Below are positions 1-64,000 of a stretch of 64,000 nt of DNA, one piece after another. The stretch covers positions 620,001-684,000 of the forward strand of contig ML978130.1 in the NCBI GenBank assembly GCA_010015805.1, written 5' to 3'. Source of the DNA: Rhizodiscina lignyota (lineage: Eukaryota). Within the stretch, counting starts at the first letter, position 1, and every line of letters starts with the position of its first letter. A program made the translations under genes and the position numbers. The notes under the pieces were generated by a model. It searched no databases. It was not told the DNA's origin and saw nothing but the letters and a program-made list of their open reading frames with translations.

Positions 1-733
1 ATTGAGATACAGCTGGAACACCATCAAACCAGGGAGTCTCTGACTGAAGCAAGCCGTGCCAGTGCAGAGAAGTACCCTCGTCGGGCAAGCTATTTACGAC
101 GTTGACCTTGATCCAGTCACCCCAATTTGCCTCGATGAGAGGACCTGGGAAAGCGCCGTTTACAACAAGGCCATTCTTTTTAACACCATCTGGTGCAATA
201 GTCTGGAAGCTGAGGTCGAAGTTGTACGTCCGAGTTACATGGGTGTCGGGAGCAGTTCCGCAGGGGCCGGAGGTGGGAGTCTGGCCGGCCGTGACTGTGA
301 CTGTGGGGCGAGTAGCGACTTTTGTGTACTGGGGTCCCTTTCCGGGTGGTAGGTTGTATGGAAGATGGGGAGTCTTGTCAATTATGCCCCAAATGCTCTT
401 GCCATTTGTGAGGGCTTGGATGATGCTTGCGAGGAGAGAAGTCTTTCCCTTTGGAACCCAGGCGGGAGCAACATATTTCGAGGCGAACTGGGGAAGACCG
501 CCAGACGGAAATGCAGGCCCTGGTCGAGGTGATGGTGTTGTGTGACCCTTTGTTGGACGGCCAGGCCAAATGACGGGTAGTGGAGAAGAATCATATGGAT
601 TTTTATAGGGACCATTAGGGTTTGAGGTTGTTGCAGCAGGTGCAGCGGTGGTTGCGGTCGCAGGAACAGCTTGAACGCCAGTGAAGGCGAGAGCTGCAAT
701 GAGTGCAGTAAAAATAAGAGAGGCAGGCGCCAT
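1..733 (-). CDS. Secreted multicopper oxidase (laccase-like, AA1), 5' part; runs off the left edge of the window
   Basis: Absent from the ORF track because there is no stop in the window. Manual translation from ATG 733: signal peptide [22 protein letters not shown], a Pro/Thr-rich extension, then [78 protein letters not shown], which contains the L1 copper-binding motif HWHG...DG. Confidence 0.93.
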
Positions 734-3681
734 CTCTACGAATGAGTATGAGAATTTTACTACGAATTACGAAGGAAATCCTCACAACTGAGGCGAATTG
801 AGAAGGAAATGGCACGCGAGCAACTACTGACTCGATGATGAGAAATGGAAACGAGGGAATTGGAGCATGTTCTTATCCTCACTCTGAGCTTGTGCTCCCA
901 TCGCCGGAGGGGGTAAGACAGGAGCTAGCCCTAGATCTCTGGTGCTATTTCTAGCTAGACATCGTTCCGGTCAAGACTATGGAAGTGTCCAGAGCGCGCG
1001 AAGAACGGCACAGCGCTGAAGGGGCGGCAAGAAGCAAGTTGATGACAGCGAAACAATTCTGGGGAGAGAAGGCTAACGGTTACAAGAGTACAGCCCTGTG
1101 CAGTGACGCCTTGTCGAGCATCACAGCGATAAAGCCAAATCGGGAAAGATGGACGCAGGGATAGGGGCACCAGAGCACCACAAAAACCTCCGGCTGGCTA
1201 GAAAGCTGAGCTCTGAGCGGTCCGGCTCCTGGGCTAGCTTGCCGAAAGCTGATCGTTGCGGGTCCGGTGGGAGTGCGCCTAGACAATAAGCTCGTTCGGG
1301 CACAGGGGAAATGAGGCTATTGATGATTCCAAACTGAGAAATCACCCAAACTTTTCAGAGTGAGTGAGGTCAGCTTGCATGAAATTTCACGGGAGACCTT
1401 ACCATGTGAGGAAATTCTACTCGAATATTACTGTCGTCCGGTACTCCATCTCATAGCATAGACATTGGCTCCAGTCGTGATAGTGGGGCCTCCGTGCCTA
1501 GAGAGAAGACAGACACGCTCACGTCACAGTGCCTGCATACTGGGTCAGGCACGCGACTGATGGTCGAGCGAGCAACGTTAGACGGAGGCTTAAGCCACAT
1601 GGTGGAAAAAACCGCCGCCATGGCGTCGTCGTTCGGGCCGTTTCAGGGAAGCTAGAGCCTAGCTCAGCGGCCTCCAGACGCTTGAGGCGACCGATAGGGG
1701 GTAGGCAGCAGACTGGTTAGCAGAAAATAGCTGAAGTGATTCTCGCTAACGGCTGAGCGCCACGTTTTTTTGCTTCAGTGTGGCGACTCCGGCGGCACAG
1801 GAGGCGCTCAAAGTCAAGGGACGGAAGCCAGCAGGCAGCGAGCATGTTATCCAGACCGGACCGCGGTCAGTTGGCGGTGGTAAGAATAGAATTGAGCTGG
1901 TTCAGGGATGCGGAAGAGCTGGCAGGCCAGGAAAGAGTTTTTAGGGCATGCGATAAGTAGATGCTGTCAACGTTGTTGCGTGCATCTGCGGCTACTGTAA
2001 GACGGCATGTCCGCACGTGAGAGGAGGCTCAACTCACTTTAGCTATCTTCTGCAGGTCATCAAGGTTCGAGATGAATAATTGTGGGACTAGCCTTTCGGC
2101 CACGTTGGGGAAAAGGATGTCAAGCTCCCTTGTGCTGGAGGAGGCGCAAAGGGCTTGAGTGGGCTTGATGCGGGAGCCAAGGCGAATCCCAATATTGTGG
2201 GTGCGCGAGCCCCTGGCCCCAAGACGGCTCGTGCCCTAAAGTGTTGGCGAGTAATCCACCCAAGCTTTTGCACCTTCGTTTTCTCTCCTCAACAATAGAA
2301 CAGCAGCAGTCCTTGTGACAAGCGCATCAGTAGAGAGCTGAGTTGACCTACAGCAGCAATCACGAACCAGAAATAGCATCAGGGACTCTCGGCAGCTCGC
2401 CAGAGCCTGTTCTCCAAGACTCCAGCCTGCATTCCTCCTAGAGACCGATCGCGCTGCAGCGGGAGACAAGATCTGGGGAAGCTGGGCCGCATCTGTGAAG
2501 CCTCTGGCCTTTCGCCATCAAGATGCGGAGACGAAGATGCTAGCAAGCCTCCGTTTGTGCGCTATCTTGCATCGGCGACAGCCCAGAAACAGTCCACGAA
2601 GCGACAGAAGGTCAGAAAGTTGGAAGTCTACTGCAGTACCGAGCGCCCGCTGTGACCGGCCGCCAACTTAGACCGCGCAGCTGGGCTGCGCAGTTTCGAT
2701 AGCGCTGGGTGAGAGGGCTAACTAAGCAGACTTGACTCGGTCGCGTGAACAACAACTCGCTCCTCGAAGGCGATATCGTGTGGATTGCCATGGTGGCCTG
2801 ACTCGAGCTCGGCACGGGTCTATTCGGCTGGTTTTCGGCTGCTCCGGACCGCCAAGGCGGCTATTTTTGCCAGTCGAATACGGCCGTTGTCCAAAAGCCT
2901 GTATGTAGCCCTCGAGTCTCACGCGACACCATAGGCCGACCAGTGTACGGAATACGCATCCTCTGACGCTGGAAAGGCGGTGCAAACACGAATATTGGAA
3001 TCTATCTGCTATCAATGTTCCGTTATACAGTCATCACACCTCCCGAGGCACCAACAACTGCATGCGAACAAGCGCCCGCGTTCCTGTCATCTTTCTTGTC
3101 ATCTGCAAGGGCGTTTTTGCCATTTGCGCGGCTGCCTCCGACAAAGTTCGCACGTAAGAAATTGTCTTACCTTCCCCTTGAATATTGCCGTTCCGTAATT
3201 CCCGTTTCTCAACTTTCTCAACTTCTTCATCTGCTGTGGGGGTCTTGGTGAAGTCTCCACTAGTTTACCACCGTTCCGGCTGCTATCCTGATGCGGAAGG
3301 CTACTTTCTCTACGCGGTCTTGGCCTCGCTTATCACCTTCCGGGAATAATACAAGATCATCACTACCTGCATCTTCCTACAGTGCGATGCTCACCACATG
3401 TCTATTTCACTGGACAAAATGTATTCCTATAGAGAACGTCTGCATTTTGGCAAGAACGTGGGCGATGTTTCAGATCGTAATCGAGAGGAACGTTTAAGTA
3501 TTCTTGCGAATATAAATTTCAGTGGCCTCAAGCACTATCTCGCTCAGTTTTCACTTGTCTTCCCTCACCATTGGCCAAGAGTGATCTCCGCCAGGATTCG
3601 CCATTTAGGGCTTCTCAACTATACTACCAATTATAGTACCAAGAACAGCATAGCTGAGAATAGTCCCCGATTCGTCCAATC

Positions 3682-4466
3682 ATGATCTTCACTTATTTGG
3701 CGTTTACCGCCTTTATGCTCACCTCTACTTCGCTGCCGCTGCCTCCGGGTATCCCTGCCGCATCCACGGCACGCAGCGAGCTTGGCTCCATTACCGTCGC
3801 AGCCGAAGGATCCCAGGACGGCTATTCTCGTGACAAATTTCCCACGTGGATTATCCAGTCAGGGAATTGCGATACCCGAGAGGATGTCTTAGCTCGGGAC
3901 GGCACTGCTGTGGTCCAGGGAACTGATTGCTCGGCTAAAAGTGGGTCATGGTATTCTCCATACGACGGGGCGACCTGGACTTCCCCCAGCGATGTGGATA
4001 TCGACCACGTCGTACCATTGAGCAATGCATGGAAGGTGAGCCCGGACCCCCTTCCTTCGCTTCGATCGATTGCTTTAAATGTTGCTTGCTGTGGATTGCA
4101 TCACCGGAGCCAGAGTTCGAGTTGGGATTTAGGGCTGACATGGATTCGTTCAAACTCGTATAGTCAGGCGCTTCCTCCTGGACGACGGACCAACGCCAAG
4201 CTTTTGCCAACGACCTCGACAACCCTCAGCTCGTTGCGGTGACTGACAATGTGAACGAGTCCAAGGGCGACCGGGGTCCAGACGAGTGGCAACCTCCTCT
4301 CGGTGGGTCTGATCAGTATTCACATCGTGAATTTCGAGCGCTAATAATGCTAGCTTCATTCCACTGTACATACGCGGAAATGTACATCAGGATCAAGTAC
4401 CTTTACGACCTAACGATCACCTCGGCGGAGAAGACGGCTTTGTCGTCGATGCTGGATACGTGCTGA
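3682..4466 (+). CDS. Secreted HNH-type nuclease (DUF1524 family), 3 exons
   Basis: Hydrophobic N-terminus; GYSRDKFPTW, CDTREDVLARDG, WYSPYDG and DIDHVVPLSNAW motifs. Removing intron ~4036-4163 (gtgagc..tag) and a second intron near 4303-4354 joins SGASSWTTDQRQAFANDLDNPQLVAVTDNVNESKGDRGPDEWQPP and CTYAEMYIRIKYLYDLTITSAEKTAL. Confidence 0.88.
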
Positions 4467-4541
4467 AGGGCGCCAACTCCTATTTGTCCGTTCAGTTTAT
4501 GACACCATTTCATTATGAGAATATTATTAGAATGGATATGA

Positions 4542-5594
4542 TCATACCGCATCGTACTCATCCCAGTTGTACTCTGGCTCATAGTACTGCTTTGTCGTTC
4601 GCGTATACATGACTCTTTTCCCCTTCCTCGCCTTCCACCTCCCTGGGACCCGCTCTCGTTTGTAACCACTCTTTATGCAGTATAGCTGAGGCTTCAGCTG
4701 TATGGTACCGGGTTGTGATTCCATAGTGTGCTTCAACTTCTTCGCAAACTGCCCATTAACGCCCTGTATCTCCACTCTTTGAACCCCCCTGATGCTCACT
4801 AAAGGCTCAAGCGCATACTGCCAGTAGCTGGTGTTCTCGTCTTCTTTAGCTACTGCAGCGACGTAGATGCCCAGGCGATCCCTCCACTCACAGGAAGGAT
4901 ATGGAGGAGGCATCCACTGCTGGTTCACCATTTTGACCCGCAAGCTTGTCAGGCCAGGTCCATCGGCCAGTGCGCGGACGAAATTTTCCAGGGAATTGTG
5001 TACCCGGCGAAAGCGGGGATATTCGCACAATTTGCTTTCGAAAACAAGTTCGATGTTTTTCACAAAGCGTAACACCGTTGGGGGAAGAGATGCTGTGGTA
5101 TCGTCTACCCAGCGGTTCACATATGCTGTAAAGGAATTATTAGTGGCGATCCGAAATACGACGATGTTTTCTCCATAGAGTACGGTCATTGCCTGCTGGT
5201 ATAAGCTATGAGATGCGCGTAGCAGGGCGGACAACGCCCAAGAGGGATAGCTCCTGCGATAGTTCGCAAGATAGTCAAATGGCTTTGCTGGATCCGTTGG
5301 CCGTAGCCGGCCACCTCGGCTTCGTTTGAATCGTCGCTGGAACTCCAGCTTGAGGCCTGTCGGAATAAGATAACGCAGAACCTCAAGCTGTAGCTCCGTC
5401 GGAAGGCGGCCGAAAGGGAACGCGTGCATGTGCGTAGGAGAGCAGTGGAGACAGACGCAGCAAGAGTGGCGATTCCTGCGCAGATTTTCTTGAATCTTTG
5501 CATCCACAGCCTTCCTGCGTAGTTCCTCGAGGGCTTCGGCCCTCTCGGGGTAGTACCGTGCGAGACAGGGGTCTGAGTCGATGAGGTTGCGCAT
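4542..5594 (-). CDS. F-box-like domain protein of unknown function
   Basis: Open frame of about 350 aa from ATG 5594 containing FPFGRLPTELQLEVLRYL (fungal F-box-like motif), followed by LLRASHSLYQQAMTVLYGENIVVF and LEPLVSIRGVQRVEIQG. The true start is uncertain. Confidence 0.7.
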   Translation of the reverse strand: MRNLIDSDPCLARYYPERAEALEELRRKAVDAKIQENLRRNRHSCCVCLHCSPTHMHAFPFGRLPTELQLEVLRYLIPTGLKLEFQRRFKRSRGGRLRPTDPAKPFDYLANYRRSYPSWALSALLRASHSLYQQAMTVLYGENIVVFRIATNNSFTAYVNRWVDDTTASLPPTVLRFVKNIELVFESKLCEYPRFRRVHNSLENFVRALADGPGLTSLRVKMVNQQWMPPPYPSCEWRDRLGIYVAAVAKEDENTSYWQYALEPLVSIRGVQRVEIQGVNGQFAKKLKHTMESQPGTIQLKPQLYCIKSGYKRERVPGRWKARKGKRVMYTRTTKQYYEPEYNWDEYDAV

Positions 5595-6852
5595 ATGGTG
5601 TCGTTGGGATGATTGATTTGTGTATGAAAGAGATGAAAAGAAAGATGGAAGTATCACAAACTAGATTGAATTTATACATCACCATAATGTGAAGCTGTCC
5701 GGAGCGTTTTTCAACCTTGTCACAAGGCCCATCCTCGATATCAAATCAATGCGAACCAATTCCATCATAGAAATAGTAGAGTGTTATGATCCAGTGGAAA
5801 CATTGCATGTGGGCGGATCGAGAATTTATAAAGAAGCAGAGAGAAAGGAGATTTGTGTAATCCGTTGAAATTAATAGGACAACCTTGAATGTAAGGCTGG
5901 GTCACATGGCGGAGGTTGAGACGAATATAACGGCTTTCAGTCATACTCCTATATCGGAACCGTTGAGTTCATCCATAAAGTGGAATCTTCATCTCTTCAT
6001 GTTCTTCAATTCAATGAACGATATTTACCCCTCCCTGCGATTCATTCGAACGGGGATTTCTTTGACCGGCCCGAGCGCTCTCAAGGAGGTAAATCCATGG
6101 AAAGGTCAGCAAGATACAGGCGTAAAAGCTCAGAAAGCTCGACCGTGTCGTCCTGGAACTTATAAGTCGTCTCCGATTAATATCGTAGATTCCAATTGTT
6201 TGAACATTCGGAAGAGATCGAGCCTCCAGAAAAGCGTGTCCGTTTGATCCTTCGAAGCAGCCACTTCTGGAACTGAGCCAAGATGTTTAAGCTTGAGGGC
6301 ATGGTCAATAGGACGATCGACCTCTCAAGATGTCGCAATTGCTGGAGCCATACTGATCGCTTTCCGCGGGTGTGGTTTCCTGGGTACCCTCCAGGTCTAG
6401 TGATGGTGTGCGACGTACACCGAGAACGGGTTCCTGGTATATGAAGAAATGTATGACTGGCCGTGGGTCGGAGATACTTCAAATCTGTAAGCTGTGTGAC
6501 GTTCCCCATGAGGAGAAGAAGTGGAGGGGAAAGAAAACATTGAAGGGTGAGGGGGGAACACCCTTCGTTTAATCCTCAGGCACTCTTGGCACCCACGGAG
6601 AAAACGCTCGGTCGGCCCGACTTCGGTTTATCGTATCGTACGCTGTGTGGCTCTAGCGTAAGCCATGCTCGAGTCGAGTTCTTCCTTGAAAACGTCATTT
6701 GCTATGTATGTACCAAGGGTGGGTACCATCTTCTGTAGTTCAAACTCATGAATATCAAGAAGACTATGCCATTTTTCTTGAACCATCTTGCACTCATTCT
6801 GTAAATCCTCATTGAAAACATGTTCATACATACTGTAGAAGGATCGTGATCA

Positions 6853-7365
6853 ATGCCCATTCATTTCAGTCGCGCTTGCACTCACCTTCTCGGCTCCAGC
6901 AATTGCGTCGTCAAGCTTCTTTTCTACCCGAAGATATCGGGACTGGAAACTATCAAAGAATGCGTCGCCGCACATGAGCAGAGTAGTGAACTACCGGAGC
7001 CAGATAATCCAACAGACGAGACGGCCTTGCTCGTATTGTGTGGGCACTCGCTACCCTTAAGGAGCCACACCAGCTTGGGAGTAAGGTTGCTGGAAGAGAC
7101 CAGAAGCTCAATGGACTCTGTAAGATATCTCTTCAGAATGAGCTGAACATCTTCTCCGACCAAAATCGCGCCTTTCTTATTCTCACTACCGTGACCAACG
7201 TATTCCTGTCTCTTTCGTTCTCCACCAACTACTACGGGACGAATTTAAAGGGCATCGAGAACTAGGAACGAACAGAATCATGGTTTTAGACAGTTTGCGG
7301 GGTCTCAATAATACTCATAGTACTTGTGGTGCTGCTGCTGTGCATTCCGGCACAAGTTGAGGCGT
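6853..7365 (+). pseudogene. Degenerate CorA-like (Mg2+ transporter C-terminal two-TM domain) gene remnant
   Basis: Reads QNRAFLILTTVTNVFLSLSFSTNYYGTNLKGIEN*ERTESWF*TVCGVSIILIVLV, resembling the fungal CorA-like consensus FTIVTxxFLPLSFxTSYFGMN...FWxVCG. In-frame stops at 7263-7265 and 7287-7289, and GMN is altered to GTN. The 5' boundary is not resolved. Confidence 0.72.
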
Positions 7366-8139
7366 CACAGGGTCGAATTTCAGCCTGCACTCAAGATGAC
7401 ATGATGATTGATTTGCGCTGTTGCACATTTTGTACTCATTCTCGTTCAGTACCATTTTCTAATCGGATATATGAGTACCGTGCGGATTGTGCTAGTGATC
7501 GTTGAAGGCCGAACACTCAGACGTGCGTGTTTTCCTGAATCCGCAAAAGCGAGATAAGTACATCTGGCGCGGAATCGAATGCACCCTCTGCAAGAAATTG
7601 AACTTGCTACTGTGAAATCTACGAAGTTTGACTTTGTAGCGTATACTTCCTATTGACGACATCACCCTTGTTGAAGACACGATTTTTGAAAGACAGCACA
7701 GCCTGCAGAAGGAGAGCTTGCGTACCAACAACATAACCTCGAGCAGAAGTGGTGACTTCTCTCTTCAATTGAAGAGCTTGGGGATACATGGCCTGCTGGT
7801 ACTTGTATGCTGACCGCGAAAGTGATCCCAACGCAGTTGAAGGCATCAGTCGAGCCGCGTACACGAGGGATACCGCAGTTGCCCTATCCAGCGGCGGCTA
7901 ACTGCTTAAAGTAAAGCCAACGCCGGGTTTCTGCTGTTCCGCTATCCCGCTCGTCATTCCTCTGATTCGCTGAATGATTAGTGATGTGCATACAGGGCGC
8001 GCTATCGCCTTATCGGAGCTGTCTTCTCCAGATGTTCTTACAAATTTAGGAAAGAACCAACAAAATGCTCCGCAGAAGCCTCCGCGCCGCCCTCTTCCTT
8101 ATCTACAACTATCACACAACCTTAGACTGAAATCACATC

Positions 8140-10149
8140 ATGGATGATATGATCGAGCTTCGTGCGCCAGAGCCAAAGGACCTTTCGCATCATCTCAGCA
8201 GAATCACAAAGGCCAGGGAAGCCTCGAATGTGAAGAGGTTCTATAAATATTTCAGCATCCCAGGCATCGGCCAGCTTGCTGGAGGTGAGTAACCATTTAT
8301 GTCTTGGGCGAGTCGCTTGTTTGCTTGATCAGCCTCTGCTTGGTAGCATATTACAAATCTGACCACAAAGTCACCATATACAGGTCTTCCAAACGACCGG
8401 TACTTCCCATACGACACACTTGAAGCGAAGACTGCTCTCCCTCCACGATGGACTCCTACTCCCAATGACCCAGTTGATCCGCCCTCCGCTCAATTGGCGA
8501 AGACTTCGCTCTCAGAGAAGAAGGACAAGCCGACCGCACAGCCAGAATCTCAACTGGTAGTTCCACACACATCCAGCACCACAGACGTTCTCCGCAAGAT
8601 CGATCTCGATACTGCGCTTCAGTACGGTCAAGCGCAGGGTTATCCCCCGCTCTACTCATTCCTCTTGCAATTCGTCAAAGAGCATCTCCATCCCAACGTC
8701 CCGTATGTTGGCGGGCCAGATATCATCCTCACGTGCGGTAGCACTGATGGATTTAACAAGACACTGCAATTGCTGAACAATGAATGGGCAGAGGGCATCA
8801 ATCCAATTGAAGAGAAGGAGGGCATTCTGTGCGAGGAATATGCGTACATGAACGCTATCCAGGGATGCAGGCCGCGCGGCCTCAACATTGTCCCCGTTGG
8901 TATTGACGACGAAGGCATGAGGGCAGACGGGCCTGGCGGACTGCAGGAAGTACTTGAGAATTGGGACTACAGCAAGGGCAAGATGCCACATCTGATGTAT
9001 ACGGTCACGTATGTGCCATATTCTTTCACTCTGGCCGCTGCGCCATGAACGTCACAGAAGCTAACAGAGAATAGCATTGGCCAAAATCCCACGTCTGGAA
9101 CACTCTCCGTCGAGCGCCGCAAGGCCATCTACGAGCTTTGCGTCAAGTATGATATCATAATTGTCGAAGATGATCCATACTGGTACTTACAATACCCATC
9201 GTCCCGGACCTCCTCTACGGCTCCAATTCCCCGCCCAGATAAATCCTCCGGTTTTGAGTTCCTTGACTCTCTCGTCCCATCTTATCTTTCTGTCGATTAC
9301 GAAGGCCGAGTGGTCCGTCTCGACACATTCTCCAAGACAACTGCGCCGGGATGCAGACTGGGCTGGATCACTGCGCAGCCTAAGCTGTGTGAGCGCCTCC
9401 TCAGGATCACAGAGACCAGTACGCAGCAGCCGAGCGGCTTCGTGCAGTCCATGATCGCAGAACTGATTATCGGCCCCGCAAAGGGCGGAGCCGGCGAGGG
9501 ACAAGGCGGCGCCGAAGACGGGAAGGGCTGGGAGGCTGCAGGCTGGGTGCGTTGGCTGGAAGGTTTGCGCGGCGAGTACGAGCGCCGAATGAACGAGATG
9601 TGTGATGTCCTGGCCGAGGGTCAGTACATGGTGAAGAGCGGACGCCGACCCAGCATCAGCGAAGTTGCACGTGATGAGAGCGAGGATTCGGACCACGAGG
9701 TGCAGGCGCAGGACGAGTGGAGTGTCATTGAAAAGACGGAGCTTTATTACTTCGTGCGGCCCCTGGGCGGCATGTTCATCTGGCTGCGCTTCCATTTCAA
9801 CACGCATCCGCTATTCGAGAAGCCCTTCAAAGGTATGCAGTTGAGTATTGCGCTTTGGGTGCTATGGACTACGAAGAAATACCGAGTACTCGTGTCCCCA
9901 GGTCAGATGTTCGCACCAACGCCAGAGATTGCGGAGAGAGATGCTTGGGAATGCTATCGCCTGTGCTTCGCCGCGATTCAACGGGACCAGGTGGTGCCAG
10001 TTACGAAGAGGGTCATCAAGGGTGTCAAGGCATTTTGGCGAATCAAGGATCCCAAGGAGATGCAGAAGCTCTTGGATGATTACGAGTTTGCCGAGACCCA
10101 GATTGCGGCTGAGCCGGATATGGGCAATATGAACGGATTTGGATGTTAG
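8140..10149 (+). CDS. Class I PLP-dependent aminotransferase, Aro8/2-aminoadipate transaminase-like, 3 exons
   Basis: LAGGLPNDRYFPYDTL, LQYGQAQGYPPL, GQNPT, IIVEDDPYWYLQ, and the PLP-lysine motif RLDTFSKTTAPGCRLGW. Introns ~8285-8383 and ~9009-9074. Confidence 0.92.
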
Positions 10150-10339
10150 AAGGCTCAAGACATGATATACACGAATGATAGATAGAATTTTGCATGTTCA
10201 AAATATCTTGATTGAATTTAAGAGAGTTTGGACGTTCGAATCCAATTCATTTCCGTCCGCTATTCAATCCCCAGCCCGAGCAACACCGTGCAATGCAGTG
10301 TCTGTACAAAGTGCGATATCGAAAACATCAAAGGTCTTG

Positions 10340-12272
10340 CTATTCATCATCGTCGTCAACGAGCATGCTCTCTCCTTCCAGCTCCACCACCCCTGTCTGC
10401 GCCCCTCGAACTACGCTCTTCCCTTTGCCTCCTGGTGGCGGTCGTCTCCTGCTCGCCCGAGTAATGGCACGCGCTCCAGCCAGCCTCCTCTCCACACCAT
10501 CCTCTTCACTTTCTTCAATCTCCAGCGTCGTGACCTCGGTCGCCTCTAGTGCCTTGTTTAACAGCTCCGTCGCTACTGCGTCCTGTGGTGCCACAGCTAG
10601 AGCTTCGTGGCAACACACCACAGCGGCCCACGCATCACCCATTTCAAGCAGCGTCAGCGACTTTGCGCAAAACACAGCAGCGTCCCTTCCGCCCTGTCTC
10701 AAGACATCTTCGAAACATTCCAGTGCTTCAGGGAACTGGCTCAAGCGGCGATGCGCATGGCCCATGTTCGCGCGGGTCGCGGTCCAAGCCCGAGGGTCCG
10801 ATCCCGTCTGTTGTGCCATAGTGATCGCCTGTCCGAAAATGTTGAGCGCGGCCTCGAGATGTGACTCGTGGAAAAAGACAACGCCCAGCTCATTCAGCAA
10901 TAGCGGATCCGTCTTGCAGATTTCATATGCGGAATTTAGATACTCGTGCGCGAGCGGGAAGTTCTGGAGCTGGATGTTCTGCATGCCCAGGAACAGTTGC
11001 GGGAGGTGAGTTCCCTGGAACAGTCTCGCGGCCGTCGAGTATGCGGAGATGGCCTGGTCGTGCTCGCCCTCGGCGGCGAAGGTGTGTGCGAAGCCGATCC
11101 ATGCGGCACCGAAATGTGGGTTCATCATGCTGGCTTTGCTGAAAAAGCGCCGCGCATCCGCGACACGATGGATCGTAAGGTAGTAGACACCGATAGCGAG
11201 CCATGAGACTGCTTCGTCCGGGTGATTGTCAGAAAGATCATGGGAGAGGAGGAAGAGAGCGTTCTTTTCATTAAGTTCGTGAAGACACGCGAGATGTATT
11301 GGAAGGGCAGAAAAATTGTATCTATCATGTGAGAGTATTGAGGTTGTCAGGGCCAGCGCGTCTCGGAAGCGGCATTGTGTGAATAAAAGGTCGGCACGTG
11401 CGAGGAGGATGTCCGGGTTCGAAGAGAGGTTATAGTGTGTGGATAGAGTCTCTGTTGCGCTCGTGAACTCTTGTGGTCGTTCGTATTTCGACAATCGCGT
11501 CGTATACAACATTTTCGTAAATTGTGCTGCTTCCTGTGATGTCGAAGCATTGCCGGCGCTGCTGCCTCCGGCAGTGACGCTGTCGAAATCCAAGGACTCG
11601 AGGAATTCCCACTCCTCATCTGGAGTCATGAGAGAGTTCTTCATTAGTTGATCGAATGCCTCGAAGCATTGAACGTCGATTCGGACGGCATCCTTGTAGC
11701 ATTGCTTCGCTCTGTCGAAGGCATTTAGTTTCGCGAAGCACACCCCGCGAAGATAGCACATTGCAGCCTCGAAGCGGATGTTGGAGATCTCATTGCTGTC
11801 GAGCTCTTCGCTCCTGCTTACGCGCCCCTTGGAAGGCTCTCCGACTCCGCTCTGTTTCACTACACCATTCTGTAAACGTGTGTGAACTTGATGCAGTTTC
11901 TTCCGCGCACTACCCTGTGTCCTAATGAGATGTGTCGGGTTCCTGTCACCCAAGACGTCGAGAGCATCCTCAAACTTTTGCTGCTTTATGAAGCACAGAG
12001 CCGCCAGATATCGACATGAGGGGACCGTGGCGATGAGGTCTTCTCGTTGAAGGAAGCTCCGCGCTCGAGTGTAATTGCCGGTCGAAAAGTGGACTTGTGC
12101 GAGCCAGAAGGCATCTTGGTCGTCATCTAATCATGTTGTGTTAGCGTCAATACTGAGATTGAATGGGCAACTTACTGCTTAAGGCGAGGACCTTGTCCCC
12201 GATAAATATGGCGCATTCATATTGGTGCTTGTTTAGGGCATCTTGCCGCCATTCTCGAAGGAACTGCTCCAT
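10340..12272 (-). CDS. cdc16: Anaphase-promoting complex TPR subunit Cdc16/Cut9 (Apc6)
   Basis: Exon 1 MEQFLREWRQDALNKHQYECAIFIGDKVLAL, one short intron (~12128-12175), then DAFWLAQVHF and TPR repeats including CFEAFDQL, AWIGFAHTFAAEGEHDQAISAYSTAARLFQGTHLP and DPLLLNELGV. Confidence 0.95.
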
Positions 12273-12634
12273 CACCACCTATGCGACACGAAGGAAAAGA
12301 GTGACGAGACTATGGAAGTAGGATTGCTGACTGTAGCCATGAGCGATAATATATGTTGTGGCTTCAATCAACAATCAACATTGAAGGCGCGTCGCGGCTT
12401 CTCGAAGCACGCGAGTCGCGCCAGACGTCACAGGTCCGGCGAAACTTCGGGAAATATGTGAGATATAAATCCGCCACCTAGGTCGTTCACGGCTTTTCAA
12501 CGCCCACCCTTCTCGAGCCCCGCCATCTCCAGCTTTATTCAGCTGCTCCCGCCATCCGAGCAGTGATAAGCACGATCACAAGAGGCACTACTTTCAGCGG
12601 CGTAGCGTAGCTTCTCCGCAGCACCTCTCTCAAT
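12273..12634. promoter_or_regulatory. Short bidirectional promoter region between cdc16 and yju2, with clustered CGCG motifs
   Basis: Divergent start codons are 362 bp apart; ggcgcgtcgcgg and cacgcgagtcgcg lie at ~12386-12421. Confidence 0.5.
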
Positions 12635-13477
12635 ATGTCTGAACGAAAGGTGCTCACGAAGTACTACCCGCCCGACTTCGATCCCTCTCAAATCAAGCGC
12701 GTGCGCCGTCCGAAGGATGCTGGCGTCAAACAGATACCCGTTCGCCTCATGGCGCCGTTCAGCATGAAGTGCACGGCTTGCGGCGAGTACATCTACAAAG
12801 GCCGCAAATTCAATGCGAAGAAGGAGACGACGGAGGAGCGATACTACTCTATCCCCATCTACAGATTCTATATCAAGTGTGTGCGATGTTCTGCGGAAAT
12901 TACCTTCAAGACGGATCCGAAACACATGGACTACGAGTGTGAGCGGGGCGCGAGGCGAAACTTCGAGCCATGGCGAGAGTCGAAACTTGCAGAGGAGACT
13001 GAGGAGGAGAGGCTGGATCGCCTAGAGAGGGAAGAGGCGGAGAAAGACGTGATGCAGGACCTTGAGGCGAAGGCGTTGGATGCGAAGACTGAGATGGAGA
13101 TTGAGAACAAGTTGGATGAGATCCAGATGAGGAATGCTGGAAGAGAAAGAGCTGCAAAGGGCGATGTGGAGCTGGCGAAAAGCCTGGCTGATGAGAGGAG
13201 AGCGCGAGAAGAAAAGGAGGACGAGGAGGCCGCGAGAAGGGCATTCGCATCAGGATTAGGAGAGGAGGAGATATTGGATGGAGAAGATGGATACTTTGAT
13301 GACGAAGCGGGTGGCACGAATGGCGTAAACGGAGCGTCTTTAAAAACATCGACCACTGCAGCTCCACCGACCGACCCTGTTCCTTCATTCAAGCGCGTGG
13401 TCAAGAAGAAGAAGGACTACGGTACGGCTCTGGGCATCAAGAAGAAGAAGGCTCTCGTCTCCTATGACTCCGACTGA
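12635..13477 (+). CDS. yju2: Splicing factor Yju2/Cwf16 (CCDC94)
   Basis: MSERKVLTKYYPPDFDPS, VRLMAPFSMKCTACGEYIYKGRKFNAKKE and FYIKCVRCSAEITFKTDP form the diagnostic N-terminal zinc-binding domain. Intronless, 280 aa. Confidence 0.96.
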   Translation: MSERKVLTKYYPPDFDPSQIKRVRRPKDAGVKQIPVRLMAPFSMKCTACGEYIYKGRKFNAKKETTEERYYSIPIYRFYIKCVRCSAEITFKTDPKHMDYECERGARRNFEPWRESKLAEETEEERLDRLEREEAEKDVMQDLEAKALDAKTEMEIENKLDEIQMRNAGRERAAKGDVELAKSLADERRAREEKEDEEAARRAFASGLGEEEILDGEDGYFDDEAGGTNGVNGASLKTSTTAAPPTDPVPSFKRVVKKKKDYGTALGIKKKKALVSYDSD

Positions 13478-13823
13478 AGATTCCCCCAGTTCATGAAAGA
13501 CCCAAGCACAGTCTATTCAACCAAGATAGCGTCTATTCAAGGGAGCAGTGCAGTCTTGATAGGTACTGGCTAAGTGATCTTGAGCTAACATCGACGACGT
13601 TACATTTGTTGAAGATGGAAACTCGTTTGACGCTGCGCGTCTCGACTTCCACCGGAAATCAGTTTGCTTTAGCTCTTCCAACAAATACGCCAAAGGTCCT
13701 CGACAGCGTACAAGTTACTTACATACTAGCTAAAGTATGTTATACTGGACTCCTAGCAACATTTCTGTATTGAAGAACGGCCTTTGAGCTTCATAAAGTC
13801 TAATTCGTCATTCGTGCGCCGTT

Positions 13824-14516
13824 TCAATCCAACATGCAACCGAATTCGCCGATATTATTGCACTCCTCCGCTCTTTGCGGATCGCGGACCATACATTGGT
13901 TGACATACTCTTCACCATTGATCATCATTTTTACACGATCCTTCTCTTTAAACCCATATCGCTGATACGTGCTCACACTTACTGGGCTTGCCTCCAGATA
14001 CGCGATGTCTCCTTTTGCGTCGGCAAGCTTGCAGACGTAGTTTAAGAGCATACCCCCGGCACCTTTTCGTTGGTGTGATGGATGCGTGGCAAGGAGTTCG
14101 AGGTCTATATGTCATTTAGCATAGCTATGGGTGGTCCGAGGATAAGTATCAGAGAACTCACACCAGTGCGGCCTCGAACCTATCAACGTGTGATGCATGT
14201 CTGCCATCTTCCTAAAGAAAGCCTGTGCTAGCTCTTTGTCTCCCCCTTCCGGCCATTGAGGCAGTGGCTCATCTGCCTTCCCTGCGACTGGACGATTCCA
14301 TTTCGCCCATGCAATGATCTCGTCTCCCTCTACGACTTTCAGGAATAGCGCGGTCGGATCTTTTATCTCAGCTTCGATGCTGTCGGTCCACCATTTTCGC
14401 ACAGGCGGGACATCAGGGAATGCTGTGAGTGCGAGAGGGTTTTGAAAGGAGAGAAAGTAGATTTCAATGAGGGTGTCAAGATCCGAGGGGAGCGCAGGAT
14501 GGAGCGAAAGAGGCAT
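13824..14516 (-). CDS. GNAT family N-acetyltransferase, 2 exons
   Basis: Splicing an intron of about 55 nt near 14105-14160 gives RPHWYLELLATHPSHQRKGAGGMLL (acetyl-CoA binding motif A) and AYLEASPVSVSTYQRYGF. Confidence 0.9.
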
Positions 14517-15499
14517 ATTCAAAATAAATGTAGATGACTGAATTCAATTCTGATGATGTTGAAAGACTACCACCGCTTGAAATATCTCGTGCAGTGAAGT
14601 TTTGTTCTTTTGAACAAAGTACATAAAATTTTGTTGCGAGGTGTCCAGCTAGAAGGGGAAGTCTTGCGAACCTTTAGAACAAATGGCAAATCCTTCGTTT
14701 TATTTATGTTCGGCCGAACTCTTTCAGCTTTCTGAGCTCCTGCTAGATTGGAACACCGTCACTCACATCTACCGCCAGGATATACCTTTAAGGTCTCCAA
14801 GTATTGACTAGTCGCGGTAAAGATGCAGCAGGCTTATTCAGCCCAATCGAAAGTTGATACTCAAACTGAAGGCACACCGTGCCGAACGCCAGATGTACCG
14901 AGATGGGGAAATGTACCCGGAGATCACACCTTCTCTTGCCTTTCCGCAGCTGCTGAAGAAGGCGGATGGATTTACTCATGCTGATGACTGTTGTAACAGG
15001 AGATCGTGTATGTAATCCTTGCATCGATCTGTGAAAGAGCCGCACTGACGCAAAAGGGAAAAGGGGCGCCATATCCAAATTTGGTTAGCTTCTATGCTGC
15101 CAATGGCCGGAGTTTTGCCGATATCGATATATATTCTCCCCAATCTTCCAAAGTTTTACAACCCATCCTAGTGCACGGGCGTTACGCGTAGCAGTGAAGA
15201 TTCGTCTGAGCTCGCGTTTTTGCTAGTTGAAAACTATTTATAGTTTGACCGCTTTGGTTGGTCTTCGTGATCGGCCAGGAATTTTTGAATAACCCAACTG
15301 CAAGCTCAGGCTTGAATCACTCTTTTCAGTATCTCCTCGGCCTTGTGCCGAGGAATGTGGAAGAGAATGAACGTGCTTGTGAGGCCCAGGCTCAAGCTTG
15401 TTGCCCTTGTTTGATTGTGAAAGTTATTGAGCCTCGGCTTGGTGTTTGAAAGGAGTGATCTTCGCTGCAGGTGAAAAGAGCTCCATCCTCCCGCTCAAA

Positions 15500-16828
15500 A
15501 TGTCGAAGACTGTCCTTGTTACTGGAGGTAAACCTCTCTTCATTTCATCTAATGACTAGTGATGAGGCGTTAATTGATGTGAAGGCAGCGGCCTACTCGG
15601 CCGCGAGGTTCTCAAGGCCTTCGAACGCGCTGGATGGAAAGCTGTGGGCACGGCGTTGACGCGAACAAATCCTCCCTCCATCGTCAAGCTTGATCTTGAA
15701 GATGAAGACGAGATTGAGAAGATCCTCGAGGATGTGAAGTAAGTTCTACAGCTCTAACTGAATCGCACATCATTACTGACACTTAGCTGTGGTCTAGGCC
15801 TGATGTTGTAGTGCACAGTACGTTCTCCTCTCCGTATCTCTTCGTCGGCCTCATCGGAGACCGTGTCGATGTGCCTTTTAGTCTCATAATCATTCCGCAT
15901 CACCCAATCTAACCACTCCTACAGGCGCAGCGAACCGCTTCCCCGATTTCTGTGAATCTTCACCACCCTCCGCCTTCGCGATCAACTCCACAGCCACCGC
16001 GACACTCGCCTCCCAAACCTTCCGCCGATCCATCTTTCTTCTCTACATTTCTACCGACTACGTCTTTTCCGGTCGCCCTGGCGAAGCGCCCTACTACCCT
16101 TCCTCTCCGACGCACCCGCCAAATGTATACGGCCAGACAAAGCGCGATGGCGAGATAGGTGTACTGAGGAACACCGGTGGCCCGGCGGATGGGAATGCAG
16201 ATGCAAGTGGACAGGACGGGTGGGATGATGGCCCGGCGGTGTTGGGTGCGGTGCTGAGGGTACCATTGCTATATGGCTCTGCGGACAAGGAGAAAGGCGA
16301 AAGCGAAAGCGCTGTTCATCCATTGGTCACAAGCGTGTACAAGGCTCAGTACATCAAGGCGGATGATGGGGACGCAAAGATCAAGATGGATGACTACGCG
16401 ATACGGTACCCAACATGCACGGAGGACGTGGGCAGAGTATGCGTAGACGTATCTACATTATACCTTGGAGAGCGGGATACGGAGGCGGACAAGAGAAAGT
16501 TCAAACAGCTGCCGAGGATTTTACAATTCAGCAGTGAGCAGAAGTACACGAAATATGAAATGTGTGAAGCACTGGCCGAAATACTGGGTCTTCCAGTAGA
16601 TGGGTTGCAGAGATGGGATCCCAGCAAAGAAGATGAGGGCAAGTCGGAGGGTGACAGCCAGACGGCGAGACCGTACGATTGCCACTTGGATACGGGGGCG
16701 TTGAAGGAGCTGGGAATCAATGTGAATTGTCTGGATTTCGTTGCGTGGTGGTAAGTCTCACATATGGTCCGAAGGAAATTGCCACTGATTTGAGCAGGAG
16801 ACGCGAGCTTCGAGCATTTCGGCACTAG
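15500..16828 (+). CDS. Extended SDR, RmlD-like (dTDP-4-dehydrorhamnose reductase / MAT2B-like), 5 exons
   Basis: Spliced MSKTVLVTGGSGLLGREV, KPDVVVHSAANRFPD, LYISTDYVFSG, NVYGQTK (YxxxK), VLRVPLLYG, RYPTCTEDV and RPYDCHL. Includes a 23-nt micro-exon near 15798-15820. Confidence 0.88.
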
Positions 16829-17595
16829 ACAGGCCTCTGTATCTTGAGTATTGTTCGGAGAGGCTTCTAACGACAGTCTCACTCCCGTCATTTCTTCCAA
16901 GAGGATAGCATCGCGTTATGCCTAGAGCGGCGATCCAGTCTGAGGGATAGACATCAGCTAACGATTCACGAATTCCTTCTTTTGATGATTTATTAACGAT
17001 GGTCTGGAGGATGTGCATTTCTCACATATCGTTCTATACAACTGTGATGAAGCTATCGGGAAGATACATAAGTTCCGTGATATGTAACTGCAGAAATGGT
17101 GACTCGGGCCGTTGAACTACCACAACGCAAAAGTGACCTTGAGAAACGATGTGAGCTTACAATCCTTGGAATGGATATTTTGGCTGTAAGAGATTTCACT
17201 TAACAGTTAAGAGAAGCACGCTTTATCTGCAGCTGGACAAATTTCGTCTTCTGTAGACCTTGAGCTTACCTAATCAAATAAGGGACAGGCATGCATTTTT
17301 GCTAGGTACTACCTGGTACTTCGTACTTCACCTTATTCTCCTCTTCGAAACGGAGTAATACGTCTGCCATCATTACAACCCCGAGTATCTCCCAAGAGCC
17401 CTCTGGCGTTGATAGAATGCCCACAAGGGCAATAAATCTACCGGTCTGACATTGTGCACGACGGATCACGGCTTCCACAACGTGCAGGCGCCACGCCGCT
17501 AAGGAGCCTTTCAATAGTAAGATATTTATCTGGTCTTCACGACGACCCCTCTTTTCTTCTATTCTGGTGTAGACATCGATTCAAACATCGCAAGC

Positions 17596-19461
17596 ATGGC
17601 TGAAGCCGGCGATATTCTTCTTCTTGTTCTCGTTGCTTTATCTGCAGCAGTTCTTGCCGTCCGTCCTGACAATGTTGCTCTCAAATGGTGTGCCTTTCTC
17701 GTTTTGCTTTACGTATGTGGCGTTATCGTCTACCGTCTATATTTCCATTCTCTTTCACGATTCCCAGGTCCGAAAATGGCGGGCCTGACATATCTCTACG
17801 AGTTCTATTATGACGTTCTCAAGGCCCCGGGCGGACAGTACTACTTAAAGCTGGAAGAATTGCACGGAAAATACGGTCCAATTCTTCGGATCACCCCCGA
17901 CGAGGTCCAAGTCAATGATGCAGATTTCTTCGAGAAGCTCTACGTTACCGGAAGCTCAAAGCGTCACAGATGGGAGACAGCTGGCACGGGGAAGACTTCA
18001 CCTGGATCGATTGCTGCAGCAGTATCGCACGACTTGCATCGCATTCGAAGGAACTCTCTCAGCAAGTTCTTCTCCAAAGCCGCAGTCATGCGTTTAGAAT
18101 CCAGGTTGCAAAGCAAAATGGCGTCGCTTTGCCAGAAGCTAGAGGAAGCCGTGCGTTGCGGGGAGATCATTAACATAAGCACCACCTTCTCCATGTTAAC
18201 CTTGAGTATTATTTCTGAATACTGTAGGCTCTCCAGTCACGATTTGAGGTGAAACTGATAGCTAACTGTCTTCCTGCACAGCTTTCGGCAAGTCGTGGGA
18301 TGACCAGGGCGAGGAGTTTGTTCTCACTATGCGAGAAGGCTTCAATTCGATGCACTTGCTTAAATATTTTCCAGTCATGCATTATGTCCCCAGACCAATC
18401 CTAGAGCAACTGCTTTCCGTCGCACGAGTAGTGAGCAAATGGGAAACTGTAAGTATCTCATCTTCTCCCTTTTCATGGAGCTACAACACATATATTTTCG
18501 GATAGGGCTGACCGCGGCTTTCAGAGAATTATTGGAGAAGTTCAGCGTCTCAAGGAGTCACGCGCATCGAAAGAAGCCCAAGCGGATGAGAAGGAGAGCT
18601 TGTTCTCCGAAGTGTTAGATAGCAGGCTTCCAGAAAGCGAGAAAGAGACACAGCGGATCGCAGATGAAGCTTTGATCCTTGTGATAGCGGGCACAGAGAG
18701 CACCTCCAGGACTCTATCAACTGCCATCTACCACATTCTCACGCAACCTGCCATTTTGTCCAATCTCCGAGACGAGCTCGACAAGGCGATACCCGACAGC
18801 AACGCTGAGATACCTGTGGCAAAAGCGGAGTTGCTGCCTTACCTGGTGCGTTATCTAACCGCGTCTTTTGCACCGCTGACAAGAGCGAGTAGACTGCTGT
18901 TCTCAAAGAAGCAAATCGCATTACCGCACTACTTACCAATCGCTCCCTGTTCACTGCGGAGCAGCCGCTACAGTACAAGGAATGGACCATTCAGCCGGGT
19001 GTATGTTTTCCATATGTTTTCCATGATAACATGTCACACGAACATCTAACGAGTTACGTAGGCTGCTATGTGTGTAAACTACAGAGCAGTCCTTTACAAC
19101 GAGGACATTTTCCCGGAACCAGAGAGGTTTGATCCGTCCCGCTGGTTAGGCGACTCGGAAGAGGTACCGCGGCGAAATCGCCATTTCATAGCTTTTGGCA
19201 GAGGACACAGGTCATGCTTGGGTGTAAAGTAAGCCTGTCATTCAATTACACCCTTCGCATACAACTTGCTGATCGTGTTGCAATAGTCTCGCTTGGGCGG
19301 AGCTGTATCTGGCTGCGGCGAATATGTTCCGAAAATTCGATATGCAGCTGCACGACACGGTCTATGAGAGAGATGTGAAGATTGTGCGGGATTGCAATGT
19401 GGGCTTCCCTTCTCTGCAATCGAAAGGTGTACGGATTGAGATTCTCAACAGGAGGTCGTGA
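17596..19461 (+). CDS. Cytochrome P450 (trichodiene-oxygenase-like fungal group), multi-exon
   Basis: N-terminal membrane anchor, LSRFPGPK, KYGPILRITPDEV, I-helix AGTEST, KEANR (ExxR), PERFDPSRW, and heme motif FGRGHRSCLG. Frame is restored with 5 GT-AG introns. Confidence 0.93.
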
Positions 19462-22105
19462 CCTTTGGAAGAAGCACGGTGTCCTTGACTACCTGTGGGG
19501 TAGTATATTGATATTATGATGATAACTAGGCGGGAAAGTCAATCATCAGCCTCTTCGGTGCATGTATGTAGAGTCAGCAAACTATTCCTTTGGAATGGCC
19601 TAGTCAGGTTTTCGTCAGATTATAGGCATTGCACTTACGGGTCCGAGAATCGACAATGTGGATAACTGACCAATAGCGACAATGCTTCGAGCACCCTCCG
19701 TGAAGAGCTTCTGAAGGAAATCTCACGTTGGCCAAGTTTTCGATTTCGTAAACCTTGACGAAGACTCATGGCTCTTTGAGTTATTCGAGAATTACTGTTG
19801 AACTCGGAGCGGTTGTCTCGTTAATCGGGAGTCTTTATTCAAATTGTAAAGATGCTACAAAAACCCCATAATAAGATTTATCTAGGTACGCATTGTTCCC
19901 CGCGAAATTAGTGTCGTTCATCATCGTTATTCCCCTTCTCGAACCCTTCCTGTTCAAGTTCGAAAGCAGAGTAATGTCCAGGTAGGGTATGTACGGCATT
20001 GGTGTGATCGACTGCAGGCCTTACTTAGGCGCAGCACTAGCATGCAGGAGGCCCTCCATGAACCGCTTGTGAGACCAACGTAATTATCTGCCTAACTGTC
20101 GTTCGCTGACTGGTGTAGTCGTCAGATAATTCAAAGGCCACGGCCTTGAAGAAATAGGCGCTTTATCATTGCAGAATGCAGCTGTACTCAGCGGGGAGAA
20201 ATGGGTCTTCGGGAATTGAAACAGAACCTGAATGCCCAGAGCCAATTGACCCGACATCCCTGTACTCTGTAGAGAAGACTGGTAGTTTCAATGCCACTGA
20301 GTCAAGCCTTCGACCTCGAACAACACTCTCCGAGAAGTTCATGCGAGAAGAGTAGCACATAGATTGAATTCGGAGATGGTGCAGGAGCTGCGCGTTTGAC
20401 GAGGGATGGAATTTGATGTTTCTCTGAATGCAACCACAAACATCGCGAGGACAAACTATATCGTGGCACATTAAGCTGCAGTTCCGTTTACCAAATGAAC
20501 GGAGAGCGCCCACAATGTGATGGGTCGCAGGAAAGGCAGGTTGCGACGACGAGAAAGACCTCAATGGTGAAGAAGCAGAGTCAAAAGAAAAGGCGCGGGA
20601 GAGACTCCGCTTGAGGCTCCAAATTCTGCAAGGAACATGCGTCGTTTCAGCTGCAGGGCAGCGGAGAGCCTGTCGGCCACAGGGTCTGGTGGTCAATGGC
20701 CCCTTTGGCGGTTTCAAGAAAATGAATCTCCGCATTGCCAAAAGGCATGGGCAAAAAGGCGCATGCGAACGACGCGCACGGCCAGCAAATCCCCCTGAGC
20801 AGCGCCTTGGAGAAGCGGCCGCCGTCCTGGGCGCGTCGAGGGTCGGCGCGTGCGACCGGTGTGCAGCGTCCGCGGCTCTGGCCCCGTGGCGATGATCTGC
20901 CAGCCTATCAGTCAATCGATAGGACGACATCATCGTCTCCACCGCCATCCCTACGCAACCTCCCACTGCCTCCTGTCCTCCTTCACTGACTTCCATTCCC
21001 GCGCTCACACTTCTCCTGCGTTTCGAAACCGCTCTTGCGCAGCCAGTATGGTCCAATGTACGCACCTGCATTGATCGTCGCTGAGCTGCTCTCCCCGCCG
21101 AACCGCTCGCCGCTCATGACTCCGCGCGACTCAGGCCTTTCTCGACTCGTCGAAATGGCAAGCAGGTGATCCGTCTGCCTACGCAAGCGTCACAGATCTT
21201 GGCTCCGTCGTGCGCGAATGGAGTCTATGTGCCGACACTAAGCATTCTCGCGTGCTACAGCGCGTGGGGAATAACCTACCATCTGCGTGAAACAAACAAT
21301 TCTCTGTACCTGATCCGCTGTGGCTGCATCATGTCTCCGAAGTCGAAACCATGGCCACATTGCAGGCTTCCAAAAGCTTGTTTCCCACGCTAAAGTAGCC
21401 AGTGCAGCAATCGCCCGTTATAAGTATCACTTCCTCCTCAGATGTGGTCCCTTGCTCTTCCATCGCAATCGGTCGACCACTGTGCGAAGCTTTGTCCTTG
21501 TTCTCGTCCTTTTCTCTGTACAATTTATCGCATTGCCTGTGGCAATTGCACGACTGTCCTTTTGAGACTTCTGCGAAGCCTTCGAGAACTCACACTCCTT
21601 TACTGTCTCTGAGAGATCGATTTGGTGCAACACCTCGGAAAAGCCATTTGACAGCCCGCCAATCTCCACGTGCCGCCAAGGTCAGTCATTAATTTTGCTC
21701 TTTGTTGTAGCCACAATGCCAAAACTTTGATGTGTTGTGTTTCTTTTGTTCTTTGTTGTCGCTTGTTTGTGGAAGTGACTGTGTGTTATTGTTGTTTTGT
21801 CTTATTGCCAGCCACCCTTTTCGACCTTCACATCCTCATATACCTTCACACATAGCATTGTTCTCGTGACGTTGCGCGCTTTCCTCAAATGTCTATTCAT
21901 AGTGTGGATCACCAGAACACAAGCTCACCATAATTGCAGGAAGTATAAAAACTTTCTCTGCCACCGGAGCCAGCACTTCTTTTCCACCACCCCACTTGCA
22001 CCGCAAGCAACTTTGATCGCCGGCAGGTCTAGCGATTCTACACTCTCTCAAGAGCCAAGCGCAAACTTCTCGAACTTCAGCATCACGCTCCCTCCGATCA
22101 GCATC

Positions 22106-23341
22106 ATGTTCGGCGTACTCTTAGCCACTTCGGTTCTTACCCTGTTTTCGGGCGTCCATGGCCACATGGTCATCACTTCGCCAGTGCCCTTCGACCAGAC
22201 CGCACTCAACAACTCCCCTCTCAACGCTGATGGCTCAGACTTCCCTTGTAAAGTCGGTGGCGGTTCAGGCTACACCTACTCCGTCACCAAGATGAACGAG
22301 GTTGAGGTCGGCCAAGCCCAGAACATCTCGTTCATGGGTAGCGCAGTTCACGGTGGTGGCTCTTGCCAGATCTCGGTCACTCTGGACAAGAACCCTGACA
22401 AGAACAGCCAGTGGAAGGTTGTTCATAGCATCATCGGTGGCTGCCCAGCCAGCATCCCTGGAAACGTGCCAGCTGATACCGCCACCTACACCGGTGCTCC
22501 CCTCGCCAGCTTCCAGTGGACCCTCCCGAAGGGCATGCCTAATGGTCAGTATACTATGGGTTGGACCTGGATAAACAAGATCGGAAACCGCGAATTCTAC
22601 ATGAACTGCGCCCCTATCCAGGTGACTGGTGGTGCCAGCAACAACGATGTTTTCGACAAGCTCCCCGATATGTTCGTCGTCAACATCCCGCCAACCACGT
22701 GTGCTATCCCGCAGTCCGTCAACTGGGTTTACCCCGACCCTGGTGACAGCGTCGAGACCGCCGAATCCTCCGACCTTGCCAGCACTTTCGCTGTTAGCGC
22801 CGGCTGCGCGTCCGTCACAAACTTGGGCGCCGGCGCGGGTAAGGCTGGCACTCCAGCTCAGGCTACTGGCGCTTCCAGCGGCTCTGATTCTGGCGCTAGC
22901 TCCGCCGCTGGTGGAATGATCGGTTCTTCTCCTACGACTGCTGCCCCCGCCGCAACTAGCGCAGCTGGAGGCGACGCAGGTGGCGTTTTCGCTCCAGGAG
23001 CTTCCTCTGCTTCTCCGGCAACTACCATGGCTACTAGCGTCGCTCCAGTTCCCGCTGCCACTAGCGCTCCTGCGGCATCTGCTCCTGCGGCACCCGCTCC
23101 GGCCTCTGGATCCTCCGGATCTTCTGGATCTTCTAGCGGTAGTGGCAGCACTGGCTCAACCTGCACAACCAACGGTGCCATCGTCTGCAACGGCTCGACT
23201 CAATTCGGCCTCTGCAATAACGGCAACGTCGTCTGGCAGGCTGTGGCGGACGGTACGACTTGCTCCAATGGGCAGGTCATGAAGCGCTCCTACCGCCCTC
23301 ACGCACACATGCGTCGCAACACATTCGGCTACGACTTCTAA
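22106..23341 (+). CDS. AA11 lytic polysaccharide monooxygenase with Ser/Ala/Gly linker and C-terminal Cys-rich X278-type module (CWR-1-like architecture)
   Basis: Signal peptide MFGVLLATSVLTLFSGVHG followed by His1 (HMVITSPVPF). AA11 motifs NSPLNADGSDFPCK, GSAVHGGGSCQIS and WTWINKIGNREFYMNCA. C-terminal module CTTNGAIVCNGSTQFGLCNNGNVVWQAVADGTTCSNG. Confidence 0.93.
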   Translation: MFGVLLATSVLTLFSGVHGHMVITSPVPFDQTALNNSPLNADGSDFPCKVGGGSGYTYSVTKMNEVEVGQAQNISFMGSAVHGGGSCQISVTLDKNPDKNSQWKVVHSIIGGCPASIPGNVPADTATYTGAPLASFQWTLPKGMPNGQYTMGWTWINKIGNREFYMNCAPIQVTGGASNNDVFDKLPDMFVVNIPPTTCAIPQSVNWVYPDPGDSVETAESSDLASTFAVSAGCASVTNLGAGAGKAGTPAQATGASSGSDSGASSAAGGMIGSSPTTAAPAATSAAGGDAGGVFAPGASSASPATTMATSVAPVPAATSAPAASAPAAPAPASGSSGSSGSSSGSGSTGSTCTTNGAIVCNGSTQFGLCNNGNVVWQAVADGTTCSNGQVMKRSYRPHAHMRRNTFGYDF

Positions 23342-23875
23342 GCCACGGCTTTTATCAATTCAAGCAGCTTGATGTTTTCCTCCTTCCTTCTAACGGCAAC
23401 TTCTTTACGACATGGGTTCGATCGGGATTTGCAAGCATCATCAGCGAAGGCAAAGGGAAGATATGACTGCATCGCTTTCGGAGTTCTTTGATTTTCCATA
23501 GGGACTTGCTTTAGCCTTTTCATAGGCCTGATTTTTGTTTTTCTTTTCTGCATTTTGCACATTTATCTAGGGACATATCACGATTGGGTTCTTCCGACAG
23601 GAACGAACAGCAGTGTTCCACTGCCTGAGGATACTGTATATCGGTATTCGCAAATAGAAAATTCACTTCTTCACAATTTCGATGTTTTGATTGTCTGTAC
23701 TGTGACTTGGCGGTACCTCGTCGTACCAAGCTTGATACCCACTTAACGCCCCGTGAGCGGTTCTGAAACGTTGCTGTAACACAAGGGCATTAGAAAGCTT
23801 CAATCAATTACTTGCGCCAATCTCTCCGTCAATGATTCTCCTTCCCCTTTACCCGTCCGCCTTTCCGCTTGCTCT

Positions 23876-26248
23876 TCAGATGATCACGATTTCATCCCCT
23901 TCATACGTTGGAGAGTGTAATTTCTCCAGAGCCCTGTCGCGAAGGCGTGGAGGAACAATACAAGGGCCTACCATGCGGAAATTTTCGCCAGAAGGGCGCA
24001 GAATAAAAGCCATATACGCTTGTGGGAATAAGAATGCAAGTTTGTCTCCTTCTTGGACCCTAGGGGGGCTTACGCCGTAGAATCCAGACGTCTTGGTGGT
24101 GAAAAAGGTCCTCTGCGGCCCGAAAAGGTGCCCAATTGGTATATTGAGCTGCGGCAACTTCCCAACGGTCCGAGCCTCACCCTTCAGTACGTTCGAAAGC
24201 CAAGCGCTGCCTGTGATGCTCTTCTCGCTTTGCGCAAGATCGTAAAATTGTTCATCTAACTCCTCTTCAGACACGTTAGTAAGGGCAGAATAGCCTTCCA
24301 GCAGATCTCTCCAAATGAAGGTCAGCCAGCTCTCCGGGTCCAGACTACGGCCTGTGGTCGGAAATTTGGTGCGGCATAGTTCATTAACCAAATAAAGACT
24401 GCGGATCTTGTATCGTTGTGTGAGTGTCGAAGCGAAAAACATGGAGGGGTCATCGGCTTGGGTCGTAAGTTCGGGTATTGTTTCATCCTTGGTCTTCGCA
24501 TGTATGTCTAACCAACTTTTAATCTGGCTCCCTTCGTCCTGGCTTTCTTCCGATGAGCTTTTCATCTGCCGCTCCGAGTAATCTCGCATTTCGCGAGTAA
24601 GACCGAAAAAGGTGGACTCCACGACCGCATCAACTTCGTCAACGAGGAAGCCTCTCACGGAGAGCCGTGCATCATTTACCGAGAGAAGTCGCCTGTCGAT
24701 CGCGTCTCTGTTGACCGTATGTCGACCGTGCTGTTTTCGAAGTAGCGGTGTATGGCCGCCGAGAGTGGAGTTCTGGTGATATAGCCAGTACCAGGTAATG
24801 TCTTCATGGTCGCACAAGAAAGGACTATTCTGGGAGAAATCAGGCACCCATGATGGTAAACCAGGTGTTGGCATGTCGAGTGACAAGGACAGCGGATATT
24901 CTAGATAGAGGTCGACCGCTCCTGGTTCATCTTTCCCTTGTCGAAGCATATATGTCATCGCGTCGCGATACACTTCGGCAACCGATTTGTCGTATGATAC
25001 CTGCACAGACTGGTGCACAGATGGACTCACTATGCCAAATGTGCCGTAGATCTTGTCTTTTAAGTCGGTCGCGTCGAAATCCTTTATGAAAGGCAGAACC
25101 TTGTATAACGGTCTAGGACGCAGCCTGCCTTCGTCATCCACTATTGCTCTGCGGATATTTATCAAGTTGGCCAAGGTCTTCTCGGCTTCATCATGATTGA
25201 TCCAAACAGTAGCAGACTTTCTGGTGAAGACTTTTGAAGAGACCACATTTCCACTCGAGTCAACAATCTTCCATAACTGATTAAAGTCCATGCCAGGGAT
25301 GCGATCTTTAAGCATTGGCAGAACCCAATGTGTTGCCATGAACTTGCCGTACGAGACAGTTCGTGACCCGCACAAGATCTGAGGAAGGGCTTTTCCAAGA
25401 ACGAACTCTTGAACGACCCACGTACGACGGAACCAGGGACGCTTCAGCAGCTGGCCAAAATCCATCGCAAACTTGCGAGTTTGCATAGCCTCCACGTTTT
25501 GTTGGGCAATGATATCAAGAGTCTCATCGCTACCATCTTTAGCAGCGCCAAGCCAGACAATCACCCTTACCGCTTGGTGGTATATCCTGCCCATAAGCGG
25601 GATCTGTGTATTCTTTTCAGCTTTGCCGTCATCTCCGACTTGGTTGATACAAATGGCGTCAATCCAAAGCTTACGCGTTGATGTTGGCTTGCGAAGCTGC
25701 GTAAGAGCATCGTAAAGATTCCATGAGACCTCGAAAGGATGACTATTGATCCAGATGGTATGTTTGGATTGCTTGTTACTTCTCCAGGAGTATGATAAAG
25801 CCTCATATTGTGCCGCTGCTGAGTTGAGGTCGGCTTTTTCAATCGTACAGCAGATATCGTCTCCGCCAGGCAACAGAGATAACAATCTAATTTGATCGTG
25901 ATCCAACGGCGAATGCTCAAAAGGATCTGTAAACTTTTGATACTGCTCTGCTCCAGAAATGTCTTCCGGCTGCTGATGAGAGGTAATGAACAACTCTTCC
26001 ATTTCGAAAGCTATGGATTGCTGGCTCCGAGGTATGTGGGTTGTTCCGACTCCTGACTTCTGACAGAGCGAAAACAAATCATTCCAATAGCTCCGTGGAC
26101 TCCATAGGCAGTGGTGACAGACGTGGTAGGTCCTGCCATTTTGACCGGGCTCCATCCACTTGCTCCAACTGCCATCATCCCAACCCATTCTGTCACATGT
26201 CTCACAGCCTATCGCCTTTGGTCCAGCATTCATTTGTGACCCCGCCAT
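23876..26248 (-). CDS. HET-domain (heterokaryon incompatibility, HET-6-like) protein
   Basis: IRLLSLLPG, YEALSYSW, LWIDAICINQ, EKNTQIPLMGRIYHQAVRVIVWLG, RPWFRRTWVVQE, ATDLKDKIYG and LPSWVPDFS. Intronless 790-aa ORF; alternative start at 26002. Confidence 0.93.
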   Translation of the reverse strand: MAGSQMNAGPKAIGCETCDRMGWDDGSWSKWMEPGQNGRTYHVCHHCLWSPRSYWNDLFSLCQKSGVGTTHIPRSQQSIAFEMEELFITSHQQPEDISGAEQYQKFTDPFEHSPLDHDQIRLLSLLPGGDDICCTIEKADLNSAAAQYEALSYSWRSNKQSKHTIWINSHPFEVSWNLYDALTQLRKPTSTRKLWIDAICINQVGDDGKAEKNTQIPLMGRIYHQAVRVIVWLGAAKDGSDETLDIIAQQNVEAMQTRKFAMDFGQLLKRPWFRRTWVVQEFVLGKALPQILCGSRTVSYGKFMATHWVLPMLKDRIPGMDFNQLWKIVDSSGNVVSSKVFTRKSATVWINHDEAEKTLANLINIRRAIVDDEGRLRPRPLYKVLPFIKDFDATDLKDKIYGTFGIVSPSVHQSVQVSYDKSVAEVYRDAMTYMLRQGKDEPGAVDLYLEYPLSLSLDMPTPGLPSWVPDFSQNSPFLCDHEDITWYWLYHQNSTLGGHTPLLRKQHGRHTVNRDAIDRRLLSVNDARLSVRGFLVDEVDAVVESTFFGLTREMRDYSERQMKSSSEESQDEGSQIKSWLDIHAKTKDETIPELTTQADDPSMFFASTLTQRYKIRSLYLVNELCRTKFPTTGRSLDPESWLTFIWRDLLEGYSALTNVSEEELDEQFYDLAQSEKSITGSAWLSNVLKGEARTVGKLPQLNIPIGHLFGPQRTFFTTKTSGFYGVSPPRVQEGDKLAFLFPQAYMAFILRPSGENFRMVGPCIVPPRLRDRALEKLHSPTYEGDEIVII

Positions 26249-27366
26249 CGAGTGAATGTTTCTTGATATGAAGGGAAAGCGTCTTCGAGTTCGCTCAGTA
26301 GGTGATGGGAGCTGTAGCGACGGGACGTGGTCTCTGAGATACTTGTAGCTCTTAATGGAACGGGTCCATCGTTGCAGACGCGAAAGGTAAGGATGATTTC
26401 ATGATTCTCTGCTGTTCCGAGAGAGCTCAGCACTGAGAATTTCTGCAAGGCAGAAAGGGAACTCGCGGCGCAAAGGAGCATTAGCAACCAGACATTGGGA
26501 AGTCTGGACTGCGGGGTTGAACACGGTCTCCGGGCCCTGAAGATGGGCTTCAAATCAGGTACCTACCTACGATGGGAGCTCCGACGAAGGTGATGAGGCA
26601 ATGAAGCGGGCGGAGAGATGGATGCAGCGTGAGTCTGAGGATTTTCTCCTTATGGAACTGTCATTCTAGCGCTCCGGTCTTCGAAGGAACTCCGGTAGCC
26701 GCGATTAAGCAGGGGCGAACCGCTGAAGGGGCGATCGATACGTTGTGACCATGAGCCTCTAGCCTCTTCTTTTCGGACCATCTGAGGGGTCATTGCTATC
26801 TGCATCAGAAATTCTGCCACAGTTTCAAGAAGCCCTCCTGCCATTGATCTCTGCAGATCATTTTTACTGGGGAAATTTGAAGGGAGTCTCCATGACTCGA
26901 CGCTCTCAGGAACGCTCCTTGGCAACGTTTCTCCGCACTCAGTCCGCATACAGTAAACCCCGTTGCCCTCTCACACTTCCGCCTCTCATTACACAATTGC
27001 GCGGTGCCCTTTGACCCGAGCTTCATCTTAAGCTTCACCATGAGAACAACCAATCTTTCCAAACCTGGGCGAACTTTCCGTCTACGGCTTCGGAAGAATG
27101 ATAGTTACGTGGACGCTTCTTCCTGCCGAAAATTTGGGCAAGCTAATGCACTGACTTGACGATATTCCATGTTGCTCACGCGTTGATCTGGAGCCAAAGC
27201 AGCATGGGTAACGTCAAAGGAAGCCGATTTTCATATTTTGATCAATATCATCCAAATGAACTGAGAGTCCTATTGGGCTAGCCTATCCTTTGAAAATGCA
27301 TATTACCTGAGTTGTTCGCAGTTCGCAACGTGCACAGTGCTGCCGTCCCACAGTGCCAAATGAAAG

Positions 27367-30057
27367 ATGTTGCTGCGTCTCCATAACTTCGTTTCACTAA
27401 TTACAATCTCGCTCGCTGCCGCAGTCAGCGTCGATGATGGATCGCTTCGCGCAGATGGCTTGATTCAGCCCCTGGGCATGTCCAATGTCAACCCGCGACT
27501 CTCCTGGATACCTCTCTCGGACACGCGCGGCGACCGACAGACTGGGTACCAAGTCCAAGTCTCGTCCTCTCCGAGTTTCCAAGTCGCCGATCTCTGGGAC
27601 TCAGGAAAGGTTCATTCTACTGCGGTTTGGACAACATACGCTGGCCGAAGTCTTGCTTCCCGCGATGTCGCCTCATGGCGTGTAAGAATATGGGATGCGA
27701 GCGACAAACCATCATCATGGAGTGCGATCGGCTCGTTTGAGATGGGACTTCTAAAAGAGTCTGACTGGCAAGCACATTGGATCGCCAATCCGGAATACAT
27801 TCCTGGAGGTGGAACGTCTCTGCCAATGTTTGCTAAAGCGTTCGAATCGAGCTGCTCAGCCAAAAAAGCGCGTTTGTATATACTTGGACTAGGCCAATTT
27901 GCAGCATACGTAAACGGAAATCCTGCATCCGACTCGGTTCTCGATCCCTCATACAGCCAAACGAATGCCTCGTTACCATATTCGACATATGATGTGACAC
28001 CTCTTATGCAAGATGGAGTCAATCTCATTGGAGTCGAAGTCGGTAAAGGAGTTTACGATGCGGAGCAACCCGTTGCAAAGCGCTACACGGATTTCATCAC
28101 AGCCTCGAATCCTCCAACTGTGATCGCAAGGCTCGAAATGACGTGCCAGGATGATGGTTCGGTGCACAGTATCGTCTCCGATGAATCGTGGAAGACCTCC
28201 GTATCAGGCCCACATCTAGAAGCAAGCTGGTACGGAGGCTGCGAGTATGACGCCAGAAATGAGACCAAAGGATGGCCAAACACAAGCGTAGATCTCTTAG
28301 CACCTGCTTGGATCAATGCAACAACTATAACCCTGCCTGTTGGCGGTACACTTACTGCTGATCCAGGGCCTGCGATGAAGGTTATTGACAGATGGCCCGC
28401 AAGATCTGTGACAGCAGTGAACGGCAGCTACATCTTCGATCTGGGCATCAATATCGCAGGGTGGTTCAACATAACCATGCACGGAGGCTCTGCTCAGAGA
28501 GTTGTTTTCTGGCCTGGGGAAAGACTACTGAGCTCAGGGCTTGTTGATCAATCGACCACTGGATCGCCGATTTTTGATGGCTATACCTTCGCGGGGCGAC
28601 CTTCAGAGTCATACCATCCAAAATTCATGTATCACGGCTTCCGATTCATCCAGGTAGACAACCTTACTTACACTCCGGAGGCATCAGACCTTGAAGCGTT
28701 GGTAATCCGAGCGGAGAACGAAGCAGTCGGCTCGTTCGATACATCTTCGGAACTGTTCAACTCGATTCACACAATCATCGATAGGTCCATGCAAGGCAAC
28801 ATGCATTCCGTCATGACAGATTGTCCGCACCGAGAGAAGTCAGGCTGGCTTGATGATGTACATCTCGTCTTCTTTCCCCTAGCTCAGAACTACGACGTAT
28901 ATGCGCATACAAATCGCCTTGTCAGTATCATAGCAGACTCTCAACTGCCGGATGGAATGATTCCAACAACAGCGCCGGAGTTTAAGGTCTTTTTGCCTCC
29001 GTATCAAGTCTACCGGGATGAGGCCAACTGGGGTAATGCGATCATGACGACGTCTCTCTACCATTATCAGACATATGGCTCGACGGATCTCTTCGAGAAG
29101 TACTACGACCATATGGTCCATTATGTGGAGTACCTCACGTCTGAAACAAATGGAACTTCCATCATCCAAGGCGGACTGGGCGACTGGGAGTCGTTTGATA
29201 CAACTACGCCTGTCAATCTGACATCAACCTTTGGTTACCAGCAAGCCGTTGCAGCATTGACGCAGATTGCGGCTGTTTTGGGGAAACAGAGCGATGTGCA
29301 CAAGTACGCGGCCTTGAACAAAAAGATTCAGAGCGCATTCCACAAAGGCTTCTTTAACACCACGACAAAGAATTCGTACGCATCTGGGTCCATGGCATCA
29401 AATGCAATTGCATTAGACATGGGTGCAGTGCCGTCTCAGTACCAGTCCGCAGTCTTTGATTCCCTTGTCAAGAAGATCAAAGATGAAACATATCACATGT
29501 TGGTCGGCGAGATTGCCCTTCCGTCCCTCTTCCGCGTTCTGCAAGCCCACAGTCGAGACGACGTGCTGTTCGACATGATGAGCGTGACGACGAATGTGAG
29601 TTACGGATTCCAAGTTGCACAGGGCGCAACATCGCTGTGGGAACATTGGGACGGCGTGTCCGGAAGCCTCAATCATTGGATGTTCGGTTATGGCGAGGCT
29701 TGGTTGAGGAGGCTGAGCGGAATGAGCCAGGCAACAGGAGACGTAGCATGGCAAAGTATTGAATTTCAGCCGATCGTCGTGGGTGATCTCTTACATGCTA
29801 ATTCGACTTTCCGATCTCCCCGGGGCTGGGTAAAGACCGCATGGAATCTTGATGGCGATACTCTTGCCTACGCTATCACCGTTCCTGTGGGCAGCACAGG
29901 TACAGTCACACTAAGCAGCACAGACGTGACAGAAAGCGGTCGATCTCTGAGGCAGGGGAACGGGATCACAGATATCCGGAGGTCAGGACACGCAGTCACG
30001 ATACAGCTCGGATCTGGCTCATATAACTTTCGCGCTGAGCATTATTTACGCGGATAG
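27367..30057 (+). CDS. Secreted alpha-L-rhamnosidase, GH78
   Basis: Signal peptide; NPRLSW, DLWDSGKV, FDLGINIAGW, FMYHGFRFIQV, TDCPHREKSGWLDD, GLGDW, GATSLWEHW and SLNHWMFG. Intronless, 896 aa. Confidence 0.93.
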   Translation: MLLRLHNFVSLITISLAAAVSVDDGSLRADGLIQPLGMSNVNPRLSWIPLSDTRGDRQTGYQVQVSSSPSFQVADLWDSGKVHSTAVWTTYAGRSLASRDVASWRVRIWDASDKPSSWSAIGSFEMGLLKESDWQAHWIANPEYIPGGGTSLPMFAKAFESSCSAKKARLYILGLGQFAAYVNGNPASDSVLDPSYSQTNASLPYSTYDVTPLMQDGVNLIGVEVGKGVYDAEQPVAKRYTDFITASNPPTVIARLEMTCQDDGSVHSIVSDESWKTSVSGPHLEASWYGGCEYDARNETKGWPNTSVDLLAPAWINATTITLPVGGTLTADPGPAMKVIDRWPARSVTAVNGSYIFDLGINIAGWFNITMHGGSAQRVVFWPGERLLSSGLVDQSTTGSPIFDGYTFAGRPSESYHPKFMYHGFRFIQVDNLTYTPEASDLEALVIRAENEAVGSFDTSSELFNSIHTIIDRSMQGNMHSVMTDCPHREKSGWLDDVHLVFFPLAQNYDVYAHTNRLVSIIADSQLPDGMIPTTAPEFKVFLPPYQVYRDEANWGNAIMTTSLYHYQTYGSTDLFEKYYDHMVHYVEYLTSETNGTSIIQGGLGDWESFDTTTPVNLTSTFGYQQAVAALTQIAAVLGKQSDVHKYAALNKKIQSAFHKGFFNTTTKNSYASGSMASNAIALDMGAVPSQYQSAVFDSLVKKIKDETYHMLVGEIALPSLFRVLQAHSRDDVLFDMMSVTTNVSYGFQVAQGATSLWEHWDGVSGSLNHWMFGYGEAWLRRLSGMSQATGDVAWQSIEFQPIVVGDLLHANSTFRSPRGWVKTAWNLDGDTLAYAITVPVGSTGTVTLSSTDVTESGRSLRQGNGITDIRRSGHAVTIQLGSGSYNFRAEHYLRG

Positions 30058-31262
30058 AAATACATAAATATGGTGAGCGACAGTAGCGCTGAAGAAAAGA
30101 ATATAAACGAAGAAAGAATGTCCAGTGAAGTGTATGGTCATTTGAATATTCGCCGCAGGAACTGCAATATTATCACTCTGCGAGAGACTGCGAGGCGCCA
30201 TGCCCCGCCTACTTCCTCCTCGGACGTCTGTAGAGAGGCTCGCTGGTACCAAAAGCATGCCGGACGTTGCTCAAACAAGGTGGCACAGCAATTCTAGCGT
30301 GCTGAAGAGTAACACTCGACTGCTTGCGGTCCGGACGACTCACGAGGTCGATCGACATTATGAGCCTTGGGTCTGTGATACTATCTGCACTAAGGCTGAA
30401 CCCTTTCAAATTGCACAGGTTATAGAGACGTGGACGTGAAAGTAAAAGCGCATACGGTATGAGACGAGTCCTCGTACGATGCCTCTCCCGATTTTTGTTC
30501 TCCAAGCGCCGATCTTTAAGCCACCAACACCGGTGAACATCCGATGTCCGCTATTTAGCCGCGCGGTGCACGTCGATAGGATAACCCCCTGCTTCTGTCT
30601 GCCGTCCGTCGCTCTGATTGATCTCTCGGGCGCTTCTGGCCATCTCGCTTCCACAAACCACGAACCACGTCCAGGCGTCAATGCTGGCATGCCACCAACA
30701 CGATCTGCCATCGCCAGTGGCTGTCTTGCCCTGCTGCAAGGGACCACGGCAAGGGATAATACGGTTTCGGTCTTGCAGCTAAGCGCCCGTGTGGCACAGA
30801 AAGGGAATAGCAGGCGACCGAGGCCCAGATAGGACACTCTTTGCAACGTCGGATTGGTCGCACCAAACCAACAGGCAGATCTGGCATACCCGCCGAATAA
30901 CGCGATCTCAGTTATGCCCATGTTAAGTCGCCAGATACTGACACTCAAAATTCCCCGAAGATAGGCGTTTGTCCCTGCAAGAAAGAAATGACTGCTGCAG
31001 AAGGCGGAAATGCCTGTCTGCCCTTTAGACTCCAATTCGATAAGAGCGATTAGGCTGTTCATCTCTTCTTCTGCTCTATTATTAGCTATGCTGCCTGGAT
31101 CGGTTCATCTTTATTCAAATTGCATGTCCGTGCCTTAAGTGTTACCCGTGGGAGATGTTAGTTCTTTCGTTTCAAACTACTTCACAATTCTCTTGTTGCA
31201 GTCGAGGAATAGCGTCAGAGTGTATCGAGCAACGGCGCTAATTCCGTCAGACTTCGATCGCT

Positions 31263-34087
31263 ATGGGGAGAGGATCCAGGCAACCATGGCAAGCGTTGTC
31301 GTTGCAATGGCCATTTCTAACATTTGTTGCACTGGTCTCCATTGGCCTTGCCGCGGCCATCCAGGTCCTGGCGCTGAGGAGTAAAAACGATGGAGGTGTC
31401 ATTCATTCAGAGGACGTAGACGCACTCTCCCTTGGACAGAGCTTTCTATACCGAGTTCTCCCAGCGATCATTGCCGTTCTTTACAGCTTCTTGTGGAGCT
31501 GGATCAATCTCGATGTCCTGCGTCTGGAGCCATTCTACCAGCTCTCGAAATCGGGCGGAGCCTCTGGAAGACAGTCTGTACTGCTATCCTATGTATTCGA
31601 CTTCATTGCAACGGTGCCAATCAAGTCTCTCCAGCACGGGTATGTAGTTCTCTGATCTCCCTTGACGAAACTCTCGCTGACCGACTCAGTCATTGGGCAG
31701 TGCTCTCCTCATCTGTCGCCGTTTTGCTCGTCTTGTGGGGATTGATTCCCGTCCAGAGTGGCATATTTGCTGTAGATGGACAGGCAGTTGTCGTCGTACC
31801 CGCATTCGCTTACCTGGCCGAAGGGTTTCTTTTGACAACCTCTGCTATCGCAATTGCTCTCCTGTACTGCAACGTATGGAGACCGCGTCACCTTATTCGC
31901 GATCCCTCGTCAATTGTAGCAACTATGGCTCTCGTTGCCAATAGCGGTTTTGTTCTGGATAGTTTCAAGAGTATGGACAAGTCGACAGACGTAGAGCTGG
32001 ACCAAAGATGTGGAGAACACCAATATGAGCTCATACAACACGACACTGGCAATGTTCAACTCCATGATGTAGAAGATTCATTACCTTCAAAAACGGACAT
32101 CTACGAGTTACCAAGTGTTGCTACGCAACCTACTTTGGAACCCAGTGCGACTGCAGGATTCCTCTCGCCCAGTTTAGACACCCTTTGTGTCATAGCGTTT
32201 GTCGTCTTCAACCTCGTCACTATGGCCGTGCTTGCAGTGCTCTTCAAAAGATCACAATCGTTTGGTGAGTCACGGTATTATATGTGTACATTCCGGTTGC
32301 TGAGTACTACAGGTATTGCCTTGCCGTCAGGGAACAGATTCGTGTGTCAGCTGTTGGAACATTACATTCCAACTGCCGTGGCAACTTTTATCGAACCCGT
32401 TTGGGTGCTTGTGAGTAGATACTTTGGTCTACTGCAACCATTTGAGGAGCTGTGGAAAAGAAACCGACCGCGCTCCGAATCCATTGGCCTCAGTTACAAC
32501 TCATATCCTCCGCAACTGGGAGTTTTCAGGGCTTTCTGGAACAGACATTTTGTCTTGGCTGCTGTCTGCACAATGGCTTTGCTGGCAAATGGGCTTACCA
32601 TTGCAATGGCCAGTGTCTTCTTTGAGAAGACTATAGACGTGCCATCTAGCACCAGCTTCGTGCAGACGCTGGACTCTCGATTGATGTTGGCACCAGATGG
32701 AACCATGGACGACTATTCCGACATGATGTCTAACCTGACATCAGGGACACCACTCAAGCCGTGGACAGACTCGAAATATTTCTACGTACCATTTGATACT
32801 GCAAGTACACCTGGCACGATTGAACGAAGAGCTACGACAGTAGCATTTGGTGCGGAGCTGCAATGCAGACCATTCATCCCCCCAGCTTTCAATGAATTCG
32901 GAAATACCAACAAGACAGATGGAACGACCGGTTGGACTTACTTCTTCAATGCGACGCTCGGCTCGCCACACTTCTGGTCTCCAAATGATGGAAGCGGCGA
33001 ATCCGTATCAGGTACGGGATTCATGGACCCCAGAACATACGGAGATTGCACCAGTACTCCGGTAGCGGCAGAATATATCGCCCTTGTCAACACCTCGACT
33101 CCGGATTTGAATACTGGCTTTGTTGCGGGATGGGTTCGTTCCGATGCGAAGTCGTGCGCATTGAATACGTCCCTTCCGGATGACAAAAGCACTTTGATCT
33201 TCTGTCAGCCGAAAATAACAGTCGGGTCAGCAAGTGTCACTGTAGACGCGTCTGGTGTGGTGACAAATGTGAAGCCTTTCTCCACTTCGGAACTGTCGCA
33301 GGCGAATTTTGTCGCCAATGGAACCGATGACTGCCCCAGATCCCCCATTAATGCGACTGAGCTAGCCTCCCTGTCTGATCTGAGCTGCCTTTTGACGAAC
33401 AATCCTCCAAACTTCATGCGGGCTATGACCCGCTTCTTCATCATCAATGGTTGGGGCGGTCAATTTGCAACGCCGTCCATCGCCGTGGCAAGCCCTGCGG
33501 ACGTAATTGTGGCAACGTCTTTCTGGCACGACTCTTCCTCCCCGTCAGATTACAACAACATGTTTATGACGGAGCTGGACGGCAGTGGCGCCATCCTGGA
33601 CCCTACTCAGCCTGCACCTTCAGTGGAACATGCCTCACAGCTGCTCTCCGATGTGTACGCGAGAATGTTCGCAGCACTGCTCGGCTCGCACGCTTCTGAG
33701 GCATTGGCGCCACTCCAAAGCGCGAAACAAATACCTGGTCAATTGATCCAGACGGAAACACGCATTTTCATGTCGAAACCGGCGTTTATTGTTTCGGAAC
33801 TGATCTTATCTACCTATGTCGTCGCTATTGTACTTGTGTATCTGTTTCGACCCGGGAAATTTCTGCCACGATACCCGACGAGTATTGCATCCGTCATTGC
33901 GTATTTTGCTGCGAGCCACGCGGTACAAAACGTTAGAGAAATAGAAGAGATGTTGGATAAGCAGGAAAGCAAGTTCGCGAAGGATTTGGGACAATGCTAT
34001 GGATTTGGTGCATTCGAAGGTACCGATGGGAAAGAACATATCGGGATTGAGAAAGTGGAGTTCCTGAAACCACAGGGGCGATTATGA
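31263..34087 (+). CDS. Multipass membrane protein with two DUF3433 repeats (CWR-2-like)
   Basis: Repeat 1: FLYRVLPAIIAVLYSFLWSWINLDVLRLEPFYQLSKSGGASGRQSVLLSY. Repeat 2: LEHYIPTAVATFIEPVWVLVSRYFGLLQPFEEL..SIGLSY. Each half ends in a TM helix plus a PSSI/PTSIAS motif. Introns 31640-31689 and probably 32265-32312; about 908 aa spliced. Confidence 0.85.
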
Positions 34088-34454
34088 AATTAATTCATGG
34101 CATATAGCGCTCTGCGAATTTTTGTTATGTATTGAGCACGAATCTACGATATTTGATTATGTGATCCATAACGTATGGTCGCGGTGGAGATTCTTTCCGG
34201 AGATGGTGAACTCCCTTCAAAGAAACATTAAAAAGGCTAGTACAACACTTTCGAGAGCTTTTAATGTATGAATACTGAGCAATTCCACTCAGCAAATCGA
34301 ATGCTATATCAAAGTAAGGATAGAGCATCAGAGCGGAGCGGGACGTCCCGTTGAATGTCGATGACGAAATCAACCAGGAACACGATATCAGCCCCTGACT
34401 CTTGAAACATCACCGCCCTCCAACCCCACACCAAGGCCACACGCGAATTACAAA

Positions 34455-35582
34455 ATGTCATTCAACTGGCTTATAACTGGAGCCTCGAACGGCTTGGGAG
34501 CCACTCTCGCTATTCACGCGTTGCGCGCAGGGCACGGAGTCGTGGCGACCGCTCGAAATGTGCCAAAGGCTTCGAAAGATTTCCCTGAGATTGAAGAGCG
34601 AGGCGGTAAATGGCTAAAGTTGGACGTCACGCAACCAGACACCGAAGAGGTTGTGCGCAAAGTTGTTCAAGAGCAGGGGATCAATGTCATTGTGAATAAT
34701 GCGGGTACGTAAGAGTTCACATGTTCAGTACATCTGCGAGCATTTGTTGAGCGTTAGTTGGGTTGAGCACGAGATCCATCTATCAACTTTGAGGCGAGGT
34801 GTCAGAGGAAACCAGCAAGATCAAAGGGCTCTCCTTAAAAGATCGCAAAACCACTTTTAAACACTATACTGCTCTCTATGTTAAGCTCTCTTGCTAAGGT
34901 CAACAAATACAGGATTCGGTGGTCGTGGAGTCCTGGAAGATTTCACGTAGGATTATCCACTCAATTAGCGATGGTGATGTCAAGGCTGATCACATTGTGC
35001 AGACTCCCAGAAGTGCAGAAGCAATTTGACACAAACGTCTTCGGCGCCGTTGCGGTCATGAAAGGCGCCATACCAACTTGGCGCGAGCGACAAGACGGAA
35101 CTTTTGTCAATATCAGCAGTGTGGCGGGCATGGTTGGGAACCCTGGCTCTTCTCTGTATTCAGCGTCAAAGTTTGCACTCGAAGGTTTCACGGAAGCCAT
35201 TGCTCTGGAGCTGTCTCCTTTCAACATCCGCTGCCTTATCGTACAGCCTGGTGGATTCCGCACGGACTTTCAACGAAACGTTTTGAGGCCAATCAAGGGT
35301 CGCCTTTCTCAGCCGTACGAGGGAACGCTTGTTCACAAGCAGATGGACAGGATTGAGGAAGGTCCGACGGGGCATGGTAGGCAGCCGGGAGATCCAGACA
35401 AAGCAGCAGATGCCATCATTGAGGTTGTAACGAAGAAAGGGAAGGGCGGAGCTTACGAAGGTGTCCTTAGGTTGGCTCTTGGAAATGATGCCGTTGATAG
35501 GGCGAGGGCGAAGCTGAAGTCTTGGTCAAGTGATGTTGACAGGACAGAGGCACTTGGCCGAGGTGCAGTGTATGACGGTTGA
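34455..35582 (+). CDS. Classical short-chain dehydrogenase/reductase, 3 exons
   Basis: WLITGASNGLG, VNNAG, FDTNVFG, NISS, YSASK and VQPGGFRT. Introns 34705-34912 and ~34947-35002. Confidence 0.92.
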
Positions 35583-35662
35583 GAAAGCACGCAATGTCCT
35601 GGCGTTTGCCTTGAGGTATAGAAAGAACTAGAGGCATTGCGATATAGACAAGAATCGAGCTT

Positions 35663-36548
35663 TTACCATGGCTGGACGGGTGTCGCGTACCACCTCACAA
35701 CCTTTCCCACATCGTCATCCCTAGCGCCCTCCACGACTTCCTTCACGAAATTACCACCAAGCGCCGGATCTTGGGCGCCTTGAGCTTTCATCTGCGCTCT
35801 GGACTTTTCGTCGCCACCCGCTAACCCAGTTGCGAGGAAGCCAGGAGAAATAGCGAAGACCTTGACACCGTCATTCCTGAGGGTCTTGTACCATTCCCTC
35901 ATCATCATGTTCATCCCCGTCTTCGAGCTCCTATACGGTGCGACCGTATTAGGTTCTGGCTTTGGCCACCCAGCGGGCGGCGGGCCATTCAAGCGCGAAT
36001 AAATTGGGCCATCCATAGGTTCGGTGCCAGCGAGGGTAGCTGTGCCGCTGGCCATGAAGATCAAACGAGCATCGTCACCCTTGAGGAGCAGAGGAGCGAA
36101 GACATATGTCATGATATGGGTCCCTGACACATTGACATCCCAAGTCCTGTTCCATGCTTTTCGAATGCTGGAGAGGTCATCCCAGTCGATGCTTGAACCG
36201 TATTGTGCGCCTGTTTTTACATTAGGAAATAAGCGCCACCATGAAGAGGGTGATGTATCACAAACCTGCGTTGTTGATAAGGATATCGAGTTTGCCATAT
36301 TTAGAAGACACCTCCTCGAAAGCCTTTTTGATGGAATCGTCATCCTCAATGTCAACTTGCAATGCTGAGAGGGTGCTCTGCGAGTTTGGAAACTCTGACT
36401 GAAGCTCTTTGATAGCATCTTGAGCCTTTTGGATGGAGCGGCCGCAGAGGAGGATGGTGTATGATTTGCTCGATTGAACGAGAGCCTTGACGATCTCATA
36501 TCCAAGGCCGGTATTGCCTCCAGTGATGAGTGCAAGTTTGGCAGCCAT
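35663..36548 (-). CDS. Short-chain dehydrogenase/reductase (carbonyl-reductase-like), 2 exons
   Basis: ALITGGNTGLG, LDILINNAG, intron ~36211-36265, VNVSG, YRSSK and ISPGFLAT. Confidence 0.92.
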
Positions 36549-37897
36549 ATTGGTGAGTCGCAAGGAGCTGTCTCGTAGAATTGGAAATTCAATGTCTTAG
36601 AAGGGCGTCGTTGAAGGTGTTGTCGTGTTCAATGGCATGAAACGACGCCTCGACTGGTATTTATGCAGCACAAAGGACTCCTAGCTCTATTAATGGTATG
36701 AGTCAATTGGAATTGGAATGCGTGGAGAGCAGGGATGTTGTGCACTGGCGGAATTAGGGTTGAGGAGGCGCCACCCTTTCGTTTAGCTTGCGCCTCTTGG
36801 GGTGATGCTAGACAATATCGATCTAGTATGGATCTATCCCGCCCCTAGCTTTAAGCTTAGTTCTCCATTCTCCGGCCCTGACTTGGGGGACTCATACATC
36901 CCATTGCGGAGGAAAGAACATCCTCTACATGCGGATCCCTCTCGGCACTGGACTAGATAAGAGCTGTTTCCTCTAGCGCAGATTGACAGTTGCTCAGATT
37001 GACAAAGCATTATCAAGCTTAACGCGGCCGACTGGGACAAATGCGGGAATTCCCTGAAAGTTGCAAAGCCACACAGCAACCTTCGGAACCCGGAACGCTC
37101 TCGATCCTTTCTCCTAAGTCCAGCGCCGACCTTACAACTGCGAGCTTTGCATGGTACCACCAAGTACAACATGATGAGCATGGAATTGAAGCCACCTTGA
37201 GCCTTCGGCCTTGAATTGAGAGCGAGATTTTCTACCGCGCGCTTGCCAGACAATGATGGAAACTCCGGCCGTTAAGTCCGATACGTCTAGGGTTAGGGGT
37301 GGATATTCAAACTGCAGTGGATTGGGTTCTCAGAGGCTACCTAGCTTCCCGTATGAATTGCATGAAGACTCTTAAGAGAAGCAGAAATTCACTTGGATAA
37401 TTCAAAAAGTGAGTAAAAGCTGTGGTGGTGCGTCTATTCAAAGTCTATTTCGGACGAGCCCGCCACTGGACAAGCTGTGACGCCTAAGGGCTATCATTTC
37501 TGGGCACTTCAAGATCCCCGAGAGTATTTCTTAAAGCTGTATTGTATGTGTTTTAGAGTCCATTCTTACAATTTGCGTATATTGATCGAGTCTTACTATA
37601 CTTGCCAAATACGAGTCTGGCATCATCACTTTTTAGGGTTGGGTTCGCCCACTACTTTCCTTTCTTCTCCCACGCGCCCAGGAAGAATGCGAATACAATA
37701 GCGGCAGGACACAGTGTATAAATATCTATGTGGTAATGCCACATATGACAATTGTCTAGAGAGTGTGTGAACTACTTATTTGCTGTCCTTATGCTAACAT
37801 CGCACGCTATCTCCAAATTGGAGCGAACAGGGTGGAATGGTTGACAATAGTATGAGATGCCGGCTTCAACGTGTAATGCATCGGATGTTTTCTAAAC

Positions 37898-40800
37898 CTA
37901 TCCGAGTACCGTCGCTCTGTAAGGAATGATTCGCACTGGCTGGATGAGCCCGTAGTCCTGTGCTGGCGCAGGCGGGGTTGGCGGCGGTGCGCCAGAGCTC
38001 AGCAGCTTATCCCAATAAACACGCAAGACGTTCAGCAACGGCGTGCTGACCACTGCTTCCACAGTGTTCTCACCCTCAATCAGATACTGCGATACATCTG
38101 CTTTAGCCCAGTTCAAATCCAGCGGTGGGAGCGTATGACCATTAATAGTGACCCGAATGGTATGAACGATGGCTCCGAAGTCGATGAACGCACCAGTCGA
38201 TGAAGAACTGTTCGAATACGACGATCCAGCAGACCAAGTGAAGCTTGTACTGTAGTATCCCAGTCCAGATACGTTCTGGAGGCCATTAATATTCTGCCAT
38301 GACGTGAGTGTATCGAGATGATGCGTAGTATTGGTCTTGCTAGTTTTCTCAATATCGAATATGTCGGAAGAGGGAGTCCAGCTCTCCGCGACCAAGGTCC
38401 AGTTTGACAGAGCCAAAGTTGATTGAGCTGCGCCAGCAACTGAGTGAACCTTGCCTTCTGAGGTAGTCACACTCATGCTGGAGGATCCAGGGCCAGCAAT
38501 GGCTACCAACTTGCCATCGGCGCTAGACAGTCCAAGAATTCCAGCGTCGGCAGAGGTTGCATGAGTTGTGGGGACCGGGCTATCGCTCAACGGTGAGTCA
38601 GCAAAGGCTACTATAGTAGACTGATTCCCAGCGAGCTGGAAGAATATGGTTGTTGAAGTATCCGTTTGAGAATAGTTGAGGATTGGCTTTTGCTCTCCAG
38701 TCCAGGCGTCGAACGTGTATGGTACTCCAGTGGAATCAAATTGGACTGTGCCTTCACTGTAGCCATTTCCGAGTCCCAGATTACCACCATCGTTGTACAC
38801 GAATACGTAATCCATGCCCTTCAGATCGTCGCGTCTCCAGTATGTATACCATGTGGTATTGGCAGATAACTTGGTCAGAGGTGTAACCCCAATCGAAGCC
38901 AGGGATGCCGCGAGCCCCTCATAAGGGATAACATGCACATTGGGTAGGGATGCCAATGGCCTCAGAACATCTGATATGAGGTTGTCCTGAACTGTCTCCG
39001 CTGTGAGAAGATAAGTGGGAAACCCTCCCGAGAAGAGAATCGGAAGCCCAGCGTGAGCATACTCAGCAAGCTGTTGCACTCCGTTGGGCGTCATGGAGTC
39101 GTTGGCTCGAACAACAAGCGCTTTGAATGCCTGCCTCTCTGGGGCCAATATGCCTTTTGAGACATATGCTTCTGGCAAGTTGAAATTATCCGGACTCAGA
39201 TACTCGTACCCATAACCGGCTTTCTCGAGGTCTGTCGGCTGGTAGTTTCGAACGATTGAGGGGAAGTTTGTGATCTTCATGTATAAAGCTACATCCAGCT
39301 TTGGTATCCCACTCTGAAATACGAATTGGAGACGGGCCGCAAAGTCAATCGTGTCTGATGCAAAATTCCAAGAAGGCTGTCGCTTGCCGTGCATCTCACT
39401 GTACTGGTAGTCGAATGTTGTGAACCTTGAAAAGTGTTAGCCAAATTGCTACAAGTCCCATAGCTGGCTACATCATGAGGGAGCGGTGCAAGTAGGAAAG
39501 GCTTTGCTCTAAGCAGTTCTGGGTTGATGGTGTTGGCTGCCACCGCTTGAGCAGACCCCACCCAATTTCAAACTTGCAGCGATCCGCTGGCTCGCTTGAG
39601 TTGGAGGCGTAGCTCGCTGCGAGTCCCTGAACATTACTCATCGTTTGTTTCTCACGGCTGGCAGAGAGCAAAGCAACTCCTACTACTTCTGCATTTAAGG
39701 ATGACACAGGTTTGAGATATACTGTAGGAATCGAAATAGAGACGAAACCTTACCCTGGCCATGTTGTATTGCCATACTATGAGATGTCAGCCTCCATTGA
39801 ATGAGTGTTTCCATAGCACTTACAGGACCGGAGTATGGGTAACCGTGGAACACAAACTGATTCACAGACCCCGCAATGGATCTTTTCACGTCCCAAAGTA
39901 GCTCCGGCATGGTCTGTTCATAAGCCTCGAGATGGTTGGCACCGCATTCAGTCGAAATAATCCGCTTTCCAGCCAGGTTTGAAGGACCAGTGTACTGGCG
40001 GTATCCATCTATGAGGTGATTGAATCCCAGCGATTCGCACTCAGGAGCGTCGACATTCGGTACGTTTTGCAACATGTCCATTGGCAGATTGTACGAAATC
40101 TGTGCAGAGTATTGAATATCGAGGTATTCATGGGCCCAGTTATTTAACGTCTCAACGTAGACACCGTACAAGTCGGTCAAAGTCTGCCGATAGTCTGCTA
40201 TGTGGCCGTCGCCTGCATCGGACTCATCAGTAATCCACCATATTGGTGGCTCTGAGTCGAATCCTATTTTGTTCTCGTGAAACAAAATCGGAAGCCATTT
40301 CGTGACGTCGTAGTTGTGCTGCGCAGCAAACACGGATGGGAAATCCCTGGTCCAGAAAACATTGCCTCGAGTTTCGATGCTATCTTCCCAGCCGTAGTTG
40401 CCTACTTGCATAACCAGTTCTTTTGTTCCGTTTGTAAGAACATATTTCTCCCAGAAGTCTGTTATAGTCTTAGCTCCCGTAGCGGAGAAGTGGTCCACAG
40501 ACCAAGATCCATTCTGAAGCCATGTCTGAGGTGTTGTTTGCGGCCCTTGCAAGAAAGCTGGATCCTGCTGGGCGCGATAACCGTTGTGGATTAGATAGAC
40601 GAAGAAGAGGTTAATCTCCAATCCTGTGCTGTTTGCCTGGAAGTTGACGTTTAATGTTCCATTTGCAGTGACACGGCTGGTCAAGTCTTGAAGGCTATCT
40701 GCGGCCAAAGTAACTTGTGTCCGATTGTGGGGGGAATCGCCTGGAAGGCCGGGGGCAACGCCCGTTGCGTTCAAGGACGGGGGTGAATTTGGGACGGTAA

Positions 40801-41535
40801 CATTGACTGATGAAACGACTGTGCCAGCAATCACAGCCTGAAGAGAACCAGCAGGCCAATCGCTCCAGCCTGGAATCTTTCCAGAGAAGGAGCCTCCTGT
40901 TGGAATTGAAACATTGTATGAGTACAGATCCCACATCAGGCCTTCGGAGTTCTCAGGAGCGGGAACACCCTGCCCTTGGTTTGGACCCATGGCAAAATCC
41001 ATGATGAGACCATTGTCCACATGAGCTTGAGCGAGGGCATTGAAGGCTTGTTCTGTTTCTAATCAGCACTGCAATACGAATTTAGGACAAGCTCCACGCA
41101 CGCCACGCTGGTGTTCCCCAGCCATAGATAGACCAATCATCCGGAGCAAAAGTTCCTGTGCCTTGTGCAGTGCCTGCAGCTCATTAGGCCGACCCCATTC
41201 GCATTTGATGGGGGAAAGCTGAATACCTCCGTAAAGGTAGTAGCCCAAGACTTCGACTCCACCAGCACCTACTTCTCCTGCCTCCTTCACATCTTCGGCA
41301 AGAGACGCATGGGAAACTGAAGCATCTGGCACCCAGTATCTGTAGCGCGGCCGAATTTTGGCAGAGGGATTCTGGAAAGTCCCGGCGTCAATGGCAGCAT
41401 TGACCAACGCGTCAGTATGGTTTTCAGGCAGACCCGCTACGCATTGTAGCAAAGTAGCGAGAGCTCCTACGCCAGTTATCTGGGCACTGTCAGTATACTC
41501 TAAGAAAACATAGGCTTACTTACTGTGGACCACAT
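37898..41535 (-). CDS. Secreted GH106-like (alpha-L-rhamnosidase family) glycoside hydrolase, multi-exon
   Basis: FQNPSAKIRPRYRYWVPDA, GAGGVE, MDFAMGPNQGQGVPA, VDHFS, WEDSIE, DAPECESLGF, ISTECGA, GSVNQFVFHGYPYS and SGLGYYSTSF. Five introns reconstructed, including 39426-39753. Family assignment is from recalled motifs. Confidence 0.8.
39491..39684. repeat. Imperfect inverted repeat (17/20 bp arms) with an inner stem, inside the long GH106 intron
   Basis: 39491-39510 agtaggaaaggctttgctct versus the reverse complement of 39665-39684 agtaggagttgctttgctct. Inner stem 39572-39582 pairs with 39614-39624. Confidence 0.75.
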
Positions 41536-42398
41536 CTTGACAATAGTCCTAAGGCACAAAATCGCGCTCGGCCAAGCGCACCACAGCCGCCTTTAACTTC
41601 GTCATGACTCCTGTACAATGAATGCATGTAGAGTCCCTCTCTTGTCTCGGATGATCATCAATACGATTTCTGCAAGTAGATATCATGTACTCCGCACCTA
41701 CAATTAGTCTCTTATTAGGCTGTACAAGGTAGCTGATGGCCCTAAAGAGTGCCTCGCGCACTACCAAGGATGGCTAGAGTAGAGTATGGTTTTGTGGACT
41801 ATCTCTCATACTGGTTTAGTCTATGGCGTGCAGCCACAATTTTATGACGCTGCTTCATTTATAACTGCATGGTGAATTCCGTTGAACAGACTCTTTTTGA
41901 TGAATGGCGCTACCGTGACGCGTCGCGCTATCGAACGGACGCGTCTGTTCGCGCACATTTCCATCATCTCTTGCAGCCTGGAGGATCGCAATCCAGGAAC
42001 GAGAGGGGCCATTCGGTCTGTATAGTACCGAGCACTGTGTATTGAGCATAGCCGCACAAGATGATGCATGAAAGGCGGAGGAAGGCGTCGAAGTTGGAGA
42101 AGGCGATCCTCAAGCCACCCCGCCTCCGGGCATCCGTTTGCCGGCTTCCCCTGATCTTCTCCCCGCGCCACTGCATGTGTTCGCTGCATCTCGGCAAATG
42201 ATCTGAATGGTTGATAATTCCATCATCAATGACATTGATTTATGCTGACTATAGCAGTAGTTATAGTGTCAAAGCGGAGGCAGTAGGTTTGATGATGCCG
42301 ATTCGTAACAGAAAGTCTCTTCGTTTTTAACTACTCCCACGTAATGGATAGCCTGATTGAATCGACGTACTCGACAGTCGACAATATAAAAATTGACA

Positions 42399-43807
42399 CT
42401 ACAGCCTGCTTCTCCTCCCGTCAGCACCAATATGCTCTCTAGTATACACCGAAGCACCCTTCGGCGGCACTGGCGGCAGCTCGGGGATCTGCAGCTCCTC
42501 CTCACTCAGCAACTTCTCAGCATCATATCCGAACAACCAGTCTTTCCTTCTCTTGTCTCCCCAAAACATTGGATTACTTCGGTTATCGTGCTTCATCATC
42601 CTGTCTCTCTCATCTCTTGCTGGTCCATCAGGCAGGTGTAGCCACTCTTGCATCACCCTAGTGTTCTTCGCAATATATTCTCCTCGTCCTTTCCTCTGTT
42701 TCTCATATACGCTTAGAGCCTTGGGGATGTTGTCATACTCTTTTAGCACAGCTCTTAGCGTCCCGGCATCTTCGGTGGCCTGCGCAGCACCTTGTGCCAG
42801 ATACGGCATCATAGGGTGGCAAGCATCGCCTAGCAATGCCACCTTGCCGCTTTCATGTATCCAGTGGTCCAGTTCCGTCTCCAAGTCCGCAAGTTTCCAC
42901 TTCAAGTACTGACCCGTCAATGCGGCCAGCTTCCTGACTGGCTCGCACCAGTCTTTAAATCGCCTGACCAGTTCGTCGTTGTCTGCTGCACTTTTCCATT
43001 CCGCTTCTCCGACGGGGTCACCGAGATCTGTATCATGCGTGATGTCCATGATAATGTTGTACATTTCTCCGCCTCTGAGGGGGTATCCGACTGCATGGCC
43101 TTCTGGTCCCAGCCAGTGCATTGCCCATGGCTCTGTTACAAGGCTTCTCGTGGAAGGATCCTCGAGCAACGGCGCAGCTGGCACCAAGATTCGATACGCG
43201 ACGTCGCCAGTGTCTACAAGCTTTGCAGGCGTTCGATTGATAGTATCTCGTATTGCTGATTTGATACCGTCTGCGCAAATAACTAAGTCACCTTTGATAG
43301 TCTCGCCCTGCTCTGTCCGAATAGAAGGAGCGTAAAAGTCATAGTCAACGACGCGACAATCGGTCTTCAAGGTGATATTGCTGTGCTTTTTGGCTGCATC
43401 AAGAAGTGCGTTGATCAAATCCGCGCGGTGGATAAAGTAGTATGGAGCTCCATATTCCTCAGTGACATTTTTCAACGGGATATCTAGGAGAACGTTGTTC
43501 TTCCAGTCCAAGAAGCGATTGCCTGCTGATTCGACCTTCTTGACCTTCGATAGATCGACGCCCCATGAAATGCTAAGACGAGAGGAGTTGGGAGGTACGC
43601 GAATTCCAGCCCCCACCTTGAGAATGGATCAATAAGCATCTGAGCACTTTAACATATGTTCACAAAGGAAGGGGATCCTGAACCGACCTCCATAAATTCC
43701 TTCACGGCCTCAACAACAGTGACATGATGGTTGTCGGTAGCTAACGCGAGTGCTGTCTGTAAGCCCCCTATCCCAGCTCCGACAACGACAACATGGAGAT
43801 TCTTCAT
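42399..43807 (-). CDS. FAD-dependent monooxygenase (salicylate hydroxylase-like, group A), C-terminal PTS1-like SRL
   Basis: VVVVGAGIGG, EVGAGIRVPPN, IHRADL, DLVICADGIKS and LLGDACHPMMPYLAQGAAQATED. Intron 43617-43687. Ends RRSRL*. Confidence 0.93.
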
Positions 43808-44187
43808 GTTTTTACACTGGACTTGATCAAATGTAATGTTGAATACGTAGAGATTCACATCTTGGCTAATTGTGCAAAATGACAAGGAAATACCTCAAGA
43901 TGACCGGAGGATGAAGGACCGCGGCAATCCCGCACCATCGGTCACAATCGGGAAAGCTGCCGTCATTTTGCAGGGTTGTTAAGCCATCTGGAAATCACAT
44001 TAAGTTCCTTGGAGACTACACAAAATACCTTTTAAGCATCATACGCGCTATTCTCCTAATGTCTGCTTTTATGGTCGTATTTCTAGCCAATTCGACTCCT
44101 AGTGTACATTTGAAAAGCCCCGCCATCCGCCATTTTGGAGTATCTTGCCTATCTCGTCTCTCACACCGTCAAAAGCCGCGTCTCGGA

Positions 44188-45355
44188 TTATCCGGGCAAC
44201 TCAGCAATGGGTGGCTGGATCTTTGGATCATGGACGTCTCTTCTCGCTGGAATTGGCTCATGATCCCACTTAGGTATTCTGGGAGTCGGCGTTGCGACCT
44301 GCCTTCCATTTCCGACGGATTGTTCTCGGATCTAGTAGCAGGATGTCACTTTCCGCTAATGAATTCAGGTCTGCCGGGAGTGCCAGGCGAATACTTGCTC
44401 GCAGCATCTTTTTTGTGACTGCGACTCCGATAACGTCGGAAGAGGAAGATCACGAGTGGAATGAGGACAAAGGCCAGTCCGACCGGGATGCCAATTTCCA
44501 GTCCCATTGACCGACCTCTATTGTTGGATGGTGGAGTAAAGGAGATGGGCTCAGATGTTTGCCCTGAGGTTGGAACGGCCGTGGTGATATAAGAGGTGAA
44601 GACTGTTGTCGGTCCGTTGCCAGCCATCGAGATGATTGATGTTATCGTGACTGGCGTGACGATGTGAGTGGTGGGCGCCGTAGCTGTGGCTGTCTTTTGT
44701 GCGCTGCTTGCTCTGGGCGGAGTCTCCACGTCACTTTGGCTGGGGTTCGAAGACGAAATTGACAAGTGCTTCGAAGGTTCGGGGGATTCGGATGGTGAAG
44801 ACTGGTGTGATCTGGAAGGTGCCGTGTTGGAGGTCGATAGATGGGAAGATCCTGCTCCCCTATTATCGATGACATTGCGGTGCCATCTGGAAGCTCGAAG
44901 CGGTCCGCGCCATTATCGCAGCAGTTGATAGAGACGCGATTGGCATCACAGCAGTAGCTTCCGTCGTCGCATTGGAGAACTGCTTGATCTCCTCCGTTTG
45001 AATTGTCTGCGAAGAAAGACTTTAGTCATAGGGTTTGTTTGTTCATTTTGTTTCATTCAATGGTTCCCTTACTGTCAAGGCAGAAATTCGGGCAACTGCT
45101 TCCCCACTCTTTGTCCGTGCAAGAGTATCGGCCAAGGTAGTTCTGAGCTTTGTAATAGCATAGGCCGTTCGAGAGGCAATCCCAGTTCGCTGGACAGCAC
45201 ATACCGCCGCCAGAAGAGCACTGGTAAACCTTCTCTGCAGTGACAAGATTGCCATTCGGATAGTAGCATTGCTGGCAGTTTGCCAGGCATACCAAAGAAA
45301 TGTAGGTTAACAGACAATAAAGAGGGCGGCTCCAAATAGACATTATGGAAGGCAT
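44188..45355 (-). pseudogene. Disrupted single-pass cell-surface protein (Cys-rich ectodomain, Ser/Thr stalk, TM, tail; Mid2-like layout)
   Basis: Signal peptide, QQCYYPNG..CC..CLSNGLC..RYSCTDKEW..CPNFC, an intron, then GDQAVLQCDDGSYCCDANR..CC. The stalk and TM (GLEIGIPVGLAFVLIPLVIFLFRR) are in another frame from ~44860. TGA at 44346-44348 precedes the tail motifs PSEMEG and (in another frame) PIAELPG*. Confidence 0.62.
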
Positions 45356-45775
45356 GGCGAGTTCAATGTTTGTCCAAATCCGATGTGAAATTAGCAGATG
45401 GTGAAAGAGAATCGGAGGTTTGCAAATGTTGCGCAGTCCCGCGTAAAGCAATCAGGCCAAATCGAATCGTGTGTATAAAGGTGCTGCTAGCTCTCGAGAG
45501 CAAAGTAATGTTTACGTTCAGAGCAATCAAGGCGCAGGTTGGACAGAAGCGGCTAGCAGCATCAAACGTCACTCTACGCAGTGCGAGGCAGGATCGACTG
45601 AACATGGATCCAAATGCCAACAAGTAGGCACAAATTTCAAATTCTTTATCATGTGTGAGATTTGTTCGAAATCATTAATCTGGTATCTTCTCAGCAACCA
45701 TGCATTCGACATGAACACATAATTGAACCACAAACCAGGACGCCATTCGATGCAATCATAAACATGCGCATATTG

Positions 45776-48102
45776 TCAAACACCGCTCCTGTATACCTGT
45801 GCTCCGCCATGCCGGAACTGCAGCGTGTCTCTCCTCTGTAGTACCTGTAATGCACGATGAAGAGCCTGTTCACTATATCCTCTCTGGCCCACAAAGTCTC
45901 TCCTCAGATTCGCGAGACTCGTACTCCATCCAATGGGCAATCGCCTCCTCAACTCATCTTCAACCTTGCTTGCTTCATCCATCAATTCACGACTGCCCTG
46001 ACCTTCTCCTTGACGCACAGCGTCCATAGTAGAAGCAAGGAAGAGACGGATGCCTTCGTCGACGTGAGCTTCGGTCGCGATGGGGGAAAGCGTCAACTTG
46101 GCGAGTGACTCGGTGATACGAACGATCGCCTCGAGCTGGCGAACCGTGATTGGGATAGAGGAACGCTGATTGCTCGACAATTCTGAAGCATGCACTTGGC
46201 GACGGATTGTAACAAAGTGAGACGAAAGCTTCTCCGCTGCTTCTTGCGAAAGACGGGGCGCACATTTCCTATAACGTAGGTCAGTCTCCAGTTACAATGG
46301 ATAGTGGACGACGTGTCACTCACTGCTTGCAATAACTGATATATCGCTTCATCTTTTCCACTGATATCTCTGCTTCGACTTGGTCTTCTGCACCTGCGCC
46401 TCCCATGTGAATGCCCATGACATGCTTCGCAATACGCTCATCGCGACCACGCTCGTGCTGGTCACGCACAATGAAGATCATATCAAAACGGGACAAAATA
46501 GTCGTCTGGAAGTCGATATTCTCGCCAGGCGATTTGAAGTCATCGTAGCGGCCAAAAATGGGATTCGCTGCAGCCAGTACAGACGTCCTTGCATTGAGGA
46601 TGGTGGTAATACCAGCCTTTGCGATGGAGATTGTCTGCTGCTCCATAGCTTCGTGGATGGCCACACGGTCTTCGTCTCTCATTTTGTCGAATTCGTCAAT
46701 GCATACAACACCACCGTCTGCGAGTACCATGGCGCCGCCTTCTAGATAGAACTCCCTTGTATTGGTGTCGCGCTGCACCGAAGCAGTGAGACCAGCTGCA
46801 GAGGAGCCCTTTCCAGACGTGTAGATGGCAATAGGTGCCACCTTTTCGACGAACTTGAGTAGTTGTGATTTGGCAGTACCAGGATCACCAAGAAGGAGAA
46901 CGTTGATATCGCCACGAAGCTTCATGCCATCAGGCAGAATCTTCTTTGAACCACCCATGAGGAGGCAAGCAATCGCCTTCTTGATGTCGGCATTCCCATA
47001 GATTGAAGGAGCAATGCAATTTGCAAACTTCTCATAGAGATTGGGCATGCGGCTCATTTCCAGGAACTCCTGCTCTTCTTCCTCTGTGAACGTTGCATTC
47101 CCCTTCATTGTATGATCCACATCGCTATGGATGCCAACGGCACGAAGATACGGGTTTCGAATAGCAACTGCTGCGCTCGACGAGCCTTTGCCTCCTTTCG
47201 ATTGGTAAATTGAGAAGACACCCATGACTGTACAGCGCGAACCAGGTACAACGCGATTTGTCAAGTAGCGATCAGCAGAAATGAGGATATGGCGCGGAAG
47301 TTCTCCAACCGGTACTTGGTCTGGTGCTTCCTGCAGCTTCAGCACTTGCTGGTCGATGAATTGGCATTTCTCGTGGACGACAAAGTACGGATCCAGCGGG
47401 CACTGCTCCGTATCCTCGTTAGGTTGCCTTGGACGACCGCAAGTTCTAGGAAGACTGATGCCGCTGAAGCCTCCTGTTACAGGAATATTCGTACTATGCT
47501 GGCAATTGCGGCATTGAATGTGTAAAGCCGTTGCTTTTGAGGAAAGTGTTGACGCGCCGATTATGATCCCCGGAATCCGTACCAGTTGTGAAACATTCAT
47601 CGCATTGAGGTCTCGAATGGAGATTTGCGATGCGCTAGAGTGGAGGAGTAACTGATGTTCGGGGAGCTGAATTTCGCGCTGAGAAGGGTATACTATTCTT
47701 TGCGTGCATTGCTTAAGAGCTGCTTCGAACTGCGAGATGTTAGACAATAGCCAACTTTAGTAACTAGAAAAACCTCACCAGTGGTATGATGTCTGCTGGC
47801 TCTGCGTTCAACTTGTGCGCTAACTCTTCATTGTATGAGATGAGATGCGCGATGTCTATGTCGCAATTGTACTGTTTGACCAGAACATTTTCTCGTATTT
47901 GGTCGCTGTGACATCGTTAGAATAGAAATCGGCTTGAACAGCAAGGCTCGTACCGATAGACGAAGACGCCATCTAGCTGGAATTCAAGGATAAAGTTGAG
48001 GAGCTGCTGTTGTATTTGAGCGCGAGACTCTTGGATGACGTTGCCATTATCATCTCTCTCAGGCCCATAAACGCTAAGTGAGTAGACCGATTGTCGATCC
48101 AT
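45776..48102 (-). CDS. mcm5: DNA replication licensing factor Mcm5 (Cdc46/Nda4), 4 exons
   Basis: [79 protein letters not shown] and [12 protein letters not shown]. Confidence 0.97.
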
Positions 48103-48174
48103 TGTTGCGTGCGTAGAGATCAAGAGAGACTGCTTGTGGAGGGGTTATTGAAGTGGACAGAAGATGTGCAGTGT

Positions 48175-48227
48175 CGCGCTGGGAAGTTTGCGCGCCGCGC
48201 GCGACGCGCCGCGCTCGGACCACCGCG
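48175..48227. promoter_or_regulatory. CGCG/MCB-like element cluster upstream of mcm5
   Basis: tcgcgctgggaagtttgcgcgccgcgcgcgacgcgccgcgctcggaccaccgcg lies 70-125 bp upstream of the ATG. ACGCG cores are the known MBF-type G1/S elements of replication genes. Confidence 0.6.
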
Positions 48228-49155
48228 ATGATTCAATTAAACAAAAATAGTATAGCGTGATCGACCCAAGCCTTCTAACCGCCCCTCTTCGACCATCCTC
48301 GCACACCTCCTTAAGCTATGGATATGTCAGTCCACTATCTAGACATGAGATTGTGGGCTGATTATACAGACATTGTGGGATAGGAGCTTATGATTGACCT
48401 TACGCAAAAGCTACCGGCAAGCTTCCGCACGACGATTGAGATGATAATGGATCACCCCCGCCCAGTGAATTTGATCAGTTCAGGCGCTTGTACTCGCCAT
48501 AGAGCATTTCTCACGGCAACGCCGATGTGGTGAAGGCAGGGCGATGGCACGACTATTATGTTACAGCAAGCTTGCCAGCCGAACTCGACATTGGAACAGT
48601 ACGAGGGATCGCGCTTGGATAGTACGTCTGATCCGGTAAACAGTCCATTCGTCTTCCATCCAGTACTAAAGAGAAACCGATCAAACAACTGTACTGTAGC
48701 TTGCGAATCGGTGCTAGGTTTGCGCTTGATGTACTCTTACGCCGTGGATGAAGGTTGGTGCCATCGTCGGCGGAGCTCTCATTGCCAAAAGTCCTCTTAT
48801 CCAATCATGGATGCAACGAATGGTCCGGGGCAAGGCTGGGGCTCCGCAAGCGCTGCGGCGCAGGATTACAGTAAGGCTGAGACATGAACTTTGCCTGTGA
48901 TTCCATTAGAAATTCTTTGGTCGAAAGGCTGCCAAGTTTTGTCCTCCTCCAAGCCAGCATTCATCATCTACATTCATCATCTACAGTTCTTGCTGAGCGA
49001 CATCCCTCGACGAAGTTGTGCGACACTGTTCCATCGATTCGAAATCGCACCTAATCAGCCCGACCGCAACACCTCCACATACCTTCATAAAGCAACTAGC
49101 GCATACGACAGCCTCATAGCTTCGTGAACAGCTGCTCGCTCATCAAACGCTCAAC

Positions 49156-50313
49156 ATGGCGACCATCCACGTTTGGGTAACTAAAGCTTTCAGTGCGACC
49201 GGACCGGATCTGCTGAGCGTCCAGAAAGGCGACGTTGTTGCAGTCATCAAAGAAGACGATCATCGCGAGTACGTGTTTTGCGAGCTCCGTGGAGCACGAG
49301 GATGGATTCCGAGTACGAATTGCACTCTCTTGGAGACTCTGGAAGAGCAAGGCTACAGAGAAATTGGATATATCGGTGAAGGCGCAGCGGGTAAGGTTGT
49401 CAGAGTCAATCACAGAGACACTGGCGGGTTTGTCTATGCTATGAAAAAGATTCAGAAGGGAAGCGTGCAAACCGGGAGGTCGAATGATGAAGGGCTGCAC
49501 ACCGAAAAGGCTACACACCACCACGTCGTCGAATTCATCACGACCTTTGAAACTGCGACGACGTTCAACATCGTTACGCTTCCTGTGGCGGCAAATGGCA
49601 ATCTGGAAGATTTCTTGAGAGCTTGGACACCTCAAAAAGCCAGAAGCCGTCGAGCGCAGCTCTTTGTATGGATTGTGTGCTTAGCCGAAACGCTCAGCGC
49701 ACTTCATTCACGAAACCTTGTGCATCGTGACATTAAACTAGCAAACATTCTCATTCATGGGGACAACATTCTGTTCACCGACTTTGGAATTTCATATACT
49801 CGACCCGATATTGTGGCGGAGCCTCAGAAGACAGAAACTTGGGGAACGTATGAATACATCCCGCCGGAGATTGTTCGCTACGATGGCCCTCGTGAATGGA
49901 GAATGAGAGCAGACGAGGAAGGAGACATCTGGTCTCTTGGTTGTGTTTTCTACGAAATGCTTGAAAGAGCAACACCTTTTCCAGTTCTGGAACCCCGTCT
50001 TCTCTCGAGGTTCGATGATGGCCCGCTCATAGCCTATCATCTCTCGTACGAGCAAATCGAGTTCACTGCGCCGACATGGGCCGCCAGGGAAAATATAGAG
50101 CAAGCGAGAAGGTTGCTCGGCAACGAACATGAAAGACTCCATGGGCTTGCTGTGAATCTTCTCAATATCGTCATTGGAGACATGGTCACGAAACAAGAGG
50201 ACCGCAAAGGAATATCATCTATAGCGTGGGACATCGGCTTAGCATTGAGAGAGAAAGGGTTGGGCCTTTGCCACAGGTGCAATGAATACTTCAATATGGG
50301 GAGTCGCACTTAG
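49156..50313 (+). CDS. SH3 domain-Ser/Thr protein kinase fusion
   Basis: Residues ~4-59 are SH3-like (VTKAFSATGPDLLSVQKGDVVAVI...RGARGWIPSTNC). Kinase motifs follow: IGEGAAGKV, YAMKKI, HRDIKLANIL, DFG, GTYEYIPPE and DIWSLGCVFYEM. Intronless, 385 aa. Confidence 0.88.
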   Translation: MATIHVWVTKAFSATGPDLLSVQKGDVVAVIKEDDHREYVFCELRGARGWIPSTNCTLLETLEEQGYREIGYIGEGAAGKVVRVNHRDTGGFVYAMKKIQKGSVQTGRSNDEGLHTEKATHHHVVEFITTFETATTFNIVTLPVAANGNLEDFLRAWTPQKARSRRAQLFVWIVCLAETLSALHSRNLVHRDIKLANILIHGDNILFTDFGISYTRPDIVAEPQKTETWGTYEYIPPEIVRYDGPREWRMRADEEGDIWSLGCVFYEMLERATPFPVLEPRLLSRFDDGPLIAYHLSYEQIEFTAPTWAARENIEQARRLLGNEHERLHGLAVNLLNIVIGDMVTKQEDRKGISSIAWDIGLALREKGLGLCHRCNEYFNMGSRT

Positions 50314-50709
50314 TGCAGGCAGCTCTATTTGTAAAGTACGGCAGAAAAAATCCAGTGAGAGGTGTCTGTTTTCGGCCGCGGTTTGGCCTGGGTCAACAAT
50401 GTGACGCAAACTGCGCTAAGACAAAAGACGACTTCAAGCAGTGTTTGCAGCACTTTGCCATTCGCGCTGGGGATCTCGGGAGGGCGCGCAAACCTGACAC
50501 CGATTCCGCAAGCTACAGTAAACCCACAGTGGTAAGATCTATCTCTTTACGCATTTCATTGTCTAGCAAATACATATTTCGCTCTCGTAAGGGTTGTCTG
50601 GGCTTCCTCCGAGACCCAGCGCAAGCCCGGGCTATCCGCTTCATATTATCTCTCTCTTACCGTTATAGAGCAAAATTGCCATTGCCAATAAGCTCTCTTA
50701 GGCGGACAG

Positions 50710-51039
50710 CTTGGCCTTCGTCGTCAAATAGTTTGCGAAGCGCACAAAACGTGCTCATATACTAAGAGTTAATTGGCTTCGGGATGCCTTGCATTAGCAG
50801 GAAGAATTTCTTGGCAAAGGAACACCACCAAAGTGAGAGCAGCTCGATGAGCGGAGCAGAGTACACAAATCTTGGCTTCCGTCGCTAATCTCGCCACAAG
50901 CTCTCCGCCAATGCTCCGCCAATATTCCGCCGAGCGATCAATGGCTACCGGATTGAAGGGGCGATGCTCTTGGTATTTGGCTTGGAGATACGGACGGATC
51001 ACCCTAAAAGACCTTTCGAATGTATCCCGCATTCACGTT
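50710..51039. promoter_or_regulatory. Putative pH- and phosphate-responsive elements upstream of pho89
   Basis: Three GCCAAG sites on the minus strand (PacC consensus GCCARG) at 50710, 50810 and 50871. Two CACGTT sites (Pho4/NUC-1-type) at 50748 (minus strand) and 51034. An 11-bp-period repeat at 50903-50934. Confidence 0.45.
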
Positions 51040-51300
51040 GCGCAGAGCTTTCCCATCATTGGTAGCCGCTTGGAACAGCTCATGTAAATCTGATCGAAAA
51101 GTAGCGACGAAGCGTGCCCATATATGAAATGGACCCCCATTGCCTTGAGGAGATCCCAAGTATCACGAAGCGACACTTCCGGAAACCGAGAAGCGAGAAG
51201 AGACAAGCTGCTGTACTAAATACTAGAATAGTTCACCTGTTGAAGGGCTTCTGTCGACATTCGACCCATTCGACTGTGGCCAGACCAAGCGCCTCTCACC

Positions 51301-53311
51301 ATGGCGTATCTGCATCAGTACGACTACATTTTTGCGATTGGCATAATATTTGCCGCATTAGATGCTTGGAATATTGGTGAGTGCTGCAAGATTCCGTGGA
51401 GCTGTTCTTCGTTAATGTCGGTCAAATCGACTGGTATCGAATATTCCATCCTCTCCACGCTATTCTCTTCCCCTGCAGGATCATACGGGTTCCACTAATC
51501 CTGACTTACGCAATATTCAAATAACATATACTGATGTATACTCTAAGGTGCCAATGATGTCGCTAACTCGTTTGCAACATCTGTGTCGTCTCGGTCACTG
51601 ACTATGAAGCAAGCCATGTGCATTGCATCAGTAATGGAATTCGTGGGAGCAATGTCTGTGGGAGCTCGTGTGGCCGATACGATTCGTACAAAAGTCATTG
51701 ATGTGAGTCAATTTGAGAACGAGCCATCAATACTCATGCTCGGTATGACCTGCGCGGTTATTGGTTCCTCAGTCTATCTCACCATCGCAACGAAACTTGG
51801 ACTCCCTGTTTCCACGACTCACAGTATTATGGGTGGAGTGATCGGGGTTGGAATTGCCACTCTCGGTGCTAATGGCGTTCACTGGGGTTGGGACGGCGTC
51901 GCTCAAGTCTTTGCTGCTTGGGCGATTGCACCGGGTATTGCAGGATGCTTTGGTGCGATTGTCTTCTTGATCACTAAGTTTGGTGTGATGAAGCGCAGCA
52001 ATCCTATCAGGAATGCTTTCATCAGTGCCCCATTCTACTTCTTCCTGACAGCTGCTCTACTAGCAAGTAAGTTAACTATCGTGCCTTCGGATCTAATCAG
52101 AGCCACTAACTTGTTTGGAAGTGCTTATCGTCTGGAAGGGTGCTTCCTCCAAAATTGACCTTGACGACGGAGGCATTGCGGGAACCATTGTTGGCACGGG
52201 CGCTGTGGTTTCTTTACTCTCTATCCTTTTCCTGCTACCATATGTTTACCGGAAGCTCTTTAAAGACGATTGGCAGCTCAAGTGGTATCATTTCGTTCTG
52301 GGCCCCCTTCTGCTCCGCCGTCCTGATCCGCCACCGCGACCGGAGAATGTTGCCGATGTGGTCGACTATTATGCTGGACACCTGACCAGAGACGAGCTAG
52401 ATGCTATGAGAGCGTCACAAGCGGGCGTACCTCCTGATCCCGAAAAAAATGGGCCGCAACATGTTGGGCCAGTGAGCGATGTCTCATCCGATGAGGCTCA
52501 ATCACACGGGAGAGCTCCAGTGCTGCACGGGAAAGCACCGAAAGACTCGTCTCAAAACATTCCACCTAGGCCGACCGGCCCATGGTACAGACCTGCAGTA
52601 GCCTGGTGGTTGTTTCAACGTATCGTGTTCCGTGGCGTTGAGAAGGACGTTGTCGGCTCTCAGTCTCACGACAGGTCCTTCCTTGCCAAAAACATTGAGG
52701 ATATGCACGCTCGCGCCTCTCATTTCGACAACAAAGCTGAGTATATGTACTCTTTTCTGCAGGTTTTGACTGCTTCCACGTCTTCGTTCGCACACGGTGC
52801 CAACGACATCTCAAAGTGAGTGTCCTAAATCCATAGTTAAGTTTTAGTGTGTGCTGACTTGTTCAACAGCGCGGTTGGTCCATTTGCAACCGTCTATCTT
52901 ATCTGGTCGACTGGCGAACTCAATAACAAGACTCCTGTGCCATCATGGAGCTTAGCATTTTGCGGTGGCTGCCTCGTTATCGGTCTCTGGACGTACGGGT
53001 ACAACATCATGCGCAACCTTGGCAACCGTATCACACTTCACTCTCCGTCTCGTGGTTTCTCTATGGAACTTGGAAGCGCCATTACAGTCGTCATGGCCAC
53101 CCAATTAGCATTGCCTGTTTCCACGACGCAGTGTATCACGGGTGCCACTGTGGGTGTGGGGTTGTGCAATGGTGACTGGAGAACCATCAACTGGCGCATG
53201 GTGGCATGGATCTACGGCGGATGGATCATTACTCTTCCATGCGCAGGAATCCTCTCTGGCTGCATCATGGGTATTATCATCAACGCTCCCCAGTGGGGGA
53301 ACGCACTTTGA
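51301..53311 (+). CDS. pho89: Na+/phosphate symporter, PiT family (Pho89/PHO-4), 4 exons
   Basis: YDYIFAIGIIFAALDAWNIGANDVANSFATSVSSRSL, PVSTTHS, SFAHGANDIS, SPSRGFSMELG and PVSTTQCITGA. Confidence 0.96.
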
Positions 53312-53933
53312 ACCGCGGTTTAGTGAGGAATTTCGTTGCCGTGTTCATGTAGTGGCTATCTCTTTTCGCTGGTCGATGTCTCGCGCATGATATATCTGTG
53401 ACTTTCTGCGATACGAAGCTGAGGTAATTTCAAGGTGAATAAATGTCAATTTTGATTGGAAATATTTAAATCTGGCGGGATGTGGTGCAGAGGGAGAACA
53501 GCTCCGACGAGGTTGTGTTGATCCAGTTCGAATTCAAGGACAACTGAATCAATGATTATACTCGCACTAGAGTTGATGCCGGGCACCTAATGCGGTCTAC
53601 TCTTCTTGACAGGCTCGTACGACATGAAACGGATATTCGGCATGTGCATTCAACCATGTCAAAGGGTGAAGCGAGTGCTGCAGACGTGAGAGACCATCTT
53701 TACATCGACGCTAGGTCCTTTTAGGCATAGCACCAAAAGTAATAAGCCTCAGCCATTAAGCTCCACGAGTTCTATTAAAAAGGCTCACATGCCAACCGAC
53801 GCCTCACCACACTCCCACGCGGCCTGATGCAAATCCCCTGATTGAACTTCTGATGTAGCGCCTGTAACACAGCACTGCTGCCTCCGTCCCTCATGCCACC
53901 TCCGCTCGCAGCTCCTTCGAACGCTGCGAGACA

Positions 53934-56900
53934 ATGTCATCTCCCTCCCATCGGAGGTCAACCGATAGCTTCCAATCGCCATTGGCCTCCCCGTCACCTC
54001 GAACCGAATATCCATTCCCAAACTATGACTGGTCTTCGAGAGGGGTGCCCTCGTCGAGATATCCGGCGCGGCGCGGGTCGAACGCGAGTACGGTCAGCTT
54101 CAGCTCTATTGGCGGATCACTGGATATCGCGGCAGACAGAAGAAGAAATACGGTAGTAGAAACGGGCCAGAACGGTCAGTTGTTGGCTATCAAGGCTTTG
54201 GGTCAAGCTGCAATTGGGACTAATGCTACTTCTCAGCAATATCTAATCTCCTTATACCACCGATATTACGAACTGGACTCTCTACAGCCGTTCACTCGAC
54301 CTCTCACAAACCCCCGACGTCCAAAGACATTCCTCCCGTTACTCTTACAAACATACCTCATATCGAATCTTCTGCCTTCCGAGAATACCTCTCCCAAGTC
54401 GGAGGTCTCTTTGATGCATTCCAAAGAGCAAAGTCGGACTCTGAAAGTGGGGGAGCGCAACTTTTCCGCCGAGACAGAGGCACAGCGAAGGACGATGAAT
54501 TCGCGGAAATAATTGAGCGCCGTGCTCGGAAAGACTCAACATCATCTGTATCTGGACCACGCCCCTCAACAGCTGGGTTATTATCACCTGTAGAGTCCCC
54601 AGGCGCAAGGCGACGATCAAGCGGTGGTATATCAAAACGAGGCCCTCCGGCACCCACACCACTATCTACAATCCCTTCCGTGTACTTCGAGGAGAGCTTT
54701 CGATTAGAAAATCCTAGGACGTTCGATATCGTCAGCGAACGCTCGGAGGTAGTGCAGCAACCGCGGCCTGCGACCGATGAATCGAAAGGCGCAAATGGGT
54801 CTGCAAATGGAGCTCCACCCGCGGCGAGGAAAGCGCTCGCAACGAATGCCATTCTCCAAGAGAAGCTGTCTTGGTACATGGATACCGTTGAGATACATCT
54901 CATATCCTCTATCTCGCAGGCCTCCTCGTCTTTCTTTGCGGCTCTTGGCTCTTTACGAGAGTTACAGGGGGAGGCTGCAGATTCTGTGGCGAAGATTCAG
55001 CGCCTGCGTGGGGATCTCGCGAGATTAGATGAGGAGATGGCAGCGGGTGGACTGGAGATTATTAATATGAAGCGGCGCAGAGACAATTTGCAGAGCCTAG
55101 GCGAGGCTACAGAACAGCTACAATGTGTCGTCTCCGGGGCTAATCACTGTGAAGAGCTAGTAGACTCTGGCGATTTTGACAAGGCCATCGAGCATATCGG
55201 GAGCGTTGAGAGGCTTGCATGTGGTTCACTAGAGATGAATCCAGCGCAGGATGTATCATGGCTTCTTCCCAATCCATCCCTCAGACTGGTGGACCTGCGG
55301 AGGCTGAACGCATTGGAGGGGCTGTCAAAAGGAATCGACCAATTACGTTTCCGAATTGGCAAAGGCTTTGAAGCGCGTCTTCTGGAGGTTCTGTTAGGCG
55401 ACATAAGACGACATGTCTCAAGCGTCCCTCCACGGGATACACTATCACGATGGGCAAACACTTCCAAACGGACTCGAGGCGCCCACACCCGTGGCAGCTC
55501 CGTTCTCCCTGCGTACATGATAACGAGTGAGAAACTGCGAGAGGATCTGGTTGGGGTTCTACAAGGCCTTGGTAGATCAAGATACTTGGCGCAAGCTAGC
55601 GCTGCATTTCGCGAGGCTGTGATCAGAGAGATGAAGAAGATAATCCAGCAGAATCTTCCAAGCTCCACAGATGACGACATAGAATCTGTCGCGTCAGCTT
55701 CTACAAGAGCAAGCAGTCGAAGAACCACACAACAGGAGAAATCATCTATTTTGTCACGTAATCTCCGAGCTCTTGACCCAGAGTCGGCCGAGGAGCTCTT
55801 TGCAAAGACCTATTGTGCGATTGGTGAAGCGATACGACGACTCGGCGTACAAGTTAAGGTGCTTCTGGATGTTACAAGTGGAATGAAACGATCCACGACC
55901 GACCCGCTCTCACCATTAAAAAGCCCCGGCATAGGCGCTGGGAAACAGTTACACGCGTCAACAAGCTCTGGAAACTTGCAAGAGGAATTGTCGCAAGCTC
56001 TTGATATGTCAAGCCTTCTAGGGCAGGCCGTGGATAAAGCTCAATCGGAAATGACGAAGGTCTTAAAAGTCCGAAACGAGCAGACGATCAGGTTGTCAAT
56101 ACCGGATTTCTTACGGTACTTCACGATCAACAGACTGTTCGCTGATGAATGTGAAGCCGTTTCCGGGCGATCAGGTGCTTCATTAAAGGGTGTTGTGAAT
56201 AACCAGATTCATGATTTCCTTCCATTGATGCGAGATTCGGAGAACCAGAAGCTAGCACAGGCTATGGAATCCGATAAATGGGAGACTGCAGACTTCAAAC
56301 CCGAAGAGAGTGCGATATTAGCTCGCATTCTTCAGTCAATGACTTCAGATCCACCAGACTGGCTGAAGTACACAGACGCTGCCATCGCGCTTGAACTCAA
56401 TGGGGCTTCCGACGCACAAACGAACGGTGCTCCTGTTGAGGAAGCAGCGAAGAGCAACGGCACCTCCAAGAAAGAGATGAGGCCAGCGTTTATTGAGGAA
56501 GAAAAGTTCATGCTCGTCGAGTCATCTGCCTTCGCGTTGAGAGGTGTAGAACGCTACGGGATTCTCATCGCAGGAATACCCAGCATGGTCTCTGAGGTCT
56601 CTACAGCTCTCCTCGATTACTTGAAGATATTCAACTCCCGAACCCAGCAACTCATCCTCGGCGCTGGAGCAACGAAGACCGCCGGCCTCTCCAATATTAA
56701 CACAAAACATCTCGCTCTCGCATCACAGTCCCTCAGCTTCTTCATTGCCCTGATACCATACCTCCGCGAATTCGTCCGCCGACGGCCATCAATCAGCAGC
56801 TCGTCACTAGCTGAGTACGATAGAGTCAGACGGCTCTTCCAAGATCATCAAGCCAGCATCCACGAGAAGCTCATCGACATCATGAGTACACGTGCGACTG

Positions 56901-57404
56901 TGCACATCAAGTCGATGGCCAAGATCGACTTTGACAGCGACACGGAGCGCCAGGTCAGCCCGCATATGGAGACGCTGACGAGAGAGACGACCTTGCTGCA
57001 TCGTGTCTTGGGCAAGTACCTGCCTGACATGACAGTACGAATGATCATGGGTCCGGTGTTTTCGAGCTATCGCGATCAATGGAGTAAGGCGTTCTCAGAT
57101 GTGGCTATTAAGTCGGATACTGGGAAAGCACGGTATGTCAAACCACTAAAATACTGGTTCATCAGGCACTGATTAGATTTGTAGCCTACTCCGTGACGCC
57201 GAACTACTGGATTCAAGGCTCGGCAAGATCGAAGGCGCCGGCGACATCGGAGCATATCTGATTGGCATCGTCAACTCCAAGGTCGTCATTTCTGTCAAAC
57301 CTGCTCCTAAAGCAGACACCGTCGATGTAAAATCCAGGAAAACCTCACCTGCAGCGGAGCAACAGCAACAAGCCAGTGGGAATGAGAAGAAAGAGGTGGG
57401 CTGA
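53934..57404 (+). CDS. vps54: GARP complex subunit Vps54, 3 exons
   Basis: DIPPVTLTNI, LSTIPSVYFEESFRLENPRTFDIV, LQEKLSWYMDTVEIHLISSIS...FFAAL, FNSRTQQLILGAGATKTAGLSNINTKHLALASQ and RLLRDAE. Introns ~54175-54236 and ~57133-57184. Confidence 0.95.
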
Positions 57405-57677
57405 AAAAGGCGCTACCCGCTCTGTTTTCAACTAATGGATATATCAATGATTTCATTGTATCATACCTCGTGATTAGAAAGTCTGCATTGGCGCTTGGAT
57501 TGCATGGGATGGGAGTTTCTTAGCGCCGAGCACTCGGGTGGGAAGAACAGGTCGGCGTGAGCCTCGTACACATCTCGTAAGAATTGAACTCTTATTTCGG
57601 AGCATCCTTCCTATCTCTCTATTCTCATATCTTGTGATGGTCGAACATCATGCCTTGCGGAGGCTCTGCGCCCAAGT

Positions 57678-58061
57678 TCATGCTGACTGCACGCTATGGC
57701 CGATGGGTGAAATTTCGTAGTACTCCACCACGCGGTCCTTAACCCACAGCGGCTTCGTGACCTGTAGGTACGGCTCGTAGTACTTCTTCTTTAGTTGCAC
57801 CTGTCACTTTATCAGCTTCTTGTCTTCTTTATCTCATCAGCTGCCCGTTCGCAACAAGGTACTCACATTCTCGAACCACGCTCGGTCCTTATTCCAGTGC
57901 TCTATAAAGAAAAACTTCCCGGGATCCTCGTCATTTTGGTATACGTTGAGGAAGGCGCACTCGGGCTCTGCGAGGGCATTGCGGACGACTTCTTCGAAAG
58001 CAGGGAGGAATGTAGAGAGAGAGGATGGAGAGATCCAAATTGTGACTTGGACGGCTATCAT
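57678..58061 (-). CDS. Small ABM-like (dimeric alpha+beta barrel) protein, 2 exons
   Basis: Spliced MIAVQVTIWISPSSLSTFLPAFEEVVRNALAEPECAFLNVYQNDEDPGKFFFIEHWNKDRAWFENVQLKKKYYEPYLQVTKPLWVKDR. Intron 57801-57866. Confidence 0.82.
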
Positions 58062-58961
58062 TTTGGAAGAGGAGGGAATGCACAATGTGTAGGAGTGTAT
58101 TTTGAGGAACAGAGTTGTGCCTAAACACTTAGGGTAGCATTGGGTTCTTGCATCGCTGTCCCTATTTTATACCTACATAGGAGTTGACGTCGCCGCTCTT
58201 GCGGCCCATTAGTCACCCCTCTCGTGTCAACTGACGGGCGGACTACATGTAATACGAGCTTGGCAAGGCTATGAGTGCATTTTTCACAGTACGCTAACTC
58301 GTCATAGAAGTATTTTGTGTCTTGACTATCCAGGTATTGAGGGTGTGTATTTATAAGCCTGGAGCAATTGAACCAATCAAATCGACGTGTTCGCGGTCCA
58401 CTCTTGGGATCCACCTTTGAAATAAACTCTCCGCGACGCTCGGATTTTGAACGCTCTTGAGTTGGGAAAGAAAGAATCACTTGGAAATAAGCCGATCGAT
58501 GGAACGCTTGTGTGCAATTCCCAAGACCAGCCGCGGATATCCATGATAAATCCCGCAAGCTGGCGTATCAAAGGAAGCATATCGCGCTCTATTGCTATTG
58601 AAAAACTCGCCAACTAATGGGTATGGGCTTTATTTTTGGGTCTACTCTCTCTCTAACTACTGGTTGCAATAACCTTGTAGAGTTCAGCCAGTTTGAGTGA
58701 GCTTCGCTCAATCCTGGGTGTGCCGGACTCTATTGTTGTGCTCCTGTCGGAAGCGACGCAAACTCCAAGCGCAGCTAGCCTCACATAGGTGGCGTGAATA
58801 TTACTGGAGCCAAGAAGCCGTATGAATCCAGGATACCAACATGTTTCTAGTGAATTAGATATCGCCATGACGGCCAACACTGTGTCCTTGGAGCCCTGTC
58901 GATTACCTTCAGTGTGAATGCAAAGATCTTCCTCGACAGATACAGCTCAACACTTTCTTTC

Positions 58962-64000: not shown

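What the first reader, a model, noticed from the sequence alone, without database searches (positions are those of the whole stretch)
22106..34087. cwr-1/cwr-2-like allorecognition locus with a HET-domain gene inserted between the partners
Seen in sequence: an AA11 LPMO with linker and C-terminal Cys-rich module (22106-23341) and a two-repeat DUF3433 membrane gene (31263-34087) lie co-oriented within 12 kb. A HET-domain gene converges on the LPMO only ~530 bp away. Established: in Neurospora crassa the linked genes cwr-1 (AA11 PMO with an X278 module) and cwr-2 (DUF3433 membrane protein) form the cell-wall-remodelling allorecognition checkpoint before fusion, and HET domains are effectors of post-fusion cell death. 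Inference: this may be a composite non-self recognition locus coupling a CWR-type ligand/receptor pair to a death effector, an arrangement I do not know to be described.
Basis: partly seen in the sequence, partly recalled or inferred. Interest (0 to 1): 0.82.

Follow-up and report, generated by a model that had tools for sequence, protein, structure and literature searches.

The report
Rearranged cwr-1/cwr-2-type locus, HET gene bystander
This fungal locus is a relative of the Neurospora cwr-1/cwr-2 self-recognition gene pair in which two unrelated genes, one a HET-domain gene, sit between the partners and the membrane partner has lost a large outer loop; nothing found here ties the HET gene to the pair.

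Summary
An intact AA11 LPMO with linker and Cys module lies at 22106-23341 (+). A HET gene lies at 23876-26248 (-), 534 bp away tail to tail. A two-repeat DUF3433 membrane gene lies at 31263-34087 (+).

The cwr-like reading is supported. In 5 of 5 Dothideomycete assemblies present in both homologue lists, the AA11 and DUF3433 orthologues share a contig. In 3 of them the NCBI accessions are consecutive. The DUF3433 family tree follows fungal classes and includes Sordariomycetes. [quoted passage not shown]

Two things are new. The DUF3433 protein (908 aa) lacks the whole ~320-aa second extracellular domain (ED2), which matters for specificity in Neurospora. HET and GH78 separate the partners.

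No evidence links HET to the pair. It is an ordinary HET/Het-6-barrel type, and no relative of it was seen beside an AA11 or DUF3433 gene. Only one sequencing run holds this DNA, so polymorphism could not be tested. Verdict: new member of a known kind, modest interest.

The parts
22106..23341 (+). AA11 lytic polysaccharide monooxygenase gene, cwr-1-type, single exon, 411 aa. Signal peptide aa 1-19. PMO domain aa 20-~230 (22163-22795). Gly/Ser/Ala-rich linker. Four-Cys C-terminal module, about 23150-23275, then a basic tail.
   Evidence: One search gives the ORF. One search matches 4MAH at E 3.3e-59, 9EXJ at 2e-51 and 7P3U at 2.1e-29. One search shows H20, H82, Y165 and C353/C361/C370/C386 invariant across 9 aligned orthologues.
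23876..26248 (-). HET-domain gene, 790 aa. A conserved N-terminal CxxC...CxxC stretch spans about 26105-26206. The HET domain is aa 148-281 (25406-25807). The C-terminal ~500 aa resemble the Het-6 barrel type.
   Evidence: One search gives PF06985 E 2.8e-30. One search aligns 12 relatives of 39-79% identity. One search gives Atlas structure rows with TM 0.57-0.61 to HET/Het-6_barrel clusters.
27367..30057 (+). GH78 alpha-L-rhamnosidase gene, 896 aa, with a hydrophobic N-terminus. It is the second gene lying between the partners.
   Evidence: One search finds five rhamnosidase Pfam domains, the best being PF17389 at E 1.6e-76.
31263..34087 (+). cwr-2-type DUF3433 membrane protein gene, 908 aa. 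Exons are 31263-31639, 31690-32264 and 32313-34087. The two PF11915 repeats lie at about 31443-31639 and 32357-32623. ED4 lies at about 32624-33775.
   Evidence: One search gives the Pfam matches. Searches show GT..AG introns. Searches show that the product equals NCBI protein P0121 once both introns are removed.
31775..31780 (+). Junction where ED2 is missing. Residues D155|G156 join the end of TM3 directly to the start of TM4. Relatives carry 309-331 residues here.
   Evidence: Searches give the alignments. One search finds no tblastn match to ED2 residues anywhere in the 64-kb window. One search shows a separate assembly contig of the same sample spanning 23220-34500 with 0 differences.

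Best explanation
This is this Dothideomycete's copy of the conserved cwr-1/cwr-2 gene pair, in a rearranged and partly reduced form.

The AA11 gene encodes an intact secreted copper LPMO with a PMO domain, linker and Cys-rich module. The DUF3433 gene encodes the multi-pass membrane partner.

Mechanism, inferred by analogy with Neurospora crassa and not shown here: the PMO domain displayed at one cell's wall is read in trans by the extracellular domains of the DUF3433 protein on the touching cell, and a mismatch blocks cell-wall dissolution before fusion.

In this genome two unrelated genes, HET and GH78, lie between the partners. The membrane protein has lost exactly its second extracellular domain (ED2) in frame, so recognition here is probably altered or weakened.

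The HET gene is an ordinary HET/Het-6-barrel gene that happens to lie in the interval. No functional coupling to the pair is indicated.
For: Anatomy
- The AA11 protein is intact, with the histidine brace and tyrosine conserved.
- The DUF3433 protein has two PF11915 repeats and a TM pattern like its relatives.

Linkage
- Five assemblies appear in both homologue lists. In all 5 the two orthologues sit on a contig of identical length.
- NCBI accessions are consecutive in Lepidopterella palustris, Lecanosticta acicola and Pseudocercospora fijiensis. They are three apart in Coniosporium apollinis (W97_02275/W97_02278) and 29 apart in P. fuligena on a 180-kb contig.

Orthology
- A profile of the DUF3433 group found 2534 proteins at E<=1e-3, and the best 150 were all below 1e-126.
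- Of 8 of these proteins sent for naming (10 proteins were sent; the other two were the Stemphylium AA11 alleles), 3 are Sordariomycetes of 1206-1208 aa, 4 are fungi I take to be lichen-forming or allied (my labelling), and 1 is a Dothideomycete.
- In a 32-row tree the Dothideomycetes form a clade with support 100 and the three Sordariomycetes form one with support 100. The window protein lies inside the Dothideomycete clade.

Literature
- CWR-2 is 1217-1273 aa with 8 TM segments, two DUF3433 domains and large ED2 and ED4 domains (PMC12135175 section 15).

Allorecognition-type evolution in the orthologue group
- Two Stemphylium lycopersici AA11 alleles from three assemblies are 78.6% identical in the PMO domain and nearly identical in the linker and Cys module.
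- Allele B groups with the Curvularia protein (support 100/97). An AU test rejects the two alleles as one clade at p 0.0034.

HET as bystander
- See, and the second interloper GH78.
Against: - No N. crassa CWR-1 or CWR-2 sequence could be brought into a tree, so orthology to the named genes rests on architecture, conserved linkage and a published statement.
- The membrane protein fails two CWR-2 features: it has no ED2 and is 908 aa, not ~1217 aa. It also sits on a long branch (1.35 against a median of 0.73), so it may no longer do the CWR-2 job.
- No polymorphism, expression or fusion data exist for this species.
- The 'bystander' status of HET is an absence of evidence. The two genes between the partners in Coniosporium apollinis were not identified. 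The genomic context of the close HET relatives (56-79% identity) could not be read.
- HET genes linked to polymorphic partner genes are a known design of het loci (recalled: het-c/pin-c, un-24/het-6).
- The AU test hypothesis was formed after seeing a first tree.
Confidence: 0.6

Rival explanations
1. The pair is a relic here. Having lost ED2, the DUF3433 protein no longer recognises the AA11 partner and behaves like a null or permissive allele. The AA11 enzyme keeps only its chitin-oxidising role in the cell wall. The locus then plays no part in self/non-self recognition in this species.
For: ED2 is absent in frame. In N. crassa, ED2 swaps change allelic specificity (PMC12135175 section 15). 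The window protein has the longest branch within the Dothideomycete clade, 1.35 against a median end branch of 0.73. The partners are separated by two genes, whereas 3 of 5 other assemblies have them adjacent by accession.
Against: The 908-aa frame is open, both introns are canonical, and both DUF3433 repeats, ED4 and the conserved TM motifs are kept. This argues for continued selection on the protein. In N. crassa ED4 also affects fusion. The deletion removes one hairpin loop cleanly and keeps the topology.
Confidence: 0.25
2. One reading: a three-gene non-self recognition supergene. The HET death effector would be genetically and functionally coupled to the AA11/DUF3433 pair, joining a pre-fusion checkpoint to post-fusion cell death.
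For: The HET gene lies 534 bp from the AA11 gene, inside the interval. It is intact and belongs to a conserved subfamily. The AA11 orthologue group shows haplogroup-like variation elsewhere. HET genes tightly linked to polymorphic partners are a known design (recalled: het-c/pin-c, un-24/het-6).
Against: - In 3 of 5 assemblies the partners have consecutive accessions.
- The best named relative is 32% identical over 47% of the query (Lophium mytilinum). None of the 5 linked-pair assemblies appears among the 120 listed of 736 hits.
This is a weak test.
- 0 of 57 metagenome loci with HET relatives hold AA11, GH78 or DUF3433. That includes the two nearest with 3-4 kb of downstream flank.
- GH78, which has no link to recognition, shares the interval.
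- The window protein has Arg at position 156, where the alignment marks Gly as nearly invariant (>=90% of 12 rows).
Confidence: 0.08
3. Chance neighbourhood: unrelated members of two multi-copy fungal families (AA11, DUF3433) happen to lie within 12 kb and have no relation to cwr-1/cwr-2.
For: Both families have several members per genome. Contigs of the same sample show at least two further AA11-like genes. The DUF3433 profile finds 2534 proteins. In Aspergillus fumigatus the genes called CWR-1 and CWR-2 orthologues carry distant locus tags (PMC13278066 table).
Against: The same two orthologue groups are on the same contig in 5 of 5 comparable assemblies and have consecutive accessions in 3. 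Each listed species contributes one protein to each group, apart from allelic pairs. The tree follows fungal classes.
Confidence: 0.04

Closest known systems
Neurospora crassa cwr-1 (NCU01380) / cwr-2 (NCU01382) cell-wall-remodelling allorecognition locus
   Same: The secreted AA11 PMO has the same signal peptide, PMO domain, Gly/Ser-rich linker and C-terminal Cys module. The partner is a multi-pass membrane protein with two PF11915 repeats and a large ED4. The two genes are linked, and another gene lies between them in N. crassa as well (NCU01381, reported to have no role; PMC12135175 passage).
   Different: Two genes, HET and GH78, lie in the 7.9-kb interval here. The membrane protein is 908 aa and lacks ED2 (G164-R496 in CWR-2 HG1). 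No haplogroup, linkage or fusion data exist for this species. No N. crassa sequence was available for direct comparison.
[quoted passage not shown] 2019, as cited in PMC9550227; the 2019 paper itself is not held)
   Same: The Z. tritici AA11 (P0053) and DUF3433 protein (P0141) fall in the same orthologue groups as the window's proteins. P0141 lies in the same Dothideomycete clade.
   Different: P0141 is full length at 1249 aa with ED2. Whether those loci hold intervening genes was not seen.
AoAA11 of Aspergillus oryzae (PDB 4MAH/4MAI), a chitin-active AA11 LPMO
   Same: It is the best solved match, E 3.3e-59 over residues 20-226, with the copper-binding histidines and the tyrosine aligned. The literature gives it the same three-part architecture (PMC9550227 passage).
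   Different: AoAA11 is known as an enzyme only, and no recognition role has been described. The linker and Cys module are not in the crystal structure.
HET-domain het genes linked to a polymorphic partner (N. crassa het-c/pin-c, un-24/het-6; recalled, not read here)
   Same: A HET-domain gene of the HET plus Het-6-barrel type lies next to a gene from a family with haplogroup-like variation.
   Different: No polymorphism, linkage disequilibrium or death phenotype is known here. The HET protein carries an extra conserved N-terminal Cys-rich stretch.

Membership tests
CWR-1-type AA11 LPMO | Signal peptide followed by an N-terminal histidine, a second histidine of the copper brace, and the axial-sphere tyrosine | tested here: met
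   H20 follows a 19-aa hydrophobic leader and aligns with residue 1 of 4MAH. H20, H82 and Y165 are invariant across 9 orthologues.
CWR-1-type AA11 LPMO | Three-part architecture: PMO domain, Gly/Ser-rich linker, C-terminal X278 module | tested here: met
   The linker of about 120 aa is rich in G/S/A/T, and four Cys are invariant in the C-terminal module. The name X278 comes from the paper; no profile for it was available to score.
CWR-1-type AA11 LPMO | Groups with CWR-1 rather than with single-domain AA11 paralogues | tested here: inconclusive
   No CWR-1 sequence was available. As a proxy, the match to AoAA11 (E 3.3e-59) is far stronger than to chain 7P3U (E 2.1e-29). I take 7P3U to be the single-domain AfAA11A, which is recalled. 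The paper places AoAA11 in the same similarity cluster as CWR-1.
CWR-2-type DUF3433 membrane protein | Two PF11915 (DUF3433) domains | tested here: met
   E 6.9e-19 and 2.2e-22.
CWR-2-type DUF3433 membrane protein | Eight transmembrane segments | tested here: inconclusive
   Hydropathy only. Seven segments pass my threshold, counting two overlapping windows at TM4 as one. The TM6 position passes in relatives P0125 and P0126 but not in the window protein. No dedicated topology predictor was available.
CWR-2-type DUF3433 membrane protein | Large second extracellular domain ED2 (~333 aa in CWR-2) | tested here: not met
   309-331 residues present in 7 of 7 full-length relatives are absent between D155 and G156. 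No remnant was found in the window. A separate assembly contig agrees.
CWR-2-type DUF3433 membrane protein | Large fourth extracellular domain ED4 | tested here: met
   Residues ~422-805 align along their length with relatives.
CWR-2-type DUF3433 membrane protein | Same clade as N. crassa CWR-2 | tested here: inconclusive
   The orthologue group includes a Sordariales protein of 1208 aa (Cercophora scortea P0370) and follows fungal classes. CWR-2 itself could not be obtained.
cwr allorecognition locus | Tight linkage of the AA11 and DUF3433 genes | tested here: met
   7.9 kb separate them in the window. They are linked in 5 of 5 comparable assemblies.
cwr allorecognition locus | Divergent haplogroups, linkage disequilibrium and trans-species polymorphism in populations | not testable with these tools
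   Only one run, probably the source sample, holds this DNA. Elsewhere in the orthologue group, S. lycopersici AA11 alleles show a haplogroup-like pattern.
cwr allorecognition locus | Mismatched alleles in trans block cell-wall dissolution | not testable with these tools
   This needs fusion assays.
HET-domain incompatibility gene | PF06985 HET domain | tested here: met
   E 2.8e-30 over the full profile, positions 1-146 of 146.
HET-domain incompatibility gene | Polymorphic, with an interacting partner locus, and triggering death on co-expression | not testable with these tools
   No population or functional data exist.

The most novel reading that the evidence does not exclude
The HET gene has been captured into the cwr interval and travels with particular AA11/DUF3433 alleles as a three-gene supergene. 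One locus would then decide both whether cells fuse and whether a fused cell dies. The ED2-less membrane protein would be one haplogroup's way of changing or hiding its recognition specificity.
Probability: 0.07. Interest if true: 0.75.

Novelty: new member of a known kind. Interest (0 to 1): 0.33.

Why it matters
The cwr pair is one of the few fungal pre-fusion recognition systems with known genes, and how the two proteins read each other is unknown. A natural partner protein that has cleanly lost ED2, the domain that shifts specificity in Neurospora, is a ready-made variant for asking what ED2 and ED4 each do.

The side results suggest that this recognition role extends well beyond Neurospora. 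They are consecutive accessions of the pair in several Dothideomycetes, AA11 alleles in Stemphylium lycopersici that differ only in the PMO domain and are not each other's closest relatives, and congeneric DUF3433 proteins only 49-55% identical.

The HET gene's position is worth one look in population data. On present evidence it does not amount to a finding.

Tried and rejected
- Whole genome of the window: not held. Paralogue counts and the number of HET genes in this genome could not be made.
What it shows about synteny is known to me only through a passage in PMC9550227.
- Metagenome scan with the HET protein: no relative found. The second scan, with the HET alignment, gave 57 loci with best identities of 40-47%. 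None holds the close relatives, and tblastn found no AA11, GH78 or DUF3433 in any of them.
- Naming the close HET relatives and the closest AA11 and DUF3433 relatives: none of the 10 clusters carries an organism name.
- Sequencing runs: one holder, no RNA holder listed. Laying its contigs gave only assembly confirmation.
- Complex prediction of the AA11 PMO domain with ED4 of the window's DUF3433 protein: 'no answer', score 0.00 (collected). This is not evidence either way.
- Repeats or transposon traces around the HET-GH78 interval: only two chance-level short direct repeats and no inverted repeats. The long non-coding ORFs beside the genes have no Pfam match.
- Earlier scan notes: nothing on this place or sequence.
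- Profile search to reach N. crassa CWR-2: the library has no names. My 8 picks for naming gave Sordariomycetes but not Neurospora.
- Print searches for an AA11-HET-DUF3433 arrangement returned only the Neurospora cwr papers and unrelated hits. None describes a HET gene inside a cwr locus.
Full report
**What is there.** The window is fungal. Between 22 and 34 kb it holds four genes:
- an AA11 LPMO gene at 22106-23341 (+);
- a HET-domain gene at 23876-26248 (-);
- a GH78 alpha-L-rhamnosidase gene at 27367-30057 (+), with five rhamnosidase Pfam domains, the best at E 1.6e-76;
- a DUF3433 gene at 31263-34087 (+).

The HET stop is 534 bp from the AA11 stop. The rest of the window holds housekeeping genes (MCM, Vps54, Yju2, a TPR/APC subunit, a PHO4 transporter, a kinase) and some metabolic genes. 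It holds no other HET or NLR-like gene among the 23 long ORFs scanned. No repeats or transposon traces flank the interval.

**The AA11 gene.** The 411-aa product matches the solved AA11 LPMO 4MAH at E 3.3e-59 over residues 20-226. After a 19-residue leader, His20 aligns with residue 1 of the mature enzyme. His82 and Tyr165 are invariant in an alignment of nine orthologues. So are the four cysteines of the C-terminal module that follows a Gly/Ser/Ala-rich linker. The gene is intact and has the three-part architecture described for CWR-1 and AoAA11 (PMC9550227 passages).

**The DUF3433 gene.** It has two short GT..AG introns, 31640-31689 and 32265-32312. The 908-aa product equals NCBI protein P0121, named from Rhizodiscina lignyota. 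The 98% identity reflects the 16 residues of the second intron. It has two PF11915 matches.

Full-length relatives are 1077-1306 aa, the full-length hits. Aligned with 7 of them (4 Dothideomycetes and 3 Sordariomycetes), the window protein lacks one block of 309-331 residues. The block runs exactly from the end of TM3 to the start of TM4 (D155|G156, window 31777|31778).

This block corresponds in position and size to ED2 of N. crassa CWR-2 (G164-R496 of 1217 aa). ED2 is one of two large extracellular domains, and swapping it changed allelic specificity (PMC12135175 section 15). No trace of ED2 was found elsewhere in the window. A separate assembly contig from the same sample spans 23220-34500 with no difference, so the deletion is not an assembly artefact of the window. 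The frame is open and ED4, both repeats and the TM pattern are kept.

**Is the pair more than chance?** Yes.
- The AA11 search returned 1595 proteins at E<=1e-10, of which 120 are listed.
- The DUF3433 search returned 48 proteins at E<=1e-5, all listed.
- Each named species contributes one protein per list, apart from allelic pairs and strains.
- Five assemblies occur in both lists, and in all five the two proteins lie on a contig of identical length.
- NCBI accessions are consecutive in Lepidopterella palustris (OCK82133/OCK82132), Lecanosticta acicola (CAK4033136/CAK4033135) and Pseudocercospora fijiensis (EME82432/EME82433).
- They are three apart in Coniosporium apollinis (W97_02275/W97_02278) and 29 apart on a 180-kb contig in P. 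fuligena.
- Zymoseptoria tritici is in both lists, but from different strains, so it was not counted.

Adjacency therefore looks to be the common state in the class. The window's 7.9-kb interval with two genes would be a derived arrangement; without an outgroup the direction of change is inferred.

**Relation to cwr-1/cwr-2.** I could not obtain N. crassa sequences, so a direct tree was not possible. The indirect evidence is as follows.
- A profile of the DUF3433 group found 2534 proteins at E<=1e-3 and 847 at <=1e-30. The best 150 were all below 1e-126, most of them matched end to end.
- Of 8 of these that I sent for naming, 3 are Sordariomycetes of 1206-1208 aa (Cercophora scortea, Trichoderma, a Xylariaceae). 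Four are fungi I take to be lichen-forming or allied, which is my labelling. One is a Dothideomycete.
- In a 32-row tree (quick search, SH-aLRT support only) the Dothideomycetes form a clade with support 100 and the three Sordariomycetes form one with support 100. The window protein lies within the Dothideomycetes, next to an unnamed JGI protein, on a long branch of 1.35 against a median of 0.73.
[quoted passage not shown] The Z. tritici proteins are members of the window's two orthologue groups.

I conclude with fair confidence that this is the cwr-1/cwr-2 pair of this fungus, and that such loci outside Neurospora are already in print.

Against universality, one paper says the factors are not conserved in Botrytis cinerea (PMC8944665 passage). 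In Aspergillus fumigatus the genes called orthologues carry distant locus tags (PMC13278066 table).

**The HET gene.** It has a full-length PF06985 match. A conserved N-terminal CxxC...CxxC stretch is shared by 12 aligned relatives. By the Atlas's own model, the C-terminal part resembles HET/Het-6-barrel proteins, with TM 0.57-0.61 over 506-544 residues.

The window protein has Arg at position 156, where the alignment marks Gly as nearly invariant (>=90% of the 12 rows). I draw no functional conclusion from this.

Of 736 hits, 120 are listed.
- Seventeen clusters are 56-79% identical, all from unnamed ENA, Logan, JGI or NCBI assemblies. Two more are at 39-40%.
- The best named relative is 32% identical over 47% of the query.
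- None of the five linked-pair assemblies appears in the list.
- No contig length of a close HET relative equals that of a listed AA11 or DUF3433 hit. This is a weak test, because only the longest contig per cluster is shown.

None of 57 metagenome loci with HET relatives holds an AA11, GH78 or DUF3433 gene. That includes L001 and L003, which are 38-40% identical and have 3-4 kb of downstream flank. Nothing therefore ties the HET gene to the pair, and in most relatives there seems to be no room for it. The context of the close relatives could not be read, and the two intervening Coniosporium genes were not identified.

**Allorecognition-type evolution in the orthologue groups (outside the window).**
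- Stemphylium lycopersici has two AA11 alleles across three assemblies: P0101 with two accessions and P0102 with one.
- The alleles differ at about 50 positions, all but one within the first ~230 residues. That gives 78.6% identity in the PMO domain, while the linker and Cys module are identical but for one residue.
- In a 14-row PMO-domain tree, allele B groups with the Curvularia protein at support 100/97. I had left out 11 of the 25 rows, mostly distant or long-branched.
- Forcing the two alleles together costs 40 log-likelihood units, p-AU 0.0034. The hypothesis was framed after seeing the first tree.
- Congeneric DUF3433 proteins are only 55% identical (Plenodomus) and 49% identical (Pseudocercospora). 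They are not sisters in the tree.

These patterns fit long-lived allelic lineages, as published for cwr in Neurospora. They are hints, not population tests.

**What could not be tested.** For the window's own species there is a single sequencing run and no RNA holder listed. Haplogroups, linkage disequilibrium, HET presence/absence and expression all remain open. A complex prediction of the PMO domain with ED4 gave no answer and counts for nothing.

**Verdict.** The cwr-like reading is supported, but it is a new member of a known kind. The composite-with-HET reading is unsupported though not excluded.

Noticed in passing
window 27367-30057, 34455-36628, 37898-41062, 42399-43628, 15882-16754: The DUF3433 gene is embedded among sugar-related genes: GH78 rhamnosidase, two short-chain dehydrogenases, weak sub-threshold GH106 rhamnosidase matches, an FAD monooxygenase, and further off an RmlD-like reductase. 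This may be a rhamnoside-utilisation cluster. GH78 may belong to it rather than to the cwr interval.
   Followed up: partly
window 22574-22615, 22977-23010, 23153-23248: Contigs of the same sample include a 1385-nt contig, at depth 108 against about 152, that matches three short patches of the AA11 gene with longer spacers between them. This looks like a second AA11-linker-Cys-module paralogue. An 80-kb contig matches only the catalytic motif patch.
   Followed up: no
proteins P0101 and P0102 (Stemphylium lycopersici AA11): Two alleles differ only in the PMO domain (78.6% identity) and are nearly identical in the linker and Cys module. Allele B is closer to the Curvularia protein than to allele A, with p-AU 0.0034 against one clade.
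   Followed up: yes
proteins P0128/P0137, P0155/P0159, P0139/P0145: DUF3433 orthologues of congeners or confamilial species are only 44-55% identical and are not sisters in the tree. For example, the Pyrenophora protein falls outside all other Pleosporales. This suggests old allelic lineages or very fast evolution.
   Followed up: partly
window 26105-26206 (-), HET residues ~15-48: A CxxC...CxxC stretch at the N-terminus of the HET protein is conserved in its subfamily, with C44 and C47 invariant in 12 rows. It may be a small zinc-binding module not usually described for HET proteins.
   Followed up: no
HET relatives P0170-P0186: This HET protein has many relatives at 56-79% identity in unnamed assemblies. 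The neighbouring AA11 has only one relative above 60% over its whole length, and the DUF3433 protein has none above 36% by BLASTP. The three genes therefore have very different conservation profiles.
   Followed up: partly
protein P0155 (Pseudocercospora fijiensis): This 912-aa DUF3433 model is short because its N-terminus, including part of ED2, is missing from the model. It does not have the internal ED2 deletion seen in the window.
   Followed up: partly
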